From: Pseudogymnoascus verrucosus
Taxonomy: Eukaryota
Length of the DNA: 64,000 nucleotides
NCBI GenBank assembly: GCA_001662655.1
Contig: KV460234.1
Direction: 5' to 3' (one strand)
The position numbers and the translations under genes were made by a program. This document shows, one piece after another, positions 1-64,000 of the stretch (positions are counted from its first letter, which is position 1; each line of letters opens with the position of its first letter). The notes beneath the pieces are model-generated. The model worked only from the letters and a program-made list of their open reading frames with translations, was not told the DNA's origin and did not search any database.

Positions 1-1096
1 GGTGGGGTGATCTTCTCCTTCGCGACGCAGCCGTTGATCGACCACTTCAGCCTCGCCTGGTCCCTCCGCGCCATCGCCGTCATCTCGGGAAGCATGCTCC
101 TCGTCGCCGCCCTCCTCCTGCGCACGCGCAACGCCGCGATTCAACCACGCCAACACGGATTCGCTATCCGACTCCTCGCGCGCTACGAGGTCGTGTTGCT
201 GCTCGGGTGGTCGTTTGCCAGTCTCGTCGGGTATATCGTCTTATTATTCAGCCTCTCCGACTACGCCCAATCCATCGGTATCCCCCCCTCGCGCGCAGCC
301 TCCATAACAGGTCTCGTCAACGTCGGTACCGCCGTCGGTCGTCCCTTCGTCGGCGCACTAAGCGATCGCTGGGGACGCATCGAGGTTGCGGGCGTGGTGA
401 CGGCGGTGTGTGGGGTGAGTGTGTTTGCGGTTTGGGTTCCCGCCGAAAGGGGGGGGGAGGCGGTGGTGATGGGGTTTGCGGTGCTGGCGGGGGCGACGTT
501 GGGGACGTTTTGGGTGGCTATTGGGCCGTTGTGTGTGGAGGTTGTGGGGTTGGTGGAGTTGCCGGCGTTGTTGTCGTTGGCGTGGGTGGTTGTTGTTGGG
601 CCTTGTACTGGTGAGTTTGGGGATTTTTTTGTGTTGTGGTGTGGTGTGTCTCCTATCTTGTGGGTTGTGTGGGTTGTGCGCTGTTGTGTTTTGTGTTGGG
701 TTTTGGATCTGGGGTTTATTTCCTGTCGTGTATATCGAGTTCGCTTGTCATAACCCCCCAAGGTATCACCTCAAAAAAAAAAAGAAAGCTAACACCCAAC
801 CAGTCTCGGAGGTAATAGCCCTCAAACTCCGCACCCCCGGCACGTCACACCCCTACATCGGCCCGCAAGTCCTCGCCGGCACCGCATACCTCGTGGCAGC
901 CGGCATCATGCTCGAGCTATGGCGTGTTCATCGCGGGAAATCGGGGAGGGCGGCGGTAGGGGTTGATGTTGAAGAGGGAGGAGAAGCAGGGGGGGTGAGA
1001 GTTAGAGGGGAGGAGCTGATGGAAGAGGTTGTTGTTGTATCAGGTGACCACAAGAACGAGGTGAACAGACAGCAGGTGCAGGAAGAAAAGTCATAA
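1..1096 (+). CDS. MFS monocarboxylate-transporter-like protein (Mch family), 3' part; 5' end lies outside the window
   Basis: Multiple hydrophobic TM segments and MFS motif GRPFVGALSDRWGR. Exon to 610, intron 611-803 (GTGAGT...GCTAAC...CAG), last exon 804-1096 joins in frame (PCT/VSEVIALKLR). Confidence 0.85.
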
Positions 1097-1722
1097 CACA
1101 CACGGGATCGGTAAGAAATCACCTCGGTGACCGGCTCGGCTTGAAGCTCAGGCTCGGCATTCATCGGAGGGGGAGGTGGGGGGAAAGAGGCAGAAAGAAG
1201 GTGAATGGAGTATCGGAGTACAAGTAGGAAAAATCTGTATACCCTTAGTATATTTTCTCACCTTTTCCAACTGCCTTGATTCGTATTCGTTACTCTTAAC
1301 CTCTTTAGTTTTGATACAAAAAACACAACGCGCGCCGATGTCGGATACATCCACCGCCACCTCTCCTCCTTCAGTCACCCTCACCTATCCAATTCCTCCC
1401 GTCAGCCAAGATCCCCATCATCCCATTATCCCACCATCTCGGCCCCCCATACCCGGCCGGAACCCTACCCCGCGCCTCTCTTCTCGCCAATTTATGTAAT
1501 CCCAAGGGCGCGTGAGCCTGAGTGAGTCAATCCCCTAGCTCTAAAGCTCGAAATCTGGACGTCGAGGGAGTGGGGCGTATATGGGGCTAGATGTGGGGCT
1601 TAAAGACCTGGCGAGGGGAGCTAACGGATGTGACGGCTCTAGCGGGGTTTGCTTGGCGCGGACGACACTAGAGATGCAGGGAGGGTGCGGCGGCGGGTGC
1701 TGCGGGTGGTGTTCGGGGGTTG

Positions 1723-1743
1723 TAAAAAAAAAAAAAAAAAAAA
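1723..1743. repeat. poly(A) homopolymer tract
   Basis: Run of about 21 A residues. Confidence 0.9.
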
Positions 1744-3112
1744 TGGATGGAGGGAGAGAGTCATTTGGGACGGGTGTTGGGGGGATGGATGGGGATGGAG
1801 AGGGGAATGGGGGATTGTGAATTAGGGAGGGGGGTTGGATGGGATTGTAGGGTGAGATGGGTGAGGGAGTGCGTAATCGTGGAGATGGAGATGGGAGTCA
1901 CGGATTATCTGATGTCGTGATGTGGTGGGAGAGATTGTGTGATTGTTATGTTCGTATTGTTGTTGTGGGCAGGGCGCGAGTGGGCGTGGGTAAGTGTGGA
2001 TAGGCGTGGAGAGGGGCGCGGAGAGGTCGTAGTGGCTTATGTGGAGTGTCATGGGCATGGAGAGGGCGTGGTGGCTTATGTAGGTAGAGTAGCATGAGCG
2101 TGGATAAGCGCGGTAAAGTGTCATGGGCGTGGGATGGGAAGGGGAGGGAAGGAGGGATGTTGGTATAAAGTTAGAGTAGTAATCTGAGGATATTATATGG
2201 ATTTATAAGCAGGAATGTTATTACTATTGTATGTATGTTCACAGCTGATCTCTAGATGTCAGTCTGCCTTGTCTTGGAATGGTGGTATGATGAGATTGTG
2301 GCTTCAAGTTAACTAATCGCGGGATGGGTTGATTATTAATATGATGATATACGCGTATTCCACGTATACACATACACACACACGTCAACATCGTCGAGTT
2401 CTCGTATTATATGGTAAGAGTATGACAATTCTGATGGCATCATGATTGAGTAGGTATGCTTATGACAGACAGGCACGGACGGAGAGTTATTCCTCCCCGT
2501 CTGACTGTGTTAGCCCTGACTGTGATGGCCCTTCAAAATAAATCTCCGATTACAAACACGTCAGCTTCATCAACCCACAAACAGGGGTAGCACGTGCAAA
2601 TAGCCGCATACCTGATAGCTGCCGTACTAGTCCTATCAGCAGCGTGTAGTCAATCCCATAAGTCAATCCCTCTTTCGCCCTCTTCCTCCCTCCATAATCT
2701 CCATGACTCCCCGTCTAGCCCCGCGGAAACGCTAGGACCATCCTGTCACGCCAACCCCCCATCCACACACCAACCGACCGCCGATCCCCTCTGCACCCCC
2801 GCTAGCCCATCTACCAAAAACACGCTAGTCAACCTGCCAATCCACGCTAAAACACGCCTTGGGGACGGCAAAGCAGCGAACAGAACCGAACAGGACTCAC
2901 CGGTATCCACCAAGGTGCATGGGGGCGTGCTTGGCAGGTGTGTGGGTGTGGTGATGATGATGAAATGGGGGAGGAATGCAGATTAAATGTTAACGATGAT
3001 GGGCTGCCTGAGGCTGGGGGGGAGGGGGGTGTATGTATGTGTTACAGGGAAGGGGGGGAGGGGAAAGGGAAGGTACTGTGTGAGCTATGGAGCTATGGGA
3101 GGGACAAGAGCA

Positions 3113-3340
3113 GGAGCTCTGGTGATGGGGGGGAGAGTTGCCATGGTTGGTTATGACCAATCACGCGCTTACCACCTATTATATTCTGCCCTCCCTCTCC
3201 TGGCTCTCTCCCCCCCATTCAAGAGCTATGGGTGATGGGGGTGGGAGAGAGAGTGTTTGCCATGGTTAGTTATGACCAATCACGCGCTTACCTATCTGTC
3301 GTCCTCCTGGCTCCCCTCCCCTCCTCGCTCCCCCCCTTCC
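3113..3340. repeat. Two imperfect tandem copies (~110 bp) sharing the core TTGCCATGGTT(G/A)GTTATGACCAATCACGCGCTTACC
   Basis: Core seen at about 3138-3173 and 3256-3292. Each copy starts GAGCT..GGTGATGGGG and ends in a pyrimidine-rich CTCCTGGCTC tract. Confidence 0.85.
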
Positions 3341-3982
3341 CGTCTTGGTGCTACGCTAACCCAACCCCGCTGCACGGGACAGGCGTGCGTGCACTGTCCA
3401 TCCACTGCCCACCGCCTACCGCCTACCGCCCACCGCCCATCGGCCACCACCTCCGTCACCCCCACTACCTCAAACATACTCTACTACGTACTATTTTCTA
3501 CACTGTAGAGCTGTGGATTATCTGTCCGTCTGGTGACTCAGGCTCCAATAATTGGGAAAAAACTGGAAAACTCCACTCTCCGCAACTCACTCCACACACT
3601 ACAGTCCCTTGTATACGTGACTATATGACCGATTATACGCGGCCTATACGTGCCTTCTTCTACTACCAAAATAGAGAGTACCAAGGTCCAGGGTATCATT
3701 TTCCGCTCAGGTAAGCAGGGACCACCACCCACCCACCACCACCACCTACCTCCACTACCATCAGCCTTCTTTTCCCATCATCCTAGTCCAGTCCAGTCAT
3801 TTTTGCTATGGGCTAGTCATTCTGGTATGGACGGACGACCATCCACACACTATGGTGCAGTCCTTGTATAAGATCGCCTTTGTCCGCTTTGAAGGATGCG
3901 TTGCTTCACTTTTTACAACTATGATTTATGAAGCCGACGTGTCTATTGAAGAGACACAAGCTGCTTAGACGACTATTTTGTG

Positions 3983-4160
3983 GTGATATTCGGTGATATA
4001 CAGAGGGATACGAAGGTTTACTCGACGAGACGGGTTTGAGGTTATATTCAGTCGTATACGGCGATATACTCAACTCGACGTCTCTGGAGTGATATTCAGT
4101 CATATACGGCGAATATACCGCGATATACTCAACTCAACGCCTCTAAAGTGATATTCACGC
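3983..4160. repeat. Imperfect ~50-60 bp tandem repeat directly upstream of the arrestin-like gene
   Basis: GT(G/T)ATATTC starts at about 3983, 4040, 4089 and 4148. GCGATATACTCAACTC occurs twice. Confidence 0.8.
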
Positions 4161-4240
4161 CCTGACTCACTCAACCTATCACTCACATTTCCAACCAGCC
4201 TCACAACCTCGCATCCACCACCACCACAACCACCACCAAA

Positions 4241-5782
4241 ATGGGCCTCCTCCCCCTCACCCCCTCCACCCTCCGCACTATCGACGTCGTCCTCGCCTCT
4301 GACCCCCCGACCCCCTCCCCCGCCCCAAAACCGATCACCTCCTACACCACCTACGACGACATCCGGGGCCACATCCTCCTCACCTCCAGCATCCCACAAC
4401 CCTTCTCCGCCGTCGAAATCTCCCTCCTCGGCACTATCCGCACCACGCACCCCGACCACATCGCGCCTATCATCGCGGCGCCGGGGACGCAGCATGTTTT
4501 CTTGAAGTTGGTTATGCCACTTCCTCCTTCCGCTTATGGCGCCAACACCTCCCCCGGCGGCGAAGGTGGGGAAGATATCCACCACCTCACCCCAGGGCAA
4601 CCTCTCAAAATCCCATTCCATTTCGTGGTACCAGCGCGCCTACTTCCAGTAGCATGCAAGCACGACCTCGAATCCCCCGCCATCCAAGACTTACACCTCC
4701 AACTCCCGCCATCGATGGGTAACTTCCTCCTCCCCCGTGACGACCTCGCGCCGGAGATGGCAAGTGTAACCTACGGCATCCACGCTAAACTCATGTCCGT
4801 CCCTCCCAGCGCTACGAGCTACCCACAGACTCTCGCTTCGACGTTACGGAAGATCCACGTCGTACCTGCGTCTCCTGAGGCGCCGCCACTGTCGGCTGGG
4901 AAGGATAGCCGATATATCCTCTCCAAAACCAAATCCCTGCGTCGCGGGGTATTCAAGGGGAAACTCGGCACCTTAACCCTATCAACCACCCAACCGCGAG
5001 CTTTCTGCCTTCCCCCGCCCCCGACGGATCACCACGGCCCTACGCCATCAACACTAGCAACACTAACCCTCCGCTTCGACCCCGCCGACGCATCCTGTCT
5101 CCCTCCCCGTCTCGGCGCACTGACGGCGAAAATCCGCGCGACGACTGTGCATTCGATTAGACCAGCCCGCGGGATTCCGGATGAGGAAACTAGAAGTAGC
5201 CCGTATGAAATCCACAGCGGCGCGTATAGCACACACGTCTCCCTCGCCTCCCACGAAGTCACGGGGGTCGCGGCGCCATGGACGTACGTCATCCCCGCGC
5301 CTGCGTATGAGAGGAGGGATTCGGGGTATTCGACCGCAGAATCCGATGGCGACATTAACTTGGCGAACTCGGGGGGAAAGGAAGGGACAGGGCCATACTA
5401 CACAGCCACCATCCCCCTCCCCCTCAGTCTACCAGCCAACAAAACATGGATCCCAACATTCCACTCCTGCCTCGTCTCGCGCTTCTACACCCTCATGATC
5501 GAACTTATGGTTCACCCACCCGGAAAGTCAGCTGTGCCGAGTTGTCTGGCACTTAAAGTCCCTGTGCAGGTTATGGGAGAGGGGAGGGAGGGGAGGGAGG
5601 AGGCTTTTGAAGCTGGTGGACGAGCTGTGGTGGAGGGTGCAGCGCTTGGGTGGGAGGGTGAGGGAGGGGGGGATTTGGAGGGGATGGAGGGAGTGGAGGG
5701 GTTGCAGGGGGTGGCGGTTACGGAGGCGGGGGATGAGTTGCCGGGGTATGTGACGCCTGCTAGGCGGTTGAGGGGGAGGTGA
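4241..5782 (+). CDS. Arrestin/Bul1-like protein (putative Rsp5 ubiquitin-ligase adaptor)
   Basis: Intronless 513-aa ORF with arrestin-fold signatures (SYTTYDDIRG, HVFLKL, IPFHFVVP, LPPSMG, PTFHSCLVSRFY) and C-terminal LPGY PY-like motif. Confidence 0.8.
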   Translation: MGLLPLTPSTLRTIDVVLASDPPTPSPAPKPITSYTTYDDIRGHILLTSSIPQPFSAVEISLLGTIRTTHPDHIAPIIAAPGTQHVFLKLVMPLPPSAYGANTSPGGEGGEDIHHLTPGQPLKIPFHFVVPARLLPVACKHDLESPAIQDLHLQLPPSMGNFLLPRDDLAPEMASVTYGIHAKLMSVPPSATSYPQTLASTLRKIHVVPASPEAPPLSAGKDSRYILSKTKSLRRGVFKGKLGTLTLSTTQPRAFCLPPPPTDHHGPTPSTLATLTLRFDPADASCLPPRLGALTAKIRATTVHSIRPARGIPDEETRSSPYEIHSGAYSTHVSLASHEVTGVAAPWTYVIPAPAYERRDSGYSTAESDGDINLANSGGKEGTGPYYTATIPLPLSLPANKTWIPTFHSCLVSRFYTLMIELMVHPPGKSAVPSCLALKVPVQVMGEGREGREEAFEAGGRAVVEGAALGWEGEGGGDLEGMEGVEGLQGVAVTEAGDELPGYVTPARRLRGR

Positions 5783-6449
5783 GGTGTTTGGGTCTTGATA
5801 TTGGATGACGGATGATGGGTTTGTATCTGGATTTGGATGATTTATGATGGATCCTTGAGTTTGGGATGACAGGAGCGAATAGATTGCATGTGCAGCTGGT
5901 CCTGGTCAAATCGATCACTGGACTGATGTTGGAGGAAGCGGAGATACCCCATGTTTCAACACTACTTTTGGCGGGTGGGCGGGCGGATTAAAAAAGCGGG
6001 CAGTGCCTGCTTGAGCGGTTTATTAATTTTTGGTTTTTCGATGGGTTGATGAGTTGATGGGTTTATCACATTTGAGTCGGAGTTCGGGGAATTTTTTAAT
6101 GGGATGACTGTTTGTTGTAGTAGCATAAAATAAATAATTAATTAATTTAAAATAGATGATTCTCTTCTCTTCCATTTAATTTTATATTTCCATTTTCTAT
6201 TCCGACAACTTTTCCCTATTCATCACACTAAACCCCCACCAACACCCACAACCGCAACCGCAACAACACACCCAGTCGGGCATTTAAAGAACCGCCCGCC
6301 CCACCCACCAACGAGCAGCATTCTCCAGCCAAAGCAAAGGAACTAAGTTGAAACGGGCGCGTATCGTCTGAGCCGTCTACATCAATGACGTGTCTGTGTT
6401 CCAGCCCGTCTGTATGTTCGTCGATTCTGTCTGCTGTGTGCAAGAGGTG

Positions 6450-9400
6450 GGGGGTGAGAGGAGGAGCGGTGACAGGACTCCGAGGCGACGAGAACTGCCC
6501 CCTGTTGATACCCCCCCACCCCCCCCCCCCGCATCCGCATATATCCCGCAATAAGGACTGAAATGCTGGAATCGCGGATACACACCAGACCTCATGGCCT
6601 AGAGGATATATGCGAACGTCGCTTTGAGTAAAGAGAGGGCGGGGCGCTGGGGAGGGATATTTAAAGCTTCTGGGCTTTGGATCTAGCGGAGCAGGGTGTT
6701 GGTAAGTGTTGTGGATTTATTTTTTGGGGATTGGTGACGGTGTGGTTTATAGTGCTGTGGCTGAGGTGGACTGTGGGGGGAGGACTGGGGAGGTGGGGAA
6801 CTGGGGGGAGAGGGGATTTACTGACTGGCTTGGTTGTGTTGGCGGGGTTTTATCGTGGTTTGGTCATGGTGGGATGGGTATGGTGATGTGGAAGGAGGCT
6901 GTGAGTGCTAATGATGTTTGTAGAGATGGAGATAGAGGTGGAGATGGAGATAAGTATGTTCATAATTTCCCCTACATATGAGGATGTCGATGGAGACGAG
7001 GACGGGAATACCTTCACTTCACCTAATATACCTACATAACCCAACATCCGCACCCACAACACAAACAAACTAAAGCCAAGAATAACACCAAAACAAACTT
7101 ACGCGGTGGTGTCGACCCCTTTCGCTGAAGCCACCAGTTCCATTTCCACCCAGCTGCTGTTCTTCATGTGCGTGGTCGGTGTGGATTGTGGCTCCTGCTG
7201 GTGTGAAGGCGGCGATGGCGGCAGTGGCGGTGGCGGTGGTGAGAGGACAGCGGTGACAGCAGCAACGGTGACAGCTCTGCACCGACAACGAGAATCACAG
7301 CAACGAGAGCCCTTTTGTCGTCACAAGATCTATGCTCTTCTTCCACGCGATGTAAGTAGCGCAGCGGAATGGGTTGGTCAACCGGACCTCCTTTCGTATG
7401 TGCTTAGCGGTCTTAAGGTGGGCATGAAGGGTTCTCTCCTCGATATATGGGGGGTTACGGTGGTTCTGGAGGGAGATGTGGTGTGTTGTGTGGTGAGGTG
7501 GTGAGGTGGTGTGGTGGTGAGTGTTGTGTGGTGAGGAGTGTATGGCTTGAGGGTTGTGTAAATGGGGAATTAGGTAAGGAGAAGGGGGGTTTGTTTGGAT
7601 TACTGACTATATTGCGTAGGGAGGGGTTATGATGTTTTGGTGTTGGTGGATAGACCCCGGGGGGGTGGGGATACGGATGCGGATACAGATGGAAGCCGTG
7701 ATGTGAAAGGAGGTGAAGATGGAGATGTTGTTGCTGCTGGTTTTGGTAGATATGAGACTGGAATCGGAGACGAAGATGGGGATATCTGCACTGCGCCTAA
7801 CATATTTATACAACCCATAATCCATCCCCACAAAAGATCTAACCAAATTGATGACAACAAATCCACTTCCTGATGATGTCAGCCCGTTCCGCCGAAGCTA
7901 GCAGTTTGGTCTCAACCTAGCTGTCCACGAGGGGATGTTCACGTATCTTTTCCGGGTTATGAAGCCGTAGAGCCGTATCCATAACACAGGGCATCATATA
8001 TGTCCATGGAACTAGGTCTTTTTGTATGACAGTGCCTGCTCACATTGTTCTCTCAATGAAGACATCCATGGGCATTTTAACGTGATGGCGGAACAGCCTA
8101 CTTCTGCTGCTTCCCCAAAGTCCCTGCCGCCGAACACGCCTACCCTCCGATGGGGGATGTATGCAGTCGTCTTGGAGAGGGCGGGTCATCCGCCAGTGTT
8201 ATAATCGGATCTGCAACTAACTCGTTAGTGCGCGAGTTCAACCTTACGACGAGGGGGGAACATTTCCTACAATACATGTCCAAGGCACTCTTCGGCGTAA
8301 GGGCGGCAATGGCTGAGGTGGTGGGATAGCGGCAGTGGTGGTGGTGAGAGGGTAGCGGTGACAGTGGCTAAATGACAGAAACAGTCTTAGTGACAAGAAA
8401 GCTCAGTTGCAGTCTCTGCGTACTCGATCGGTACCGGCGACTGCTTCAGCAAAAAAAAGTCCCCGTTCCTCGCAGTACTTCGCATATTCAATGGGTGTAG
8501 GCACTGGGCGTGTCTTGAAAAAATTGATGCTTGGTGGTGTGGCCAATTAGATCACGTCGAGTAAAGTAGGAGCGAGGTGTTATTCGCACTGCACCTTGAA
8601 TGAAGGAATCTGTGGGCATTTTAGCATAACGGCTGAGAAGCTTGAAGTCTGGGTGGTTAAGTAGGAAAGGAAGTGGGTAGAGTTGAAGAGTATGAATGTG
8701 ATGAATTATGACTACAGGTAGATGGAGACTAACTACGACGAATACACGGTCCAGGCGAATGCGAAAGCCTACAAGTCGAGAGCGCTACATCCAGGACGAG
8801 ACCGGCTGCGACAGGCGAAACATGTGGTAAAGGCTATTGTAGAAAAGAGCTTCGTTGCGACTGCTGGTGCTGTTAGCGTGAGGGCGGTGACTGCAGCAAT
8901 GGTAGCCATGCGGAAGTGAGAGGACGGCGGTGACAGCAGCCACACGACAGCAACAGCTTCAGCGACAAGAAAGTTACCCCTGGCTCAAACATACCCCCAC
9001 ACATCATAGCCTCGATTTCAGTAGGTATAAATATGTTGTCCCCGGCCACAAACCTGTTACCATCTTATTCTGTTTCTCTCTGGCTATTCTTCGTTCACTT
9101 GGTAAAAGGGGGGGGGTTTGTACCTTTCTGTTCGTGGCGGGGGCGATGGGGTTGGATGAAGGGGAGGGTGTTTGGGATCGGTATATTTGGGGAGGGGCTA
9201 AGAGAGAGAGAGAGAGAGAGAGAGAGATCCTTGCGATCATCACCTCTGTCATGGTGCGAATATGATATTGTCTCTGCACTGGCGCAACGTATGAAGCCGC
9301 CTTTCCCTCCCATCCCAACAAGCCGTGTATCACCGCCCTCCAGAGACTATATAAACACAATACGTTCACGCGAGAAAGAGGGGACAGATAGGCAATCTCT

Positions 9401-9625
9401 TGTACCTCATGATCCATGTGGCTGTTGGTCTGTGGCTGCAAAACCTAGTAGTCAGCTTGCGCTTGGAGCTGTGTTGACTCGGGATGAGGTTCTATGTGTG
9501 ACACAGAAAAGGCGCGAGATGTAAGGAGTGTGAGAGCGGTGAGAGGCGGCGGTGACAGCAGCGCCATGTTAGCGACAGCTTCAGCGATGAGAAAGGCTCG
9601 TGACGAGAATTTGCGGTGACAGTAC
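6450..9625. repeat. Array of degenerate repeat units (spacing ~0.55-1.1 kb) marked by GAGAGG-N(2-4)-GCGGTGACAG
   Basis: Motif at about 6457, 7241, 8346, 8918 and 9541. Additional duplicated blocks at about 6976-7060 vs 7750-7833 and 8037-8100 vs 8581-8643. Confidence 0.7.
9201..9227. repeat. (AG)n microsatellite
   Basis: About 13 AG units. Confidence 0.9.
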
Positions 9626-10828
9626 CGGCTTCTTTGCGTCGCTGAGCTTTGCTTATCTCTATCAAGGGGGGTTTTCTGCTTGGTGGGTTATTATTTGGAT
9701 GAGATAGCCTCCTTCCTGTAGCTATTCTTCTTCGCTTTCATTTGGCCGATTTCCCTTCCACGTTCCCATCTCCATGCGCTTACATAAATCCTGTGCCGAA
9801 AACGACGTGGTGAGGTGGCAGCCGCGTGCTGAAGCTTGGAAAGCTCCGCCTTGAGCCCGATGTTGGGATCCTCGCGACCCTGTGACACGGAGGTTTTAGC
9901 TGCGGCGGCGCCAGCGGTAGCTTCCCGCCCTGGACTCGAGCTTATTGTTGGGATTTTGTGACGTTGCGCCGTTCTCCATGCTGTCGCAAGGCATCCAATG
10001 GGGGAAGGAGTCGATCATCACGTCTGTCTCGGAGACAAATACAAACCGCGGCAGCGCAGCATACATACGAAGACGCCTTCTCAACTCAATACTACTCATA
10101 AGATTATATTTCGGTCTTATTTTATTCGCTCCCATCGCTTCCCTGATATCCCGCCATCCCCCTCAAAAAGCAGAGCCAACAACCACCCTTGGTTTGCAGT
10201 ATTTAAAGATCGTTGGAGAACATATTATACCAATCACTCAATTCTGCGACTTTGATGGCCTTTATGTCACTGACCGGTGTGGCTAGCGTTGGGTGTCAAC
10301 TCTCCACATATTGTCCAATAATCATTTCTTGCACAAAGCTCAGGTCAATGTCGTGCGCCTCTTGGTAAAGGATGGACTTTTCGCAGATGTTCTATTGACC
10401 CAACTTTGCAACTGCGCAATCAACATTACCTTTTTGCAAGTTGTTACTGGGCTGGTTAAGACAGTATGTGTTTGGAGATATGAGAATGGTGCTGTAGCCC
10501 GGAACCTGCCATGAGATCCCCAAGCAGTTACCCCAGTATTGTAGCACAAACAAGGGTTTTCCCACACCGTGGAATATGCAGTCGAGTCAATTCCAATACT
10601 ATACCCAACAATGTTTAAGATCCCTGCTGCATGTATAGTAGTCACCTACATAAACTTGAACGAGGCTGGGCTGTTTAACTTAGATATCCACACGACCCAA
10701 CGCCATCGTCATTCACCATATCTCCTCGTCCATTTATGTGCATATTCTCTGGCTAAGCTGGACCTCATTTTTGCCTCGGAAATGATCACTGTAACGCATA
10801 TTCAATTGGGATTTGTAGGACATTCGCG

Positions 10829-13800
10829 ATGAAACTACTTAAATGCTTCTTTGCTCCCAAAACCGAGTCCTCGAAGCAGGCACTTGAGCCTTCTGCTCCC
10901 GACCCCGGATCTTCAAAGGAGGCACTTGGGATCTCTGTCGTGACGACTGTCGCGAACGCTCAAGTGGAGTGAGCATCAACATGACAGATTCACTGTTTAT
11001 ATGCTGACCTTCCTACTAGCATAATATTCATTCATGGCCTAACTGGTCATCGGGAAAGGACTTGGACTCACGAAGACGAAAACGAGCCATGGTTCAAGTC
11101 ACTCCTTCCCAAAGACCTCCCGACTGCCCGAATCATAGCCTATGGCTATGATGCTGATGTGGTTAATTTTACGAAGGTCGCTAGCCAGAACACAATTCGA
11201 GACCATGCGGTGAACCTGATGAATGACCTCGCCGGACACCGAAGGTGGGCACCTGGACGGCCCATAATTTTTGTCGCGCACAGCCTCGGGGGTTTAGTAT
11301 GCCAGAAAGCTCTTATTCTATGTACCAATCCAACCGAGGACGCTCAAAAAGACATACTTTCGTCAACCCGGGGCATCGCTTTCCTCGGAACTCCGCATGC
11401 CGGGTCTGACCTTGCAAGATTTGCAACTGCAGTGGCAAATTTTGTCCGTTTCAGTCTAGGCAAAAAGTCCAATACGAAGCTCCTAGAGGTTCTAACCAAA
11501 AACTCTGAGGTTCTGGCTGATATCAGTAATGGATTCTTCACTATGGTGCGAAGGCGTGAGAGTACTCAAATGCCCATCGCCCTCCACGCTTTTGTTGAGG
11601 AACTAGACGTAGACTTTCTTGGGCGTGTAAGTTCATGTTGCGCCTAACTTTAATGATATGCTAACATATATCAGCGCGTCGTTGAACCTGATTCGGCGAG
11701 AATAGTAGGCTACAATTCTGACACTATTCACGCTAATCACATGGAAATGACTAAGTTCCGCTCGGCGACTGATCCGGGATATGTAAAGGTTCTAAGTAGG
11801 CTAAAATTATGGATTGACGATGATGGTACTGTATTACCGAGACATTTGTAGATAGAGCAAAATAATATAACTAACTCAATTGGACTGACCAGACAATACG
11901 ATTGTATTGCGATACGCCAATTACTTCCACCTTATGTTTGACACGCTCTTGCCTGGCGTGAAGCTTGCAAAATCAGAACCTCCGGCCTCAACAATGAAAG
12001 AACTATGCAAATCATCTAGTATTAGGTCATCCGTGAAATGGCTAATTGACAGTTCGGAATATCGAGTTTGGAAATCTGCATCCTCAGCAAGGCTCTGGCT
12101 TCATGGAGAACATGGCGACGGCAAGACGGTCATTATGTCCTACATCTTTAGAAGCCTGTCTCGGTATGCCCTATATCCTGACGGTATCGCGTCTGTATTC
12201 TGCTCATGCAATGATTCAGAAGAGGGAGTGGTGGCTTCTATGGCTCTCCAGTTGCTTCGAAACAAGAATCGTGCCAAAGACTGGCGACTAACAGTTCCCC
12301 TCACGAAGTTTCAACCAGGTGATGATGGGCGGCTAGAATTCAATCGCCTACTATGGAAACTGCTAACGAGGTTGATAGAGGACGGGGGTGTGGTCCTTAT
12401 TATTGATGGCATTGACAAGATTGATTTTTTAGTTCGATCATCGTTTCTAGATATATTCAACAAGCTTGAGAAGAATCCAAGAGCTGGTATACGAGTTCTA
12501 ATTTCGTCAGAAAAAAGAGATGATATACAAAGTGCCCTCAGGCATTATCCAAGCATAGATAGAGAAAAGGAGAGGAGAGGTGAGTGACTATCCAAAGGTT
12601 GGTGATTGAGTAGATGCTAAGCGGCCGTTGCAGAATGTCTAAAGACACTAGAATTCCAGGAATGGAACGCGAGAGAAATTGGTGTTCAAAAGGTCGAAAG
12701 AGCAGGTAAAAAGGTTTTTCATCACAAAAAATACCGCAAATGGATCCGATCCAAACGCTCGTCCGTGTTGTGGTTGGAAGGGAAACCTGGAAGCGGGAAG
12801 TCGACCCTTTCAAAATTCATGGTAAGTAAACTAGAGAAAGAGACCCCTCATTGGCAAACGAGTCAGAGGAGCCCCTCACAAGAGAGACACCCCTCGCGAG
12901 AGAGACACCCCTCGCACAGCATCCCACAGAGGAGTAAGAGAGGATGGGTTTTCAACAACTCCAAAGACAAGAGCGTTATAATTGCAAGATTTTATTACAG
13001 TTTCCGAGGAGGCAACACCCAGACTAGTCACGAGCTTATGCTTCGATCGATTGTCTACCAGATCTGGAGCGAGAACAGTAGACTTTTCCCACTCATTCGT
13101 GATCGTTACGAGCATTGAAAACCAAGGTTAGAGAGGCAAGTGATCATAAATCGTTCTGGAGCTATAGCGATTTAAAATGGGCTTTAAAAACCCTGAATTG
13201 CGTTGATTTTAATCTCCGAGTTTTTATTATTGTTGATGGAATGGATGAGTCTGATGACGATAAACGGGTGGACATTCTTCGGTTTCTTCTTGATCTTGCG
13301 TCTCCGAATCTGAATAGCACTTGCGTCGTTAAGATTTTTATTGCGAGCAGGCCGGAGAACGATATCAATTCGGGACTACGGCCGGTTCGTCATCACATTA
13401 AACTACAAGAAGTGAATGAAGAGGACATCAGGATGGTCGTGAGAGGGTGGATTGAGCGAATGGTATCCGAAGCAAAATGTGAAGAAGAGGTTTTATCAAA
13501 AGTAAAGGACTATATTATGGAATATTCTGATGGGGTTTTTATGTGGGTGACGCTGGTCTTGAGAGATCTGGAGCAGTGTATCGACAAAGGTGGCTACACC
13601 AAATTAACCCTGCATACTAGACTACGTAGCCTTCCTAAGGAGCTTGGCGGCAAAGATGGCTTCTATCGAGCAATGGTAGATTCATTACTGGACGAGTACA
13701 AAGAAGATCAAGAGCACCAAGAGCTTGGGCAACGAATATTGGCCTGGGTGACTTTCGCCGAGCGACCTCTATCAGTTACAGAACTCAGGGATGCCCTGGC

Positions 13801-14900
13801 AATCCCCTCCGGGTTAGACAGAACAGACTTGTCAACATATATTCTTGAGGATAACAGACCCCATAAATTGGAGAGGGCAATATTGTCGTTCTGTGGGGGT
13901 CTAGTTGAGGTAAGCAGAGTTGTTGTCTCGTTTACGAGCTGGCTAACCAGTGCGTTCGTAGGTTAGAGACTCGCACGACGGCCGAACTGTGCAACTCATA
14001 CATCAGACTGCCAGAGAATTTCTTCTGCACAAAGACAAACTCGCGGGGCCATATCGCCTCGAACACGTCCAAGGAGTCATGGAGATAGCAATGGCGTGCT
14101 GCCGGTACCTCAGCATCGTCTTTCGCCCGGATTTACCACTAGGAGAAGCTAACGCAGTATTGCCAGAAGCCGAGATTATAGAATGTCACTTGTCGGGGAA
14201 GTCACTGCTCATATATGCGCTCGTCAACTTCCAAACGCACCTAGATGACTTGGGAAGCAATGATGAGAAAGTACGAAATGAGTTTATGGATTTTGTCAAG
14301 CTTCTCATAATGCGGAGTAGCTCCTTCGCATCTCTTCTTCTAGGGCAATGGATTCAGGCCCTGAAGTGGCCATCAAGACTACACGTAGATGAGACATCAG
14401 CGAGGCTATACTTGCATTCTTTATTACTATGTGCCGCAGAGACTGGGAACAGGGAGGTCGCGGCGGTATTGCTTTCTCTTCGATCAGATTTGCTTCACAT
14501 AGTAGCTTCAATTGCGGCCGCAAATGAGGATGCGTATGAGGATTCTGGCGGCCTTGAGCTGTTGCTCAACATGGGGGCCGACTTCAACGCAAAGGACACG
14601 GTTGGCCGGACGCCGGTATCGTATGCCGCTGGGAATGGGCTCAATCGTAACACGAGTCTGCTACTTAAGAATAAGGCTGAACCCAATCTAAAAGACAGGG
14701 CTGGCCGGACGCCGCTATCGTATGCGTCTGAAAACGGGCACGAGGCTAGCGTCAGGCTGCTACTTGAGAGAGAAGATGTCGAACTGAACTCGGAAGACAC
14801 AACTGGACGGACACCGCTATCATATGCTACCGCGAACGGGCACACAGCTGTGGCTGAGCTGCTGCAATCACATGTCACGAAATATCAAGGCACAATCTAA
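10829..14900 (+). pseudogene. Fungal NLR-like gene: SesB-like alpha/beta hydrolase + two NACHT NTPase modules + ankyrin repeats, with an apparent frameshift at ~13110
   Basis: Exons 10829-10968, 11020-11626, 11675-11825, 11893-12579, 12634-13909, 13962-14900. Hydrolase motifs VDIIFIHGLTG, AHSLGG, FLGTPHAGS. Walker A motifs GEHGDGKT and GKPGSGKST; Walker B-like LIIDGID and IIVDGMDE. Three GRTP(V/L)SYA ankyrin repeats. Frame breaks at TACGAGCATTGA with no intron available. Confidence 0.8.
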
Positions 14901-15858
14901 TATAGTAGGTAACAGGAGCTGTGGTCCGTCGCCAATGGTGGAGCGTTTGACTGGGGTTGTAGGATGTGGTAGGATGTGGGCATCCAGATCAAAGGGTTTC
15001 GCGTTGAGATGGGAGGAATACAGTCTTATCTGGGGGTTGAGCGGGTGGTTCATGAGTGTGTGGGTCTGCGGAATAAGGGGTGCGTCCGGTGCCGCGGGTG
15101 TTGGCTTGTTGGGTGTGGGACTATGGGTGTTCTGTTTGGGCGGCGGGTGGTTTAGGGCTGTGATGGCTTAGGAATGGGGTGGCACAGTAGTTTGTAGTAG
15201 AAGTGTTATACGTATAGCCAGGAAGTCAGCGAACTAACTTCCGCATATACGTACAGGTTTCTGCGCCTGTGTGACGGAGACGGGCGGCCTTCGAGAGACT
15301 ATGATCCAGGGGTTTGATGTGTACGCTGGGTCTGGTGCTGGCGGAAGTATGGTGGGTCTTGGTGATGAGTCGCTGTGTGGTGAAAAGGCGCGGTGACGAG
15401 AGGATGCGGCGACAAGAAGATATGGTGATAGGAGGGTTGCGGTGAGCGGAGATGCGGCGGCGAGAAAACTATAGTCACGGTTCGATGAGAGGGCATCAAG
15501 GACCGGAAGCTTCATACAGTTGTGGCTGGCAGCACGGAATGCCGGAAGTATCGCATATGCGCTTCCATGTTATTGACATAACGAGTCCTAACGGGGTAGA
15601 GAAGCTGGACGCGGAGACATCAGAATGCTTTTAGTGTCAGGGCTCGTGTCTTTCCACCTCTTGGTCGGCAGAAATGATGGAACAAACCTGTGGAGTTATG
15701 AGAAGAGATGCCATTATAGACTACTCAGCTAATATACTATTCCATCCCACTTCCCGTGTCATCTTCGCAGCACGCCTGCCTCTCACTGGTATTCTCCCCG
15801 CGCAGTCCATGCATCCGATACATATATTCACAACAGCCACCTCCACTGTCCCAACTCT

Positions 15859-16142
15859 TTAGATCCCTCCACCACTACGTCCCGTGTGGACTGTATACAC
15901 ATTCCCCCCTCCTGCCCCGCTGCGCTCCTTAGCCGCCTCGCTGCGGGCGAACACGGCGCGCCATTTCAGGCCGACAAAGATAGCTGCAGCGCCTCCAAAG
16001 GCGGCAATAACGAGTGGTGCGCGCGACGGCCTGGAAAGGGAGGTTAGCTGGAACTCTGGCTTCTGTTTCCCGGACGAGGGGCACGGGGCGGATTGAAGGC
16101 GGGGGAGCGGTAAACTTACGGCTTGGGGTGTCCTGGTGCCAT
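15859..16142 (-). CDS. Small 64-aa single-TM protein ending in RSGGGI
   Basis: Exon 16142-16120, canonical intron 16119-16031 (GTAAGT...GCTAAC...CAG), exon 16030-15859. Good start context (ACACAATGG). Confidence 0.75.
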
Positions 16143-16857
16143 TGTGTTGGTTTCTCTGGGAGCGGTGTGTGCTTGTTGAATAGCTCTGCCTCACTTATTG
16201 GGGTTTTTTCTGGGCTCAGGGTCTTTCGTTGTGCTTATTCGCTTTTTGGTCGTCTTTTAGCTGTGTATGTATTGTCGTTCACAAGCCGTTGTCTTGTTGT
16301 CTTATCTGCCTGACACGTTCGGTCGCCCTCGGGAGTCGCGTGTGCAGTGACGTCTGCGGGTTCCACCTACTCTAGATTTATCGGTTATCCCTTCCCAACA
16401 GTTACCCGTCGCTAGTGCCTACAACCTGCGAGTGTGTTGAACGCTCGTCTTTGTCTCGAGAGGGTGTTTTTCGAAGGTTTTTCTTTCGTTATTTATCGTG
16501 TCGGCTGGTTGGTTTATCCATTCCTGGCCTGCAAAAATATATACCTTGTTGGTTCAACCATAGAAATCTTTGCACATGCGATAGCTTTTTTTAGTTGTCT
16601 CGGCTTGTCTCAATGGAGTAGCGCGGGATTTCCCCGCACTATCTGGGGTTGTTGAGGTCCAAGCTTGGTGCACGGTCCAGCATGCATTTCAATATAGTGG
16701 CACATGACCAGACGTTGAGGAATACTTTTGTAATAAAGGAGTTTCTATTGGCCTTTTCATTCTATCAGATATGACAGGAGATGTGTTATTCAGAAGGAGC
16801 TTCTATCACATGGAATATAACATACAGGAGACAAACTCCCCGTAAGTGTCTCCTATA

Positions 16858-18548
16858 TCAAACAAAGGGGCTAGATTCTATGGCCTTCTCAAGCTCAATG
16901 TGGGCGTCATATCCAAACAGCCACGGCTGGAATATGGGGCAGACCCTATCGTTGTTGATCAGATGGAGGATACCAAAGGTAGGAGCAAAGATTTGGACGG
17001 GCCTCACCAGCTTAGTGGAAATTTTTCCTCGATTATACGCTTGGAATCAGTGTATTTGTCAAGGAGCGAATCACGCTCTTGTTGCTCAGGGCCATCGCGC
17101 ATGTGATAAAATGTTCGCTTTTCTTTGTGTCAGTCACTAGTTCTTGGATCTTGCTTTGCTTGGGGCTCCTGGCCATGCTCACCATCTTGAGTGACTCTCG
17201 TGCTACTGCTTCTCCCCGCGCTTTACGCATAGTTTGGAACATCTGCAAGGCTTGGGGGAGCTGCGATTTGGACGTTATCTTGCCGAGGATCAAACCAATG
17301 GTAGCTCCATCTTCCATGGCCGAGTTGGCCCCTTGGGCTAGATATGGGATCATTGGATGGGAGGCGTCACCACTGCTCAAATGTTAGCTGGGAAGGAAGT
17401 AAATCTGCTATTGTATCGATCTTACATGAGAACAAAATTTCCTTTATCGTTTATCCACGTCTCTACTTCTTGTCCTAGAGTTGATCGATCTGTCAGCATT
17501 GATAATCCATGGACTTTTGGCAAGCTCCAAGACTCACGGTGCATCAACTTCCACGTCTCGACGACTTTGACGTGGTCCAGGAACCGGGCCAAACTATGAA
17601 ATATTAGCAGCTGCCGCCTCTATTGGAATGGTGAAGCAACATCGGGTCCCAATTACGGAACAGCTCCCTCATTTCTTCGGCCGAGCCCTCCTTCTTAGAA
17701 ACCCCGGCGGGAAGGTCGTCCGGGCGTACGAGACCAAGACCTAGCGCCTTGCCACTCCGAATGGAATATGACACAGCGTGACAGTCTGGCCCAAACCAGA
17801 TATTAAGTTCCGGGTTTGTAATCTTATCTCTCAGTTCTCCGGCGGGGACGTCTTCCGCGTTGAGAATGATACGGTAGACAAGGTCCCCTGTCGCTTCGGG
17901 GTAGTCTTGTTTCCCCAAAAGAACTTCTCAGCACCGGGACCATATCCCATCCGCGCCGATGACAAGGTCACCTTTAAATTCTTGACCAGCTGCTGATTTT
18001 ATTCGGCCATCGTCCATATCAATCTCAATCACTTTGGTGCCGAAATGAAACTCCACTCCGAGTTCCTTAGCTCGATCATAAAGACCTTTTTGAACGTCCA
18101 CCCGAGAGATATTCAATGTTTCAGACCCATACTTTTTCTTCAAACTTTCGGCATAATTTTGCTCTCTGAATAGAATCGTTCCATCTGAATAACGCCGGAA
18201 GTTCATCGAACTTGGCCTCGCTGCGGAGCTCCAGAAGGACTCGGATAGGCCCCATCTTTTCAATAATGTCGAGGAGTTGGGAGTCACTTGGATACCTGTA
18301 CCGGTCTGTAGTTATTGTGAGAACTTGACGGTATCACCAAAGATCATAGGCCCTCCGGAATAGAAGCAGTCTTCATAGCAACGTACCTCAGCAAGCTCGT
18401 TTGCAGCTTCGATAACCGTAACATGATGCCCCGATAGAGCACATTGGATACTGGCAGATAAGCCTCCCATGCCGCCGCCAACGATGATAACATCCAAGCG
18501 GCAACTGTTGGTAGCATCTGGCAAATAATCATGCTCTTTCACTGTCAT
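16858..18548 (-). pseudogene. FAD-dependent monooxygenase (salicylate-hydroxylase-like) with an in-frame premature TGA
   Basis: Motifs VIIVGGGMGG, GADGIWSRC and GDASHPMIPYLAQGAN; about 7 exons. In-frame TGA at 17930-17928 (SRC*EVLLGK). Confidence 0.8.
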
Positions 18549-19275
18549 ATTTGATAAAATAGTCGACTTAACTCGCAAGAATTACAATGGGCAATAGGTG
18601 GGACGTTGGACTAAGCGGTTGCAATGGCCTGCGTCGTTTTGATCATCCAGCCTACTTTCTCCCGGACAAGATCGTCTCAACCTCCAAATATATATTTCTA
18701 TCCAAGTCACCTTTAGCTTATAAGCGAAGGTAAAGCGCATACAAGCCCAGTATGAAACCTTCTATTAATGCACGGGTGGTTACAGTGCAGCGTTGTGAGT
18801 CTGTCGGTTCTCAAACGCAGCGAATCTCAATGCATAACAACATTCTTCATTCACACCAGAACGTTTATAAGGGCTGGCTCTCACTCTCTCAATAAACCAC
18901 GTCATCGAATGGCGTGGCCTGTGTATCGCCACTAAACGAATTAACTCTTTCTGTAGGCTGTGACCCCTTGTGTATCCGCGGTAAGGGAGCAGCGCCGATA
19001 CCCTGTGTGACAGCGTGCAACTCCCACCAAGCCCACCAAAGCAGAACAGCGTCTCTATGGGGATCTGCAAGATGCTATCTAGGGAGAATCAAGTGATACA
19101 AACCCTTTGCAGATGTAGACTATCTCAGTCTACCTTGCATGCTTCGGTTCACATACCGAGTCGCCCCTATTCAACGCCGACACCAATGTGTTCCGAAATA
19201 TCACCACCGCCCACTCTCTAAACCTAATTTCGCACCCACCAACTCCTCTTCCAGCTCTAACCCACGCTTCTAACC

Positions 19276-19857
19276 ATGTCCATCCCCATCGAATCCGTCA
19301 GCAACAAAGTCATCAGCCCCATCTCCCTCGCCCACATCGTCTTCCGCAGCGCCAACCTCCAACGCCAAATCGACTTCTGGACCCTTTTCCTCGGCGCCAC
19401 CGTTGTATTCCAAAACGACACCCTCGCATTCTTCCAATACGACGACGAACACCACCGCATAGCCTTCATAGCCGATGCCAGCGCTCAACCCGAGCAAGGC
19501 GGCAGCAAGGGGGCGAGGATGTACCACGTCACCTTCACCTTCGCGAGTCTTTCGGATCTAGTGAAGGCGTATAAACAACGCAAGGCATTAGGGGTGTTTC
19601 CTACGTGGTGTGTGAATCATGGGATGACGACGAGTATGTATTATGTGGATCCGGATGGGAATCAGATTGAGACGCAGGTGGATAATTTTGAGAACCCGGA
19701 GGAGGCGACGGAGTTTATGCAAGGGGAGCTGTTTAGGGAGAATCCGTTGGGGACGGGTTTTGATCCGGAGGACTTAGATGAGAAGATACGGACTGGTGTT
19801 GAGGATAGTGTTCTTGAGAAAAGAGTTGAGATTGGGCCGAGGCTGTCTCCGCCGTGA
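19276..19857 (+). CDS. Glyoxalase/VOC-family protein (BphC-like ring-cleavage dioxygenase family)
   Basis: Intronless 193 aa with LAHIVFR, YDDEHHRIA, YHVTF and NHGMTTSMYYVDPDGNQIETQVDNF motifs. Confidence 0.85.
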   Translation: MSIPIESVSNKVISPISLAHIVFRSANLQRQIDFWTLFLGATVVFQNDTLAFFQYDDEHHRIAFIADASAQPEQGGSKGARMYHVTFTFASLSDLVKAYKQRKALGVFPTWCVNHGMTTSMYYVDPDGNQIETQVDNFENPEEATEFMQGELFRENPLGTGFDPEDLDEKIRTGVEDSVLEKRVEIGPRLSPP

Positions 19858-19982
19858 GACGAGATTTAATGGAGCTCCAAATCCATGGGGTCATATTGTC
19901 AATATCAGCTACCACACAAAATTCATGATATCTAACGATATTTCTAGATGCATAGATAAAGTTCGAGCTACAAACTTAGATT

Positions 19983-21174
19983 CTACCCTCTATTGAGCGT
20001 ATTCCCAGCCCCCTTCGGATTCTCCTCCACATATTCATCCCACGCTCTCGCCTTCAATATCTCCGCCTCGCCCTTCTCATAATCATCCTCATCAGGCTCG
20101 GCAATAATGCCACTTGCCTCTCCACCGCCCTCAATAATCCCTCCACGTTTCCTCTCCTCCTCCAAGTACTCATCAATACTCATCGTCGGCAGGTTATGCC
20201 CCGACCTGAAGACGCCGTCTTGAAGCTGTTTCCGGCCACCAGTCAAAGTAAACACTTTAAGCGGCTTCCCGCTCTTATCCAGTAGTGGCCCTGCTCTGTT
20301 ATTCGCAGCTAGTAACTCCGAGATAGGCCGATCAATGCGGTCGGAGTAGTCGGGACCGCTTCGTGCGCCTGTGCGCTCGCGGTAATCGCGCGCGAGGCTT
20401 TCGGGGCCGGGCGGTGGCGTGGGAGGCTTGGAGGCTAATACGGACATCTCCAGGTTGAGAGACTCAAGGTTCTGGAATGTGTTGTGGGTAGATAGGCTTA
20501 TGTTGGCCAGGTGGAGGTCGCGGATTGCATCGTCGTCTTGGGAGAGGTAGGCAGGGTTTCGGGAGAGGAACTTGGAGAACTGTTAGCATCATATATTGAT
20601 AGTATGGGAAGATGCTGGTTCTGGAAAACGTACATCAATCTTCTGCTTCAGGTCTTTCTCCAGCTTGAAGTTTTCAATCTTCGCCGCCCGCCGCGCGGTG
20701 AAGTCTGTCGTTGATATGGTCGAGAAGGTGGTTGGGTTCTCGTTATATTCATCGTTCAGCTTTTTAGAGCTTCCAGTGAGGACTGCATAGCTATCTAGAC
20801 GGTTGAGGAAACGCTCGTATGCGTCTCGTGCTCGTGTGAGGGCGGTCTGCCTGTCGGGGTTCGAGGTACGTGTGTAGAGGTCGCCGAGATGGTAGTCGAT
20901 GAGGAGGTATCTGTGACACCTGTCAGCAGGCATTCCATATCAAGGCCGCATATCAATAAACTCACGGAAGATCGCCAGTAGTTATGTCTTCGAGTATCTC
21001 GTTGGGGCTGAACAGGGACTGCCTGTCTGCCAGTACACGGCACTCTTCGTAGCTTCCAACTGCGGTTGCAAGGCTATCATGGTACCCAGTGCTGTTCCTG
21101 TCGTAAGTTTGCTCAATCTCTTGCCTCTTCCTCTCTGCTTGCGCAAAGAGCGATTTAATGTTTTGGTCCTCCAT
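19983..21174 (-). CDS. TAP42: TAP42/alpha4 PP2A regulatory subunit
   Basis: Exons 21174-20966, 20910-20634, 20570-19983. Motifs LFSPNE, VFRSGHNLPTMSIDEYL and C-terminal KARAWDEYVEENPKGAGNTLNRG. Confidence 0.93.
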
Positions 21175-21749
21175 GGTGTATGTATGTGACGAGGCTGAAT
21201 CGCACCAACGCAGTTCTATGTTTTGTGGTGGGGGAGACGAGGCTGCGACTTTGAGCTTTGGAACAGACTTGGCTTGGCAAAGGCGGTGAAGCTGGGCACG
21301 CCACTACTGCCCATCGCGAACCAACTCAACCTCGTCTTCTTTATAATGTCCCTTCCCTAATGTGAAAATTCACAAAAATGACAGTGAATCTATAAACCAA
21401 AGCTAGGTATACCAGGGCCTTCGAAAGCCGTTTGTACTTCTTGAGACTTCAATTTGAGTTCGGGCATTTTTCAGGTCAGCGTGGGCCTGTGGTTTGTCCC
21501 CATCTTAATATTTGTTTGCTACAATTCATGCGTGAAAGAAGCATCGTGTTTGTTTCTCTGTTTTCGGGGCTTATGTACCCTTTATGGAAGCTATTAGCTT
21601 GCTATTCTCTCTTCGTTGCCCATAACATCTTCCAGCCAATTTGAGCCTTCTTTGCCCTTTACCATCCAGGGTTCACCCACCTATACTACAAAGTAGTCCT
21701 CCCATCTTGTTTACTCTTTGGCTTCTCAATTCTGATCATACCCAGCGCA

Positions 21750-24700
21750 ATGTGCCACACTGTTGGTACAGCTGCACCACTACATGGCCAAAGTGGAGTC
21801 GATGGTGCTCCAACTGAGGGCAATATGGATCTTGATATTGAAATTTCTCAAGTGACAACACTCAAGTCACCTACAACACCAAAGCCACCTACAACCCCAG
21901 CTCACCAGGCAGATTCACCGCCTTCTATAGTCTCTCTACCTTCCGCTTTCAACATGCAAGTTCCTGAGGTCATGGTGCCAGCGTTGGCAACCAGGTCGAC
22001 CGACGCCGTGATCGAGGATCTTCGTCGTCGTGGACTTCACCCAGGCGCACCAACAGTTGACAAAGAGCCTCTTACAGTATATGTTGAGGAAGTCTCCAGA
22101 ACCCAAAAAGAAGATATTGCTATCGAAGATGAAGATGCAGGTGATGAGTCCGAGAGCGACGACGAATCGCCAGCACACCCGAGCGAAAACCAAGAATTAT
22201 CGTATGAGAAGTCTGTTCGCGAGTCATATATCCGGAGTCGGGTTTTTCAGGCCGCCAAAGACTCAACTGCACCAGAAACTAAAGGTGACGACAAGCAGTC
22301 CGTCAAATGGTTAATCAAGGACAGTGGTAGCCAAGAGATTATTTCCAGCCCGAGAGAATACCAGATCGAGCTTTTCGAGAAAGCAAAGACACAGAATACC
22401 ATTGCAGTGCTAGACACCGGTTCTGGCAAGACGCTAATCGCCGCCCTACTCTTACGCCATGTCATCGATGAGGAACTGGAGCGTCGAGCAAGTGGAGGCG
22501 ATAAACGCATTGCTTTCTTCCTTGTGGACTCGGTCGCGCTCGTGTTTCAACAATACGCTGTTCTCAAGTGCAACCTGAACCACAAAATGGAGCAATTTTG
22601 CGGAGATATGGGTTGCGACCTCTGGAGCAAGGAGCTTTGGGAGAAACATTTCAACGAAAACATGGTCATAGTGTGTACTGCCGAGGTCCTATTTCAATGC
22701 CTGCACCACTCCTTTATTACTATAAAGCAAATCAACCTGCTCATATTCGATGAAGCTCACCATGCAAAACGAAATCACGCCTATGCCAGGATTATCAAAG
22801 ACTTCTATGCCTCCGAGCCTGATCAGTCACTACTTCCTAGAATCTTTGGGATGACGGCTTCCCCGGTTGATGCGAGGACCAATATAAAAAAGGGGGCGGC
22901 AGAGCTCGAGGCACTACTGCACAGCCAGATAGCTACTGCGTCTGATGCGAGCCTGTTACAATATACCAACAAGAAAACAAGGGAGGAGGTCGCGTATTAC
23001 GATCCACTCCCTCCCCCAACTGAGAGCCAACTGTTCAAAAGGGCCCATCAGCTGGTCGGCGGGATTAAGGAATGCTCGAAGCCATTGGAGTACGCAGTAA
23101 CGGCTAGCTCTGACCTGGGAAGCTGGGTGGCTGACCGAGTGTTGTTAATTAGCTTCACTGGAGAGGATGTTAAGAGGTTGGGGGCACAGATAGAAAGCAA
23201 CTTTCATAAACAAGCCCAAATCGACCCAATACCTCTGAGCAATCTCGAAGATAGAAAAGAAAAGCTTCGGAGTGCACAGCAAATTATTATGGAACATGTT
23301 TTCGCATCTCCACAGCTATCTCGCAGCCAACTTTCGTCCAAAGTACTGGGGCTCGCCAGCAAACTTCGCGAACGATTTGAACGAACTACATTTGATAAAT
23401 GTATCGTTTTCGTCAAGCAGAGGTATACGGCAAAACTGTTGGCAGATTTGTTTGCAAGCCCTCAGATAGGCACTCCACATCTCCGGGTTGGGTCATTGGT
23501 AAGATATCCGCACAGCTAATTATTCCTGCGTTTTGCTTCAACTTCTCAACTATGTCTCTCGACCACATGCTAATTGCATGATACAGACTGGTACTCGAAA
23601 TAGAAGTGGAGCAGACCTCGAATCATCCTTCCGAAATCAAGTGATCACCTTGAGGAGGTTCAGACAGGGCGAGATAAATTGCCTCTTTGCAACTTCTGTT
23701 GCAGAGGAAGGCCTGGATATTCCAGACTGCAATCTCGTCATTCGATTCGATCTTTACTCGACGGTTATCCAGTATATACAGTCACGTGGTAGGGCGAGAC
23801 AAGATAACTCTGTCTATTTTCATTTCATCGAAAGAGGTAACAAGGTGCAGGATGCTCTTGCTAGAGAGGTCCGCCGAAATGAAAACATTCTCAAGGAGTT
23901 CTGTCAGGCGTTACCTGAAGATCGCTTGCTCTCTGGGAACAACTACAACATGGATTACTTCCTCGCCAAGGAGAGAAACATAATGCGAACGTACACAGAG
24001 CCGTCGACGGGTGCAAAATTGACATATAGGATGAGCCTAAGCGTGCTGGCAAATTTCGTAGCATCTCTTCCACACAGCAGTGAAAGCACGCCACATCCCG
24101 AATATATGATGACGGCCATGGGTGCGAAATACGTTTGTGAAGTTATACTTCCAGAGAACTCACCTGTCCACGGTGCAATTGGGCGCCCAGCAAATACGAA
24201 GCAGGTTGCAAAATGCTCGGCGGCATTCGAAGCTTGTCTCAGTCTTAGAAAAGGAAAGCACCTTGACGAGTATCTGTTATCGACGTTCAAAGATAGAGGC
24301 CCAGCGATGCGCAATGCCCAGTTGGCAATAACCTCTAAGGCCAATACAGACTACGACATGCGTACAAAGCCTTCGATGTGGGCCGCTGGTGAAACGCCAT
24401 CGGAACTGTTCTTGACAATTCTCTCATTGAAAGACCCTGTCCAGTTAGATCGTCCTTCGCAACCACTTGGATTGCTCACTCGTGGACCATTGCCACCACT
24501 TCCACTGTTCCAGTTGTATTTTGGCGGCGGAAAACACACAGCAGCTGTGTCAACAGCTGTGGGCAGTCTGGCAGTCAGCTCTGAAACACTGGAATTAATT
24601 AATACTTTCACCCTAAGGATATTCAAAGATATTTTTAGCAAGGAGTATGAATCCGACCCCGCTCAAATGCCCTATTTTATAGTCCCAATATCCGACACAG

Positions 24701-26918
24701 ACACAACATGCCGGGCGAGGTTGCCAGTAGACTTGATTTCGTGGGACATCTTGAGAATAGTCAGTGATAACCAGTGGCTTACATGGGACAAATCGACGCC
24801 AGAATCTTTTTTTGAGGACAAGTACATCATAGACCCTTTCGATGGGTCGCGGAAAATATGGGCGAGGAAAGTAACGCATGCGTATAAGCCACTGGACCCC
24901 GTGCCACCAAACACAGCTGCTCGTTCGGCGAGAAAGAATAACTTGAACATCCTCGAGTATTCATGCAGCTTGTTTAAAGTGGCAAGAAGCAAAAGGACGT
25001 TCAGTGAAACCCAACCAGTTATTGAAGGCGACGTTATTCCTTTCCGTCGAAATTTTTTGGATGATCACGACGATCCAGCTAATTCAGGTCCGACGAAATG
25101 CTATGTGGTCCCAGAGCCTCTTACCATATCAGCAGTAGGTACTCCAGGTGTTTTGGGATGACGCATACTAATCATTGCAGCTCCCGACTCTGATTGTCGC
25201 CATGGCATACACATTTCCTGCTATTATTCACCGCATTGAATCCTATCTCATCGCTGTTGAGGCATGCTCCATGCTACACCTCCCTATTTCAGCAGATTTA
25301 GCACTGGAATGCATGACTAAAGATTCTCGAAACACTGACGAGCATGGCGATGAACAAGTTGAGTTCCAAAGAGGCATGGGAAATAATTATGAGCGGCTTG
25401 AGTTCCTTGGAGACTGCTTCTTGAAAATGGCAACGTCAATCTCACTCTATACACTCCACCCAGACAGCAACGAGTTTGACTTCCATGTCAAACGTATGTT
25501 GATGATTTGCAACAAGAACCTTATGGACGTGGCCTTACAGCTGAAATTATATGAGTTCATTCGTTCCCAGGCGTTTAATCGGTATGTAGCTCGGACATCG
25601 GTTATCTATTTCTCACTAACGCATCTGTAGCCGAGCGTGGTATCCAGAAGGCCTCGTTCTCAAGAAGGGCAAAGCTGCTCAGGCTCCCAAGAAGCACAAG
25701 TTGGGCGATAAAACAATAGCCGATGTGTCTGAGGCATTAATTGGTGCCGCACTACTCACACCATCCAATGGTCACGCAATGGATCATGCGGTGAGGGCTG
25801 TCACAGAACTTGTCTGCAGCACTGATCATGCCATTGAAAAATGGGAAGATTACTTCAAGGGTTACACCAAGCCGAAGTATCAGATTACAGCTTCAACAGC
25901 GTCCCAGCGGAACCTTGCTGAGCAAATCGAAATTACTCACGACTACCACTTCCACTATCCTCGACTCCTCCGCTCGGCGTTTATTCACCCATCATATCCA
26001 TTTGTATACGAACGGATTCCTAACTATCAGAGACTTGAGTTTCTAGGAGATTCATTGCTTGATATGGCTTGTGTCAACTTCCTCTTCCATCGATTTCCGA
26101 CCAAAGACCCGCAATGGTTGACAGAACACAAAATGGCGATGGTGTCTAATCAGTTCCTTGGCGCTGTTTGCGTAGCACTTGGATTCCATACGCAGTTGCT
26201 GCAGTTCAACCCCATTATCCAAAGCAGCATCACAGAGTACGTGTGTGAAATCACTGAAGCTCGTGAGCAGGCGGAACAAGATGCAATCCGTGATGGAAAG
26301 CTACCTTCTGACTGCGCTCGCGATTATTGGCTCCATGCCAAGCTCCCTCCAAAATGCCTACCAGATATCATCGAAGCATACATCGGAGCAATTTTTGTTG
26401 ACTCATCTTTCAACTACGAAGAGGTGGAGCGCTTCTTCGACCTTCATATAAAGTGGTACTTTGAGGATATTACTCTATATGACACGTTCGCCAACAAGCA
26501 TCCAGTAACCTTCCTTCACAAGTTCCTTCAACAGAATATGGGATGTGCAAAATATAGAATAACTGCGTCGTCAATGCCAGACGACAGCAGCGGGACTCCC
26601 CCAAAAATCCTCGCGACTGTGATGATCCATAGCCAGATTCTGGTTGGTGTGGAAAGGGACAGCGCCAGATATGCAAAGATCGCCGTCGCCCAGAAGGCAT
26701 TGGAAATTCTGAAAGCAGGAACCCTCACCCAGTTCAGACAAACGTACAGATGCGATTGTAAGGAGAAGGGGCTTGATGTGGAGGATTGCAACATGGAGGA
26801 CGCTGCACAGGAATCAATGGAAGATCATGTGGGCATCAAAACGCTAGACGTGGAGTCGGCGCTGGGGGCAGATATTGGAGTGGAAGGCAGTCGAAATGGC
26901 TCGATCAGTTCAGCTTAA
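21750..26918 (+). CDS. dcl1: Dicer-like protein 1
   Basis: Exons 21750-23498, 23587-25134, 25181-25581, 25631-26918. DExH helicase ([13 protein letters not shown]), helicase C (EEGLDIP, QSRGRAR), two RNase III signatures ([16 protein letters not shown]) and a C-terminal dsRBD-like region. DCL1 rather than DCL2 is a judgement from the overall architecture. Confidence 0.93.
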
Positions 26919-27803
26919 TGGGGTGGTTCGTATGGACCATGCGAACTGTCGAGACCTGATCGTGGTTTGTTGTGGCACAGGTACCATTTTGCTACCAAGC
27001 ACCATAGCTCAACCTGAAGGCGTCGGAATTCTACATGCTCTTATAGCTTGGCCTATGCTCATCAAAATACCAGATAATGAAGTCGCTGAGTTGTCAAGTT
27101 CTGGGAGTACGCTGGCTGGTGAAAAGGTTTTTATTTACAACCAATCCCATTAAATAGAATCAAATAAATTCGGGGAATTTTTTCGGATTGTGATTTAATT
27201 GCTTGTCCACTCTACCGAAAATAAGAATGGACAGTAATATTATATATTCGACCAGCACAGTTTACAATATAATATAAAAAGTATTCCTAGCCATCACCGT
27301 AATACTGAGATTTGAGGATATTAATATCTTCTGCTCCAAACCGCCGAGGTCTGTCTGAAGCGAGTTCGGAGACAATGCATGCATGCTGACTAATAATGTG
27401 CTAGCGCTGTTTGCAGGACGGTGAGCGCCCTTTGTGCAGATTTTCTCATCAGGTACTCATATTAGCCAATGAAAATTCCGAATTGGCCTTAAGCTTTTTT
27501 TAGCGCTTAACGAATAATGACATGGGTTCCTACATATTTTTTTGGCAGAACTTCAGCTCCGACTTTCTGACTGTGAGATTTATGCCCACCTATCTCACGC
27601 AGAGTCTTTTTCCCTCTACTTGATGTTCAATTGTGTCTAATCTGCGGCCTTGTTCTCCGTCTTGATTGACTGTGAGATACTTAGATTGAACTTCTAAGGC
27701 GGCTCTAGGGCTTTTGCCGCCCATCTTCGACGAGCTCAGAGATTTACGAATACCCCGCCATACGTCGTACACATCGGACGACGACACATAGCCACTCGCA
27801 ACC

Positions 27804-30800
27804 ATGGCCGCAAGAACATACGTCCCGGTCGCTGCTCGGCTGCGCGGCAGCACCGAGGAGAGCCTTGTCGCACTCGAACTCCAAGATGGCGTCGTGTACC
27901 AAGGGTACAGCTTCGGTGCCCCCAAGAGCATTGCCGGAGAATTGGTCTTCCAGACAGGAATGGTCGGATACCCAGAATCTGTGACTGACCCTTCTTACCG
28001 GGGCCAAATCCTCGTCATCACATTTCCTCTTGTAGGAAATTATGGTGTTCCCTCCCGCGAAACAATGGACGAACTCCTCAAGGACGTTCCCGTCCACTTC
28101 GAATCCTCTGAGATTCACATTGCTGGCTTGGTTGTTGCCTCTTATGCAGGCGAGGACTACAGCCACTACCTTGCCGCATCCTCCCTTGGAACATGGCTGA
28201 AGGAACAGGGGGTTCCCGCCATGTACGGTGTCGACACAAGAGCCCTCACCAAGAGAATCCGGGACGAAGGTAGTATGCTGGGGCGAATGCTCCTGCAGAA
28301 GCAAGGCCTTACTAATGGCAACGCTACCCGTCTGTCGGAGGACTGGCGCTCGGGTTTTGAGGCTGTGGAGTGGTCTAACCCGAACGCTACAAATCTGGTT
28401 GCAGATGGTGAGATCTCCTCAAATGCCCCCCCCGAACATTTCTGACTGTAGACAAAGTCTCGATCAAGGCCCCGAAATTATACTCTCCCAAGCCTTCTGA
28501 CGCTCTCCTCCATCCTTCCGGACGCCCAATCCGAGTACTGTGCTTAGATGTCGGACTCAAGTACAACCAACTGAGGTGTCTCGTCAGGCGTGGCGTTGAG
28601 GTCCTTGTATGCCCATGGGACTATGACTTCCCCACCCTTGCCGGCAAGGATTACGACGGACTCTTCATCTCCAACGGTCCAGGTGATCCAGCTATGATGA
28701 CCAAAACTGTCAACCATATAAAAGCCGCCGTTGAAGAGAACCGCACCCCAATCTTCGGTATCTGCCTTGGTCACCAGCTCCTCGCGAGAGCATCTGGCGC
28801 AAGCACCTTGAAGATGAAGTTTGGTAACCGCGGCCACAATATTCCATGCACGAACATGTTGACAGGAAAATGTCACATTACCTCCCAGAACCACGGTTAT
28901 GCTGTGGATACTGCTTCATTGCCCGCAGAATGGGAGGAGCTTTTCGTCAACGCCAACGACGGCTCAAACGAGGGTATCCGCCACGTTAGCAAGCCACACT
29001 TCAGTGTCCAATTCCATCCCGAAAGCACACCTGGCCCAAGGGATACCGAGTTCCTGTTCGATGTCTTCATCAACACTATCGTCAAGACTCTGGGTGATGC
29101 CACCCAATTGAACCTGCCTGTGCAATTCCCTGGAGGCGAGGCTGCCGAGACGGCAAGACTGAACCCCAGAGTCGATGTCAAGAAGGTTTTGGTTCTTGGA
29201 AGTGGTGGTCTGAGCATTGGCCAGGCCGGCGAGTTTGATTACTCTGGAAGTCAGGCCATCAAGGCTCTCAAGGAGGAAGGCATTTACACCGTGCTCATCA
29301 ACCCAAATATTGCTACCATTCAGACATCAAAGGGTCTCGCCGACAAGGTCTATTTCCTCCCAGTCACTGCCGACTTTGTCCGCAAAGTGATTCTCTACGA
29401 GCGCCCTGACTCCATCTATGTCACCTTCGGTGGCCAGACTGCGCTTCAGGTCGGAATTCAATTGAAGGATGAATTCGAGGGACTCGGCGTTAAGGTCCTC
29501 GGAACCCCAATTGACACCATCATCACAACTGAAGATCGTGAACTCTTCGCTAGAAGCATGGAATCTATTGGCGAGAAGTGCGCCAAGTCTGCCTCTGCAA
29601 GCACTGTCGAGGAGGCCATGCATGTTGTCAAGGACATTGGTTTCCCCGTCATTGTTCGCGCAGCTTATGCCCTTGGTGGCTTAGGCTCCGGATTCGCTGA
29701 CAACGATGCCGAGCTACTAGAGCTCTGCCAAAAGGCGTTTGCTGCCTCTCCTCAAGTCTTGATTGAGCGCAGTATGAAGGGCTGGAAGGAGATCGAATAC
29801 GAGGTCGTCAGAGATGCCAGGGACAACTGCATCACTGTTTGTAACATGGAGAACTTCGACCCTCTCGGTATCCATACCGGTGACTCAATTGTCGTCGCTC
29901 CATCGCAGACTCTGTCCGATGAAGACTACAACATGCTCCGTACCACTGCTGTCAACGTCATTCGCCATCTCGGTGTTGTCGGAGAATGTAACATCCAATA
30001 CGCGCTTAACCCATATTCGCAAGAATACTGCATTATCGAGGTCAACGCCAGACTGTCTCGTTCCTCCGCTTTGGCTTCTAAGGCTACTGGATACCCATTG
30101 GCCTTTATCGCTGCCAAACTTGGTCTTGGTATCCCTCTGAATGAGATCAAGAACTCTGTCACCAAGGAAACATCTGCCTGCTTCGAGCCATCTCTGGATT
30201 ACGTCGTCGTCAAGATGCCAAGATGGGACTTGAAGAAGTTCACTCGCGTCTCCACTGAGCTTGGCTCCTCCATGAAGAGTGTTGGCGAGGTCATGAGCAT
30301 TGGCAGGACGTTTGAAGAAGCCATCCAGAAGGCCATCAGATCCATCGATTTCCACAACCTCGGATTCAGCGAGACTCCGGCCTTGATGTCCATCGATGAT
30401 GAGCTCCAGACCCCATCCGACCAGCGTCTTTTCGCCATCGCAAATGCAATGCACGAGGGCTACTCAGTTGACAAGATCCATAGCATGACCAAGATCGACA
30501 AGTGGTTCCTCGGCAAGCTCAAGGGTCTCAACGACTTCGCCAAGTACATGAACACATTCGACACAAGCAGCATCTCAATTGACCTACTGCGACAAGCAAA
30601 GCAGCTTGGTTTCTGTGATCGCCAATTGGCGAAGTTCTGGAGCTCGACTGAGTTGGCTGTTAGAAGGCTCAGAACCGAGGCTGGCGTCACTCCGTTTGTC
30701 AAGCAAATCGATACGGTGGCAGCTGAGTTCCCTGCTTTCACCAACTACCTTTACATGACATATAATGGCTCCGAGCACGACTTGGAATTCAACGACAATG

Positions 30801-33800
30801 GTGTCATGGTCCTGGGATCTGGAGTGTACAGAATCGGTTCCTCTGTCGAGTTCGACTGGTGTTCCGTCAGAGCTATCCGCACTCTTCGTGAGAGCGGCCA
30901 CAAGACTGTCATGGTTAATGTAAGTTCAGAGATTTTTCATTGTTTTCTACGGTCTTAGGTGGCACCTTCCCTTTGGGTCTTGATCCAAATCACGTGAATG
31001 ACGGGAATCACGGGGATGGCTCAAGTGATCCACCCCGGATTTTTATCATCTCAGTCTCTACGATATTATATTGCTATTACAGTTGCTCAAAGATTTCCAT
31101 CGTTTTCTACGGTCTGAGACACCTTACCTGGGTCTTGATCTAAATCACGGAAATCACGAGAATGGTGCACGTGATCTACCTCGAAAGTTTCTCACCTCAG
31201 CGTCTATGATACTATATTGCCATTACAGTTGCTAACTACGAAAAAGTTCAATCCCGAGACCGTGAGCACCGATTACGATGAAGCGGACCGTTTGTATTTC
31301 GAAACCATTAACCTTGAGACGATTATCGACATCTACGAGCTGGAATCATCGATTGGTATTCTCATGGCCATGGGCGGCCAAACGCCACAAAACATTGCCT
31401 TACCATTGCACCGCCTCAACATTAAGGTATTGGGAACATCCCCTGAGATGATTGACAATGCCGAGAACAGATACAAGTTCTCCCGCATGTTGGACAGAAT
31501 CGAAGTTGATCAGCCTACATGGAAGGAGCTGACAAGCTTCGAGGAGGCAAAGGAGTTCTGCAACAAGGTTTCATACCCAGTGCTGGTTCGCCCTTCATAT
31601 GTCCTCTCTGGAGCAGCAATGAACACGGTCTACTCTGAGCCGGATCTTGAGGCATACCTCAAGCAAGCTTCCGAGGTTTCTCGCGAGCACCCAGTCGTTA
31701 TTACTAAGTACATTGAGAACGCCAAAGAAATTGAGATGGACGCAGTTGCCAAGGATGGTGTTATGATCGGCCATTTCATTTCTGAGCACGTCGAGAACGC
31801 CGGTGTCCACTCTGGAGACGCCACTCTTATTCTCCCACCTCAAGACTTGGAGGATACGACTATCAAGCGTATCGAGGAGGCAACTCGCAAGATTGGTATG
31901 GCTTTGAACATTACAGGTCCATACAATATCCAATTTATCGCCAAGGATAACGACATCAAGGTTATTGAGTGCAATGTCAGAGCCTCTCGCTCGTTCCCAT
32001 TCGTCTCCAAGGTTATGGGTGTCGATCTTATTGAGCTGGCCACCAAGGCAATCATGGATCTCCCATTCGAGGCATACGCACCTACGACACTGGTGCCAGG
32101 AACAGTCGGTGTTAAGGTCCCCCAGTTCAGTTTCTCGCGACTTTCGGGAGCTGATCCAGTCTTGGGTGTTGAGATGGCTTCTACTGGAGAAGTTGCTTCT
32201 TTTGGAAGAGATAAGTACGAGGCCTACCTCAAAGCTTTGGTCTCCACTGGCTTCAAGCTTCCAAAGCGCAACATCCTCCTATCCATCGGATCTTACAAGG
32301 ATAAGAACGAGATGCTTCCGTCGGTGAAGAAGCTGCAGGCTCTGGGCTACAAACTTTTTGCCACGGCCGGTACCGCCGATTTCTTCATGGAGCATGGCAT
32401 TCGCACTCAGTATCTTGAGATCTTGGCCGAGGAAGACGAGCAAAAGTCCGAATACTCCCTGACGCAGCATCTTGCGAACAATATGATTGATCTTTACATC
32501 AATCTGCCATCCAGCAATCGCTACAGACGACCTGCGAACTACATGTCGAAGGGCTACAAGACTCGCAGAATGGCTGTCGACTACCAAACTCCTCTTGTGA
32601 CCAATGTCAAGAACGCGAAGATCCTCATCGAGGCAATCGCAAGACATTACGATATGGAAATCACCACCCGCGATTACCAGACCAGCCACCGAACTGTCGT
32701 TCTTCCAGGCCTCGTCAATATCCAGGCTTTCCTGCCTGGCATCGCCACGTCCGGAAGCAATGATCTGCAGACCGTGACCGAGGCATCCATTGCCGCCGGT
32801 TTCACCATGATCAGAGTCATGCCCGTTGGCTTGGATAGCTGCATCACTGATGCAAGGACGTTGGATATTGCACAGGCTAACAGCAGACAAGGCGCAAGCT
32901 GCGACTACAACTTCTCTGTCGCTGCAACTTCTTCTAATTCTGAGCAAATTAGCTTGATCGCTGGAGAGGTTGGATCGTTGTTTATCCCATTCAACCACCT
33001 TAACGATAACATCAGCAAGGTCGCAGCCGTTACTGCTCACTTTGATTCTTGGCCAACCTACAAGCCAATCATCACCGATGCCAAGGTGACCGACCTTGCC
33101 TCAATCCTGCTCCTCGCCAGTCTACACAGCAGGAATGTCCATGTCACAAATGTCACCACCAAGGAAGATATTAGACTCATCGCTATGAGCAAGGACAAGG
33201 GCCTCACGGTCACTTGCGATGTTTCCATTTATTCTCTATTTGTTTCTCAAAAGGAGTACCCTGAATGCTCTTTCTTGCCAACCCCTGCGGATCAAACCGC
33301 CCTTTGGGAGCATTTGAGCACCATCGACATCTTCTCCATTGGCAGTGTACCATATCAACTTGCCAATGCTATTGGTGAGAAGGCCACACCAGCAATTGGT
33401 ATTTCGGATGCCCTCCCACTACTCTTCTCCGCTGTTGCAGATGGAAGATTGACTGTCGACGATATCAAGACTCGCCTCCATGATAACCCAGTCCGCATCT
33501 TCGAGCTCCATGAGCAAGTCGGTGCGTCCGTCGAGGTAGAGATTGACAGGCCTTACGCAAAGGCTGCCGGTCCAGTCTGGTCTCCATTTGTCGGGAAGAT
33601 TCTCCGCGGATCCGTCCAAAGGGTCATTTTCAACGATAAGACCGCCTGCCTCGATGGCGAGCCCTGTGCTGGAGGACCACTAGGAAAGGACATGTCTTCG
33701 CATGTGCTTGTCCAGGTGCCTCAATCCCCAGCTGTCAAGGGCATTCAATCTCCGCTTCTCAGCCCAATGGTTGAGGCTACGGATCGCTCAAAGGCACGAC

Positions 33801-34957
33801 GCACATCCTCTCTACTGGGCCAACAACCCGGGCCACGAGCATTCAGTCGCCAGAGAGCTCTTGAGGGATCGGCAATTGCCAACCTGCCATCAAGGATCGC
33901 GCCAACTGAGGAATACGGTGTTCCGTTGTACCCTCAGCCATCTATCTCACCATCCTTGCAATCGCTGCTTGCCCGCTCGCCATTCAAGAACCAGCACGTC
34001 ATTTCCGTTAAGCAGTTCACTCGCTCTGATCTCCACGTGCTGTTCACCGTTGCACAGGAGATGCGTCTGGGTGTTCAACGCGAAGGTGTCCTTGACATCC
34101 TGAAGGGACGCGTCCTGTGCACCATGTTCTACGAGCCTAGCACGCGTACCTCGACTTCGTTCGATGCCGCCATGCAACGCCTTGGAGGCCGCACTATTGC
34201 AATCTCTACAGAGCACTCGAGCACTGTGAAGGGTGAGAGCCTCCAGGACTCCCTGCGCACTCTCGCATGTTACGGTGACGCAATCGTTCTCCGCCACCCA
34301 GAAGAGAACTCAGTCGATATCGCAACCAAGTACTGCCCTGTTCCAGTCATCAACGGCGGCAATGGAAGCAAGGAGCACCCTACGCAGGCATTCTTGGACC
34401 TGTTCACGATTCGCGAAGAGCTCGGCACTGTCACTGGCCTGACAATCACGTTCACGGGAGATCTGCTCCACGGCCGCACCGTGCACTCCCTGTGCAAGCT
34501 GCTGCAATACTATGACGTACAAGTCCAACTTGTGTCTCCTCCTCAGCTTGCACTCCCAGCCGACATCCGAGACATGCTCAAGGCATCTGGCCAGCTCGTC
34601 CTGGAGGCTACGGAGCTTACTCCAGATATCGTGGCAAAGAGTGATGTGCTCTACTGCACTCGTGTCCAGAAGGAGAGATTCGCTGATCTCGCCGAGTATG
34701 AGAGGCTCAAGGATACATTCATTATTGATAACAAGACATTGAAGGCGGCAAAGCCAAGCATGGTCGTCATGCACCCGCTTCCAAGGAACGCGGAGGTTGC
34801 GGGAGAGGTGGACTTCGACCAGCGCGCTGCGTACTTCAGACAGGTGAGTCACATTCCCCCATTCTACAGCTCGAACAAAATACTGACTACTGCCGTACAG
34901 ATGAGATATGGGCTGTACTGCCGCATGGCGCTGTTGGCTCTTGTTATGGCACCATAA
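27804..34957 (+). CDS. URA2: Multifunctional pyrimidine biosynthesis protein (GATase + carbamoyl-phosphate synthase + inactive DHOase-like + aspartate transcarbamylase), pyrABCN/URA2
   Basis: Exons 27804-28407, 28458-30919, 31247-34843, 34901-34957. Motifs [42 protein letters not shown] and MHPLPR. Confidence 0.97.
30926..31232 (+). repeat. Diverged tandem duplication (~161 + ~146 bp) filling intron 2 of pyrABCN
   Basis: Copy 1 is 30926-31086 and copy 2 is 31087-31232. Both contain GTTTTCTACGGTCT, TGGGTCTTGATC.AAATCAC and TATATTGC.ATTACAGTTGC. Confidence 0.92.
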
Positions 34958-35416
34958 ATGAGTGGGGATGTGGTTTAGTTGACCATTTCTCAACACTACA
35001 GATTGAAATTTTGCGAGAGAGTTTGTTCCATAGATTGCACAAAGGTGGATTTTTTATTTGCATTTCTCTTGGCGTAGCTAGGCGGAGGTCGTAGATTTTA
35101 AAAAGTACTGCATTTTAAATAATGATGGGATGTGGTGTAAATGGGTTGTTTGAAGTATATACACTTCGGTTGTATTTTATGGGTTGGGTTGGTGGTGTGT
35201 GTTACGTGTTGTGTGTATATATGTGTTTATACCTATATGTATATATTTTTATCTTTATTATGTATACGTAATTGAAATCATTGATCTATTCTCGTTTCTT
35301 GTGCATTGTATTGTACTATTCATAATCTCAGCCAAGCTGTTGTCTCCACCCCCAGATTTGACGAACGACACATCGATGAAGGTTGGTGCACGGGCCCGTT
35401 GTGGTTCTCATTGTAG

Positions 35417-36262
35417 AACAACAACATCCAAAGAAATATTCCTACAACGGAATCTTATACCGTCCCCAAGTCGGAAATTGAGGTGCTATCTCAAGAAATC
35501 AATGACGACTTTGGGTCCTATCGCATACGGGCCGGACAAAGAGTTCACTATGTGACAATTCCAACTAACGTCTTTGATGATGACACAATGTGTCGTCCTC
35601 ACCTGCTCATACCCCAACTACCCAACTTTCCAGGCAAGAATTGGACAACCATGGAAGTGACCCGCAAGCCAGACGGCCCCTTGGAATCCAAACTCTCACA
35701 TGAGCCCTTGCCAGCCGTACGGATGACATGGCATCCGAAGACCATCGACTTGCTCTCTTTAGAGAAAGTCAAACAGCACCGATCTGGAGTCCACGAAGTA
35801 CTATATTCGGGCCTTCCAGCCATTTGCAAAATTGCTTGTTTCGGTTGGCAAATTCCTAGAATCGAGCACGAGACCTACACATACTCAGCAGTCGAAGAGT
35901 ACCGCCAGCCCCCAGATCCGGTCATCGCTCCTGCTTTTTTAGGCCATGTGACGGAGAATGGACGAGTAATTGGGATGCTGCTTGAGAAATTAAAGGGCGA
36001 TTCCGCGTCGACGGATGATCTACCAGCATGTACAAAAGCCCTGGGGAATTTTCATCTCATGAATACGGTTCATGGAGATGTTAACCGCTACAATTTCATC
36101 ATTGATCGGTCGAAGGAACCTGTGCATGTTCGGCTCGTCGATTATGAACATGCGGAACCATATGAGGAATCAAAGGCGCCTGAAGAGCTCCAATCATTGT
36201 TGTTGGAGCTGGCAGAAACGACTGGGAGAGGTGGATCGGTTGTAATAGTCGGTAGTTCTTGA
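35417..36262 (+). CDS. Protein-kinase-like (APH/Kdo-type fold) fungal protein; start uncertain (possible ATG at 35376 via a very short intron)
   Basis: AICKIA (VAIK-like), VHGDVNRYNF catalytic loop and RLVDYEHA (DFG-like) motifs. Confidence 0.7.
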   Translation, partial: NNNIQRNIPTTESYTVPKSEIEVLSQEINDDFGSYRIRAGQRVHYVTIPTNVFDDDTMCRPHLLIPQLPNFPGKNWTTMEVTRKPDGPLESKLSHEPLPAVRMTWHPKTIDLLSLEKVKQHRSGVHEVLYSGLPAICKIACFGWQIPRIEHETYTYSAVEEYRQPPDPVIAPAFLGHVTENGRVIGMLLEKLKGDSASTDDLPACTKALGNFHLMNTVHGDVNRYNFIIDRSKEPVHVRLVDYEHAEPYEESKAPEELQSLLLELAETTGRGGSVVIVGSS

Positions 36263-36833
36263 AACCACTTATTGCCACGCTCCTCATCTTCGGACCAGTC
36301 AGGTCGTGCTAAAGGTGATGACGAATCCCGGCCGATTAGCAGATTAATTGAAGCGGGCCCTGTATGTTTTGCTGTTTAGCTTGCGGCAGTGGGATCTGTG
36401 TTACTCTTGCTTTTAAGAACTAAAGTGAAACTTGGTATTCATTCGGTCCGTTAACTCTCCTTCACCTCTTCATGTAGGCTAAAGAATTCCTCTGCGAATA
36501 ACGAAGTGATCTAAGGTTACTTGATTAATAGCTTACCACTCAAATAAATGTCTCAGTTCCTGCATAGTATACCCATCGTTTAAAACCGTCATGATTACGT
36601 CGACCACCTCCCAAGGTCTAAACCAAGCCAAGCACAATTGTATGCTCTTAACTTCGGACTTCAAAACAGTTTATCGACAGGAGATCTAAAATGTAGCTTT
36701 ATAGTTTCTAGTAACGTTTTCCATTGACAAGTAACAGAATAATCAGAATAATATTCCCTAGTTGTAATCGCCCACATCCAATTATTAAATCCAAATTACA
36801 CAACTTCAATCTCCCCCGTCAGACTTGACCTGC

Positions 36834-38097
36834 TTAAGACATGAAACCAGCCTTCCCATCCTTGTTAGAATCCTTCATGGGGTTCAGCTTGTCAATGAGA
36901 CTGGGCTTCTTTCCCTGCTGGTGGGCACCCGACTCCTCGCCTCTCGCGCCGCTGCTCTCTCCGCTCCTGCTCCCTGTCAGCTTGTTCATGCCGGGAATCT
37001 TGTTGGCCGCAGTCTGGGCAGCCGAGCCACCGAGTCCTCCACCGCCACCAGAACCAGCGCCTACGCCTGCAGCTGCACCAACGCCGCCGAGTCCGACTGC
37101 GCCGGCACCCGCTGCAGCGTTGCGGTTCGTCGTGCTAGACGTGGTGGTGGTATCGTAACCGCGCTGGGTAGAGTCGGTAGTGTCATACTGGCTGCGCTGC
37201 GCCGTCTTACCAGCGCCTGTGGACTCGTAGCGTCCGGAAGTACCATAGTCGTATTCTTCGTTGTATCCGGTCCTTCCGCCGGCGCTGGTGCCACCGATGC
37301 CGCCGCCGGTAACAGAAGTTGTATGGGCAGCGCCTGGGCCACCTAGGACGTTGTTGTGCTTCGAGTCAGTGACAGCATCGTCAATGGAGCGTGGGGCACC
37401 GCTGAAAGAGTCCACGCGCTCCTCGCGACCATTGAGGGTGCCGCCCTGGCGTTGGAACTCAGCGAGCGTCACTTCTGGAAGAGACGAGGCAGAGTGATGC
37501 TTGGCCTCATTGATGTGAATCTCGTGGATAGGGAACGTGTTGTGGATAACATGGGGCTCGAGGATATCCCTCTCGACAACAGGCTGGATAGTCTCGTGAA
37601 CATCTATGCTTATTAGTACGGAATTAGGCCGGGTATGACCTTGGTATTTGCTTACGATGATGGATATGCTCTCCAGCAACAGTGGGGCCAGTCGAGGTTG
37701 TGGTGCGAGTTTCAGCAACATCACGAGTATTACGGAACTGGGCACGCTCGGCGGCTAGACGCTCAAGCACGTGCTTCTCGTTGCCATGCTTGATCTCATG
37801 AGTCTCAACGGGGGCAATGTTGGTCTCATGGGTCTCTGGCAAGATTTCCTGGTCGCGGACAGGCTGGATCGAAATGTGGTGGTGGTCTTGGTGGACCTCC
37901 CTGTCAATGATCTTTTGTCTCTCCTCGTGGTTGGTTCTTTGGACGTGCTCCCTTATAACGGCCGGGTTAATGATCTCGTGGACCGTCGTGTCGGCTTGGC
38001 CATCTCTTCCCAGGAAGGAGGTGATGGTCTCCTTGGTCTTGCCCGTGGGGTCACCGTGGCTGATGTGGTGAGTGCTGGACTGAGTATCGAGCTGCAT
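36834..38097 (-). CDS. His-rich hydrophilic fungal protein (allergen-like family) with Gly/Thr-rich tail
   Basis: Exons 38097-37656 and 37603-36834 join as GEHIHH/HVHETIQP. DTTVHE, REVHQDHHH and C-terminal KPSLIDKLNPMKDSNKDGKAGFMS motifs. Confidence 0.8.
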
Positions 38098-39301
38098 CTT
38101 GTTCTTGGACGTACTAAATTGGGTGTTTTAATTTCAAAGGAATATGGATTTAAAGAATTAGGATAAGTTGAGGAAGGGACCTGATATAAGGCAATAGGCA
38201 TCTGTGGAGCTTTCTCCTGGTCTATGGATAGTGTATTCATCATTAACGCCCCTGGCTTGGGGTAGTACTAATGCGGAGAATTGCACTAAATCATAGGGAC
38301 CTTTTGAAGATATCATGATGACGACAGGAAGGAAAAGGGTAGAATAAACGAAAGGGAGCATGTCGAAACAAGCTGCTAGCTGTATTCCAAAGTAAAACCA
38401 AGTCCAGAACTATGTGAACCAAGGTTACACTGAGACATTCGTGCACTCACATCTCGTAATCTGCTCTAGGAATTCAAGTTTTCAAGAGGATGCCAAACTT
38501 TCTCAGGGACATTATGAGCTTAGATGTTTACATTGTTCCGCACGCCGAGAGAGATTCCCGTGACTCCAAAGAGTGCGGTCTGATTAAGGTCGAGCACCTG
38601 TTCCGGATGTGGTTAGATTTTAGCATGGTTATGTAGAATTCGTCATGTGACTGCACGACTTCCAGCCGAAAAAATGCACTGTTTATCGACATCAGAGATC
38701 AGAATGCCTCTTTACTCTATAACTTTTCAACGTCTCACATCATCAGCATGTCCATGTATGTTACCGCATTGAAACGACTTCACTAAAAACAGGTTTAAAT
38801 TGTGGGTATTTCGCCCCTTTCGAGGGCAATTGAGCTAATGTCAACCATAGATCCTTTACTAATTGACCTGCCCTAGTCCTCCCCAGATCCAAGTTCCATG
38901 ATGGAGTTCAATTAAGGGCAACTGAGTTGGGTGGGGAAGAGCTACTGGTCGCTAATTATGGCCCTTAGATATTACCATCGCTTGTTGTGGCGCTGACCAC
39001 AAATCGTTAATTCCGATGACGCATCCGACTGCTCATGATCTAACTAAATGATATATACTGACGACATTTTTCAGCCAACAATGTGAGCCTTCTGTAAGAA
39101 ATGCCCTATCATTGTGATGATATCTAGCATCTAATGTACGATGTCCATACTTTACAAATGCTCACATCATGTGATACTCGCGCGACTGCCCATAAACCCG
39201 AGCGACTGCTCGTATTATCACTTCCCCACAACATCTCGACATAATTCCAATTCTTATAGCATCTTGAAGCTTCACTAAATCAACTGCTTGAATATACGAA
39301 C

Positions 39302-42300
39302 ATGTCGTCTGAAATCCCAGTCAGATCCTACCTGTCGGGCACCACCGACAGATATTCGGAGTCTCCATCCTACACTGGCACATTTACGTCAGACCAGTCT
39401 CCATATTCAAAGAGGTCGGATGGCGTCGCTTCAGCGGCGGCAATGGCTGCCGTCTCAAGACAGCCTTCCGAAAGATCTAATGCTCCGACTCCTATTACAG
39501 TAAATAAATATCAATATCGACCCCGTAAAACCCCACTTACGCCACCAATTTCACCAACTCAGGCTTCCCAACAATATGTGAAGAATCCAGAAAAACAAGA
39601 ATGGCCCGTTGAAAGGTACTTCACTTCCCCAAGGGAACCACCTTCACCACCAAGACACGAGTTGAATGGTACGTGCACTTTGCAGATCTGTCTATATAGG
39701 TTTTTAATAGTTTTCCAGGCCAAGAATCAGAGTCCAGATACCACGTAGACAGTAACAATATTGTGTTTCCGAAGACCCTGCGGCACCAACAAGACACGGA
39801 GGCCCCTCTTACTGAGAGCCCAACGAAATTTGGGTTTCTAAGGAGGTCTTTGACCGGAAAGAGGCAGACTTCTCCATCGCCACCCCGACATGAATTTAAT
39901 GGTATGTAGATTCCACCCGACAATCATACGCGCAGATATTAATTAAACTATAGTCTCCGAACCTGCGTCTACCTATCACACAGCCAGTAATAATATTGCA
40001 TTTCCAAAGACGTTACGACGCCAACAGGAACAGGATGTGCCTCGTGCAGAAGCGCCATCTGCGCAGCAAGCTGAAAGTCAACCTTCCAAACAGGGGTTTT
40101 TTAGAAGATCTTTAACGACGAAGAGGCAGCAGCCTCGGGCGGTATCCCGGGACGAACTACACGGTACGTGAAATTCCGCAATATTTGTTTTATGAATCAT
40201 TTCTAAATATGCCTTAGGTGAGGAGGAGGAACCCAGATATCACAGAGAGAGTAACAATATCTTCTTCCCGAAAACATTGCGGCAACCATTGCAAGAGCCA
40301 GAAAAGACTACGGAGGCACCCCAGGCCGGGGGAATGCCACCAAATCCGCCTAGCAATATGCAGCGTGTTGGCGGCATGCAGCAGCAGCCGCCTCGCTCAC
40401 CAGAAACTTATCGGACTTCCCCTTCCCTCGGTAGGCAAGTCGGGTCTCCCGCCATGGGTAGGCATACTGGGTTAGCAAATAAGACATTGCGGCGCTCGAG
40501 GCCGCAACAGCAGCCTCAACCAAGACCCCAGTCTAGTTACATGCCACTTTCGGGAAGGAGCCTCCGGCCGGAGGAATCAAGGGGTCTGGGACCTAGGTCC
40601 ATGCAGACAGCACCTCGCGAGATACCGCGGCCCACCAACATGGCTGAAATAACACCATCGGCATATGAGCAATTCCAAGGGGAAGAGGGCCGTCCTCGCA
40701 GAACAGTGACAACAGATGTCCGAACTACTCAACTTCCTGGTAAGGGTTTTTTCTAGCTACAAAGTTATCATTGCTAACCAGAGCACAGCTGTGACACACG
40801 AACATATCAAGCCAACAGCACACCACATCAACACTAAGGAATACACTCGGGAAATTCACAACCATGATGTGTACAATCGCATCCTACCAGTTAGGGACAC
40901 TGAAGTACGTCCGACTAGGCATTTTGCTCCTTCCCCAACAGAATCTGGGAGGCTAGTTGAGATCCCAGCTCCGGACGAGAAGCGCGGTGGCGCCCAAGCT
41001 ACAGTAGCCCCAATCAGTATGGAAATGGCAAGCAATACAACCTGTACCAAAGATGTCTCGGCAAGACTTCATGACCCGAGCGACAATACAATTCCATTTC
41101 CCTCCGTTACGCATCAATCACAGGAAGAGGCCCTAGCTCTATCTCGGCAGCATAACCTTGAGATGGAGCAGCAAGGGCGTCAACTAGTAAGCGAAAAATC
41201 TTACACCTTGCCTGATGGTACTATGCGGACGGAGAGTGTATGGCGGTATCAACCTACGATGAAAGCCCCAGTTCAGGAGATAACTGAGACTATTTCACGT
41301 CCACCTGGTGCGGCCCGACCTATGTCACCCGCGATAGCTGATAGGGGTGGACAGAGGGCTGCTCCTAGCCGCGCCCCAGGACCGTCGGACTATACCATTG
41401 GAAAAGGCCGACAGGAGCAGTTTCATCCGTCAGTCGTGTCCGAATGGGACCAAGTGTCAAAGCCCAGCCCGTCTCCTAGTGTAAAGGCACAAGCAGCTCG
41501 CGGCTATGCACGTGGTATCCCAGATGAAACTGGTGTACAGGACTATCGACGAGGGAAGGAACAGTATACTGAAACTGAGCCAATAAGCCAGCGCCCTGCT
41601 CGGCCGTCCCCTTCTCGCGCCAGTCCAAAGCCCGGCAATCAACGTTCATTGCTTTCTGCTATTACTAGCACCGTAATGCCACAGAAGACGGTCCATCGTG
41701 GGACGCCACAGCCACCAGGCCAGTTCGAAGATCTAGACAGTGGCTCGGATTACAGCTCAGTACAATCTGAGCAACCCACTCCTACTGCCGCCCCTGAAAA
41801 GAAACGCAGGCCTTCTGGAGAGTTACTCCCTGGTGGAATCTGGCGCCGCCATTCCCTTGTCATCCCAGCGGGTATTGTCAGGAATGGGAACTCGCTTATG
41901 GGAGCTGGAATGCTAATGGCAGATCGCGAAAGGGAAGAGGAGTTAGCTATGCACCGCCTGAAAAAAGCTTCCAAGGCTGAAGCAGATCGGGTCAGCGCCC
42001 TGGAGGGCGGGCCACCAAGCCTTCAGAATAAGCATGAGATGGAGAAATTGACAAGGCGTAAAACTGAGGAAAGACAACGCGAGGCAAGTCTTAACGAGGA
42101 TATACAAAAACTACTCGTGGCCGAGGCGACACTGGAACAAGAAAGGGTCGGGGCTAGTAAGCTTGATGAGGGTATCAGTAAGCTTGAAAGACAGGCGGAT
42201 GAAATTATCAAGAAAGAGGACGAGCTTGAAGCCGAAATTGATGAAAGTAGGCGTCGGCGCATCTCCCTCCTCAAGGAGGCAGAGTCAGAGCATCAGAAGG

Positions 42301-43010
42301 CCCAGGCGCTCCAAAGCTCCAAACAAAGAGGGGTACGCGAGCCTAGTCGTGTTTTACAGGCTCACAGACGTCGACGCTCAAGCCTCCTCCATCATGCCGA
42401 TGATGAGCAGCAGAGAACCATCAGTCTTCAAGAGAAAAAAGAGGATACCTTGGCAAAGATGGATCAAAGAAATGCAAAGGCCAGACAGGACCTTGATACC
42501 ACACTCGACGAGGCCGTGCTCGCGGATGAAGGACGCCAAGAAGAAGTGCAGGTGAATAAATTCCTAAGCGACGAGGTCCAAAAGCAGAAGCAAAAGGAAA
42601 ATCTTGCGCGGCAAGGGAAGGCCCCGGCAGCGAAGGGGTTTACCATGGCTCCTCCCAGTTCCGACTTGCAGGGCACGACCCACTACGATTCGAAGTATCA
42701 TGCCACAGAGCCAGAGGCAGAGGATTCGGGGTGGACTGAGGTTGTGAAACCCAGGCATGGGCATGCAAAAGAGGCAGCTAGGGGAAATGGGACTCAAAAA
42801 CTTCCTGCCCAGCGTCAGAATGGTTCAACAAATCATAATGGACAGGCGAAGAGAGGCATTTCAACAGTTCAGCAGAAACTGCCAAGTCCGCCGAATACCC
42901 AATTGCCCCAGCCACCAGGGAGCGTGGGTACAGGATACGGGGCGCCTGGAGGCAGTAGCAGCTCGCAACCGCGTAGCTGGGCCAATATTGCGGCATCCAG
43001 GCCTCTTTGA
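39302..43010 (+). CDS. Large hypothetical protein with duplicated exon modules, a His-rich motif and a coiled-coil region
   Basis: Exons 39302-39668, 39719-39901, 39954-40163, 40218-40739, 40789-43010. All introns are phase 1 with GT-AG ends and the spliced frame is open throughout. Confidence 0.8.
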
Positions 43011-43319
43011 AAACGGACTGGGATGAAAAAGGTAAGTCAACAGGACGAACAAAATATAAAAACAGCTTCTATAGTGCATTATCTATCACATATTATACAC
43101 AAAAAAAAAACCATGACAATTCAGCATATCAGTATTTTTCGCATTACAAGTATAGATAGTGATTGCTTTGATTATATACGTAAAACATAGACTCCAAAAC
43201 CCTCGATATGATATCTTTACCGGCCCCTATATCCCAACATATCTCCATCCCTTGCGTCCAAATATCCCATTCAACGCCAGTCCCGCCGCCGTGAGGCTAT
43301 CATAACCATATAATCATCC

Positions 43320-46300
43320 CTACATTGACACAAGCCCCTTAATGCTTTTAAATCCTCCGGTTCCGCCTTTCTTGTCCTTTTTGTTATGCGTTGGACTTTG
43401 CGATCCTGATTCTGCCTCACTCTCTCTCCGTTCCTTCTCCTTCTTCTCCTTTTCTTTCCGTTCCTTCAAGCCAGAGTTCTGTACGCCACCTAAAGAAGAC
43501 CTGTCAGTTTCCATGCGACAGTCAAATTACCAGCGGACAGCTCAAACGTAGGAAGGAGGGTATGATATCGTTGGAGACCATGCTTTAGCTGAGAAAAATT
43601 AACCAGTGGTGCTTACCTCGTCCATATGCCCGACGCTCAGGCCTAGGCTTTGGCATCTCTGCTTCAGCACCATTGTCCAAACTACCACCTTTGAACAGTG
43701 ATCTTGGATCAGAATGGGTACTACTGCCCGTCCTTGTCGGAATCATCACAGACCCCGTGGCTGCTGACATCTTTCTCTGTTCATCAGGCGAAAAACTGCG
43801 TTGGCGACTGCCATCATCGGCCCCTCGATGACCTAGCCTCTGTGGGTCCTCGCTATCTCGTCGCGGCTGCCTATGTGGCATATTTCGAGTATCGGTGGGG
43901 CTACGACTCTCGAAGCTCTCGATTTCGTCGGAATCGCCCAGTAAAGGACCGGGGGTGCTATGCTGTTCTTGTAGCCGCAAGTAGTCCTCCTGCAAACTAG
44001 TGTATCGCCTCAGGAGGTGCGTGTGCGCTTTGTGGACCTCAGCAAGTCGCAACTTCGACGCCGCTAGCGCACTATCAAGCATCATCTTAAAGTTTTGAGT
44101 CGCCGTGCTATGCGCGTTCTGCGCGACGTCTTTCATATGGAGTTTCAGGTCCTGAATCTCCGCTGCGTTAGCCCGTTTCGTTTTGAGCAGTTCTTCCTCG
44201 CGTGCGGAGAGCTGCATGTTGAGAAGCTCGATTTTCGAATTCGCTATATTTTCACGTGCTTTGACATCCTCCATCTCACTCTCTTGATTTTGGAACTCGC
44301 GGAGATGCTCAGTCAAGCGATCGACATCTGAACGGAGTTTAGCGAGGTCGTCAAGTTCGATTTTAATCGCCTGGAGCTTCCGGCTTGATTCCATTTCGCG
44401 CGCCTCGCTTTTGATAACTAGTTGTTTTAGCTCCTCGCTGTTTTCTTTCGACTCTTGGAGATCGCGTCGTAAGAGCTCGCCCTCAAGAAGCCATTTCTTT
44501 TGTTCTTCTTTTATTGCCCGCAGTTTCGCTGATAGGTCCTGTTCCCATTTCTTTGATTGGGCTCTACTCTTGTCGGACTCTTTCTTGGTTTGCGTAGTGA
44601 GATTCTTGGCCTCCTCGAGCTTGCCCTTCAAAATCTTGTTGGCATTGATGAGATTTTGCGTTTCAGCTTCGACAGTCGCTTCACGGACTTGCATCCGGCG
44701 AAGTTGGCCAATGTGCGATAGATGCTGCTGCTTGAGATAGCGCTCAAAGTTAAGATCATTACGCAAGAGCATAATTTCGCGGCGGAGGAACGCCATGTTG
44801 GTGGTGTCTCCCAGAGATGGCCTTAATGATGGTGAGCGAGGAGGCAGTTGGGCGAGAGACTGCAGATATGTATCTACATTAGCTGAGGAATCGGTATTTC
44901 CCCCCACGGAAGATAAAGTGGTGGAGCTTTCGTTTGGCAATGACTGGTGCAAACCTCGGTGGAGTGATTGCTGAGAATTGAGAATATCGTGCAGCGGCGA
45001 CATTCCACGTTGGTTTAATATCCCGGGGCTGTCAGAACGTATATCTTGGATTTGATTCGTCGCTATGTGGACATCAGAAGATACCGAAGGATTTGCCCTC
45101 GAAGTTAATCTTCCCAGCGCGCTCAATTCAGGTGGGCCGCCCCCTGAACTCGGTGTTTCATGTGAGCGCCGCTGAGCTAGCAGTGCCTCTTCGGAATCCG
45201 TTTGGGTAAGCAGCGTCTGAGTTGGAATATCTTGGTTGCTGTCGCGGTTTGGTAAACTAGAAAACCTTGTCATAGGAGGGGCGCTACCCGATCCATGATA
45301 GACAGGTACACAGAGAGACATGCAGAAGGTGACCACATCAGATGCAGCGCTATTCATCCATCTATGGGCATCCGTAAGTTCAGACTCGATAGTTAGAGAG
45401 AAAAAGTTGGGGTGAAGTAAATGCAACTCTCTGAAGGGTTCAGATCGCTTCCGAATTTCGTTCGGCTCCACGTCGATATCATCTGCTCCTGGGAAGTTGG
45501 CGTGTCTGAGATATCGGCTTGGCTTTCTAATGTAACTCATGAAATTGATAGGGTAGAGCCCGTACAAGAATGTAAAATAATGTAACAATTCGGGCAATGT
45601 CTCGTCGTCTGATTGAAAGGAATACGACAGCTTCTCCCACGGAACCTTCTCTTCCTGTCCTTTCTCAGATGATTCGGGGTTGTCATTTTGTTCGTTAGAA
45701 TCTAGCCTCAATCTTGGGGACAAGGCTCTTTCTCTTTCCCAAAACAGCATGCGGGTGTAAATATTGAATAGCGAAGGGAGGTGCTTCCCAGTCGAGACAG
45801 GTATATGTGGTAAGATCATAGTCAGAGCTGTCATTGCTAGAGCAACAACAGTGGTTGAGGTATCGATTTGTAGGCACCGAAGAAGGTTATCGAATAGTGG
45901 GGTTTGCAAGAGAAGATGTAAATGAGGCGGGCCATGGCGAATAAATTCGCTGAGAAGAGACAAAACTTGGCCACGGTGCTCTCGTTTGATAAAGTACTTA
46001 TCTATAGCCGTAAGGAGGATCTATTACGCAGTTAGTGCCTATCGTAAAGGACCGGTTAGGTAACTGACCTGAGGTCTCTTCTGTCCAAATGCTAAGAGAA
46101 GGGATTTAATTTGCTGGTCAAGATAGTGTGCCATGGCGTCTGCCTCGGTTGTCGCAACTCTAGATTGATTAAGCCATACCCCCAAGACTTTATCTGACAG
46201 CATGGTGCAGGTCTCTCGTACTGCCTCGATCCTCGCGCTGTCACCATCGTCGGCCTCAAATAACAAAATGTCGAGCAGAAGCTGCCGGGTCTCTCTTGCC

Positions 46301-46686
46301 AATCCCTTCCCGTCCCCAATATTCCCCAGTACCGGTACTACAAACATCTCCCACCATTGCAACCACTGAGTTGCACTCCTAATGGCAGGTATTAACTCCC
46401 GCAAAATAGCGATGAAGATTGAGTAGCGTTCAGGCTTATCCTGAGCTTGCTTTTGCCAAATCGACAGAAGCTCCTCTTGGAGCTTCTGTGAGTCGCCATC
46501 TTCAATCGGTAGGTGCTTATCCAGATATGCTTGGATGTGGTCGATCAGGTCATTTGACAGAGGAAGGATACCGCTTGAGACCTGGTTATGGATTGACTTC
46601 ACGACATCTTTCAAGGATCTAAGGGGTTCGTTAGCATCGCTCTCACAGCCAAATCAAGCGCCTATCCTGACATACCCAGACGACAT
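43320..46686 (-). CDS. TSC1: Hamartin / tuberous sclerosis 1 homolog
   Basis: Exons 46686-46676, 46618-46069, 46020-43617, 43489-43320. Motifs YFTFLYGLYPINF, HLLHPNF and LRNDLNFERYLKQQH, followed by a long coiled coil. Confidence 0.92.
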
Positions 46687-47379
46687 CCTAGCTATGGGCT
46701 TGGTCGTTGGCCCAGGTCAATGGTGATAAGGTAATCGCAAGGGATCGTCAGTCCTCAGACTCTAGTAGGAAGGGGGCTGCTCCCGTCACAGCGGAAGCAA
46801 TTTATGACATTTGGCGTTGACGAGATCCTCGTCTGGCGAAAGGTTTGGCTTAGGTTTGCTACTGTCGCTGTTTTGGAGGAAGTTTGGGAGATCTTTGGGT
46901 TGTGCAGCCTCGCGGAAGGGTTAATGTTGTTGCGTTAATCTGCGCTCCTCGTCGTTTTACTCGGTACAAAAGATAAGGACGTGATACATGGCTAATCGCA
47001 TCATATCCTCTTATCTTTTCCAGAGACCGTTATCTCACCTGCCTAGCAAAATACCCTGCTCATACCAATATTCATCTATTGATTCTACGAACGCGATAAC
47101 GATATTTGCTTATTTCGGAATATATAAATATAAACCAGGCCAAAAACCCAGCCAGGTATTCCACGTCACACATCCCTGGGATGCTTATGTAATGAAGAGG
47201 GCGTCATTCAAAATGCATCCACTAGCCGAGTCCTCTTTGGGAACTGAACTTCGAGCCTCGGCAACATCATCAGCCTCGTGTGAACGACCGGCCCGCATAT
47301 GCCCTTGCACTTCTTTATTTCACAATTCAACCACGATTCCTCCAACGACCGCTGAAACACCTCCTCCCGATGCTCCAAA

Positions 47380-48666
47380 ATGGAGTTTATGTCGGCCCTC
47401 CAGGGCACCTTCGATGACCACAAACCTTCGCTCTTTGAGCTCCTCTCCGAACAACAACTCGCCTCTCTCATCCCGCCGTCACTCCGCTATCTCCTCACCA
47501 TCGCCACCCACCGTCACCCACGCTATCTCCTGCGTGTTCTGAACTCTTTCGATGAGTTATACGCATTATGTATGCTCATTGTTGAGCGGCATTTCCTAAA
47601 AACCCACGGCGGTGGATTCACCGAGAACTTCTATGGCCTCAAGCGTGAGAAAGCGCTACGGGGCGAGGTGCCGCGGGCACAACTCGGCGCACCGGCCCTC
47701 GTGAGGGAATCTCTGAAGCTCTCCGAGAGAGATATATGGAAGAACCTGGCTGTGATGGTCGGGTTACCATACCTAAAGGCGAAGCTCGACGAAAGCTACG
47801 AAATCAATGCGCCGCGAGCGCTCCTCGGTTCGGCATATACGCAGATGCCGCAAAACCCAACACTCAAACAACGATTTATGCATTATTACCGCTGGTTCTT
47901 ACGGAATATATACCCAAGTGTAAATGCTGCATACTACTTCTCAATGCTGGCATTTAATTTGGCATATCTATTTGACAATAGCAAGTTTCACTCACCATTT
48001 ATGTGGCTTATTGGCACACGAATGAGGCGCCTTGGTGAGGCCGATTATAGGGCAATTGCCGCACTGAACGACCCGCCCAAACGAGGACCAGGCGCCAGGC
48101 CAGGGACGACGTCGATATTCAACCCGAGGACACTATACCCGAGGTTATTGTCGAGCATGAGTATACTGCTACCAACCAGCATATTCGCCTTAAAGTTTTT
48201 GGAATGGTGGTATGCATCCGATTTTGCGCGACAACTAAGCAAAAAGGCCAGCGAAAGTTTGGAGCTGCCACCGCCCATAATTTCGGGGATCAACAGCGTG
48301 GCTCTTGGACGGAAGACCCCAGCAACTTCGTCGAGTGCGGATACGAAAGACACAGAGCCTTCTGATGTCCCTGAGAACCCGCCCATTGCCGCTTTATCAT
48401 TGCTGCCGATCTATACTGTCCAGCTTCCAGAAGGCTCAGATTTATGTCCTATATGTGAAGAGGATGTTGAGACGCCAACAGCATGCCAAACCGGGTTCGT
48501 GTACTGCTACACGTGTATACATAAGTGGGTCAATGGAGATCATGAAAAACAGGAAGAGTTTATGGCTGGTAAAGAAGGGAAGTGGGAAAGTGGGCAGGGC
48601 CGATGCGCTGTCACTGGAAGGAGGGTGTTGGCTGGAACTGATGGGCTGAGGAGGGTGATGGTATAG
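47380..48666 (+). CDS. PEX12: Peroxin 12 (RING peroxin)
   Basis: Motifs [18 protein letters not shown] and [10 protein letters not shown], plus degenerate RING CPIC...[11 protein letters not shown]...GRCAVT. Confidence 0.95.
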
Positions 48667-49079
48667 AACTTGGTGCGATAGAACTCGCTGAATTGCCTGT
48701 ATATTTCCCCAGCGACAGGAGTTTGGGCTTGATGATATTTTATAAGAAGGGGTACAGACTGTATGTACTATATTTATAACCCATCAGAGTTGAATATTTG
48801 AACCCGTCCGACGGCACGTGACACCAAATTTCCACGCCTGCGCTGTAATTCTATTGAAATTGACAGATGGATTATACATTCAAGTTGATATCACAATTTT
48901 CCCACTGTAGATTGTATGTATATTTTCTAGTTATATATGTTAGTTTCGCAATATCACATGGCGGTTGGCAAGGCTGAAAATCCCAATATATAAGCGCGCC
49001 TCCGCGGCTAAAAAATCCCAAGCGCCGCCATCTCTGGACCTCAATCCATCTCAATCCATCCTCACTCAACATCACCGCA

Positions 49080-49719
49080 ATGGCGACGTCAGCCGCTAGA
49101 TTCGCACGGCCACTGCGCCTAGGCACAAAGCCTGTTTTCCTGTTCGTCTACGACCCTCTACTGGAGACTCCCGACCCCATACTGACCATTTTCTCCTAGG
49201 CCAAACTTCACCATAACCCTCACCCGCAACCCCCCTCAAACTCCCGCAACCCACGCCTCCTTCATCGTCCCCCTCAACCTCAACAAGCTCGATCTTCGCG
49301 ACTACCTCTTCAATGTCTACTCGGTGCGCGTTTTAGGCGTACGCTCATACATCCAGCAGCAAAAAGTTCGACAGGACAAGCCCGGAGCCCGACGCCCGGC
49401 ACAGCGCAAGTGGTACCGTCCGCGGGCCATCAAGAAGATGATTGTTGAGATGGAGCAGCCATTTGAGTGGCCAGAGGAGACGACGGATCTGGCGGCCTGG
49501 GACAAGGTCACCTATGATGCGGCAAAGGGGGAGCAGAAGGCGGACCAGGAGCTGAATAACCCGACGTTTAAGAAGCAGCCCAGCAGAGAGAGGGAGAGCA
49601 TTGCGGAGCAGGCGGCGAAATTATTGGATGGGACGGATGCGTGGAAGTCGAAGGATGAGTGGGAAGATGTTGGGGAGGCGGAGGAGGTGGAGCAGGATGT
49701 TGTGCTGCCAAGGCAATAG
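49080..49719 (+). CDS. MRP20: Mitochondrial ribosomal protein uL23m (Mrp20-like)
   Basis: Exons 49080-49141 and 49200-49719. Motifs VFLPNFTITL, FIVPLNLNKLDLRDYLFNVY and KKMIVEMEQPFEWP. Confidence 0.88.
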
Positions 49720-49925
49720 GGGGATGGTAGAAATGGCGCGTGGATGGACGGAAGTGTTGTATTATAAGTATTATATGGGAGCATTTGTAATTCTATGTTC
49801 ATGAAGTCTTGAATACGCAATACATGATTGCATATACTATGGTATATATTTCCTTGCCCAAGTTTGTGACTTGTAGCACCCCATGCCATCTCTCCTCCAC
49901 TCTCCATTGAAGCCGGTGCCACCTA

Positions 49926-51404
49926 TTATTCTATATTCCCGGCCTCCTGATTAGTGTTGGCACATTCAGTCCAATGCTCTAAGCGCTGAAACTTCAGTAC
50001 TTCATTGCCCCACGCCCAGCTGTGTGCCGTAAGGTTACGTGCAAAAATCTCCAAGCAGTGCGGTAGAACCAGGGAGGATGGAAGCAGGGGTGCAAAGAGA
50101 GCCATGAGATTTGGCTTCCGTGAGTGCATGTCGGGCGCGGCGATTATGACTCGGCGTTTGACTGGCGTGGGCTGAACACCGGGCTGCTCTCCTGATTTCC
50201 CAACCTCTTCCTCTTCCCCTCCCTTCCTCTCATCGAAGACTTCGTCAAGCTCGCTTTTTGAACCAACCTCGCACGGGTCGGTACTTATTTCTGCCCTGGG
50301 AATTTTTCGCCCAACGAGCAGAATCTCAAATGGCTTCCTCCACGTTCCATCAATTGGTGACATCGGCTCCCCGGTCGCTGTGATTTTTAGCCACACCCAT
50401 TCCTCCACAAGCTCAATGCCCCATTCACCAAATAATCCTCTTTCTCCATCTTTTCCCAGCAGCAAGTCTCGAAATATCTCTTTGTTCGTTATCCACACTC
50501 CAACCAAGCCGTTTTTCTCAAGCTTGCTTCTGATGGGAATACCAGATAACAAAGTGCTAATCTCTGATAATCCATAGGATGTATGATAATTTCCGGCGCG
50601 ACGTGCAGAACGGTTGGGCCAAGGGGGGTCAAGAATAATGAGAGGAAATTGGGGCGCCTTTTGGATGAGGATGGGGAGGGTAGAAATGATTTCGCCCTGG
50701 ATGTGTGTGCTGTTTACAGGAACTATGGCGGGGATATCGCTCCCTGGAAGAGAAAGGGTAACTGTATGTCCCATAAGGTTTTTGAAGAGTGGAAAAGGGG
50801 ACAATGGTAAAGAATCAGTGGCACCTCCTTGGCCGGTGCCGTTCTGGCAGCTAGGTACGGACGATGGCGGCAGTGGGGATGAGGCACCATTGCTTCCTTC
50901 TCCCGCTTTGTGACTTATGTGATGGCGTTTCTCCGGCCTCCCATCTTGCAAACTGGACTGCTTGTCATCATAACATGAACGGGGCAGACACCAGGCTTTT
51001 GGGCCGTCGCCATTACTCTCTATCGCGTCTCTTGCTTCTTCTAGAGCCAACGCAAGAATCCGGTGAAGTATCAGGTCATTGATATCTGTATCTGGATTTA
51101 CCAGGGCGGCAATCGCTTTCTGGGACTTCAGGGCGGCAACCGCTTTCTCGGATTTTGGCTCGAGAGATGGATACGGTTGTTCCAACGGAGGCGAAGACCA
51201 CAGTTTTCTTTCACCGCCATGTTCAAATTGCTGCGCAACCTCTATAGAGCAAGGGACATCGAGTAGCGTGACTGTATGGTCTTCATTTTGCCACAAAATG
51301 CACGTCTTCTTCTCGTTGGAGTTGGGGATTGCATCGTCTCCCATAGTTGTTGCCGCCATCGTCACAATCGTCGAAGCACGTGCCTCAAACATGTTCCAGG
51401 CCAT
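49926..51404 (-). CDS. MT-A70 family adenine methyltransferase (METTL4-like)
   Basis: IILDPPWPNRS catalytic motif, VGVWITNK, WVWLKIT..GEP, KPFE, HSRKP and LEIFARNL...WGNE. The exact start Met is uncertain. Confidence 0.9.
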   Translation of the reverse strand: MAWNMFEARASTIVTMAATTMGDDAIPNSNEKKTCILWQNEDHTVTLLDVPCSIEVAQQFEHGGERKLWSSPPLEQPYPSLEPKSEKAVAALKSQKAIAALVNPDTDINDLILHRILALALEEARDAIESNGDGPKAWCLPRSCYDDKQSSLQDGRPEKRHHISHKAGEGSNGASSPLPPSSVPSCQNGTGQGGATDSLPLSPFPLFKNLMGHTVTLSLPGSDIPAIVPVNSTHIQGEIISTLPILIQKAPQFPLIILDPPWPNRSARRAGNYHTSYGLSEISTLLSGIPIRSKLEKNGLVGVWITNKEIFRDLLLGKDGERGLFGEWGIELVEEWVWLKITATGEPMSPIDGTWRKPFEILLVGRKIPRAEISTDPCEVGSKSELDEVFDERKGGEEEEVGKSGEQPGVQPTPVKRRVIIAAPDMHSRKPNLMALFAPLLPSSLVLPHCLEIFARNLTAHSWAWGNEVLKFQRLEHWTECANTNQEAGNIE

Positions 51405-51952
51405 TCGCCAACGCCGCTACTTCCTAGCGCCTAAAAGTCTAAATTGTCAATGATCATGTGACCTAGTCTAGTTCACGTGCCCAGACATGTTCAAGGCAAA
51501 CAGGGTCCCAAGCCACCGTAAGCAGCGCTAGTTAACAATACTCGTAATAAACATGAAGACTCTTAGTCACTTAATATTATAATTGCCATATTAGTTATAT
51601 AGATTTAGAGCTTATAGAGTGGCGGGAGCGGTATAGATCGTGTGGATAGATAGGGTTTGTATAAAACGTCATACATGTCGATTTACAAACTTGAAAGCTC
51701 GGCAATGGGGGCGAAAGGATCCCTGCCGAAGCCGAGCCGACGGTATGCGGGGTGCGAAAACGTAACGGGCTCACATTTGTTCCAGTTCCAATCCTCCAAT
51801 TGCCAATCAGACCACAGCCAAATGGGCAACATAATTCATTATAGTTAACAAAATTCGCCTCAAAATCTTGACATGCACTCCTCATAACCCTACAGAGAAC
51901 ATCTATATAAACCTCTTAGCGGCGGCGAGGCATGCCACCGGCTCGCTAAGCT

Positions 51953-53222
51953 ATGCCCCCGGCCTTGTTAAGCCATGCCTCCCTCTCCGCGCCGACGACA
52001 CTCACGACAACGACACCGCCGATGAATAGACCTCGAGAGATAGATGCGCGTGGGGAGCATGGACCTAGAGGTGCTGCTGTCTGTCCCACCGACGACGAGG
52101 CTGTGACGCCGAGGGCGCGCCCGAATAAACAGAGCCTAGACTACCTTTGGCGAAGTGGGCTCGCCGGCGGTCTTGCAGGATGTGCTGTTCGTGACACTCT
52201 CCCTTCTTCCTCCCAGTCGCAATTGTGCTAATAGTACCCCCCAGGCTAAATCACTTGTCGCGCCGCTTGACCGAGTCAAAATCCTCTTCCAATCCTCCAA
52301 CCCACAGTTTGCGAGATATGCCGGGTCCTGGGCTGGCGTTTTCGCCGCGATGAGCTCGATATACCGAGATGAAGGCATCGTCGGACTCTACCGCGGGCAT
52401 TCTGCTACGATCCTCCGTATCTTCCCTTATGCCGCCATCAAGTTTCTGGCGTACGAGCAGATCCGATCCGTCATTATCCACAACCCCGAGCACGAAACAC
52501 CTATCCGACGACTACTCTCCGGCAGTCTGGCAGGCGTGACGAGCGTCTTCTTCACGTACCCTCTCGAAGTTATCAGAGTGCGCCTGGCATTCGAGACGAG
52601 GAAAGACCACCGTAATGGCTTCACCGACATCGTCAGGACGATATACCACGAGCAGCCGGCGGCGCGCCGGCCAACCCCGTCAATAACCTCAACTTCTGCG
52701 CCTGTCGCAACCATCCAAGCAGCTGAGAAGGTTGCCGTCGAAACGCTTCACAAAGTCGCGCCCCGAGGCGGCCTGATAAACTTCTATCGTGGGTTCTCGC
52801 CGACGATGCTGGGGATGCTTCCGTATGCCGGAATGTCATTTTTGACTCACGATACTGCGGGAGATTTATTACGCCATCATTCTATTGCGAAGTATACCAC
52901 ATACGCCAGGCCTGCGGGGTATCCTGAGGGAAAGCCTGATCCATTGAAATCTTGGGCTGAGCTATTCGCGGGTGGTATTGCGGGGTTGGTGAGCCAGACC
53001 TCGAGTTACCCGCTGGAGGTGATCCGGAGACGCATGCAAGTTGGTGGAGCAGTGGGAGATGGACGGCGGTTACGTATCCGTGAAACGGCGGGGATTATAT
53101 TCAAGGAGAAGGGCTTCAGAGGGTTCTGGGTGGGACTGAGTATTGGATATGTGAAGGTTGTGCCCATGGTTGCTGTGAGCTTCTTTGTGTATGAGAGGGG
53201 TAAGACGTGGTTGGGTATTTAG
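51953..53222 (+). CDS. LEU5: Mitochondrial carrier, LEU5-like CoA transporter
   Basis: Exons 51953-52186 and 52245-53222. Three Px[DE]xx[KR] motifs (PLDRVK, PLEVIR twice) and RIFPYAAIKF. Confidence 0.88.
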
Positions 53223-53556
53223 ATTAGATCTGCTGATAGCATAGCTTTGCGGAAGCGTTAGATTAGAGGATACCCAGCGGAAGGAGTTGCGGTGGGAGGC
53301 AGCATGCATTGGTGCATTTGTTGGCGTTTCGTAAATACGTGGTTGGACAGCGGCTAGATTTCAAATAACAAATATATATATCAGTTCAAAAGATGCAGTC
53401 TAATGAGTGTTCGCTTCCCCAGCCCTGTCAGGATTCCCAGTGGGACTAAATGGATTTAGAGGCAGATTGACCAGTAATGCAGTATTATATTACAAGAATA
53501 CGAGTATTATCTATTACTAACTATGATACCGCCTTACTCCATCGCAAATCGCCTGC

Positions 53557-55257
53557 TTATCCCGCTTGATACAGCCCCAAGGCAACGACATGTGGATTGA
53601 TAGAGCTAAGGTTAAACATCGAGAACGGATCATCCGTATCAGTAAGTCCAATGAACATAGTCCCATTAATTGCCGGATCGCCTTCAAATGTGCTGATATC
53701 GGGCTGCAGCGTCGTCCCACTGCCCGTTCCGTTCGGCACCAGCTTGATGTCCTCTAGCGGCGAGTACGTGACGTTGAGCTGCGATACCCAAACCACAAAC
53801 TTGGGATCCTTGGCCAGCGTGCTCGTCACGTAGGAGTTGTTCGGTCCGACAGGCTTTCCGGGGGCGTCCCAGGATAAGAAGACCTGGCGTCCTGGGAAGG
53901 ACAATGGGATCGAGTGGTTCTGGGAAATAGAGCCCCCGCAGGAGTCGCCGGTCTTGTTGGTCAAAGTACAAGAGGCATTTCCGGCCGCAGCTTCACTTCC
54001 CGGAGCAGCAGGACCCCAGCCCACAGTCTCGTTACTGGAGGTCTTGGTAGTGTTCCCAGCAGATCCCCCTGCGCTGGCGCCCTGTGAGGCGTTCACAAGG
54101 GCCGCGCTAGGTTGGTTTAGGATGTGCAGTTCCGGGAAGTTCTGCCAGGCGAGACGCTTCGCGTTGGATGGGCAGGAGGCAATGTATGGCGCAAGGTAAG
54201 TCCATGCCCATGACTGCGGGATGCCAGTCTCGAACCAGACGGGCATTGGGAAGAGGCCGCCGAGCTGGCGGAAGATCATCGATTGGCGACCTTCTGTTGC
54301 GATGGACTGGTCGAGGAGCTGGGCTGACTCGCGCGAGTCTAGATGTGCTTGGAAACCCCAGACACCAGATTCACCCCACTGAGTAAGCTTTGCGGCGAAG
54401 TCGAAAGCTTCGTCCAGTGTCTCGTACGGGTAGTGGTAGCTACACTGTGGGGTCGATCCACCGGGGCCGCCGAGCAGATTGCTCACGAGAGTAGCGTGGC
54501 CATTCTCTTGCTCGGCCATAAACTCGACCAGGAAGCGGTCGCTGGCGGTTAGATTCAGCTTGGCAAAGTCGGCTTCGGAGAAGCGGTTCAGAATATCTTT
54601 GAAAAGATCCAGCTCGATCCACTCCTGATAGAGGCCAAGGAGTAGCGACTGGTAATCAAAATCGGACTGAACGCGGTATACCGGCTCGGTGCCATTGGTT
54701 CCGAGTCCACCGGCTGGCTGGAAGGGGATCGTCTGATTGCTCTGGAGAATTCCGTTCGCTTTAAACACTGTTGCTTCAGGGTTGGGCGGGAGGGCCGAGA
54801 TAGTGCCGTTCAATGCTCCCTTTGCAATTGCACCCGTTACGGTAGCACTGCCGGTGAAATTTCCACGAGTTGTCTCCGGGTTGGGGCTGACAAGAGGCTG
54901 AACAGGAATCGTAGCACCAGGGATATCGGTTGCGGGAGTCCCTGCAATCGACGCAGCTGAGGCAAGCGCTTCAGAGTTGACCGTCGCCGCCTCGTTGAAT
55001 GAAAACGGCTCTGGTGAGAAGTTGGTGTCGATGGGAAGGGAAGCACTAGTAGTACCAGTAGCTTCCGGCGAGCCACCCCCCGAACTGCCACCAGAGCTTG
55101 AGCCAGATCCGGATCCCGTGCTGCTTCCACCCAAGCTGCTTCCTCCCGTGGGCTCAGAGGTAGGGCTGGGGCTGCCGACAGCCTGTCGCATATGGAGGTC
55201 CGGAATGAGTGCATTTGCAACGGCGAGGCCAACAACAAATGTTATTCTGCCGTACAT
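53557..55257 (-). CDS. Rds1-like stress-response protein (ferritin-like domain, predicted signal peptide)
   Basis: Hydrophobic N-terminus from ATG 55257, Ser/Thr/Gly-rich linker, and motifs SDFDYQSL.LGLYQEWIELDLF, QENGHA, QWGESGVWGF and WFETGIPQSWAWT. Confidence 0.82.
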   Translation of the reverse strand: MYGRITFVVGLAVANALIPDLHMRQAVGSPSPTSEPTGGSSLGGSSTGSGSGSSSGGSSGGGSPEATGTTSASLPIDTNFSPEPFSFNEAATVNSEALASAASIAGTPATDIPGATIPVQPLVSPNPETTRGNFTGSATVTGAIAKGALNGTISALPPNPEATVFKANGILQSNQTIPFQPAGGLGTNGTEPVYRVQSDFDYQSLLLGLYQEWIELDLFKDILNRFSEADFAKLNLTASDRFLVEFMAEQENGHATLVSNLLGGPGGSTPQCSYHYPYETLDEAFDFAAKLTQWGESGVWGFQAHLDSRESAQLLDQSIATEGRQSMIFRQLGGLFPMPVWFETGIPQSWAWTYLAPYIASCPSNAKRLAWQNFPELHILNQPSAALVNASQGASAGGSAGNTTKTSSNETVGWGPAAPGSEAAAGNASCTLTNKTGDSCGGSISQNHSIPLSFPGRQVFLSWDAPGKPVGPNNSYVTSTLAKDPKFVVWVSQLNVTYSPLEDIKLVPNGTGSGTTLQPDISTFEGDPAINGTMFIGLTDTDDPFSMFNLSSINPHVVALGLYQAG

Positions 55258-56237
55258 GGTGAAAGATATCCCCGAGTAAAAAAAGGACAAAACGGGTGTG
55301 GTAAGTATGAGAAACCAAAATGTTCAAGAACAAACCCCCAATAGTTTTATATCGATCCACCATGAACTTGATGTCACTACTCAAAGGAAACCATGACGCC
55401 TTGATAGTCTGCCCTACCCTATTTATCCGAGATGTGATAAGAGTTGATGCTTTATATCCAGTGCCCCTAATTCGCTATGAGGGGGTAAGTTAGTGGGATT
55501 CGGAAACGCCAAGGGTCTGTCTAGTATGTACTGTATGGGGTGTCGATGCCCTCCCTCCATTATACACTATGGGACGATTCACGTAAATATACCCCTCGAG
55601 TCGTTGTAATCCAGGCATCTTGAGGGGGTAGTGAAAGGGTCGTCGCACACCAATCATAGCTCAAGGTCCCGAGTTATATATGACCCTATCTTTCTTCTGG
55701 TTGTGATCTAAGGGGGACATTTGACATAATGAAAGAGATACGCACACCAATCGCGATGCACGTCGAGATCTTTCAACGCGGCCACTAGAATAATAAACCG
55801 TCTTAGACCACGCACTAATAGATGATGTAGATAACCTTCATTTAGTGCTTGGATAATGCTGATTTGCACATACACTGCATGCGAGTAATACATATTACCT
55901 GTCTAAGAGGAGATTTGTGGGGAGTAGTTCCGTTCTCTGGTTCTCTTCCCCACCAATGTCGTCAAAACCATTAATATACTCCGGCAAAAGATCTTCCCGT
56001 CCCGTCCGGGTCCAAGCATAAATCAACATCACATCTCCACAATATCAATCGACCTACCTCCTCCACAAACAGACTGCCATTCATTTCCAGCAACGATAAT
56101 TCTTACAGTTTCTAGCAACGATAGTATTAATATACGTTATTAGCTTCATAGGTTGTAAGCCAGTAATTAATCTTCTTATTTCCATCCACAGAAATTTACT
56201 ATTTATTAGGATTCTCAACTGGAGATCTACTCTAACT

Positions 56238-58222
56238 TCATATATCAATCACCAGTCTGCCAAGAGCAATCGCAGCCTCTGCCCCGGGATCTGGGCCAAT
56301 GGTGCCATCCAAACGGCGATAGAGGCAGCGATCCCGTCTGTTCCTCCGGACGCACGTACTGCAGAATGGCCTCGCTTTATCACACTTTGTTTTCCCGACC
56401 TTGCAGCACTCACACCTGGGGTCGTCTGCTGGATCCCTAGGCCGCGCCTTTGAGGGCCGTGTGGGACTATCAGCGACAAAGCCGACGTTGGTATCTGTTG
56501 TTAAGCTTTTTGTTGGCGATAGCGTGTTAGCATGTTGTTCCACCCCCATCATTTGTTCCAGTATTCCAGGCCTTCGAGTGTCTGACCTGAGCGCGACCCT
56601 GCCATATGTACCGTGCTGTACATCTTTGCCATGATTGCGATAGTTACGAGGAGACTTGGTTGGAGTGTCTTTCTGTCTAAGCCTAGACATGGCATATGTG
56701 ATGCCATCTTCATAATCGCTATCACTCAGCTCCTCATCATTATGAATCTGGCGATCGCGCCGATAAGGAGTATATCGGACATCAGGATAGTCGTCCTCAT
56801 CCGCATCCTTGCGTGCGTTCTCCGCCTCTGGAGCTACCCAAAAAGCAAGCGAAGACCGGGGGACATCTTGCATCTGAATAGAAGGGGGGCCAGCGATGCT
56901 GCGAAGGTTCTCAAAGATTCTTATTTTAGTTTCTTCGAGAAGCCGGACAGTGTTCTGGTTTTTCTTATCAGCTGCCGCGCAGACATCTAGTTTATAGTCT
57001 GGAGCATAGTACTATATCTGCAATTAGCTTCTCGATGTTCTATAAGAGGTTTTCGCTGACTTACTTCGTAATATTCATCATTCACGGGAAGATCTGAGGG
57101 TTGAAGGTCAGTACCCACAAGAACGCCCGTCTCATAAGCCCAGGTTCGAGCAACATTGCGGATGGTGTACCCGCCGCCACCCAGAACCAGGGTCGGAACG
57201 GAGAGCCGCTTCACAAACTCAATGCAGTTTGCATGGCCCCGCATACTCAGATTGAGCCCGCCAAGCTTGTCCTGATTGAGACTGTCTGCACCACACTGGA
57301 GAACAATGACTGAGGGGCAGAAACGAGCCATGATGTCTTCAATCACTGGTTCAAAAACTCCTTTGTAAGAGGCATCGTCAATGCCTTTACTAAGTGGGAA
57401 ATTGACTGAAAAGTTCCGGCCTTTTCCGCGTCCAACGTCGCTCAGTGATCCTGTCTGAGGGAAAAAGCCGGCACTGGGACTATACTGGTGAAAACTGGCC
57501 GTCATGACGCGATCAGTCGTTAAAAACGCGGTTTCAACTGCGTCTCCATGATGGACATCGATGTCAATGTAAAGAACGCGGGGATAGTGGCGGAGCAGTT
57601 CCAGGATGCCTAGTACGATATCTGCCACCTCGTAAGCTGATATGATCAAAGAGAATTGGATCCACAAATTTACCATTGATGTAACAAAATCCGGATGCTT
57701 GTGATTTCATGGCATGATGAAGCCCGCCAGCCCAGTTAATAGCAATATCGCAGTTGCCAAGACCAAGTTTTGCAGCTCCTTCTAAGCTTCCTGCGGCAGA
57801 TATGGCGCTGAGTCTGAAGACTCCTTCAAAAGCAGGACAGTCGTTCTCGCCAAGGCCGAAACACTCTTCGGGGGGTGGTAGCACGGTTTCTGGCGTTACC
57901 CTCTCCAAGAAGTCGACATATTCGTCGGCGTGGAAGGCTTTCATCTCATCTGCAGTCGCAGGCTTTGCGCGCTTTAATGGGCGTCAGTATGTTACCAGAT
58001 CCTTTGATAGTTGACGCCTACAAGGATGGATAGTTTCTTGTATATCCCGGTGTGCATGATAAGACTGTGTGCCATCTTGATTCGTTGTGGCTCCATAGGA
58101 TGTTCCCCGCGATAGTAATGGTTGGCTACCTCCTCATCATAGTAGTATGAAATCCTCTTGGTGTTTTGGGACTTGAGAACCCTCAGATCGAGGGGAGGAT
58201 ACGAGACGTTGTTGGAACTCAT
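56238..58222 (-). CDS. Class I (Rpd3-like) histone deacetylase fused to a C-terminal Zn(II)2Cys6 domain (~609 aa)
   Basis: Exons 58222-58022, 57971-57674, 57621-57065, 57011-56238. HDAC motifs [26 protein letters not shown] and GGGGYT. Last exon encodes C-x2-C-x6-C-x6-C-x2-C-x8-C at 56414-56325. Confidence 0.88.
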
Positions 58223-58670
58223 GGTTGCTCATCTGCAAACACGCAACATAACAGAAAGATTAAAAGGGTTGCTGAAAAAAGAGTGATGGATAGATCCAGG
58301 GTACCGGCAGGGTGCTTCTGTGGGAATGGGGACGTGAAATCAAAAACAAACTTGTGTGGGGGAGGGGCGGATCCAACTACAATGCCAGACGTTTTCCCCG
58401 GGACGTTTAAACACTTCTGCCATTGCGGCGGACACTTTATGCATATTTAACTCTGCCTGACAGAACTGTTCAGGTGGCTGTAAAATCCGAAGAGCAGCGT
58501 TAACATTACGCGTTCGACTTAACTTATACTATGTTACTAAATATCCCATTGGATTCGTATTTCAACGAGATTCAATAAATAGGTCTCAAAACGGCCACAT
58601 GCACTTCGTATAGGTATGTTCCGCGTGAATTATCTTGAGATTTGCCGCTAAACTAACATACATAGGCAAT

Positions 58671-61600
58671 CTATTTTTGGGAAACTAAGCCATCAATGAT
58701 CTCTTGGGGACTCTGTCCACTCCACCCCTTTAACCTTTCCTCGCTACAGGTATCCACAAGTCGTTCCAGGAGTATCTGCGCTGTAAGTCCCTTCTTGCCC
58801 TCCAGGGCAACTTGTGCCTTCAACCAGCTAACCACGCCGAATCTCGTGAGAAGTGTTTCGGATCCCCCTTCGATTTCCGTCGCTCTCCAGACAATTTGTA
58901 GAATCTTTTCGCGTAGGTTATCAGCCATGTACACGTTGCTATAGAGGCCCAGAGCTTTCTCAAACACTCTCCTCTTGTGGAAGATTGCTAACTCCTCTGT
59001 AGTCATGAGAGATGATAGCAGGTAAGAAAGGAGCCAAGTAAGCTCCGTATACCGAGCATCATCCAGGGTCGGTGGGCTGGAAATTACAGCATGAACGAGA
59101 GGTAGTTTGTCTGCCTCCCAGCTTGGGCCTAATGTCAAGAAGCTGTTCACCTTTGCGTACAAAACGTGCAGGGGGTCAATGAGCACCCCCAAAGCCGACG
59201 CAGCAAAGACCGTAATCGTGCACGGCACAGGTTTTACGTTGACGATAGGCTTCACTGTCTCGAGAAGTTCGCAGAGAAGCAGCCAGAGTGGTTCTTTCTC
59301 CGGGTAGCTGGAAGATTTCAACGTGTGGTTGATCTTGGAAAGGGCGGTGAGAGCTTCGACACGGGCGGAAAGAGTCGGAGAGCTGAGGAGGTGAATAAGG
59401 GAGGCAATCTGGCCTTCTTCGATTAGAAACTCGATTTCTTTGCCCGGCCAACGTGACAGCGGCGTGCGGTCGTCTAGGTCTGGTAGCGACACGGCTGAGA
59501 GTGTAGCAGTAATTTCAAGTTTTTGGGTGTCTGTGACAGCCGAAGCGCTCATAGTTTTCTTAAGCGCTGGGGCGATTATGGGTGAACATTCCGGGATATC
59601 AATAGAATCGACGAGTTTCTTAGAGCGGTCGATAACTTTCTGTATCTTCGGGTAAGGCAATGCGGCAGCTGAGAGGGATTTGGTGATGGACTTCAAAATC
59701 TTCTTGTCTTCGGAAATTTTCAAAGAGGCCGCCAAGTACTGCGAAATAAACGAAGAAACGGCCGCAATCTTAGCTGTATCTGCGGTTTTAACCACAAAGG
59801 GGTACTGCTCTGCAACAGCAAAATGGAGAAGGCTGACTGGAAGATTTTGTATGTTGGTTTCGTCATCTTTGGAGACAGCAGCATACTCCTGCTCTAGAGC
59901 ATCAATATACTTGATGGGTGTTGATGAGCACCGGAGAGCACAGTTGTCAACAAACTCGAAGACCAGCCCAGAGTCTTCATCTTCAATCGATGCCTTGATA
60001 GAAGCAATAAGGGCATCAACTGACGACAATACAGTCTGTGACTGTAAAATCCCATTCTCTTTGACCAAAGAATCCACAATAGACCTCATCTTTAGCAATG
60101 GCATATCTGAAGAAGCTTCGGCAAGTAGACGAAGCATGGACGTGAATGGAGAGATCGATAGGCCTTCCGATTTGTTGAACCACCTCATTCCTGGCGAACA
60201 ATGAGCGATTCGGAAAAGATTTTCGACTTCCATCACCCGCTGAGACTTATCTTCCGCTGAGGTCTCTTCTGATTCCAGTAGTTGTAATGCCTTTGATAAA
60301 GGCGTGGATACATCAAATTTGGACTCTAGCGCCGCCTGGGGTACGACTTCATAGTACATAACCAAGAGTCTACTGGCAGCTTGTTTTTGTGCGACTTCAG
60401 AATCATCAATGCTTCTGAAAGAGCTAATAGCATCTTTCATAGCAGGGCATCTTCTGCAGAATTCATCCTTGAGGTTAATGGCTGCCTCGTTCCAAAGAGG
60501 AGACATCTCAGAGGCCTCGCGATACATAGATAGAATCTTTTGGAGCTTTTCAAAAGCAACTGTCAGCAGGCGGACCACGAAAAAGGTGATTAGAGGATCT
60601 TTTTGGCCCAAACATCTCGTAAGGATTTTCTGGTTGGCTGGTTGAGGTAATATGCTTTCAATAACGATCGATGATGGTGGCGGGGTTCGTGCGTATCGTT
60701 CCAGATGTCCAAAGAATTTTGGAACGGGAAGTTGGAGTACGGAGAAGAGGAATGCCGAGTATCCCATCCACGTCGATGTGGCTTTCGGGTCGAATGGAAA
60801 GCTCTGCTTGTTGAAAAAGTAATGTGCCACCAGTTCAGGCGCAACCTTGAATATAGCAAGTAAGAGGTTTGATTGATTGGTGCTTGCCCAAGGCCGCAGA
60901 GTTTGTATGAACTCAGACAACACAGAATTGCGGACAGTGACTTTGCCATTATATCGGCTTGCCCAATCAAGGCTATCCAGGCCAAGATCGACGTGTTTTT
61001 CGGGGCCAGCACGTCTGCCAGTGTCATCTGCGTTGGCGTCCTTCGGATAGAATCCACTTTGGCGGTAAAGCAATCCCATGTCTGGGGAAGTGCAGGCTAG
61101 AACAAGCCACTCGTTAACCAGAACATCGATGGGTTTCTTATTTTCTGATGCTTCATCGTCTTCAAAGGCATATCCATACAATTGCGCAATCCGCCCGAGA
61201 TTGACTGCGTTCAGAAGCTTCGATTTGCCGTCGCGAGGGAGGGCATCATCTTGAAGTACATGGATTCTAGTGGTATCCAAAAATTCCACGATAACATGTG
61301 GAGGGTCGCGGTTGATATCTCGCGTGGCTCCTGAAACAATATCCCGTTGCCTCAAAAGTTCCTTCTTGGCATCCGTTGGAAGATACTTGACCAGAGAAAG
61401 GAAGAGGCGAAGAGCATTCGTTCGCACCGAGGGTTTCCTACGGTCTTCCACACCTTCCCCGGAATACCTAATTCCAAGGTTTCGGGGTAACCCTTTCAAG
61501 CTCAAATCTCGGATACGGAAAAGTTGGCTCGCAAGTGCGCCTCCGTCAAATATCGCAACTTCTCTTAATAATCGCAGTGCGGGCGAGATAACAAAATCTT

Positions 61601-62231
61601 TTGATTTATTGGTTGTCGTTCCACGGGAGATCAGTTCCAATTGTCGCTTCTGCAGCAAAGTTCGGCCCAGTCGAAGGCCATATGGCACGAGCTCGAGTTT
61701 AGTCGATATAATTTTGAACAGGAGGGCTAAGACAGCAGGTACCGCAGAGAGGAGTGAATCGTTGTTTGACTGGGCTGCGAAGCTCCATGTTTGCATAATA
61801 TCCGATAGATATACTGCAGCCTTATCCTCTTCGTCCGTCGTAATTTGCGCTTGAAGATATTCTTGGAGAATAGGAAGGCGGTTGGATTGCTCCTCACCCA
61901 GGAGGCCATCAAGGAAAGCTTTGAAGGATTGAATTCCTGTCGGATGTTAGGATGGTATTTTAAGTATTGACGGGGCCATGAAATAATATGGTGATGGGAG
62001 ATACAGCCGTCAGAGTATCTAAGGGCTGCCAAACGAATTAAAATATATCGAGAAATACGTACCATGCTTTCCTCTTGCTAGATCCTGATCGAAACCCAGC
62101 AATTGCTGCAGTTGCCTCCCAGATTGAATTTCTTGCTGGGTATTCACTGTTTTTAGTCCATGGGACAATTTCTGGCGCTTCAGATAGGCATCATGCCCAT
62201 CTCCGATGTCGACTGGTGCACGTTTTGACAT
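58671..62231 (-). CDS. URB1: Ribosome biogenesis protein Npa1/Urb1
   Basis: Exons 62231-62063 and 61936-58671. Long alpha-helical ORF with QTWSFA, FDGG, RKPSVRTNA, LRPW, IESILPQP and FGVVSWL motifs recognised as Npa1/Urb1-like. Confidence 0.82.
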
Positions 62232-62697
62232 ACTTGCTGAGATTCCCACAAGGTTGTCGCATTTATTTCGCGCGCCAATTCGAGAAAATCATATCGATAG
62301 CGGTTTTGGCTGGCAGAAAGCAAGCTTCTAGCCCGATATGGTGACTTATTATTCTGCCCGGTATCGCCGCTTATGCTAAATCAAATTTGGTTACAGTGGT
62401 TCTGTGGGGACCCAGTCCCCGAAACTTGTACCATGGAACTGTTCGGATTATGTGGGATTAATTGTTGCAAGGGGAGGGAGAGAGGCACTGTGTCGTCTCG
62501 ATACTCAAAACAAAACTCATGGATTGGCAATAATAAGGGTGCTTGTTACTCTAAAATAAAGACACTGCGCTCGTTAACTTGTTGAATACAGTTAAAACTA
62601 CAAACCAGAACCCTGGAGTCAGCTGCTCCATCTCCAAACCTGAACGCCCAAGCCAAATTTCGCCCTCGTAGTATCGCCCGCGTAGAATATGCTGCTT

Positions 62698-63475
62698 TCA
62701 GCCAATGCATTTCGACCATCCAGGCAGGCCGCATCCAAAGCCAACAAACAAATATATCAAGAAGATGGCTACCAACACAAGCAGCGCCATCAACTTGGCA
62801 TTCTTCCACCACATCCTCCTCCTTAGTCCCTTACTTCTAACCCTGAAGTCGTGTGCGCTTCCCCCAAGCCTGTCGGTTTTATCAACCAAGAGATCAATTC
62901 GCTCGCCTCTCTCCAGGACCCTCTCAATGTTCTCCGTCATGATGCCTCTCACATTCTCGATTTCGTTGTGCACGTTGCTTATCGCATCTTGCTTCCCACT
63001 CTGTGTCGTTCCATAGTCCACCATCAACTTCTTCAGCTCGCCATTGAAGCTCGCAGCTCCATAGTTCGGAAGGGAGGCGAAATCGGTTGCTGAGGGCTCG
63101 AACTGAGAGAGAAAGCGGTTCTTGATCTCCACGAGGAAGCCAAATGGGATGCGACGGCCAACAGATGAGTGTGCGACAACGAGGTAGGTAAGGCCACCTG
63201 CCGTGGGGCTATCTGGGTACTCTGATGGGGCCGAGGCTATATAGTGGACGAAGTTGTCGTTATGAGTGTAAGTCAATTTCTGTGGAGTTGCGTGTGATAT
63301 TTTCGGAAGAATAAGTGAGGCTAGAGATGAAGTTGAGGATGCGCCAGGTGTAGTGTGTTCTGAAAGGATGGTGGTGTTATGGGCAATACAGGCGCTGAAA
63401 CGGTTAGAACGTTCGACTTGGGGTTCAAGAGACTCACTACAAGAGAGGCGTCGGGGGGGTAGATGAAGATGCCAT
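62698..63475 (-). CDS. Longin R-SNARE (VAMP7/Nyv1-like synaptobrevin)
   Basis: Exons 63475-63438 and 63394-62698. Longin domain (GRRIPFGFL), SNARE motif ENIERVLERGERIDLLVDKT and C-terminal TM helix. Confidence 0.92.
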
Positions 63476-64000
63476 GGTTCCAACTCTGGCTTCCGCTATT
63501 TAACCATGCAATTCTTAGCTTGTAGATGTCTTGCCTTGTTATTCTGAACAGTGTTGTGATTAACCTAGTCTGGTTTCTGCCTGGTAGAGTAAGTCGATGC
63601 GAGGTTGCTCATGACGTCCATGCATGGAAATTAGTTATTCCGCCCGAACATTGACCTCCCTTGGTCCCTTAACTTTTTTACCACTCTGGCTTGCCTTTTG
63701 TCGTGGGAATAACATCTATTGTACTGAACGGAGAAGAACTGCCAGATGGTACTGGCCACACAGAGAGGCGGGGCTTGCTTCTTCTGCACTTTTCGCTCTG
63801 CTGAGTTACGATTTATCAGGCCAGCCACAACCAATGTCAAGAGACACTTTTCGACTGGGCGCGTTCAATCGGGCATATTGGACGACTTATTGAGCCCCTC
63901 ACGAAACCCACCACCCGTCACTCGCACTGAGAAGAGAGACACTGAGCGAAGACTTAGGGGCAAGAGAAAGGGAGACCGTCACGCAATTTACGATGGTTCG

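What the first reader, a model, noticed from the sequence alone, without database searches (positions are those of the whole stretch)
56238..58222. Rpd3-type histone deacetylase carrying its own Zn(II)2Cys6 DNA-binding domain
Seen: after removing three canonical introns, a complete class I HDAC domain runs without a stop through an acidic Rpd3-like tail ([10 protein letters not shown]) into [30 protein letters not shown]. The catalytic His pair, Zn-binding D/H/D residues and the catalytic Tyr of GGGGY are intact. The end of the HDAC domain and the cluster lie in the same exon (57011-56238), so the fusion is not a gene-model artefact. Established: class I HDACs normally lack DNA-binding domains and are recruited through Sin3-type complexes by separate factors such as the Zn-cluster protein Ume6; the Cys spacing fits the Gal4-type binuclear cluster. 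Inference: this is a diverged Rpd3 paralog acting as a self-targeting, sequence-specific chromatin repressor. I do not recognise this architecture as described.
Basis: partly seen in the sequence, partly recalled or inferred. Interest (0 to 1): 0.85.

Follow-up and report, generated by a model that had tools for sequence, protein, structure and literature searches.

The report
Histone deacetylase fused to zinc-cluster domain
A cold-soil fungus (Pseudogymnoascus) carries an extra, fast-evolved copy of the histone deacetylase Rpd3 whose tail ends in a conserved Gal4-type zinc-cluster module, so the enzyme may find its DNA targets by itself instead of being brought there by partner proteins.

Summary
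On the minus strand, four exons (58222-58022, 57971-57674, 57621-57065, 57011-56238) give a 609-aa protein. It is letter for letter the public P. verrucosus protein P0240, annotated only as "histone deacetylase".

**Deacetylase part.** It has a complete class I deacetylase domain with all catalytic residues.

**Zinc-cluster part.** At 56414-56325 it has a CX2CX6CX6CX2CX8C motif. Pfam scores this motif below its cut-off in this protein (15.7-17.2 bits against 21). Two relatives pass (24 bits). A profile of eight orthologous tails hits solved Zn2Cys6 proteins at E 1.7e-7.

**Conservation.** The cluster is as conserved as the catalytic core (0.95 against 0.93 identity; linker 0.63). Eight of nine inferred nucleotide changes are synonymous in its frame.

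**Origin.** The gene is not the RpdA ortholog, which the genus also has (P0144). It is a long-branch paralog grouping with cluster-less extra paralogs of two other Leotiomycetes.

**Open points.**
- No RNA evidence could be obtained.
- Ten of 20 public gene models splice or skip the cluster through predicted introns.
- DNA binding and self-targeting are inference.
- Nine literature searches found no description of this fusion.

Verdict: real, conserved, apparently undescribed variant; mechanism untested.

The parts
58022..58222 (-). Exon 1 (ATG 58222-58220; 67 codons). It holds the HPMEPQR segment, where E44 replaces the Lys found in other Rpd3/HDAC1 proteins.
   Evidence: product equals P0240. 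One search aligns E44 to HDAC1 K31. One search gives the motif counts.
57972..58021 (-). Intron 1, 50 nt, GTAGGC...AAG, GC 0.44
57674..57971 (-). Exon 2 (deacetylase domain, holds the His pair in GGLHHAMK)
   Evidence: Hist_deacetyl 68 bits on this exon alone
57622..57673 (-). Intron 2, 52 nt, GTAAAT...CAG, GC 0.40
57065..57621 (-). Exon 3 (rest of the Pfam deacetylase domain: [19 protein letters not shown])
   Evidence: 175 bits
57012..57064 (-). Intron 3, 53 nt, GTAAGT...TAG, GC 0.38
56238..57011 (-). Exon 4: 257 codons plus stop TGA (56240-56238). In order: conserved class I segment after the Pfam domain, acidic patch, variable linker, zinc cluster, conserved post-cluster segment.
56706..56807 (-). 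Acidic-patch segment (DADEDDYPD...[10 protein letters not shown]), homologous to the RpdA C-terminal acidic region
   Evidence: Alignments. P0144 tail. Role of the patch in RpdA: PMC5090035 abstract and passages.
56430..56705 (-). Variable linker (mean pairwise identity 0.63, many in-frame indels)
   Evidence: A 9-nt in-frame deletion at 56612 in the X4 contig.
56325..56414 (-). Zn2Cys6-type motif CX2CX6CX6CX2CX8C (residues 552-581)
56241..56324 (-). Post-cluster segment [18 protein letters not shown] (identity 0.94) followed by a variable extreme C-terminus. Predicted as a hairpin plus a helix.
56338..56415 (-). Cryptic intron-like segments inside the cluster: 56413-56359 (55 nt, GTGAGT..CAG, shifts the frame), 56415-56359 (57 nt, in frame) and 56415-56338 (78 nt, in frame). 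GC is 0.54, against 0.38-0.44 for the three real introns.
   Evidence: the models of P0004/P0238/P0239, P0247 and P0006/P0257/P0258

Best explanation
This is a real, selectively maintained gene for an extra class I (Rpd3-type) histone/lysine deacetylase.

Shown:
- The catalytic domain keeps every catalytic and metal-binding residue, but it sits on a very long branch.
- The RpdA-type acidic patch is retained.
- After a variable linker of about 90 residues, the same exon encodes a Gal4-type Zn2Cys6 module and a conserved segment of about 18 residues.
- The fusion is shared by Pseudogymnoascus species and by more distant unnamed relatives.
- It arose in a paralog lineage whose members in Scytalidium and Calycina lack the cluster.

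Inferred:
- The protein is a nuclear deacetylase that tethers itself to DNA through its own zinc cluster, most likely at CGG-type half-sites as Zn2Cys6 domains do. It would then deacetylate chromatin locally without needing a separate DNA-binding recruiter.
- In all clade members, the Lys that in HDAC1 helps hold the inositol phosphate at the co-repressor interface is replaced by Glu or Gln. This hints at looser coupling to the usual co-repressor partners.
For: **Model.** The spliced product equals public protein P0240.

**Deacetylase.**
- Hist_deacetyl scores 274 bits.
- The best solved relative is yeast Rpd3 at E 1.1e-151, ahead of HDAC1, HDAC2, Clr6, HDAC3 and HDAC8.
- The catalytic residues are invariant columns.

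**Cluster.**
- The pattern is unique in the window, with 0 matches in 50 shuffles.
- All 14 of 14 PDB phmmer hits at E<=10 are Zn2Cys6 proteins.
- The profile of 8 orthologous tails hits Hap1/CYP1 at 1.7e-7, Rsc30 at 3.5e-6, Rsc3 at 2.8e-5 and Cep3 at 1.7e-4; 14 of 16 rows are Zn2Cys6 proteins.
- Pfam Zn_clus passes its cut-off in relatives P0263 and P0266 (24.0 and 24.1 bits against 21).
- The top 3 named ESM Atlas clusters are Zn_clus, at scores of 0.88-0.89, which is a lead only.
- Of 48,161 chains only 3 reach Z>=2, and the top two are Ppr1-DNA (Z 3.2, 60 residues, rmsd 4.9) and Gal4 (Z 2.2).

**Selection.**
- Regional identity among 8 full-length orthologs is 0.93 for the core, 0.63 for the linker, 0.95 for the cluster and 0.94 for the post-cluster segment.
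- Six Cys are kept in 13 of 14 aligned tails, down to 52-56% identity, while the non-ligand third residue of CECC varies (C/S/R).
- Nucleotide changes inferred from two frame-shifted public models are synonymous in the cluster frame in 8 of 9 cases.

**Paralogy.**
- Canonical RpdA is present in the genus (P0144).
- In the careful tree the Pseudogymnoascus clade has 100/100 support and a stem of 0.97. It joins the Scytalidium and Calycina extra paralogs at 100/98, apart from the RpdA clade at 100/99.
- The AU test gives p 0.0198 against joining the clade with P0144.
- The shared SFHQY motif is found only in this group among the 274 proteins in hand.

**Interface change.**
- E44 aligns to HDAC1 K31.
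- K31 contacts InsP6 (PMC11882444, passage).
- 23 of 23 clade sequences in which the motif was found have E or Q there, while all 190 other matches have K or R.
- 46 of 214 near-invariant Rpd3 columns are changed in the clade.
Against: - No transcript evidence was obtained: no RNA holder was listed and no read joints were seen.
- Ten of 20 public Pseudogymnoascus gene models omit the cluster. These include both P. destructans models (P0003, P0247), and I could not check their DNA.
- The segment carries a consensus GTGAGT donor and good CAG acceptors, and two of the candidate introns are in frame.
- Pfam Zn_clus is below its gathering score in the window protein (15.7-17.2 bits against 21).
- One strain (P0250) has Ser at the third Cys.
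- The module sits at the C-terminus with only about 28 residues after it, and there is no Fungal_trans middle homology region.
- The extreme C-terminus is not conserved, and in this window it is shortened.
- The AF2 model of the tail has low confidence (pLDDT 61), and the fold matches are weak.
- The tree warns that long branches meet.
- DNA binding, zinc binding, deacetylase activity and repression are all untested.
Confidence: 0.5

Rival explanations
1. The cluster-coding segment is removed from the mRNA, always or conditionally. Splicing would use one of the cryptic introns (55 nt frame-shifting; 57 or 78 nt in frame). The main product would then be a deacetylase without a zinc cluster, or two isoforms with and without it.
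For: - A GTGAGT donor lies at 56413 and CAG acceptors end at 56359 and 56338.
- Ten of 20 public gene models omit the cluster. Eight use one of these three introns, P0003 leaves at the same site, and P0005/P0259 leave just after the Arg codon.
- Two candidates keep the frame, which would allow a regulated isoform switch.
- Both P. destructans models skip the first four Cys.
Against: - The segment is as conserved at protein level as the catalytic core (0.95).
- It is open and keeps six Cys in 13 of 14 tails, including divergent unspliced ORFs.
- 8 of 9 inferred substitutions in 56280-56352 are synonymous in the cluster frame.
- GC is 0.54, against 0.38-0.44 for the three real introns. By eye I see no CTRAY branch-point motif like those in the real introns.
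- The tail of P0239 after its predicted junction equals the window's alternative frame letter for letter. That model therefore differs by prediction, not by DNA.
- Constitutive removal would leave nothing for selection to act on.
Confidence: 0.12
2. The fusion is real and translated, but the zinc cluster is not a sequence-specific targeting device. It could act as a low-specificity DNA or nucleosome anchor, a protein-protein or auto-regulatory module, or a nuclear-import element within a multi-subunit complex.
For: - The closest solved relatives include Zn2Cys6 modules inside chromatin machines (Rsc3, Rsc30, Cep3).
- Only about 28 residues follow the cluster, and the putative helix is truncated in this window.
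- No Fungal_trans domain is present.
- The residue after the K-V of the C2-C3 loop is Gly, where the aligned Hap1 sequence has a basic residue (alignment).
Against: - The KxKCD..RPxCxxC signature and the basic residues of the first loop are kept.
- The post-cluster segment is conserved as strongly as the cluster (0.94). That is expected if linker geometry matters for DNA site spacing.
- The weak fold match to Ppr1 spans cluster, linker and helix.
Confidence: 0.25
3. The deacetylase domain has lost or changed its activity (a pseudo-enzyme or an enzyme with new substrates). The protein would then work mainly as a zinc-cluster factor, or as a decoy for acetyl-lysine or for partners.
For: - The stem branch is 0.97 changes per column.
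- 46 of 214 near-invariant Rpd3 columns are changed, including HHAKK to HHAMK, a 3-residue insertion in the FHKYG loop, and K-to-E at the HDAC1 K31 position.
Against: - All catalytic and metal-binding residues are invariant.
- The domain is 0.93 identical among orthologs after the burst of change, which indicates strong purifying selection.
- The acidic patch needed for RpdA activity is retained.
Confidence: 0.1
4. It is a self-resistance copy of the drug target inside a gene cluster for a deacetylase-inhibiting natural product.
For: It is a diverged extra copy of an essential drug target, with changes near the active-site loops.
Against: The long ORFs on both sides that I scanned (40.7-63.5 kb) are housekeeping-type: Npa1/URB1, a longin SNARE, a ferritin-like protein, a mitochondrial carrier, MT-A70, Pex2/12 and hamartin. 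No PKS, NRPS or tailoring enzymes were seen among them, and only ORFs of 150 aa or more were scanned. This idea also does not explain the zinc cluster.
Confidence: 0.03

Closest known systems
RpdA / Rpd3 (class 1 lysine deacetylase of filamentous ascomycetes; S. cerevisiae Rpd3, human HDAC1/2)
   Same: - The same catalytic fold and residues, with yeast Rpd3 as the best solved relative (E 1.1e-151).
- The RpdA-type C-terminal extension with acidic patch is present. The review PMC8535771 and PMC5090035 (passages) say this patch is needed for RpdA activity and nuclear localisation.
   Different: - It is not the ortholog. The genus has a canonical RpdA (P0144), and the window gene is a long-branch paralog.
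- 46 of 214 near-invariant columns are changed.
- The low-complexity RpdA tail is replaced by a linker plus a Zn2Cys6 module.
- No DNA-binding domain is mentioned for fungal deacetylases in the review ('DNA-binding' and 'binuclear' occur 0 times).
Additional Rpd3-type paralogs of other fungi (e.g. C. albicans Rpd31, C. neoformans Rpd301-304, A. flavus, U. maydis)
   Same: Extra Rpd3-type copies beside the standard repertoire are known (PMC8535771, passage). Scytalidium lignicola (P0032) and Calycina marina (P0057) have such copies, and these group with the window gene.
   Different: P0032 and P0057 have no Zn_clus match. They mostly keep the canonical residues at the 46 changed columns. I did not examine the paralogs named in the review.
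Ume6-Sin3-Rpd3 recruitment (a Zn2Cys6 protein brings Rpd3 to URS1 sites in trans)
   Same: The logic is the same: a Gal4-type zinc cluster paired with an Rpd3-type deacetylase. Basis: established knowledge. I saw only a reference-list entry for Kadosh and Struhl 1997, in PMC6295471.
   Different: Here the two functions would be in one polypeptide. No Sin3-interaction evidence either way. No homology of the tail to Ume6 was found (Ume6 is not among the hits).
Gal4/Hap1/Ppr1-type Zn2Cys6 transcription factors
   Same: - Six-Cys spacing and the KxKCD..RPxCxxC signature.
- Significant profile match to Hap1/CYP1, Gal4 and Lac9.
- Weak fold match to Ppr1 covering cluster, linker and helix.
   Different: - The module is C-terminal instead of N-terminal.
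- There is no middle homology region.
- The post-cluster helix is very short.
- It is attached to an enzyme.
Zn2Cys6 modules inside chromatin machines: Rsc3/Rsc30 (RSC remodeler), Cep3 (CBF3 kinetochore)
   Same: These are among the best sequence matches of the tail. They are precedents for zinc clusters that anchor a chromatin-acting machine to DNA.
   Different: They are separate non-catalytic subunits, not fused to the catalytic enzyme.
Fungal deacetylase-complex scaffolds fused to DNA-tethering modules (Neurospora HCHC subunits CDP-2/CHAP; earlier scan notes e1-7702355 and e1-7502078)
   Same: The theme is a deacetylase machinery with a built-in DNA-tethering part (AI notes, not checked here).
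   Different: Those fusions concern non-catalytic Hda2/3-like scaffolds of a class II complex, with C2H2 or AT-hook modules. Here the class I catalytic subunit itself carries a Zn2Cys6 module.

Membership tests
Class I (Rpd3/HDAC1-type) zinc-dependent deacetylase | Hist_deacetyl (PF00850) match above the gathering score | tested here: met
   274.4 bits against a cut-off of 27.9, residues 41-333 of P0240, which equals the window protein. The single exons also match.
Class I (Rpd3/HDAC1-type) zinc-dependent deacetylase | Catalytic His pair, metal ligands Asp/His/Asp, catalytic Tyr | tested here: met
   H152, H153, D188, H190, D279 and Y318 are invariant columns in 30 sequences. They align to yeast Rpd3.
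Class I (Rpd3/HDAC1-type) zinc-dependent deacetylase | Closer to Rpd3/HDAC1-2 than to HDAC3, HDAC8 or class II | tested here: met
   PDB ranking in bits: Rpd3 510, HDAC1 490, HDAC2 482, Clr6 457, HDAC3 431, HDAC8 314. The gene falls inside the fungal Rpd3 radiation in the tree. No Hos2/HosA sequence was in the tree.
Class I (Rpd3/HDAC1-type) zinc-dependent deacetylase | Deacetylase activity | not testable with these tools
   Needs an enzyme assay.
RpdA orthogroup (the essential Rpd3 ortholog of filamentous ascomycetes) | Orthology: groups with RpdA of related fungi, one per genome | tested here: not met
   P0144 is the RpdA of P. verrucosus. The window clade lies outside the RpdA clade (100/99). 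The AU test rejects joining it with P0144 (p 0.0198).
RpdA orthogroup (the essential Rpd3 ortholog of filamentous ascomycetes) | C-terminal acidic patch | tested here: met
   The acid-rich stretches align with those of P0144 and of the paralogs. Their function here is untested.
Fungal Zn(2)-Cys(6) binuclear cluster (Gal4-type, PF00172) | Six Cys spaced CX2CX6CX5-12CX2CX6-8C | tested here: met
   CX2CX6CX6CX2CX8C at residues 552-581. It is the only match in six frames of the window, with 0 in 50 shuffles. It is kept in 13 of 14 aligned tails.
Fungal Zn(2)-Cys(6) binuclear cluster (Gal4-type, PF00172) | Pfam Zn_clus at or above the gathering score (21 bits) | tested here: inconclusive
   Window protein: 17.2 bits on exon 4 alone and 15.7 bits on the whole protein, both below the cut-off. 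Relatives with the same tail: P0263 24.0 and P0266 24.1 (pass); P0264 19.6 and P0274 17.8 (below).
Fungal Zn(2)-Cys(6) binuclear cluster (Gal4-type, PF00172) | Significant sequence similarity to proteins with a solved Zn2Cys6 structure | tested here: met
   Profile of 8 tails: Hap1/CYP1 1.7e-7, Rsc30 3.5e-6, Rsc3 2.8e-5, Cep3 1.7e-4, Gal4 4.2e-3. With the single sequence, 14 of 14 hits are Zn2Cys6 proteins, best E 0.0017.
Fungal Zn(2)-Cys(6) binuclear cluster (Gal4-type, PF00172) | Zn2Cys6 fold (two short helices, each starting at a CX2C) | tested here: inconclusive
   - The AF2 model has mean pLDDT 61, with helices at 24-28 and 41-45 of the 80-residue tail, directly after C1 and C4.
- VIA wide search: Ppr1 Z 3.2 and Gal4 Z 2.2 are the top two of 48,161 chains, but Z is low.
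- Foldseek found nothing at E<=0.001.
Fungal Zn(2)-Cys(6) binuclear cluster (Gal4-type, PF00172) | Typical transcription-factor layout: N-terminal cluster, coiled-coil, Fungal_trans middle homology region | tested here: not met
   The cluster is C-terminal with about 28 residues after it. No Fungal_trans match at E<=1.
Fungal Zn(2)-Cys(6) binuclear cluster (Gal4-type, PF00172) | Binds two zinc ions and CGG-containing DNA | not testable with these tools
   Needs metal analysis and EMSA or DAP-seq.

The most novel reading that the evidence does not exclude
A natural single-chain 'targeted eraser'. A class I histone deacetylase acquired its own Gal4-type DNA-binding module and, in the same burst of evolution, remodelled its co-repressor/inositol-phosphate interface (Lys to Glu at the HDAC1 K31 position). 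It would then read DNA sequence directly and deacetylate chromatin locally without Sin3-type or SANT-type adaptors. This would be a new, minimal mode of sequence-specific repression that arose within one lineage of Leotiomycetes.
Probability: 0.3. Interest if true: 0.8.

Novelty: new variant of a known kind. Interest (0 to 1): 0.6.

Why it matters
Class I deacetylases are textbook examples of enzymes that have no DNA-binding ability and depend on adaptor complexes for targeting.

- **A natural test case.** A conserved catalytic subunit that carries its own zinc-cluster domain would allow a direct test of whether deacetylation delivered in cis is sufficient for repression.
- **Evolution.** It would show how a duplicated essential enzyme can escape its ancestral complexes.
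- **Tools.** It would offer a compact natural template for targeted chromatin tools in fungi.
- **Annotation blind spot.** The Zn_clus match falls below Pfam's cut-off in most of these proteins, and half of the public gene models splice the cluster out or leave the frame before it. Domain-architecture searches therefore miss the fusion.
- **Link to a pathogen.** The genus includes the bat pathogen P. destructans, whose two public models both lack the cluster. Whether its copy is intact is an open, easily checked question.

Tried and rejected
1. **RNA evidence.** The look-up of sequencing runs listed no RNA holder. I laid X1-X4 and found no joints.
   - X1 and X2 each give one short contig inside exon 2 or exon 3.
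   - X3 is labelled transcriptomic but "probably DNA". Its single 191-nt contig (56179-56369) is colinear across the 56338 acceptor with 31-32 nt on the far side, but with only 10 nt beyond 56359. This is too weak to use.
2. **Own genome.** None is held, so I could not count deacetylase genes in this assembly.
3. **Orthologous DNA.** Two metagenome scans found nothing: the search for related loci with alignment A1 and a degenerate DNA pattern. A proper dN/dS was therefore impossible. I used frame-shifted public models as a proxy instead.
4. **Foldseek.** The search of the tail model against PDB gave no match at E<=0.001.
5. **Whole-protein AF2 model.** With a 30-row alignment it reached mean pLDDT 53, which is not usable.
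6. **Complex prediction.** Two copies of the 80-residue tail with four zinc ions gave no verdict. Six earlier hand-ins found the queue full.
7. **P. destructans proteome paper** (PMC13208438). Its deacetylase mention concerns an HST2 homolog. The ortholog's UniProt id is absent from the one supplement held.
8. **A wrong recollection.** I recalled that the RpdA partners ScrC and FscA of the RcLS2F complex were zinc-cluster proteins. Section 8 of PMC7010864 says no Pfam domain was found in them. I dropped this.
9. **Self-resistance gene in a biosynthetic cluster.** The neighbours are housekeeping-type.
10. **Origin of the cluster.** The exhaustive search with the 80-residue tail gave 10 hits at E<=0.001. 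Four are orthologous tails, and the other six are ordinary zinc-cluster proteins at 35-48% identity. No donor was identified.
11. **Earlier scan notes.** There are none on this sequence or genome.
12. **Literature.** Nine counted searches found no description of a deacetylase-Zn2Cys6 fusion. Subscription journals and InterPro architecture tables were not searchable.
Full report
**What is in the sequence**

On the minus strand an ATG at 58222 opens a gene of four exons: 58222-58022, 57971-57674, 57621-57065 and 57011-56238. They are separated by three GT-AG introns of 50, 52 and 53 nt. Joined in a script, the exons give 1830 nt and 609 codons with a single terminal stop.

The product is letter for letter the stored public protein P0240, named "histone deacetylase [Pseudogymnoascus verrucosus]" by its source. 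A DNA contig of run X4 covers 56100-58400 in one colinear piece.

**The deacetylase part**

- Pfam Hist_deacetyl matches residues 41-333 at 274 bits.
- The best solved relative is yeast Rpd3 (E 1.1e-151), followed by HDAC1, HDAC2, Clr6, HDAC3 and HDAC8.
- The His pair (H152, H153), the metal ligands (D188, H190, D279) and the Tyr of GGGGY (Y318) are invariant columns in a 30-sequence alignment.
Exon 4 begins with the conserved class I segment that follows it, which aligns with Rpd3 up to query residue 414.
- Exon 4 then carries acid-rich stretches that align with the RpdA C-terminal acidic region. In Aspergillus that region is required for RpdA nuclear localisation and activity (PMC5090035, abstract and passages; review PMC8535771, passages).

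**The zinc-cluster part**

Residues 552-581 (56414-56325) read CX2CX6CX6CX2CX8C. The evidence that this is a Zn2Cys6 motif:

- The pattern occurs once in all six frames of the window and never in 50 block-shuffled windows.
- Pfam Zn_clus is the only family hit in exon 4, but it scores below its gathering score: 17.2 bits on the exon and 15.7 on the whole protein, against 21.
- A phmmer search of the last 80 residues against all PDB sequences returned 14 hits at E<=10. All 14 are Zn2Cys6 proteins: Hap1/CYP1, Rsc30, Rsc3, Gal4, Cep3, Lac9 and Ppr1.
- A profile of eight orthologous tails raises this to E 1.7e-7 for CYP1/Hap1, 3.5e-6 for Rsc30, 2.8e-5 for Rsc3 and 1.7e-4 for Cep3. Of 16 rows, 14 are Zn2Cys6 proteins.
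- In two more distant relatives with the same tail, Pfam Zn_clus passes its cut-off (24.0 and 24.1 bits).
- ESM Atlas features point the same way, but at lead-only scores of 0.88-0.89.
- An AF2 model of the tail is of low confidence (mean pLDDT 61). It places short helices right after the first and fourth Cys, then a hairpin and a helix.
- Foldseek found nothing.
- An exhaustive structural alignment against 48,161 chains gave only three with Z>=2. The top two are the Ppr1-DNA complex (Z 3.2, rmsd 4.9, 60 residues) and Gal4 (Z 2.2). This is weak but concordant.

**Is the cluster coding or an intron?**

This is the main uncertainty. The codons Cys-Glu-Cys create a consensus GTGAGT at 56413 (and GTGTGA at 56415). 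CAG acceptors end at 56359 and 56338. This gives candidate introns of 55 nt (frame-shifting), 57 nt and 78 nt (both in frame).

Among 20 public Pseudogymnoascus gene models:
- Nine keep an intact six-Cys cluster.
- One reads through it with Ser at the third Cys (P0250).
- Ten omit it. Three use the 55-nt intron (P0004, P0238, P0239), one the 57-nt intron (P0247, P. destructans), and three the 78-nt intron (P0006, P0257, P0258). P0003 (P. destructans) and P0005/P0259 leave the frame at or beside the same site in other ways.

Four observations argue that the segment is translated:

1. P0239's tail after its predicted junction equals the window's alternative reading frame letter for letter. That model therefore differs by prediction, not by DNA.
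2. Unspliced ORF fragments from unnamed assemblies (P0237, P0255, P0263, P0264, P0274/P0265, P0266) run without a stop into the cluster. All but the short P0265 begin in the deacetylase tail. P0263, P0264, P0265/P0274 and P0266 are only 52-78% identical to the window in this part.
   - In the 14-row tail alignment, the six ligand Cys are kept in 13 rows.
   - The third residue of CECC, which is not a ligand, varies (C, S, R).
3. Among eight full-length orthologs, mean pairwise identity by region is:

   | Region | Identity |
   |---|---|
   | Catalytic core | 0.93 |
   | Acidic segment | 0.81 |
   | Linker | 0.63 |
   | Cluster | 0.95 |
   | 18 residues after the cluster | 0.94 |
   | Extreme C-terminus | 0.45 |

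4. The frame-shifted models P0004 and P0238 let me infer nucleotide differences between 56280 and 56352. Eight of nine are synonymous in the cluster frame, and the ninth is the R-to-Q seen in most orthologs. This proxy sees only changes that alter the alternative frame.

In addition, the candidate segment has GC 0.54, against 0.38-0.44 for the three real introns.

Direct RNA evidence is missing. No RNA holder was listed, and no joints were seen in the four runs laid.

**What kind of gene it is**

- The tail's relatives among annotated proteins are all Pseudogymnoascus, apart from one weak RpdA match through the conserved start of exon 4 (7 hits).
- The genus also has a canonical RpdA (P0144, 641 aa, 73% identical to a Tricladium RpdA).
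- I built a careful maximum-likelihood tree of 33 sequences, chosen from the roughly 270 then in hand. HDAC3 was the outgroup and no Hos2-type row was included.
  - The seven Pseudogymnoascus sequences form a clade (100/100) on a stem of 0.97 changes per column.
  - That clade groups (100/98) with extra Rpd3-type paralogs of Scytalidium lignicola (P0032) and Calycina marina (P0057).
  - It lies apart from the RpdA clade of Pezizomycotina (100/99).
  - An AU test rejects uniting the clade with the P. verrucosus RpdA (p 0.0198).
  - The program warns that long branches meet.
- A shared SFHQY motif, found only in these sequences among the 274 in hand, supports the grouping independently.
- P0032 and P0057 have no zinc cluster. 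The module was therefore gained after the duplication.
- Extra Rpd3 paralogs are known in several fungi (PMC8535771, passage).

**The burst of change**

- 46 of 214 columns that are nearly invariant in 22 canonical Rpd3/HDAC1-2 sequences differ in the Pseudogymnoascus clade. The two cluster-less paralogs mostly keep the canonical residue.
- E44 aligns with HDAC1 K31. K31 is one of the residues that hold InsP6 at the HDAC1-CoREST interface (PMC11882444, passage).
- All 23 clade sequences in which the motif was found have E or Q at that position. All 190 other matches have K or R.
- I read this, as inference only, as loosened coupling to the usual partner proteins.

**Mechanism proposed**

Shown:
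- A conserved, open, single-exon fusion of the deacetylase tail with a Zn2Cys6 module.
- An intact catalytic set.
- Strong purifying selection on both the core and the cluster.

Inferred:
- The protein enters the nucleus.
- It binds DNA through the cluster, probably at CGG-type half-sites. The conserved post-cluster segment would serve as linker and short helix, as in Ppr1 and Gal4.
- It deacetylates nearby chromatin, combining in one chain what Ume6 and Rpd3 do as two proteins.

A dimer prediction for the tail gave no verdict.

**Rivals**
- Regulated or constitutive splicing of the cluster.
- A non-specific or protein-binding role for the cluster.
- A changed or lost enzymatic activity.
- A self-resistance copy, which I consider unlikely because the neighbours are housekeeping genes.

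**Novelty**

Nine counted literature searches and the passages I read in a review of fungal deacetylases gave no description of a deacetylase carrying a Zn2Cys6 domain. Subscription journals and InterPro architecture tables could not be searched.

The proteins themselves are public. However, they are annotated without the cluster, because Pfam misses it at its cut-off and half of the models splice it out or leave the frame before it.

Earlier notes of this scan describe fungal fusions of non-catalytic deacetylase scaffolds to DNA-tethering modules (unchecked). That is the nearest theme.

I rate this a new variant of a known kind: real and conserved, with an attractive but untested mechanism.

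Noticed in passing
window 56238-56270 (minus strand): The extreme C-terminus differs from most orthologs. The window and P0242/P0243 end ...[11 protein letters not shown], while most others end ...GIGIxNMQLD. By eye, another frame of the window just past this point reads M-K-L-E-stop, which resembles the usual ending. This suggests a small frameshifting indel in this sub-lineage.
   Followed up: partly
P0003 and P0247 (P. destructans orthologs; no DNA available): Both public P. destructans models omit the first four Cys of the cluster. One uses an in-frame 57-nt intron. The other uses two frame-changing introns. I could not tell whether the DNA is intact.
   Followed up: partly
P0250 (strain VKM F-4515 ortholog): The third ligand Cys is Ser (KTKSDK) in this model. 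It is the only one of 14 aligned tails with a broken six-Cys set. It could be a real loss or a sequencing error.
   Followed up: no
P0005 and P0259 (1245 aa): These public models fuse the deacetylase to a downstream carboxylesterase (PF00135). This is probably a gene-merging annotation error, because they leave the deacetylase frame just after the Arg codon that precedes the cluster, beside the cryptic donors.
   Followed up: no
window 56612: The near-identical DNA contig of run X4 lacks 9 nt here. This is an in-frame deletion in the variable linker.
   Followed up: no
window 21645-26918 (+): Dicer-like gene in three long ORF pieces: helicase, Dicer dimerisation/platform, and RNase III plus dsRNA-binding domain.
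   Followed up: no
window 28412-34957 (+): Multifunctional pyrimidine-synthesis gene: glutamine amidotransferase, carbamoyl-phosphate synthase and aspartate carbamoyltransferase domains.
   Followed up: no
window 40710-43010 (+) and 46039-46653 (-): Long ORFs of 766 aa and 204 aa without any Pfam match at E<=0.001.
   Followed up: no
window 43585-63495: The neighbours of the deacetylase gene are housekeeping-type: hamartin-like, Pex2/Pex12 RING peroxin, MT-A70 methyltransferase, mitochondrial carrier, ferritin-like protein, Npa1/URB1 ribosome-biogenesis protein and a longin/synaptobrevin SNARE. No secondary-metabolite genes were seen.
   Followed up: partly
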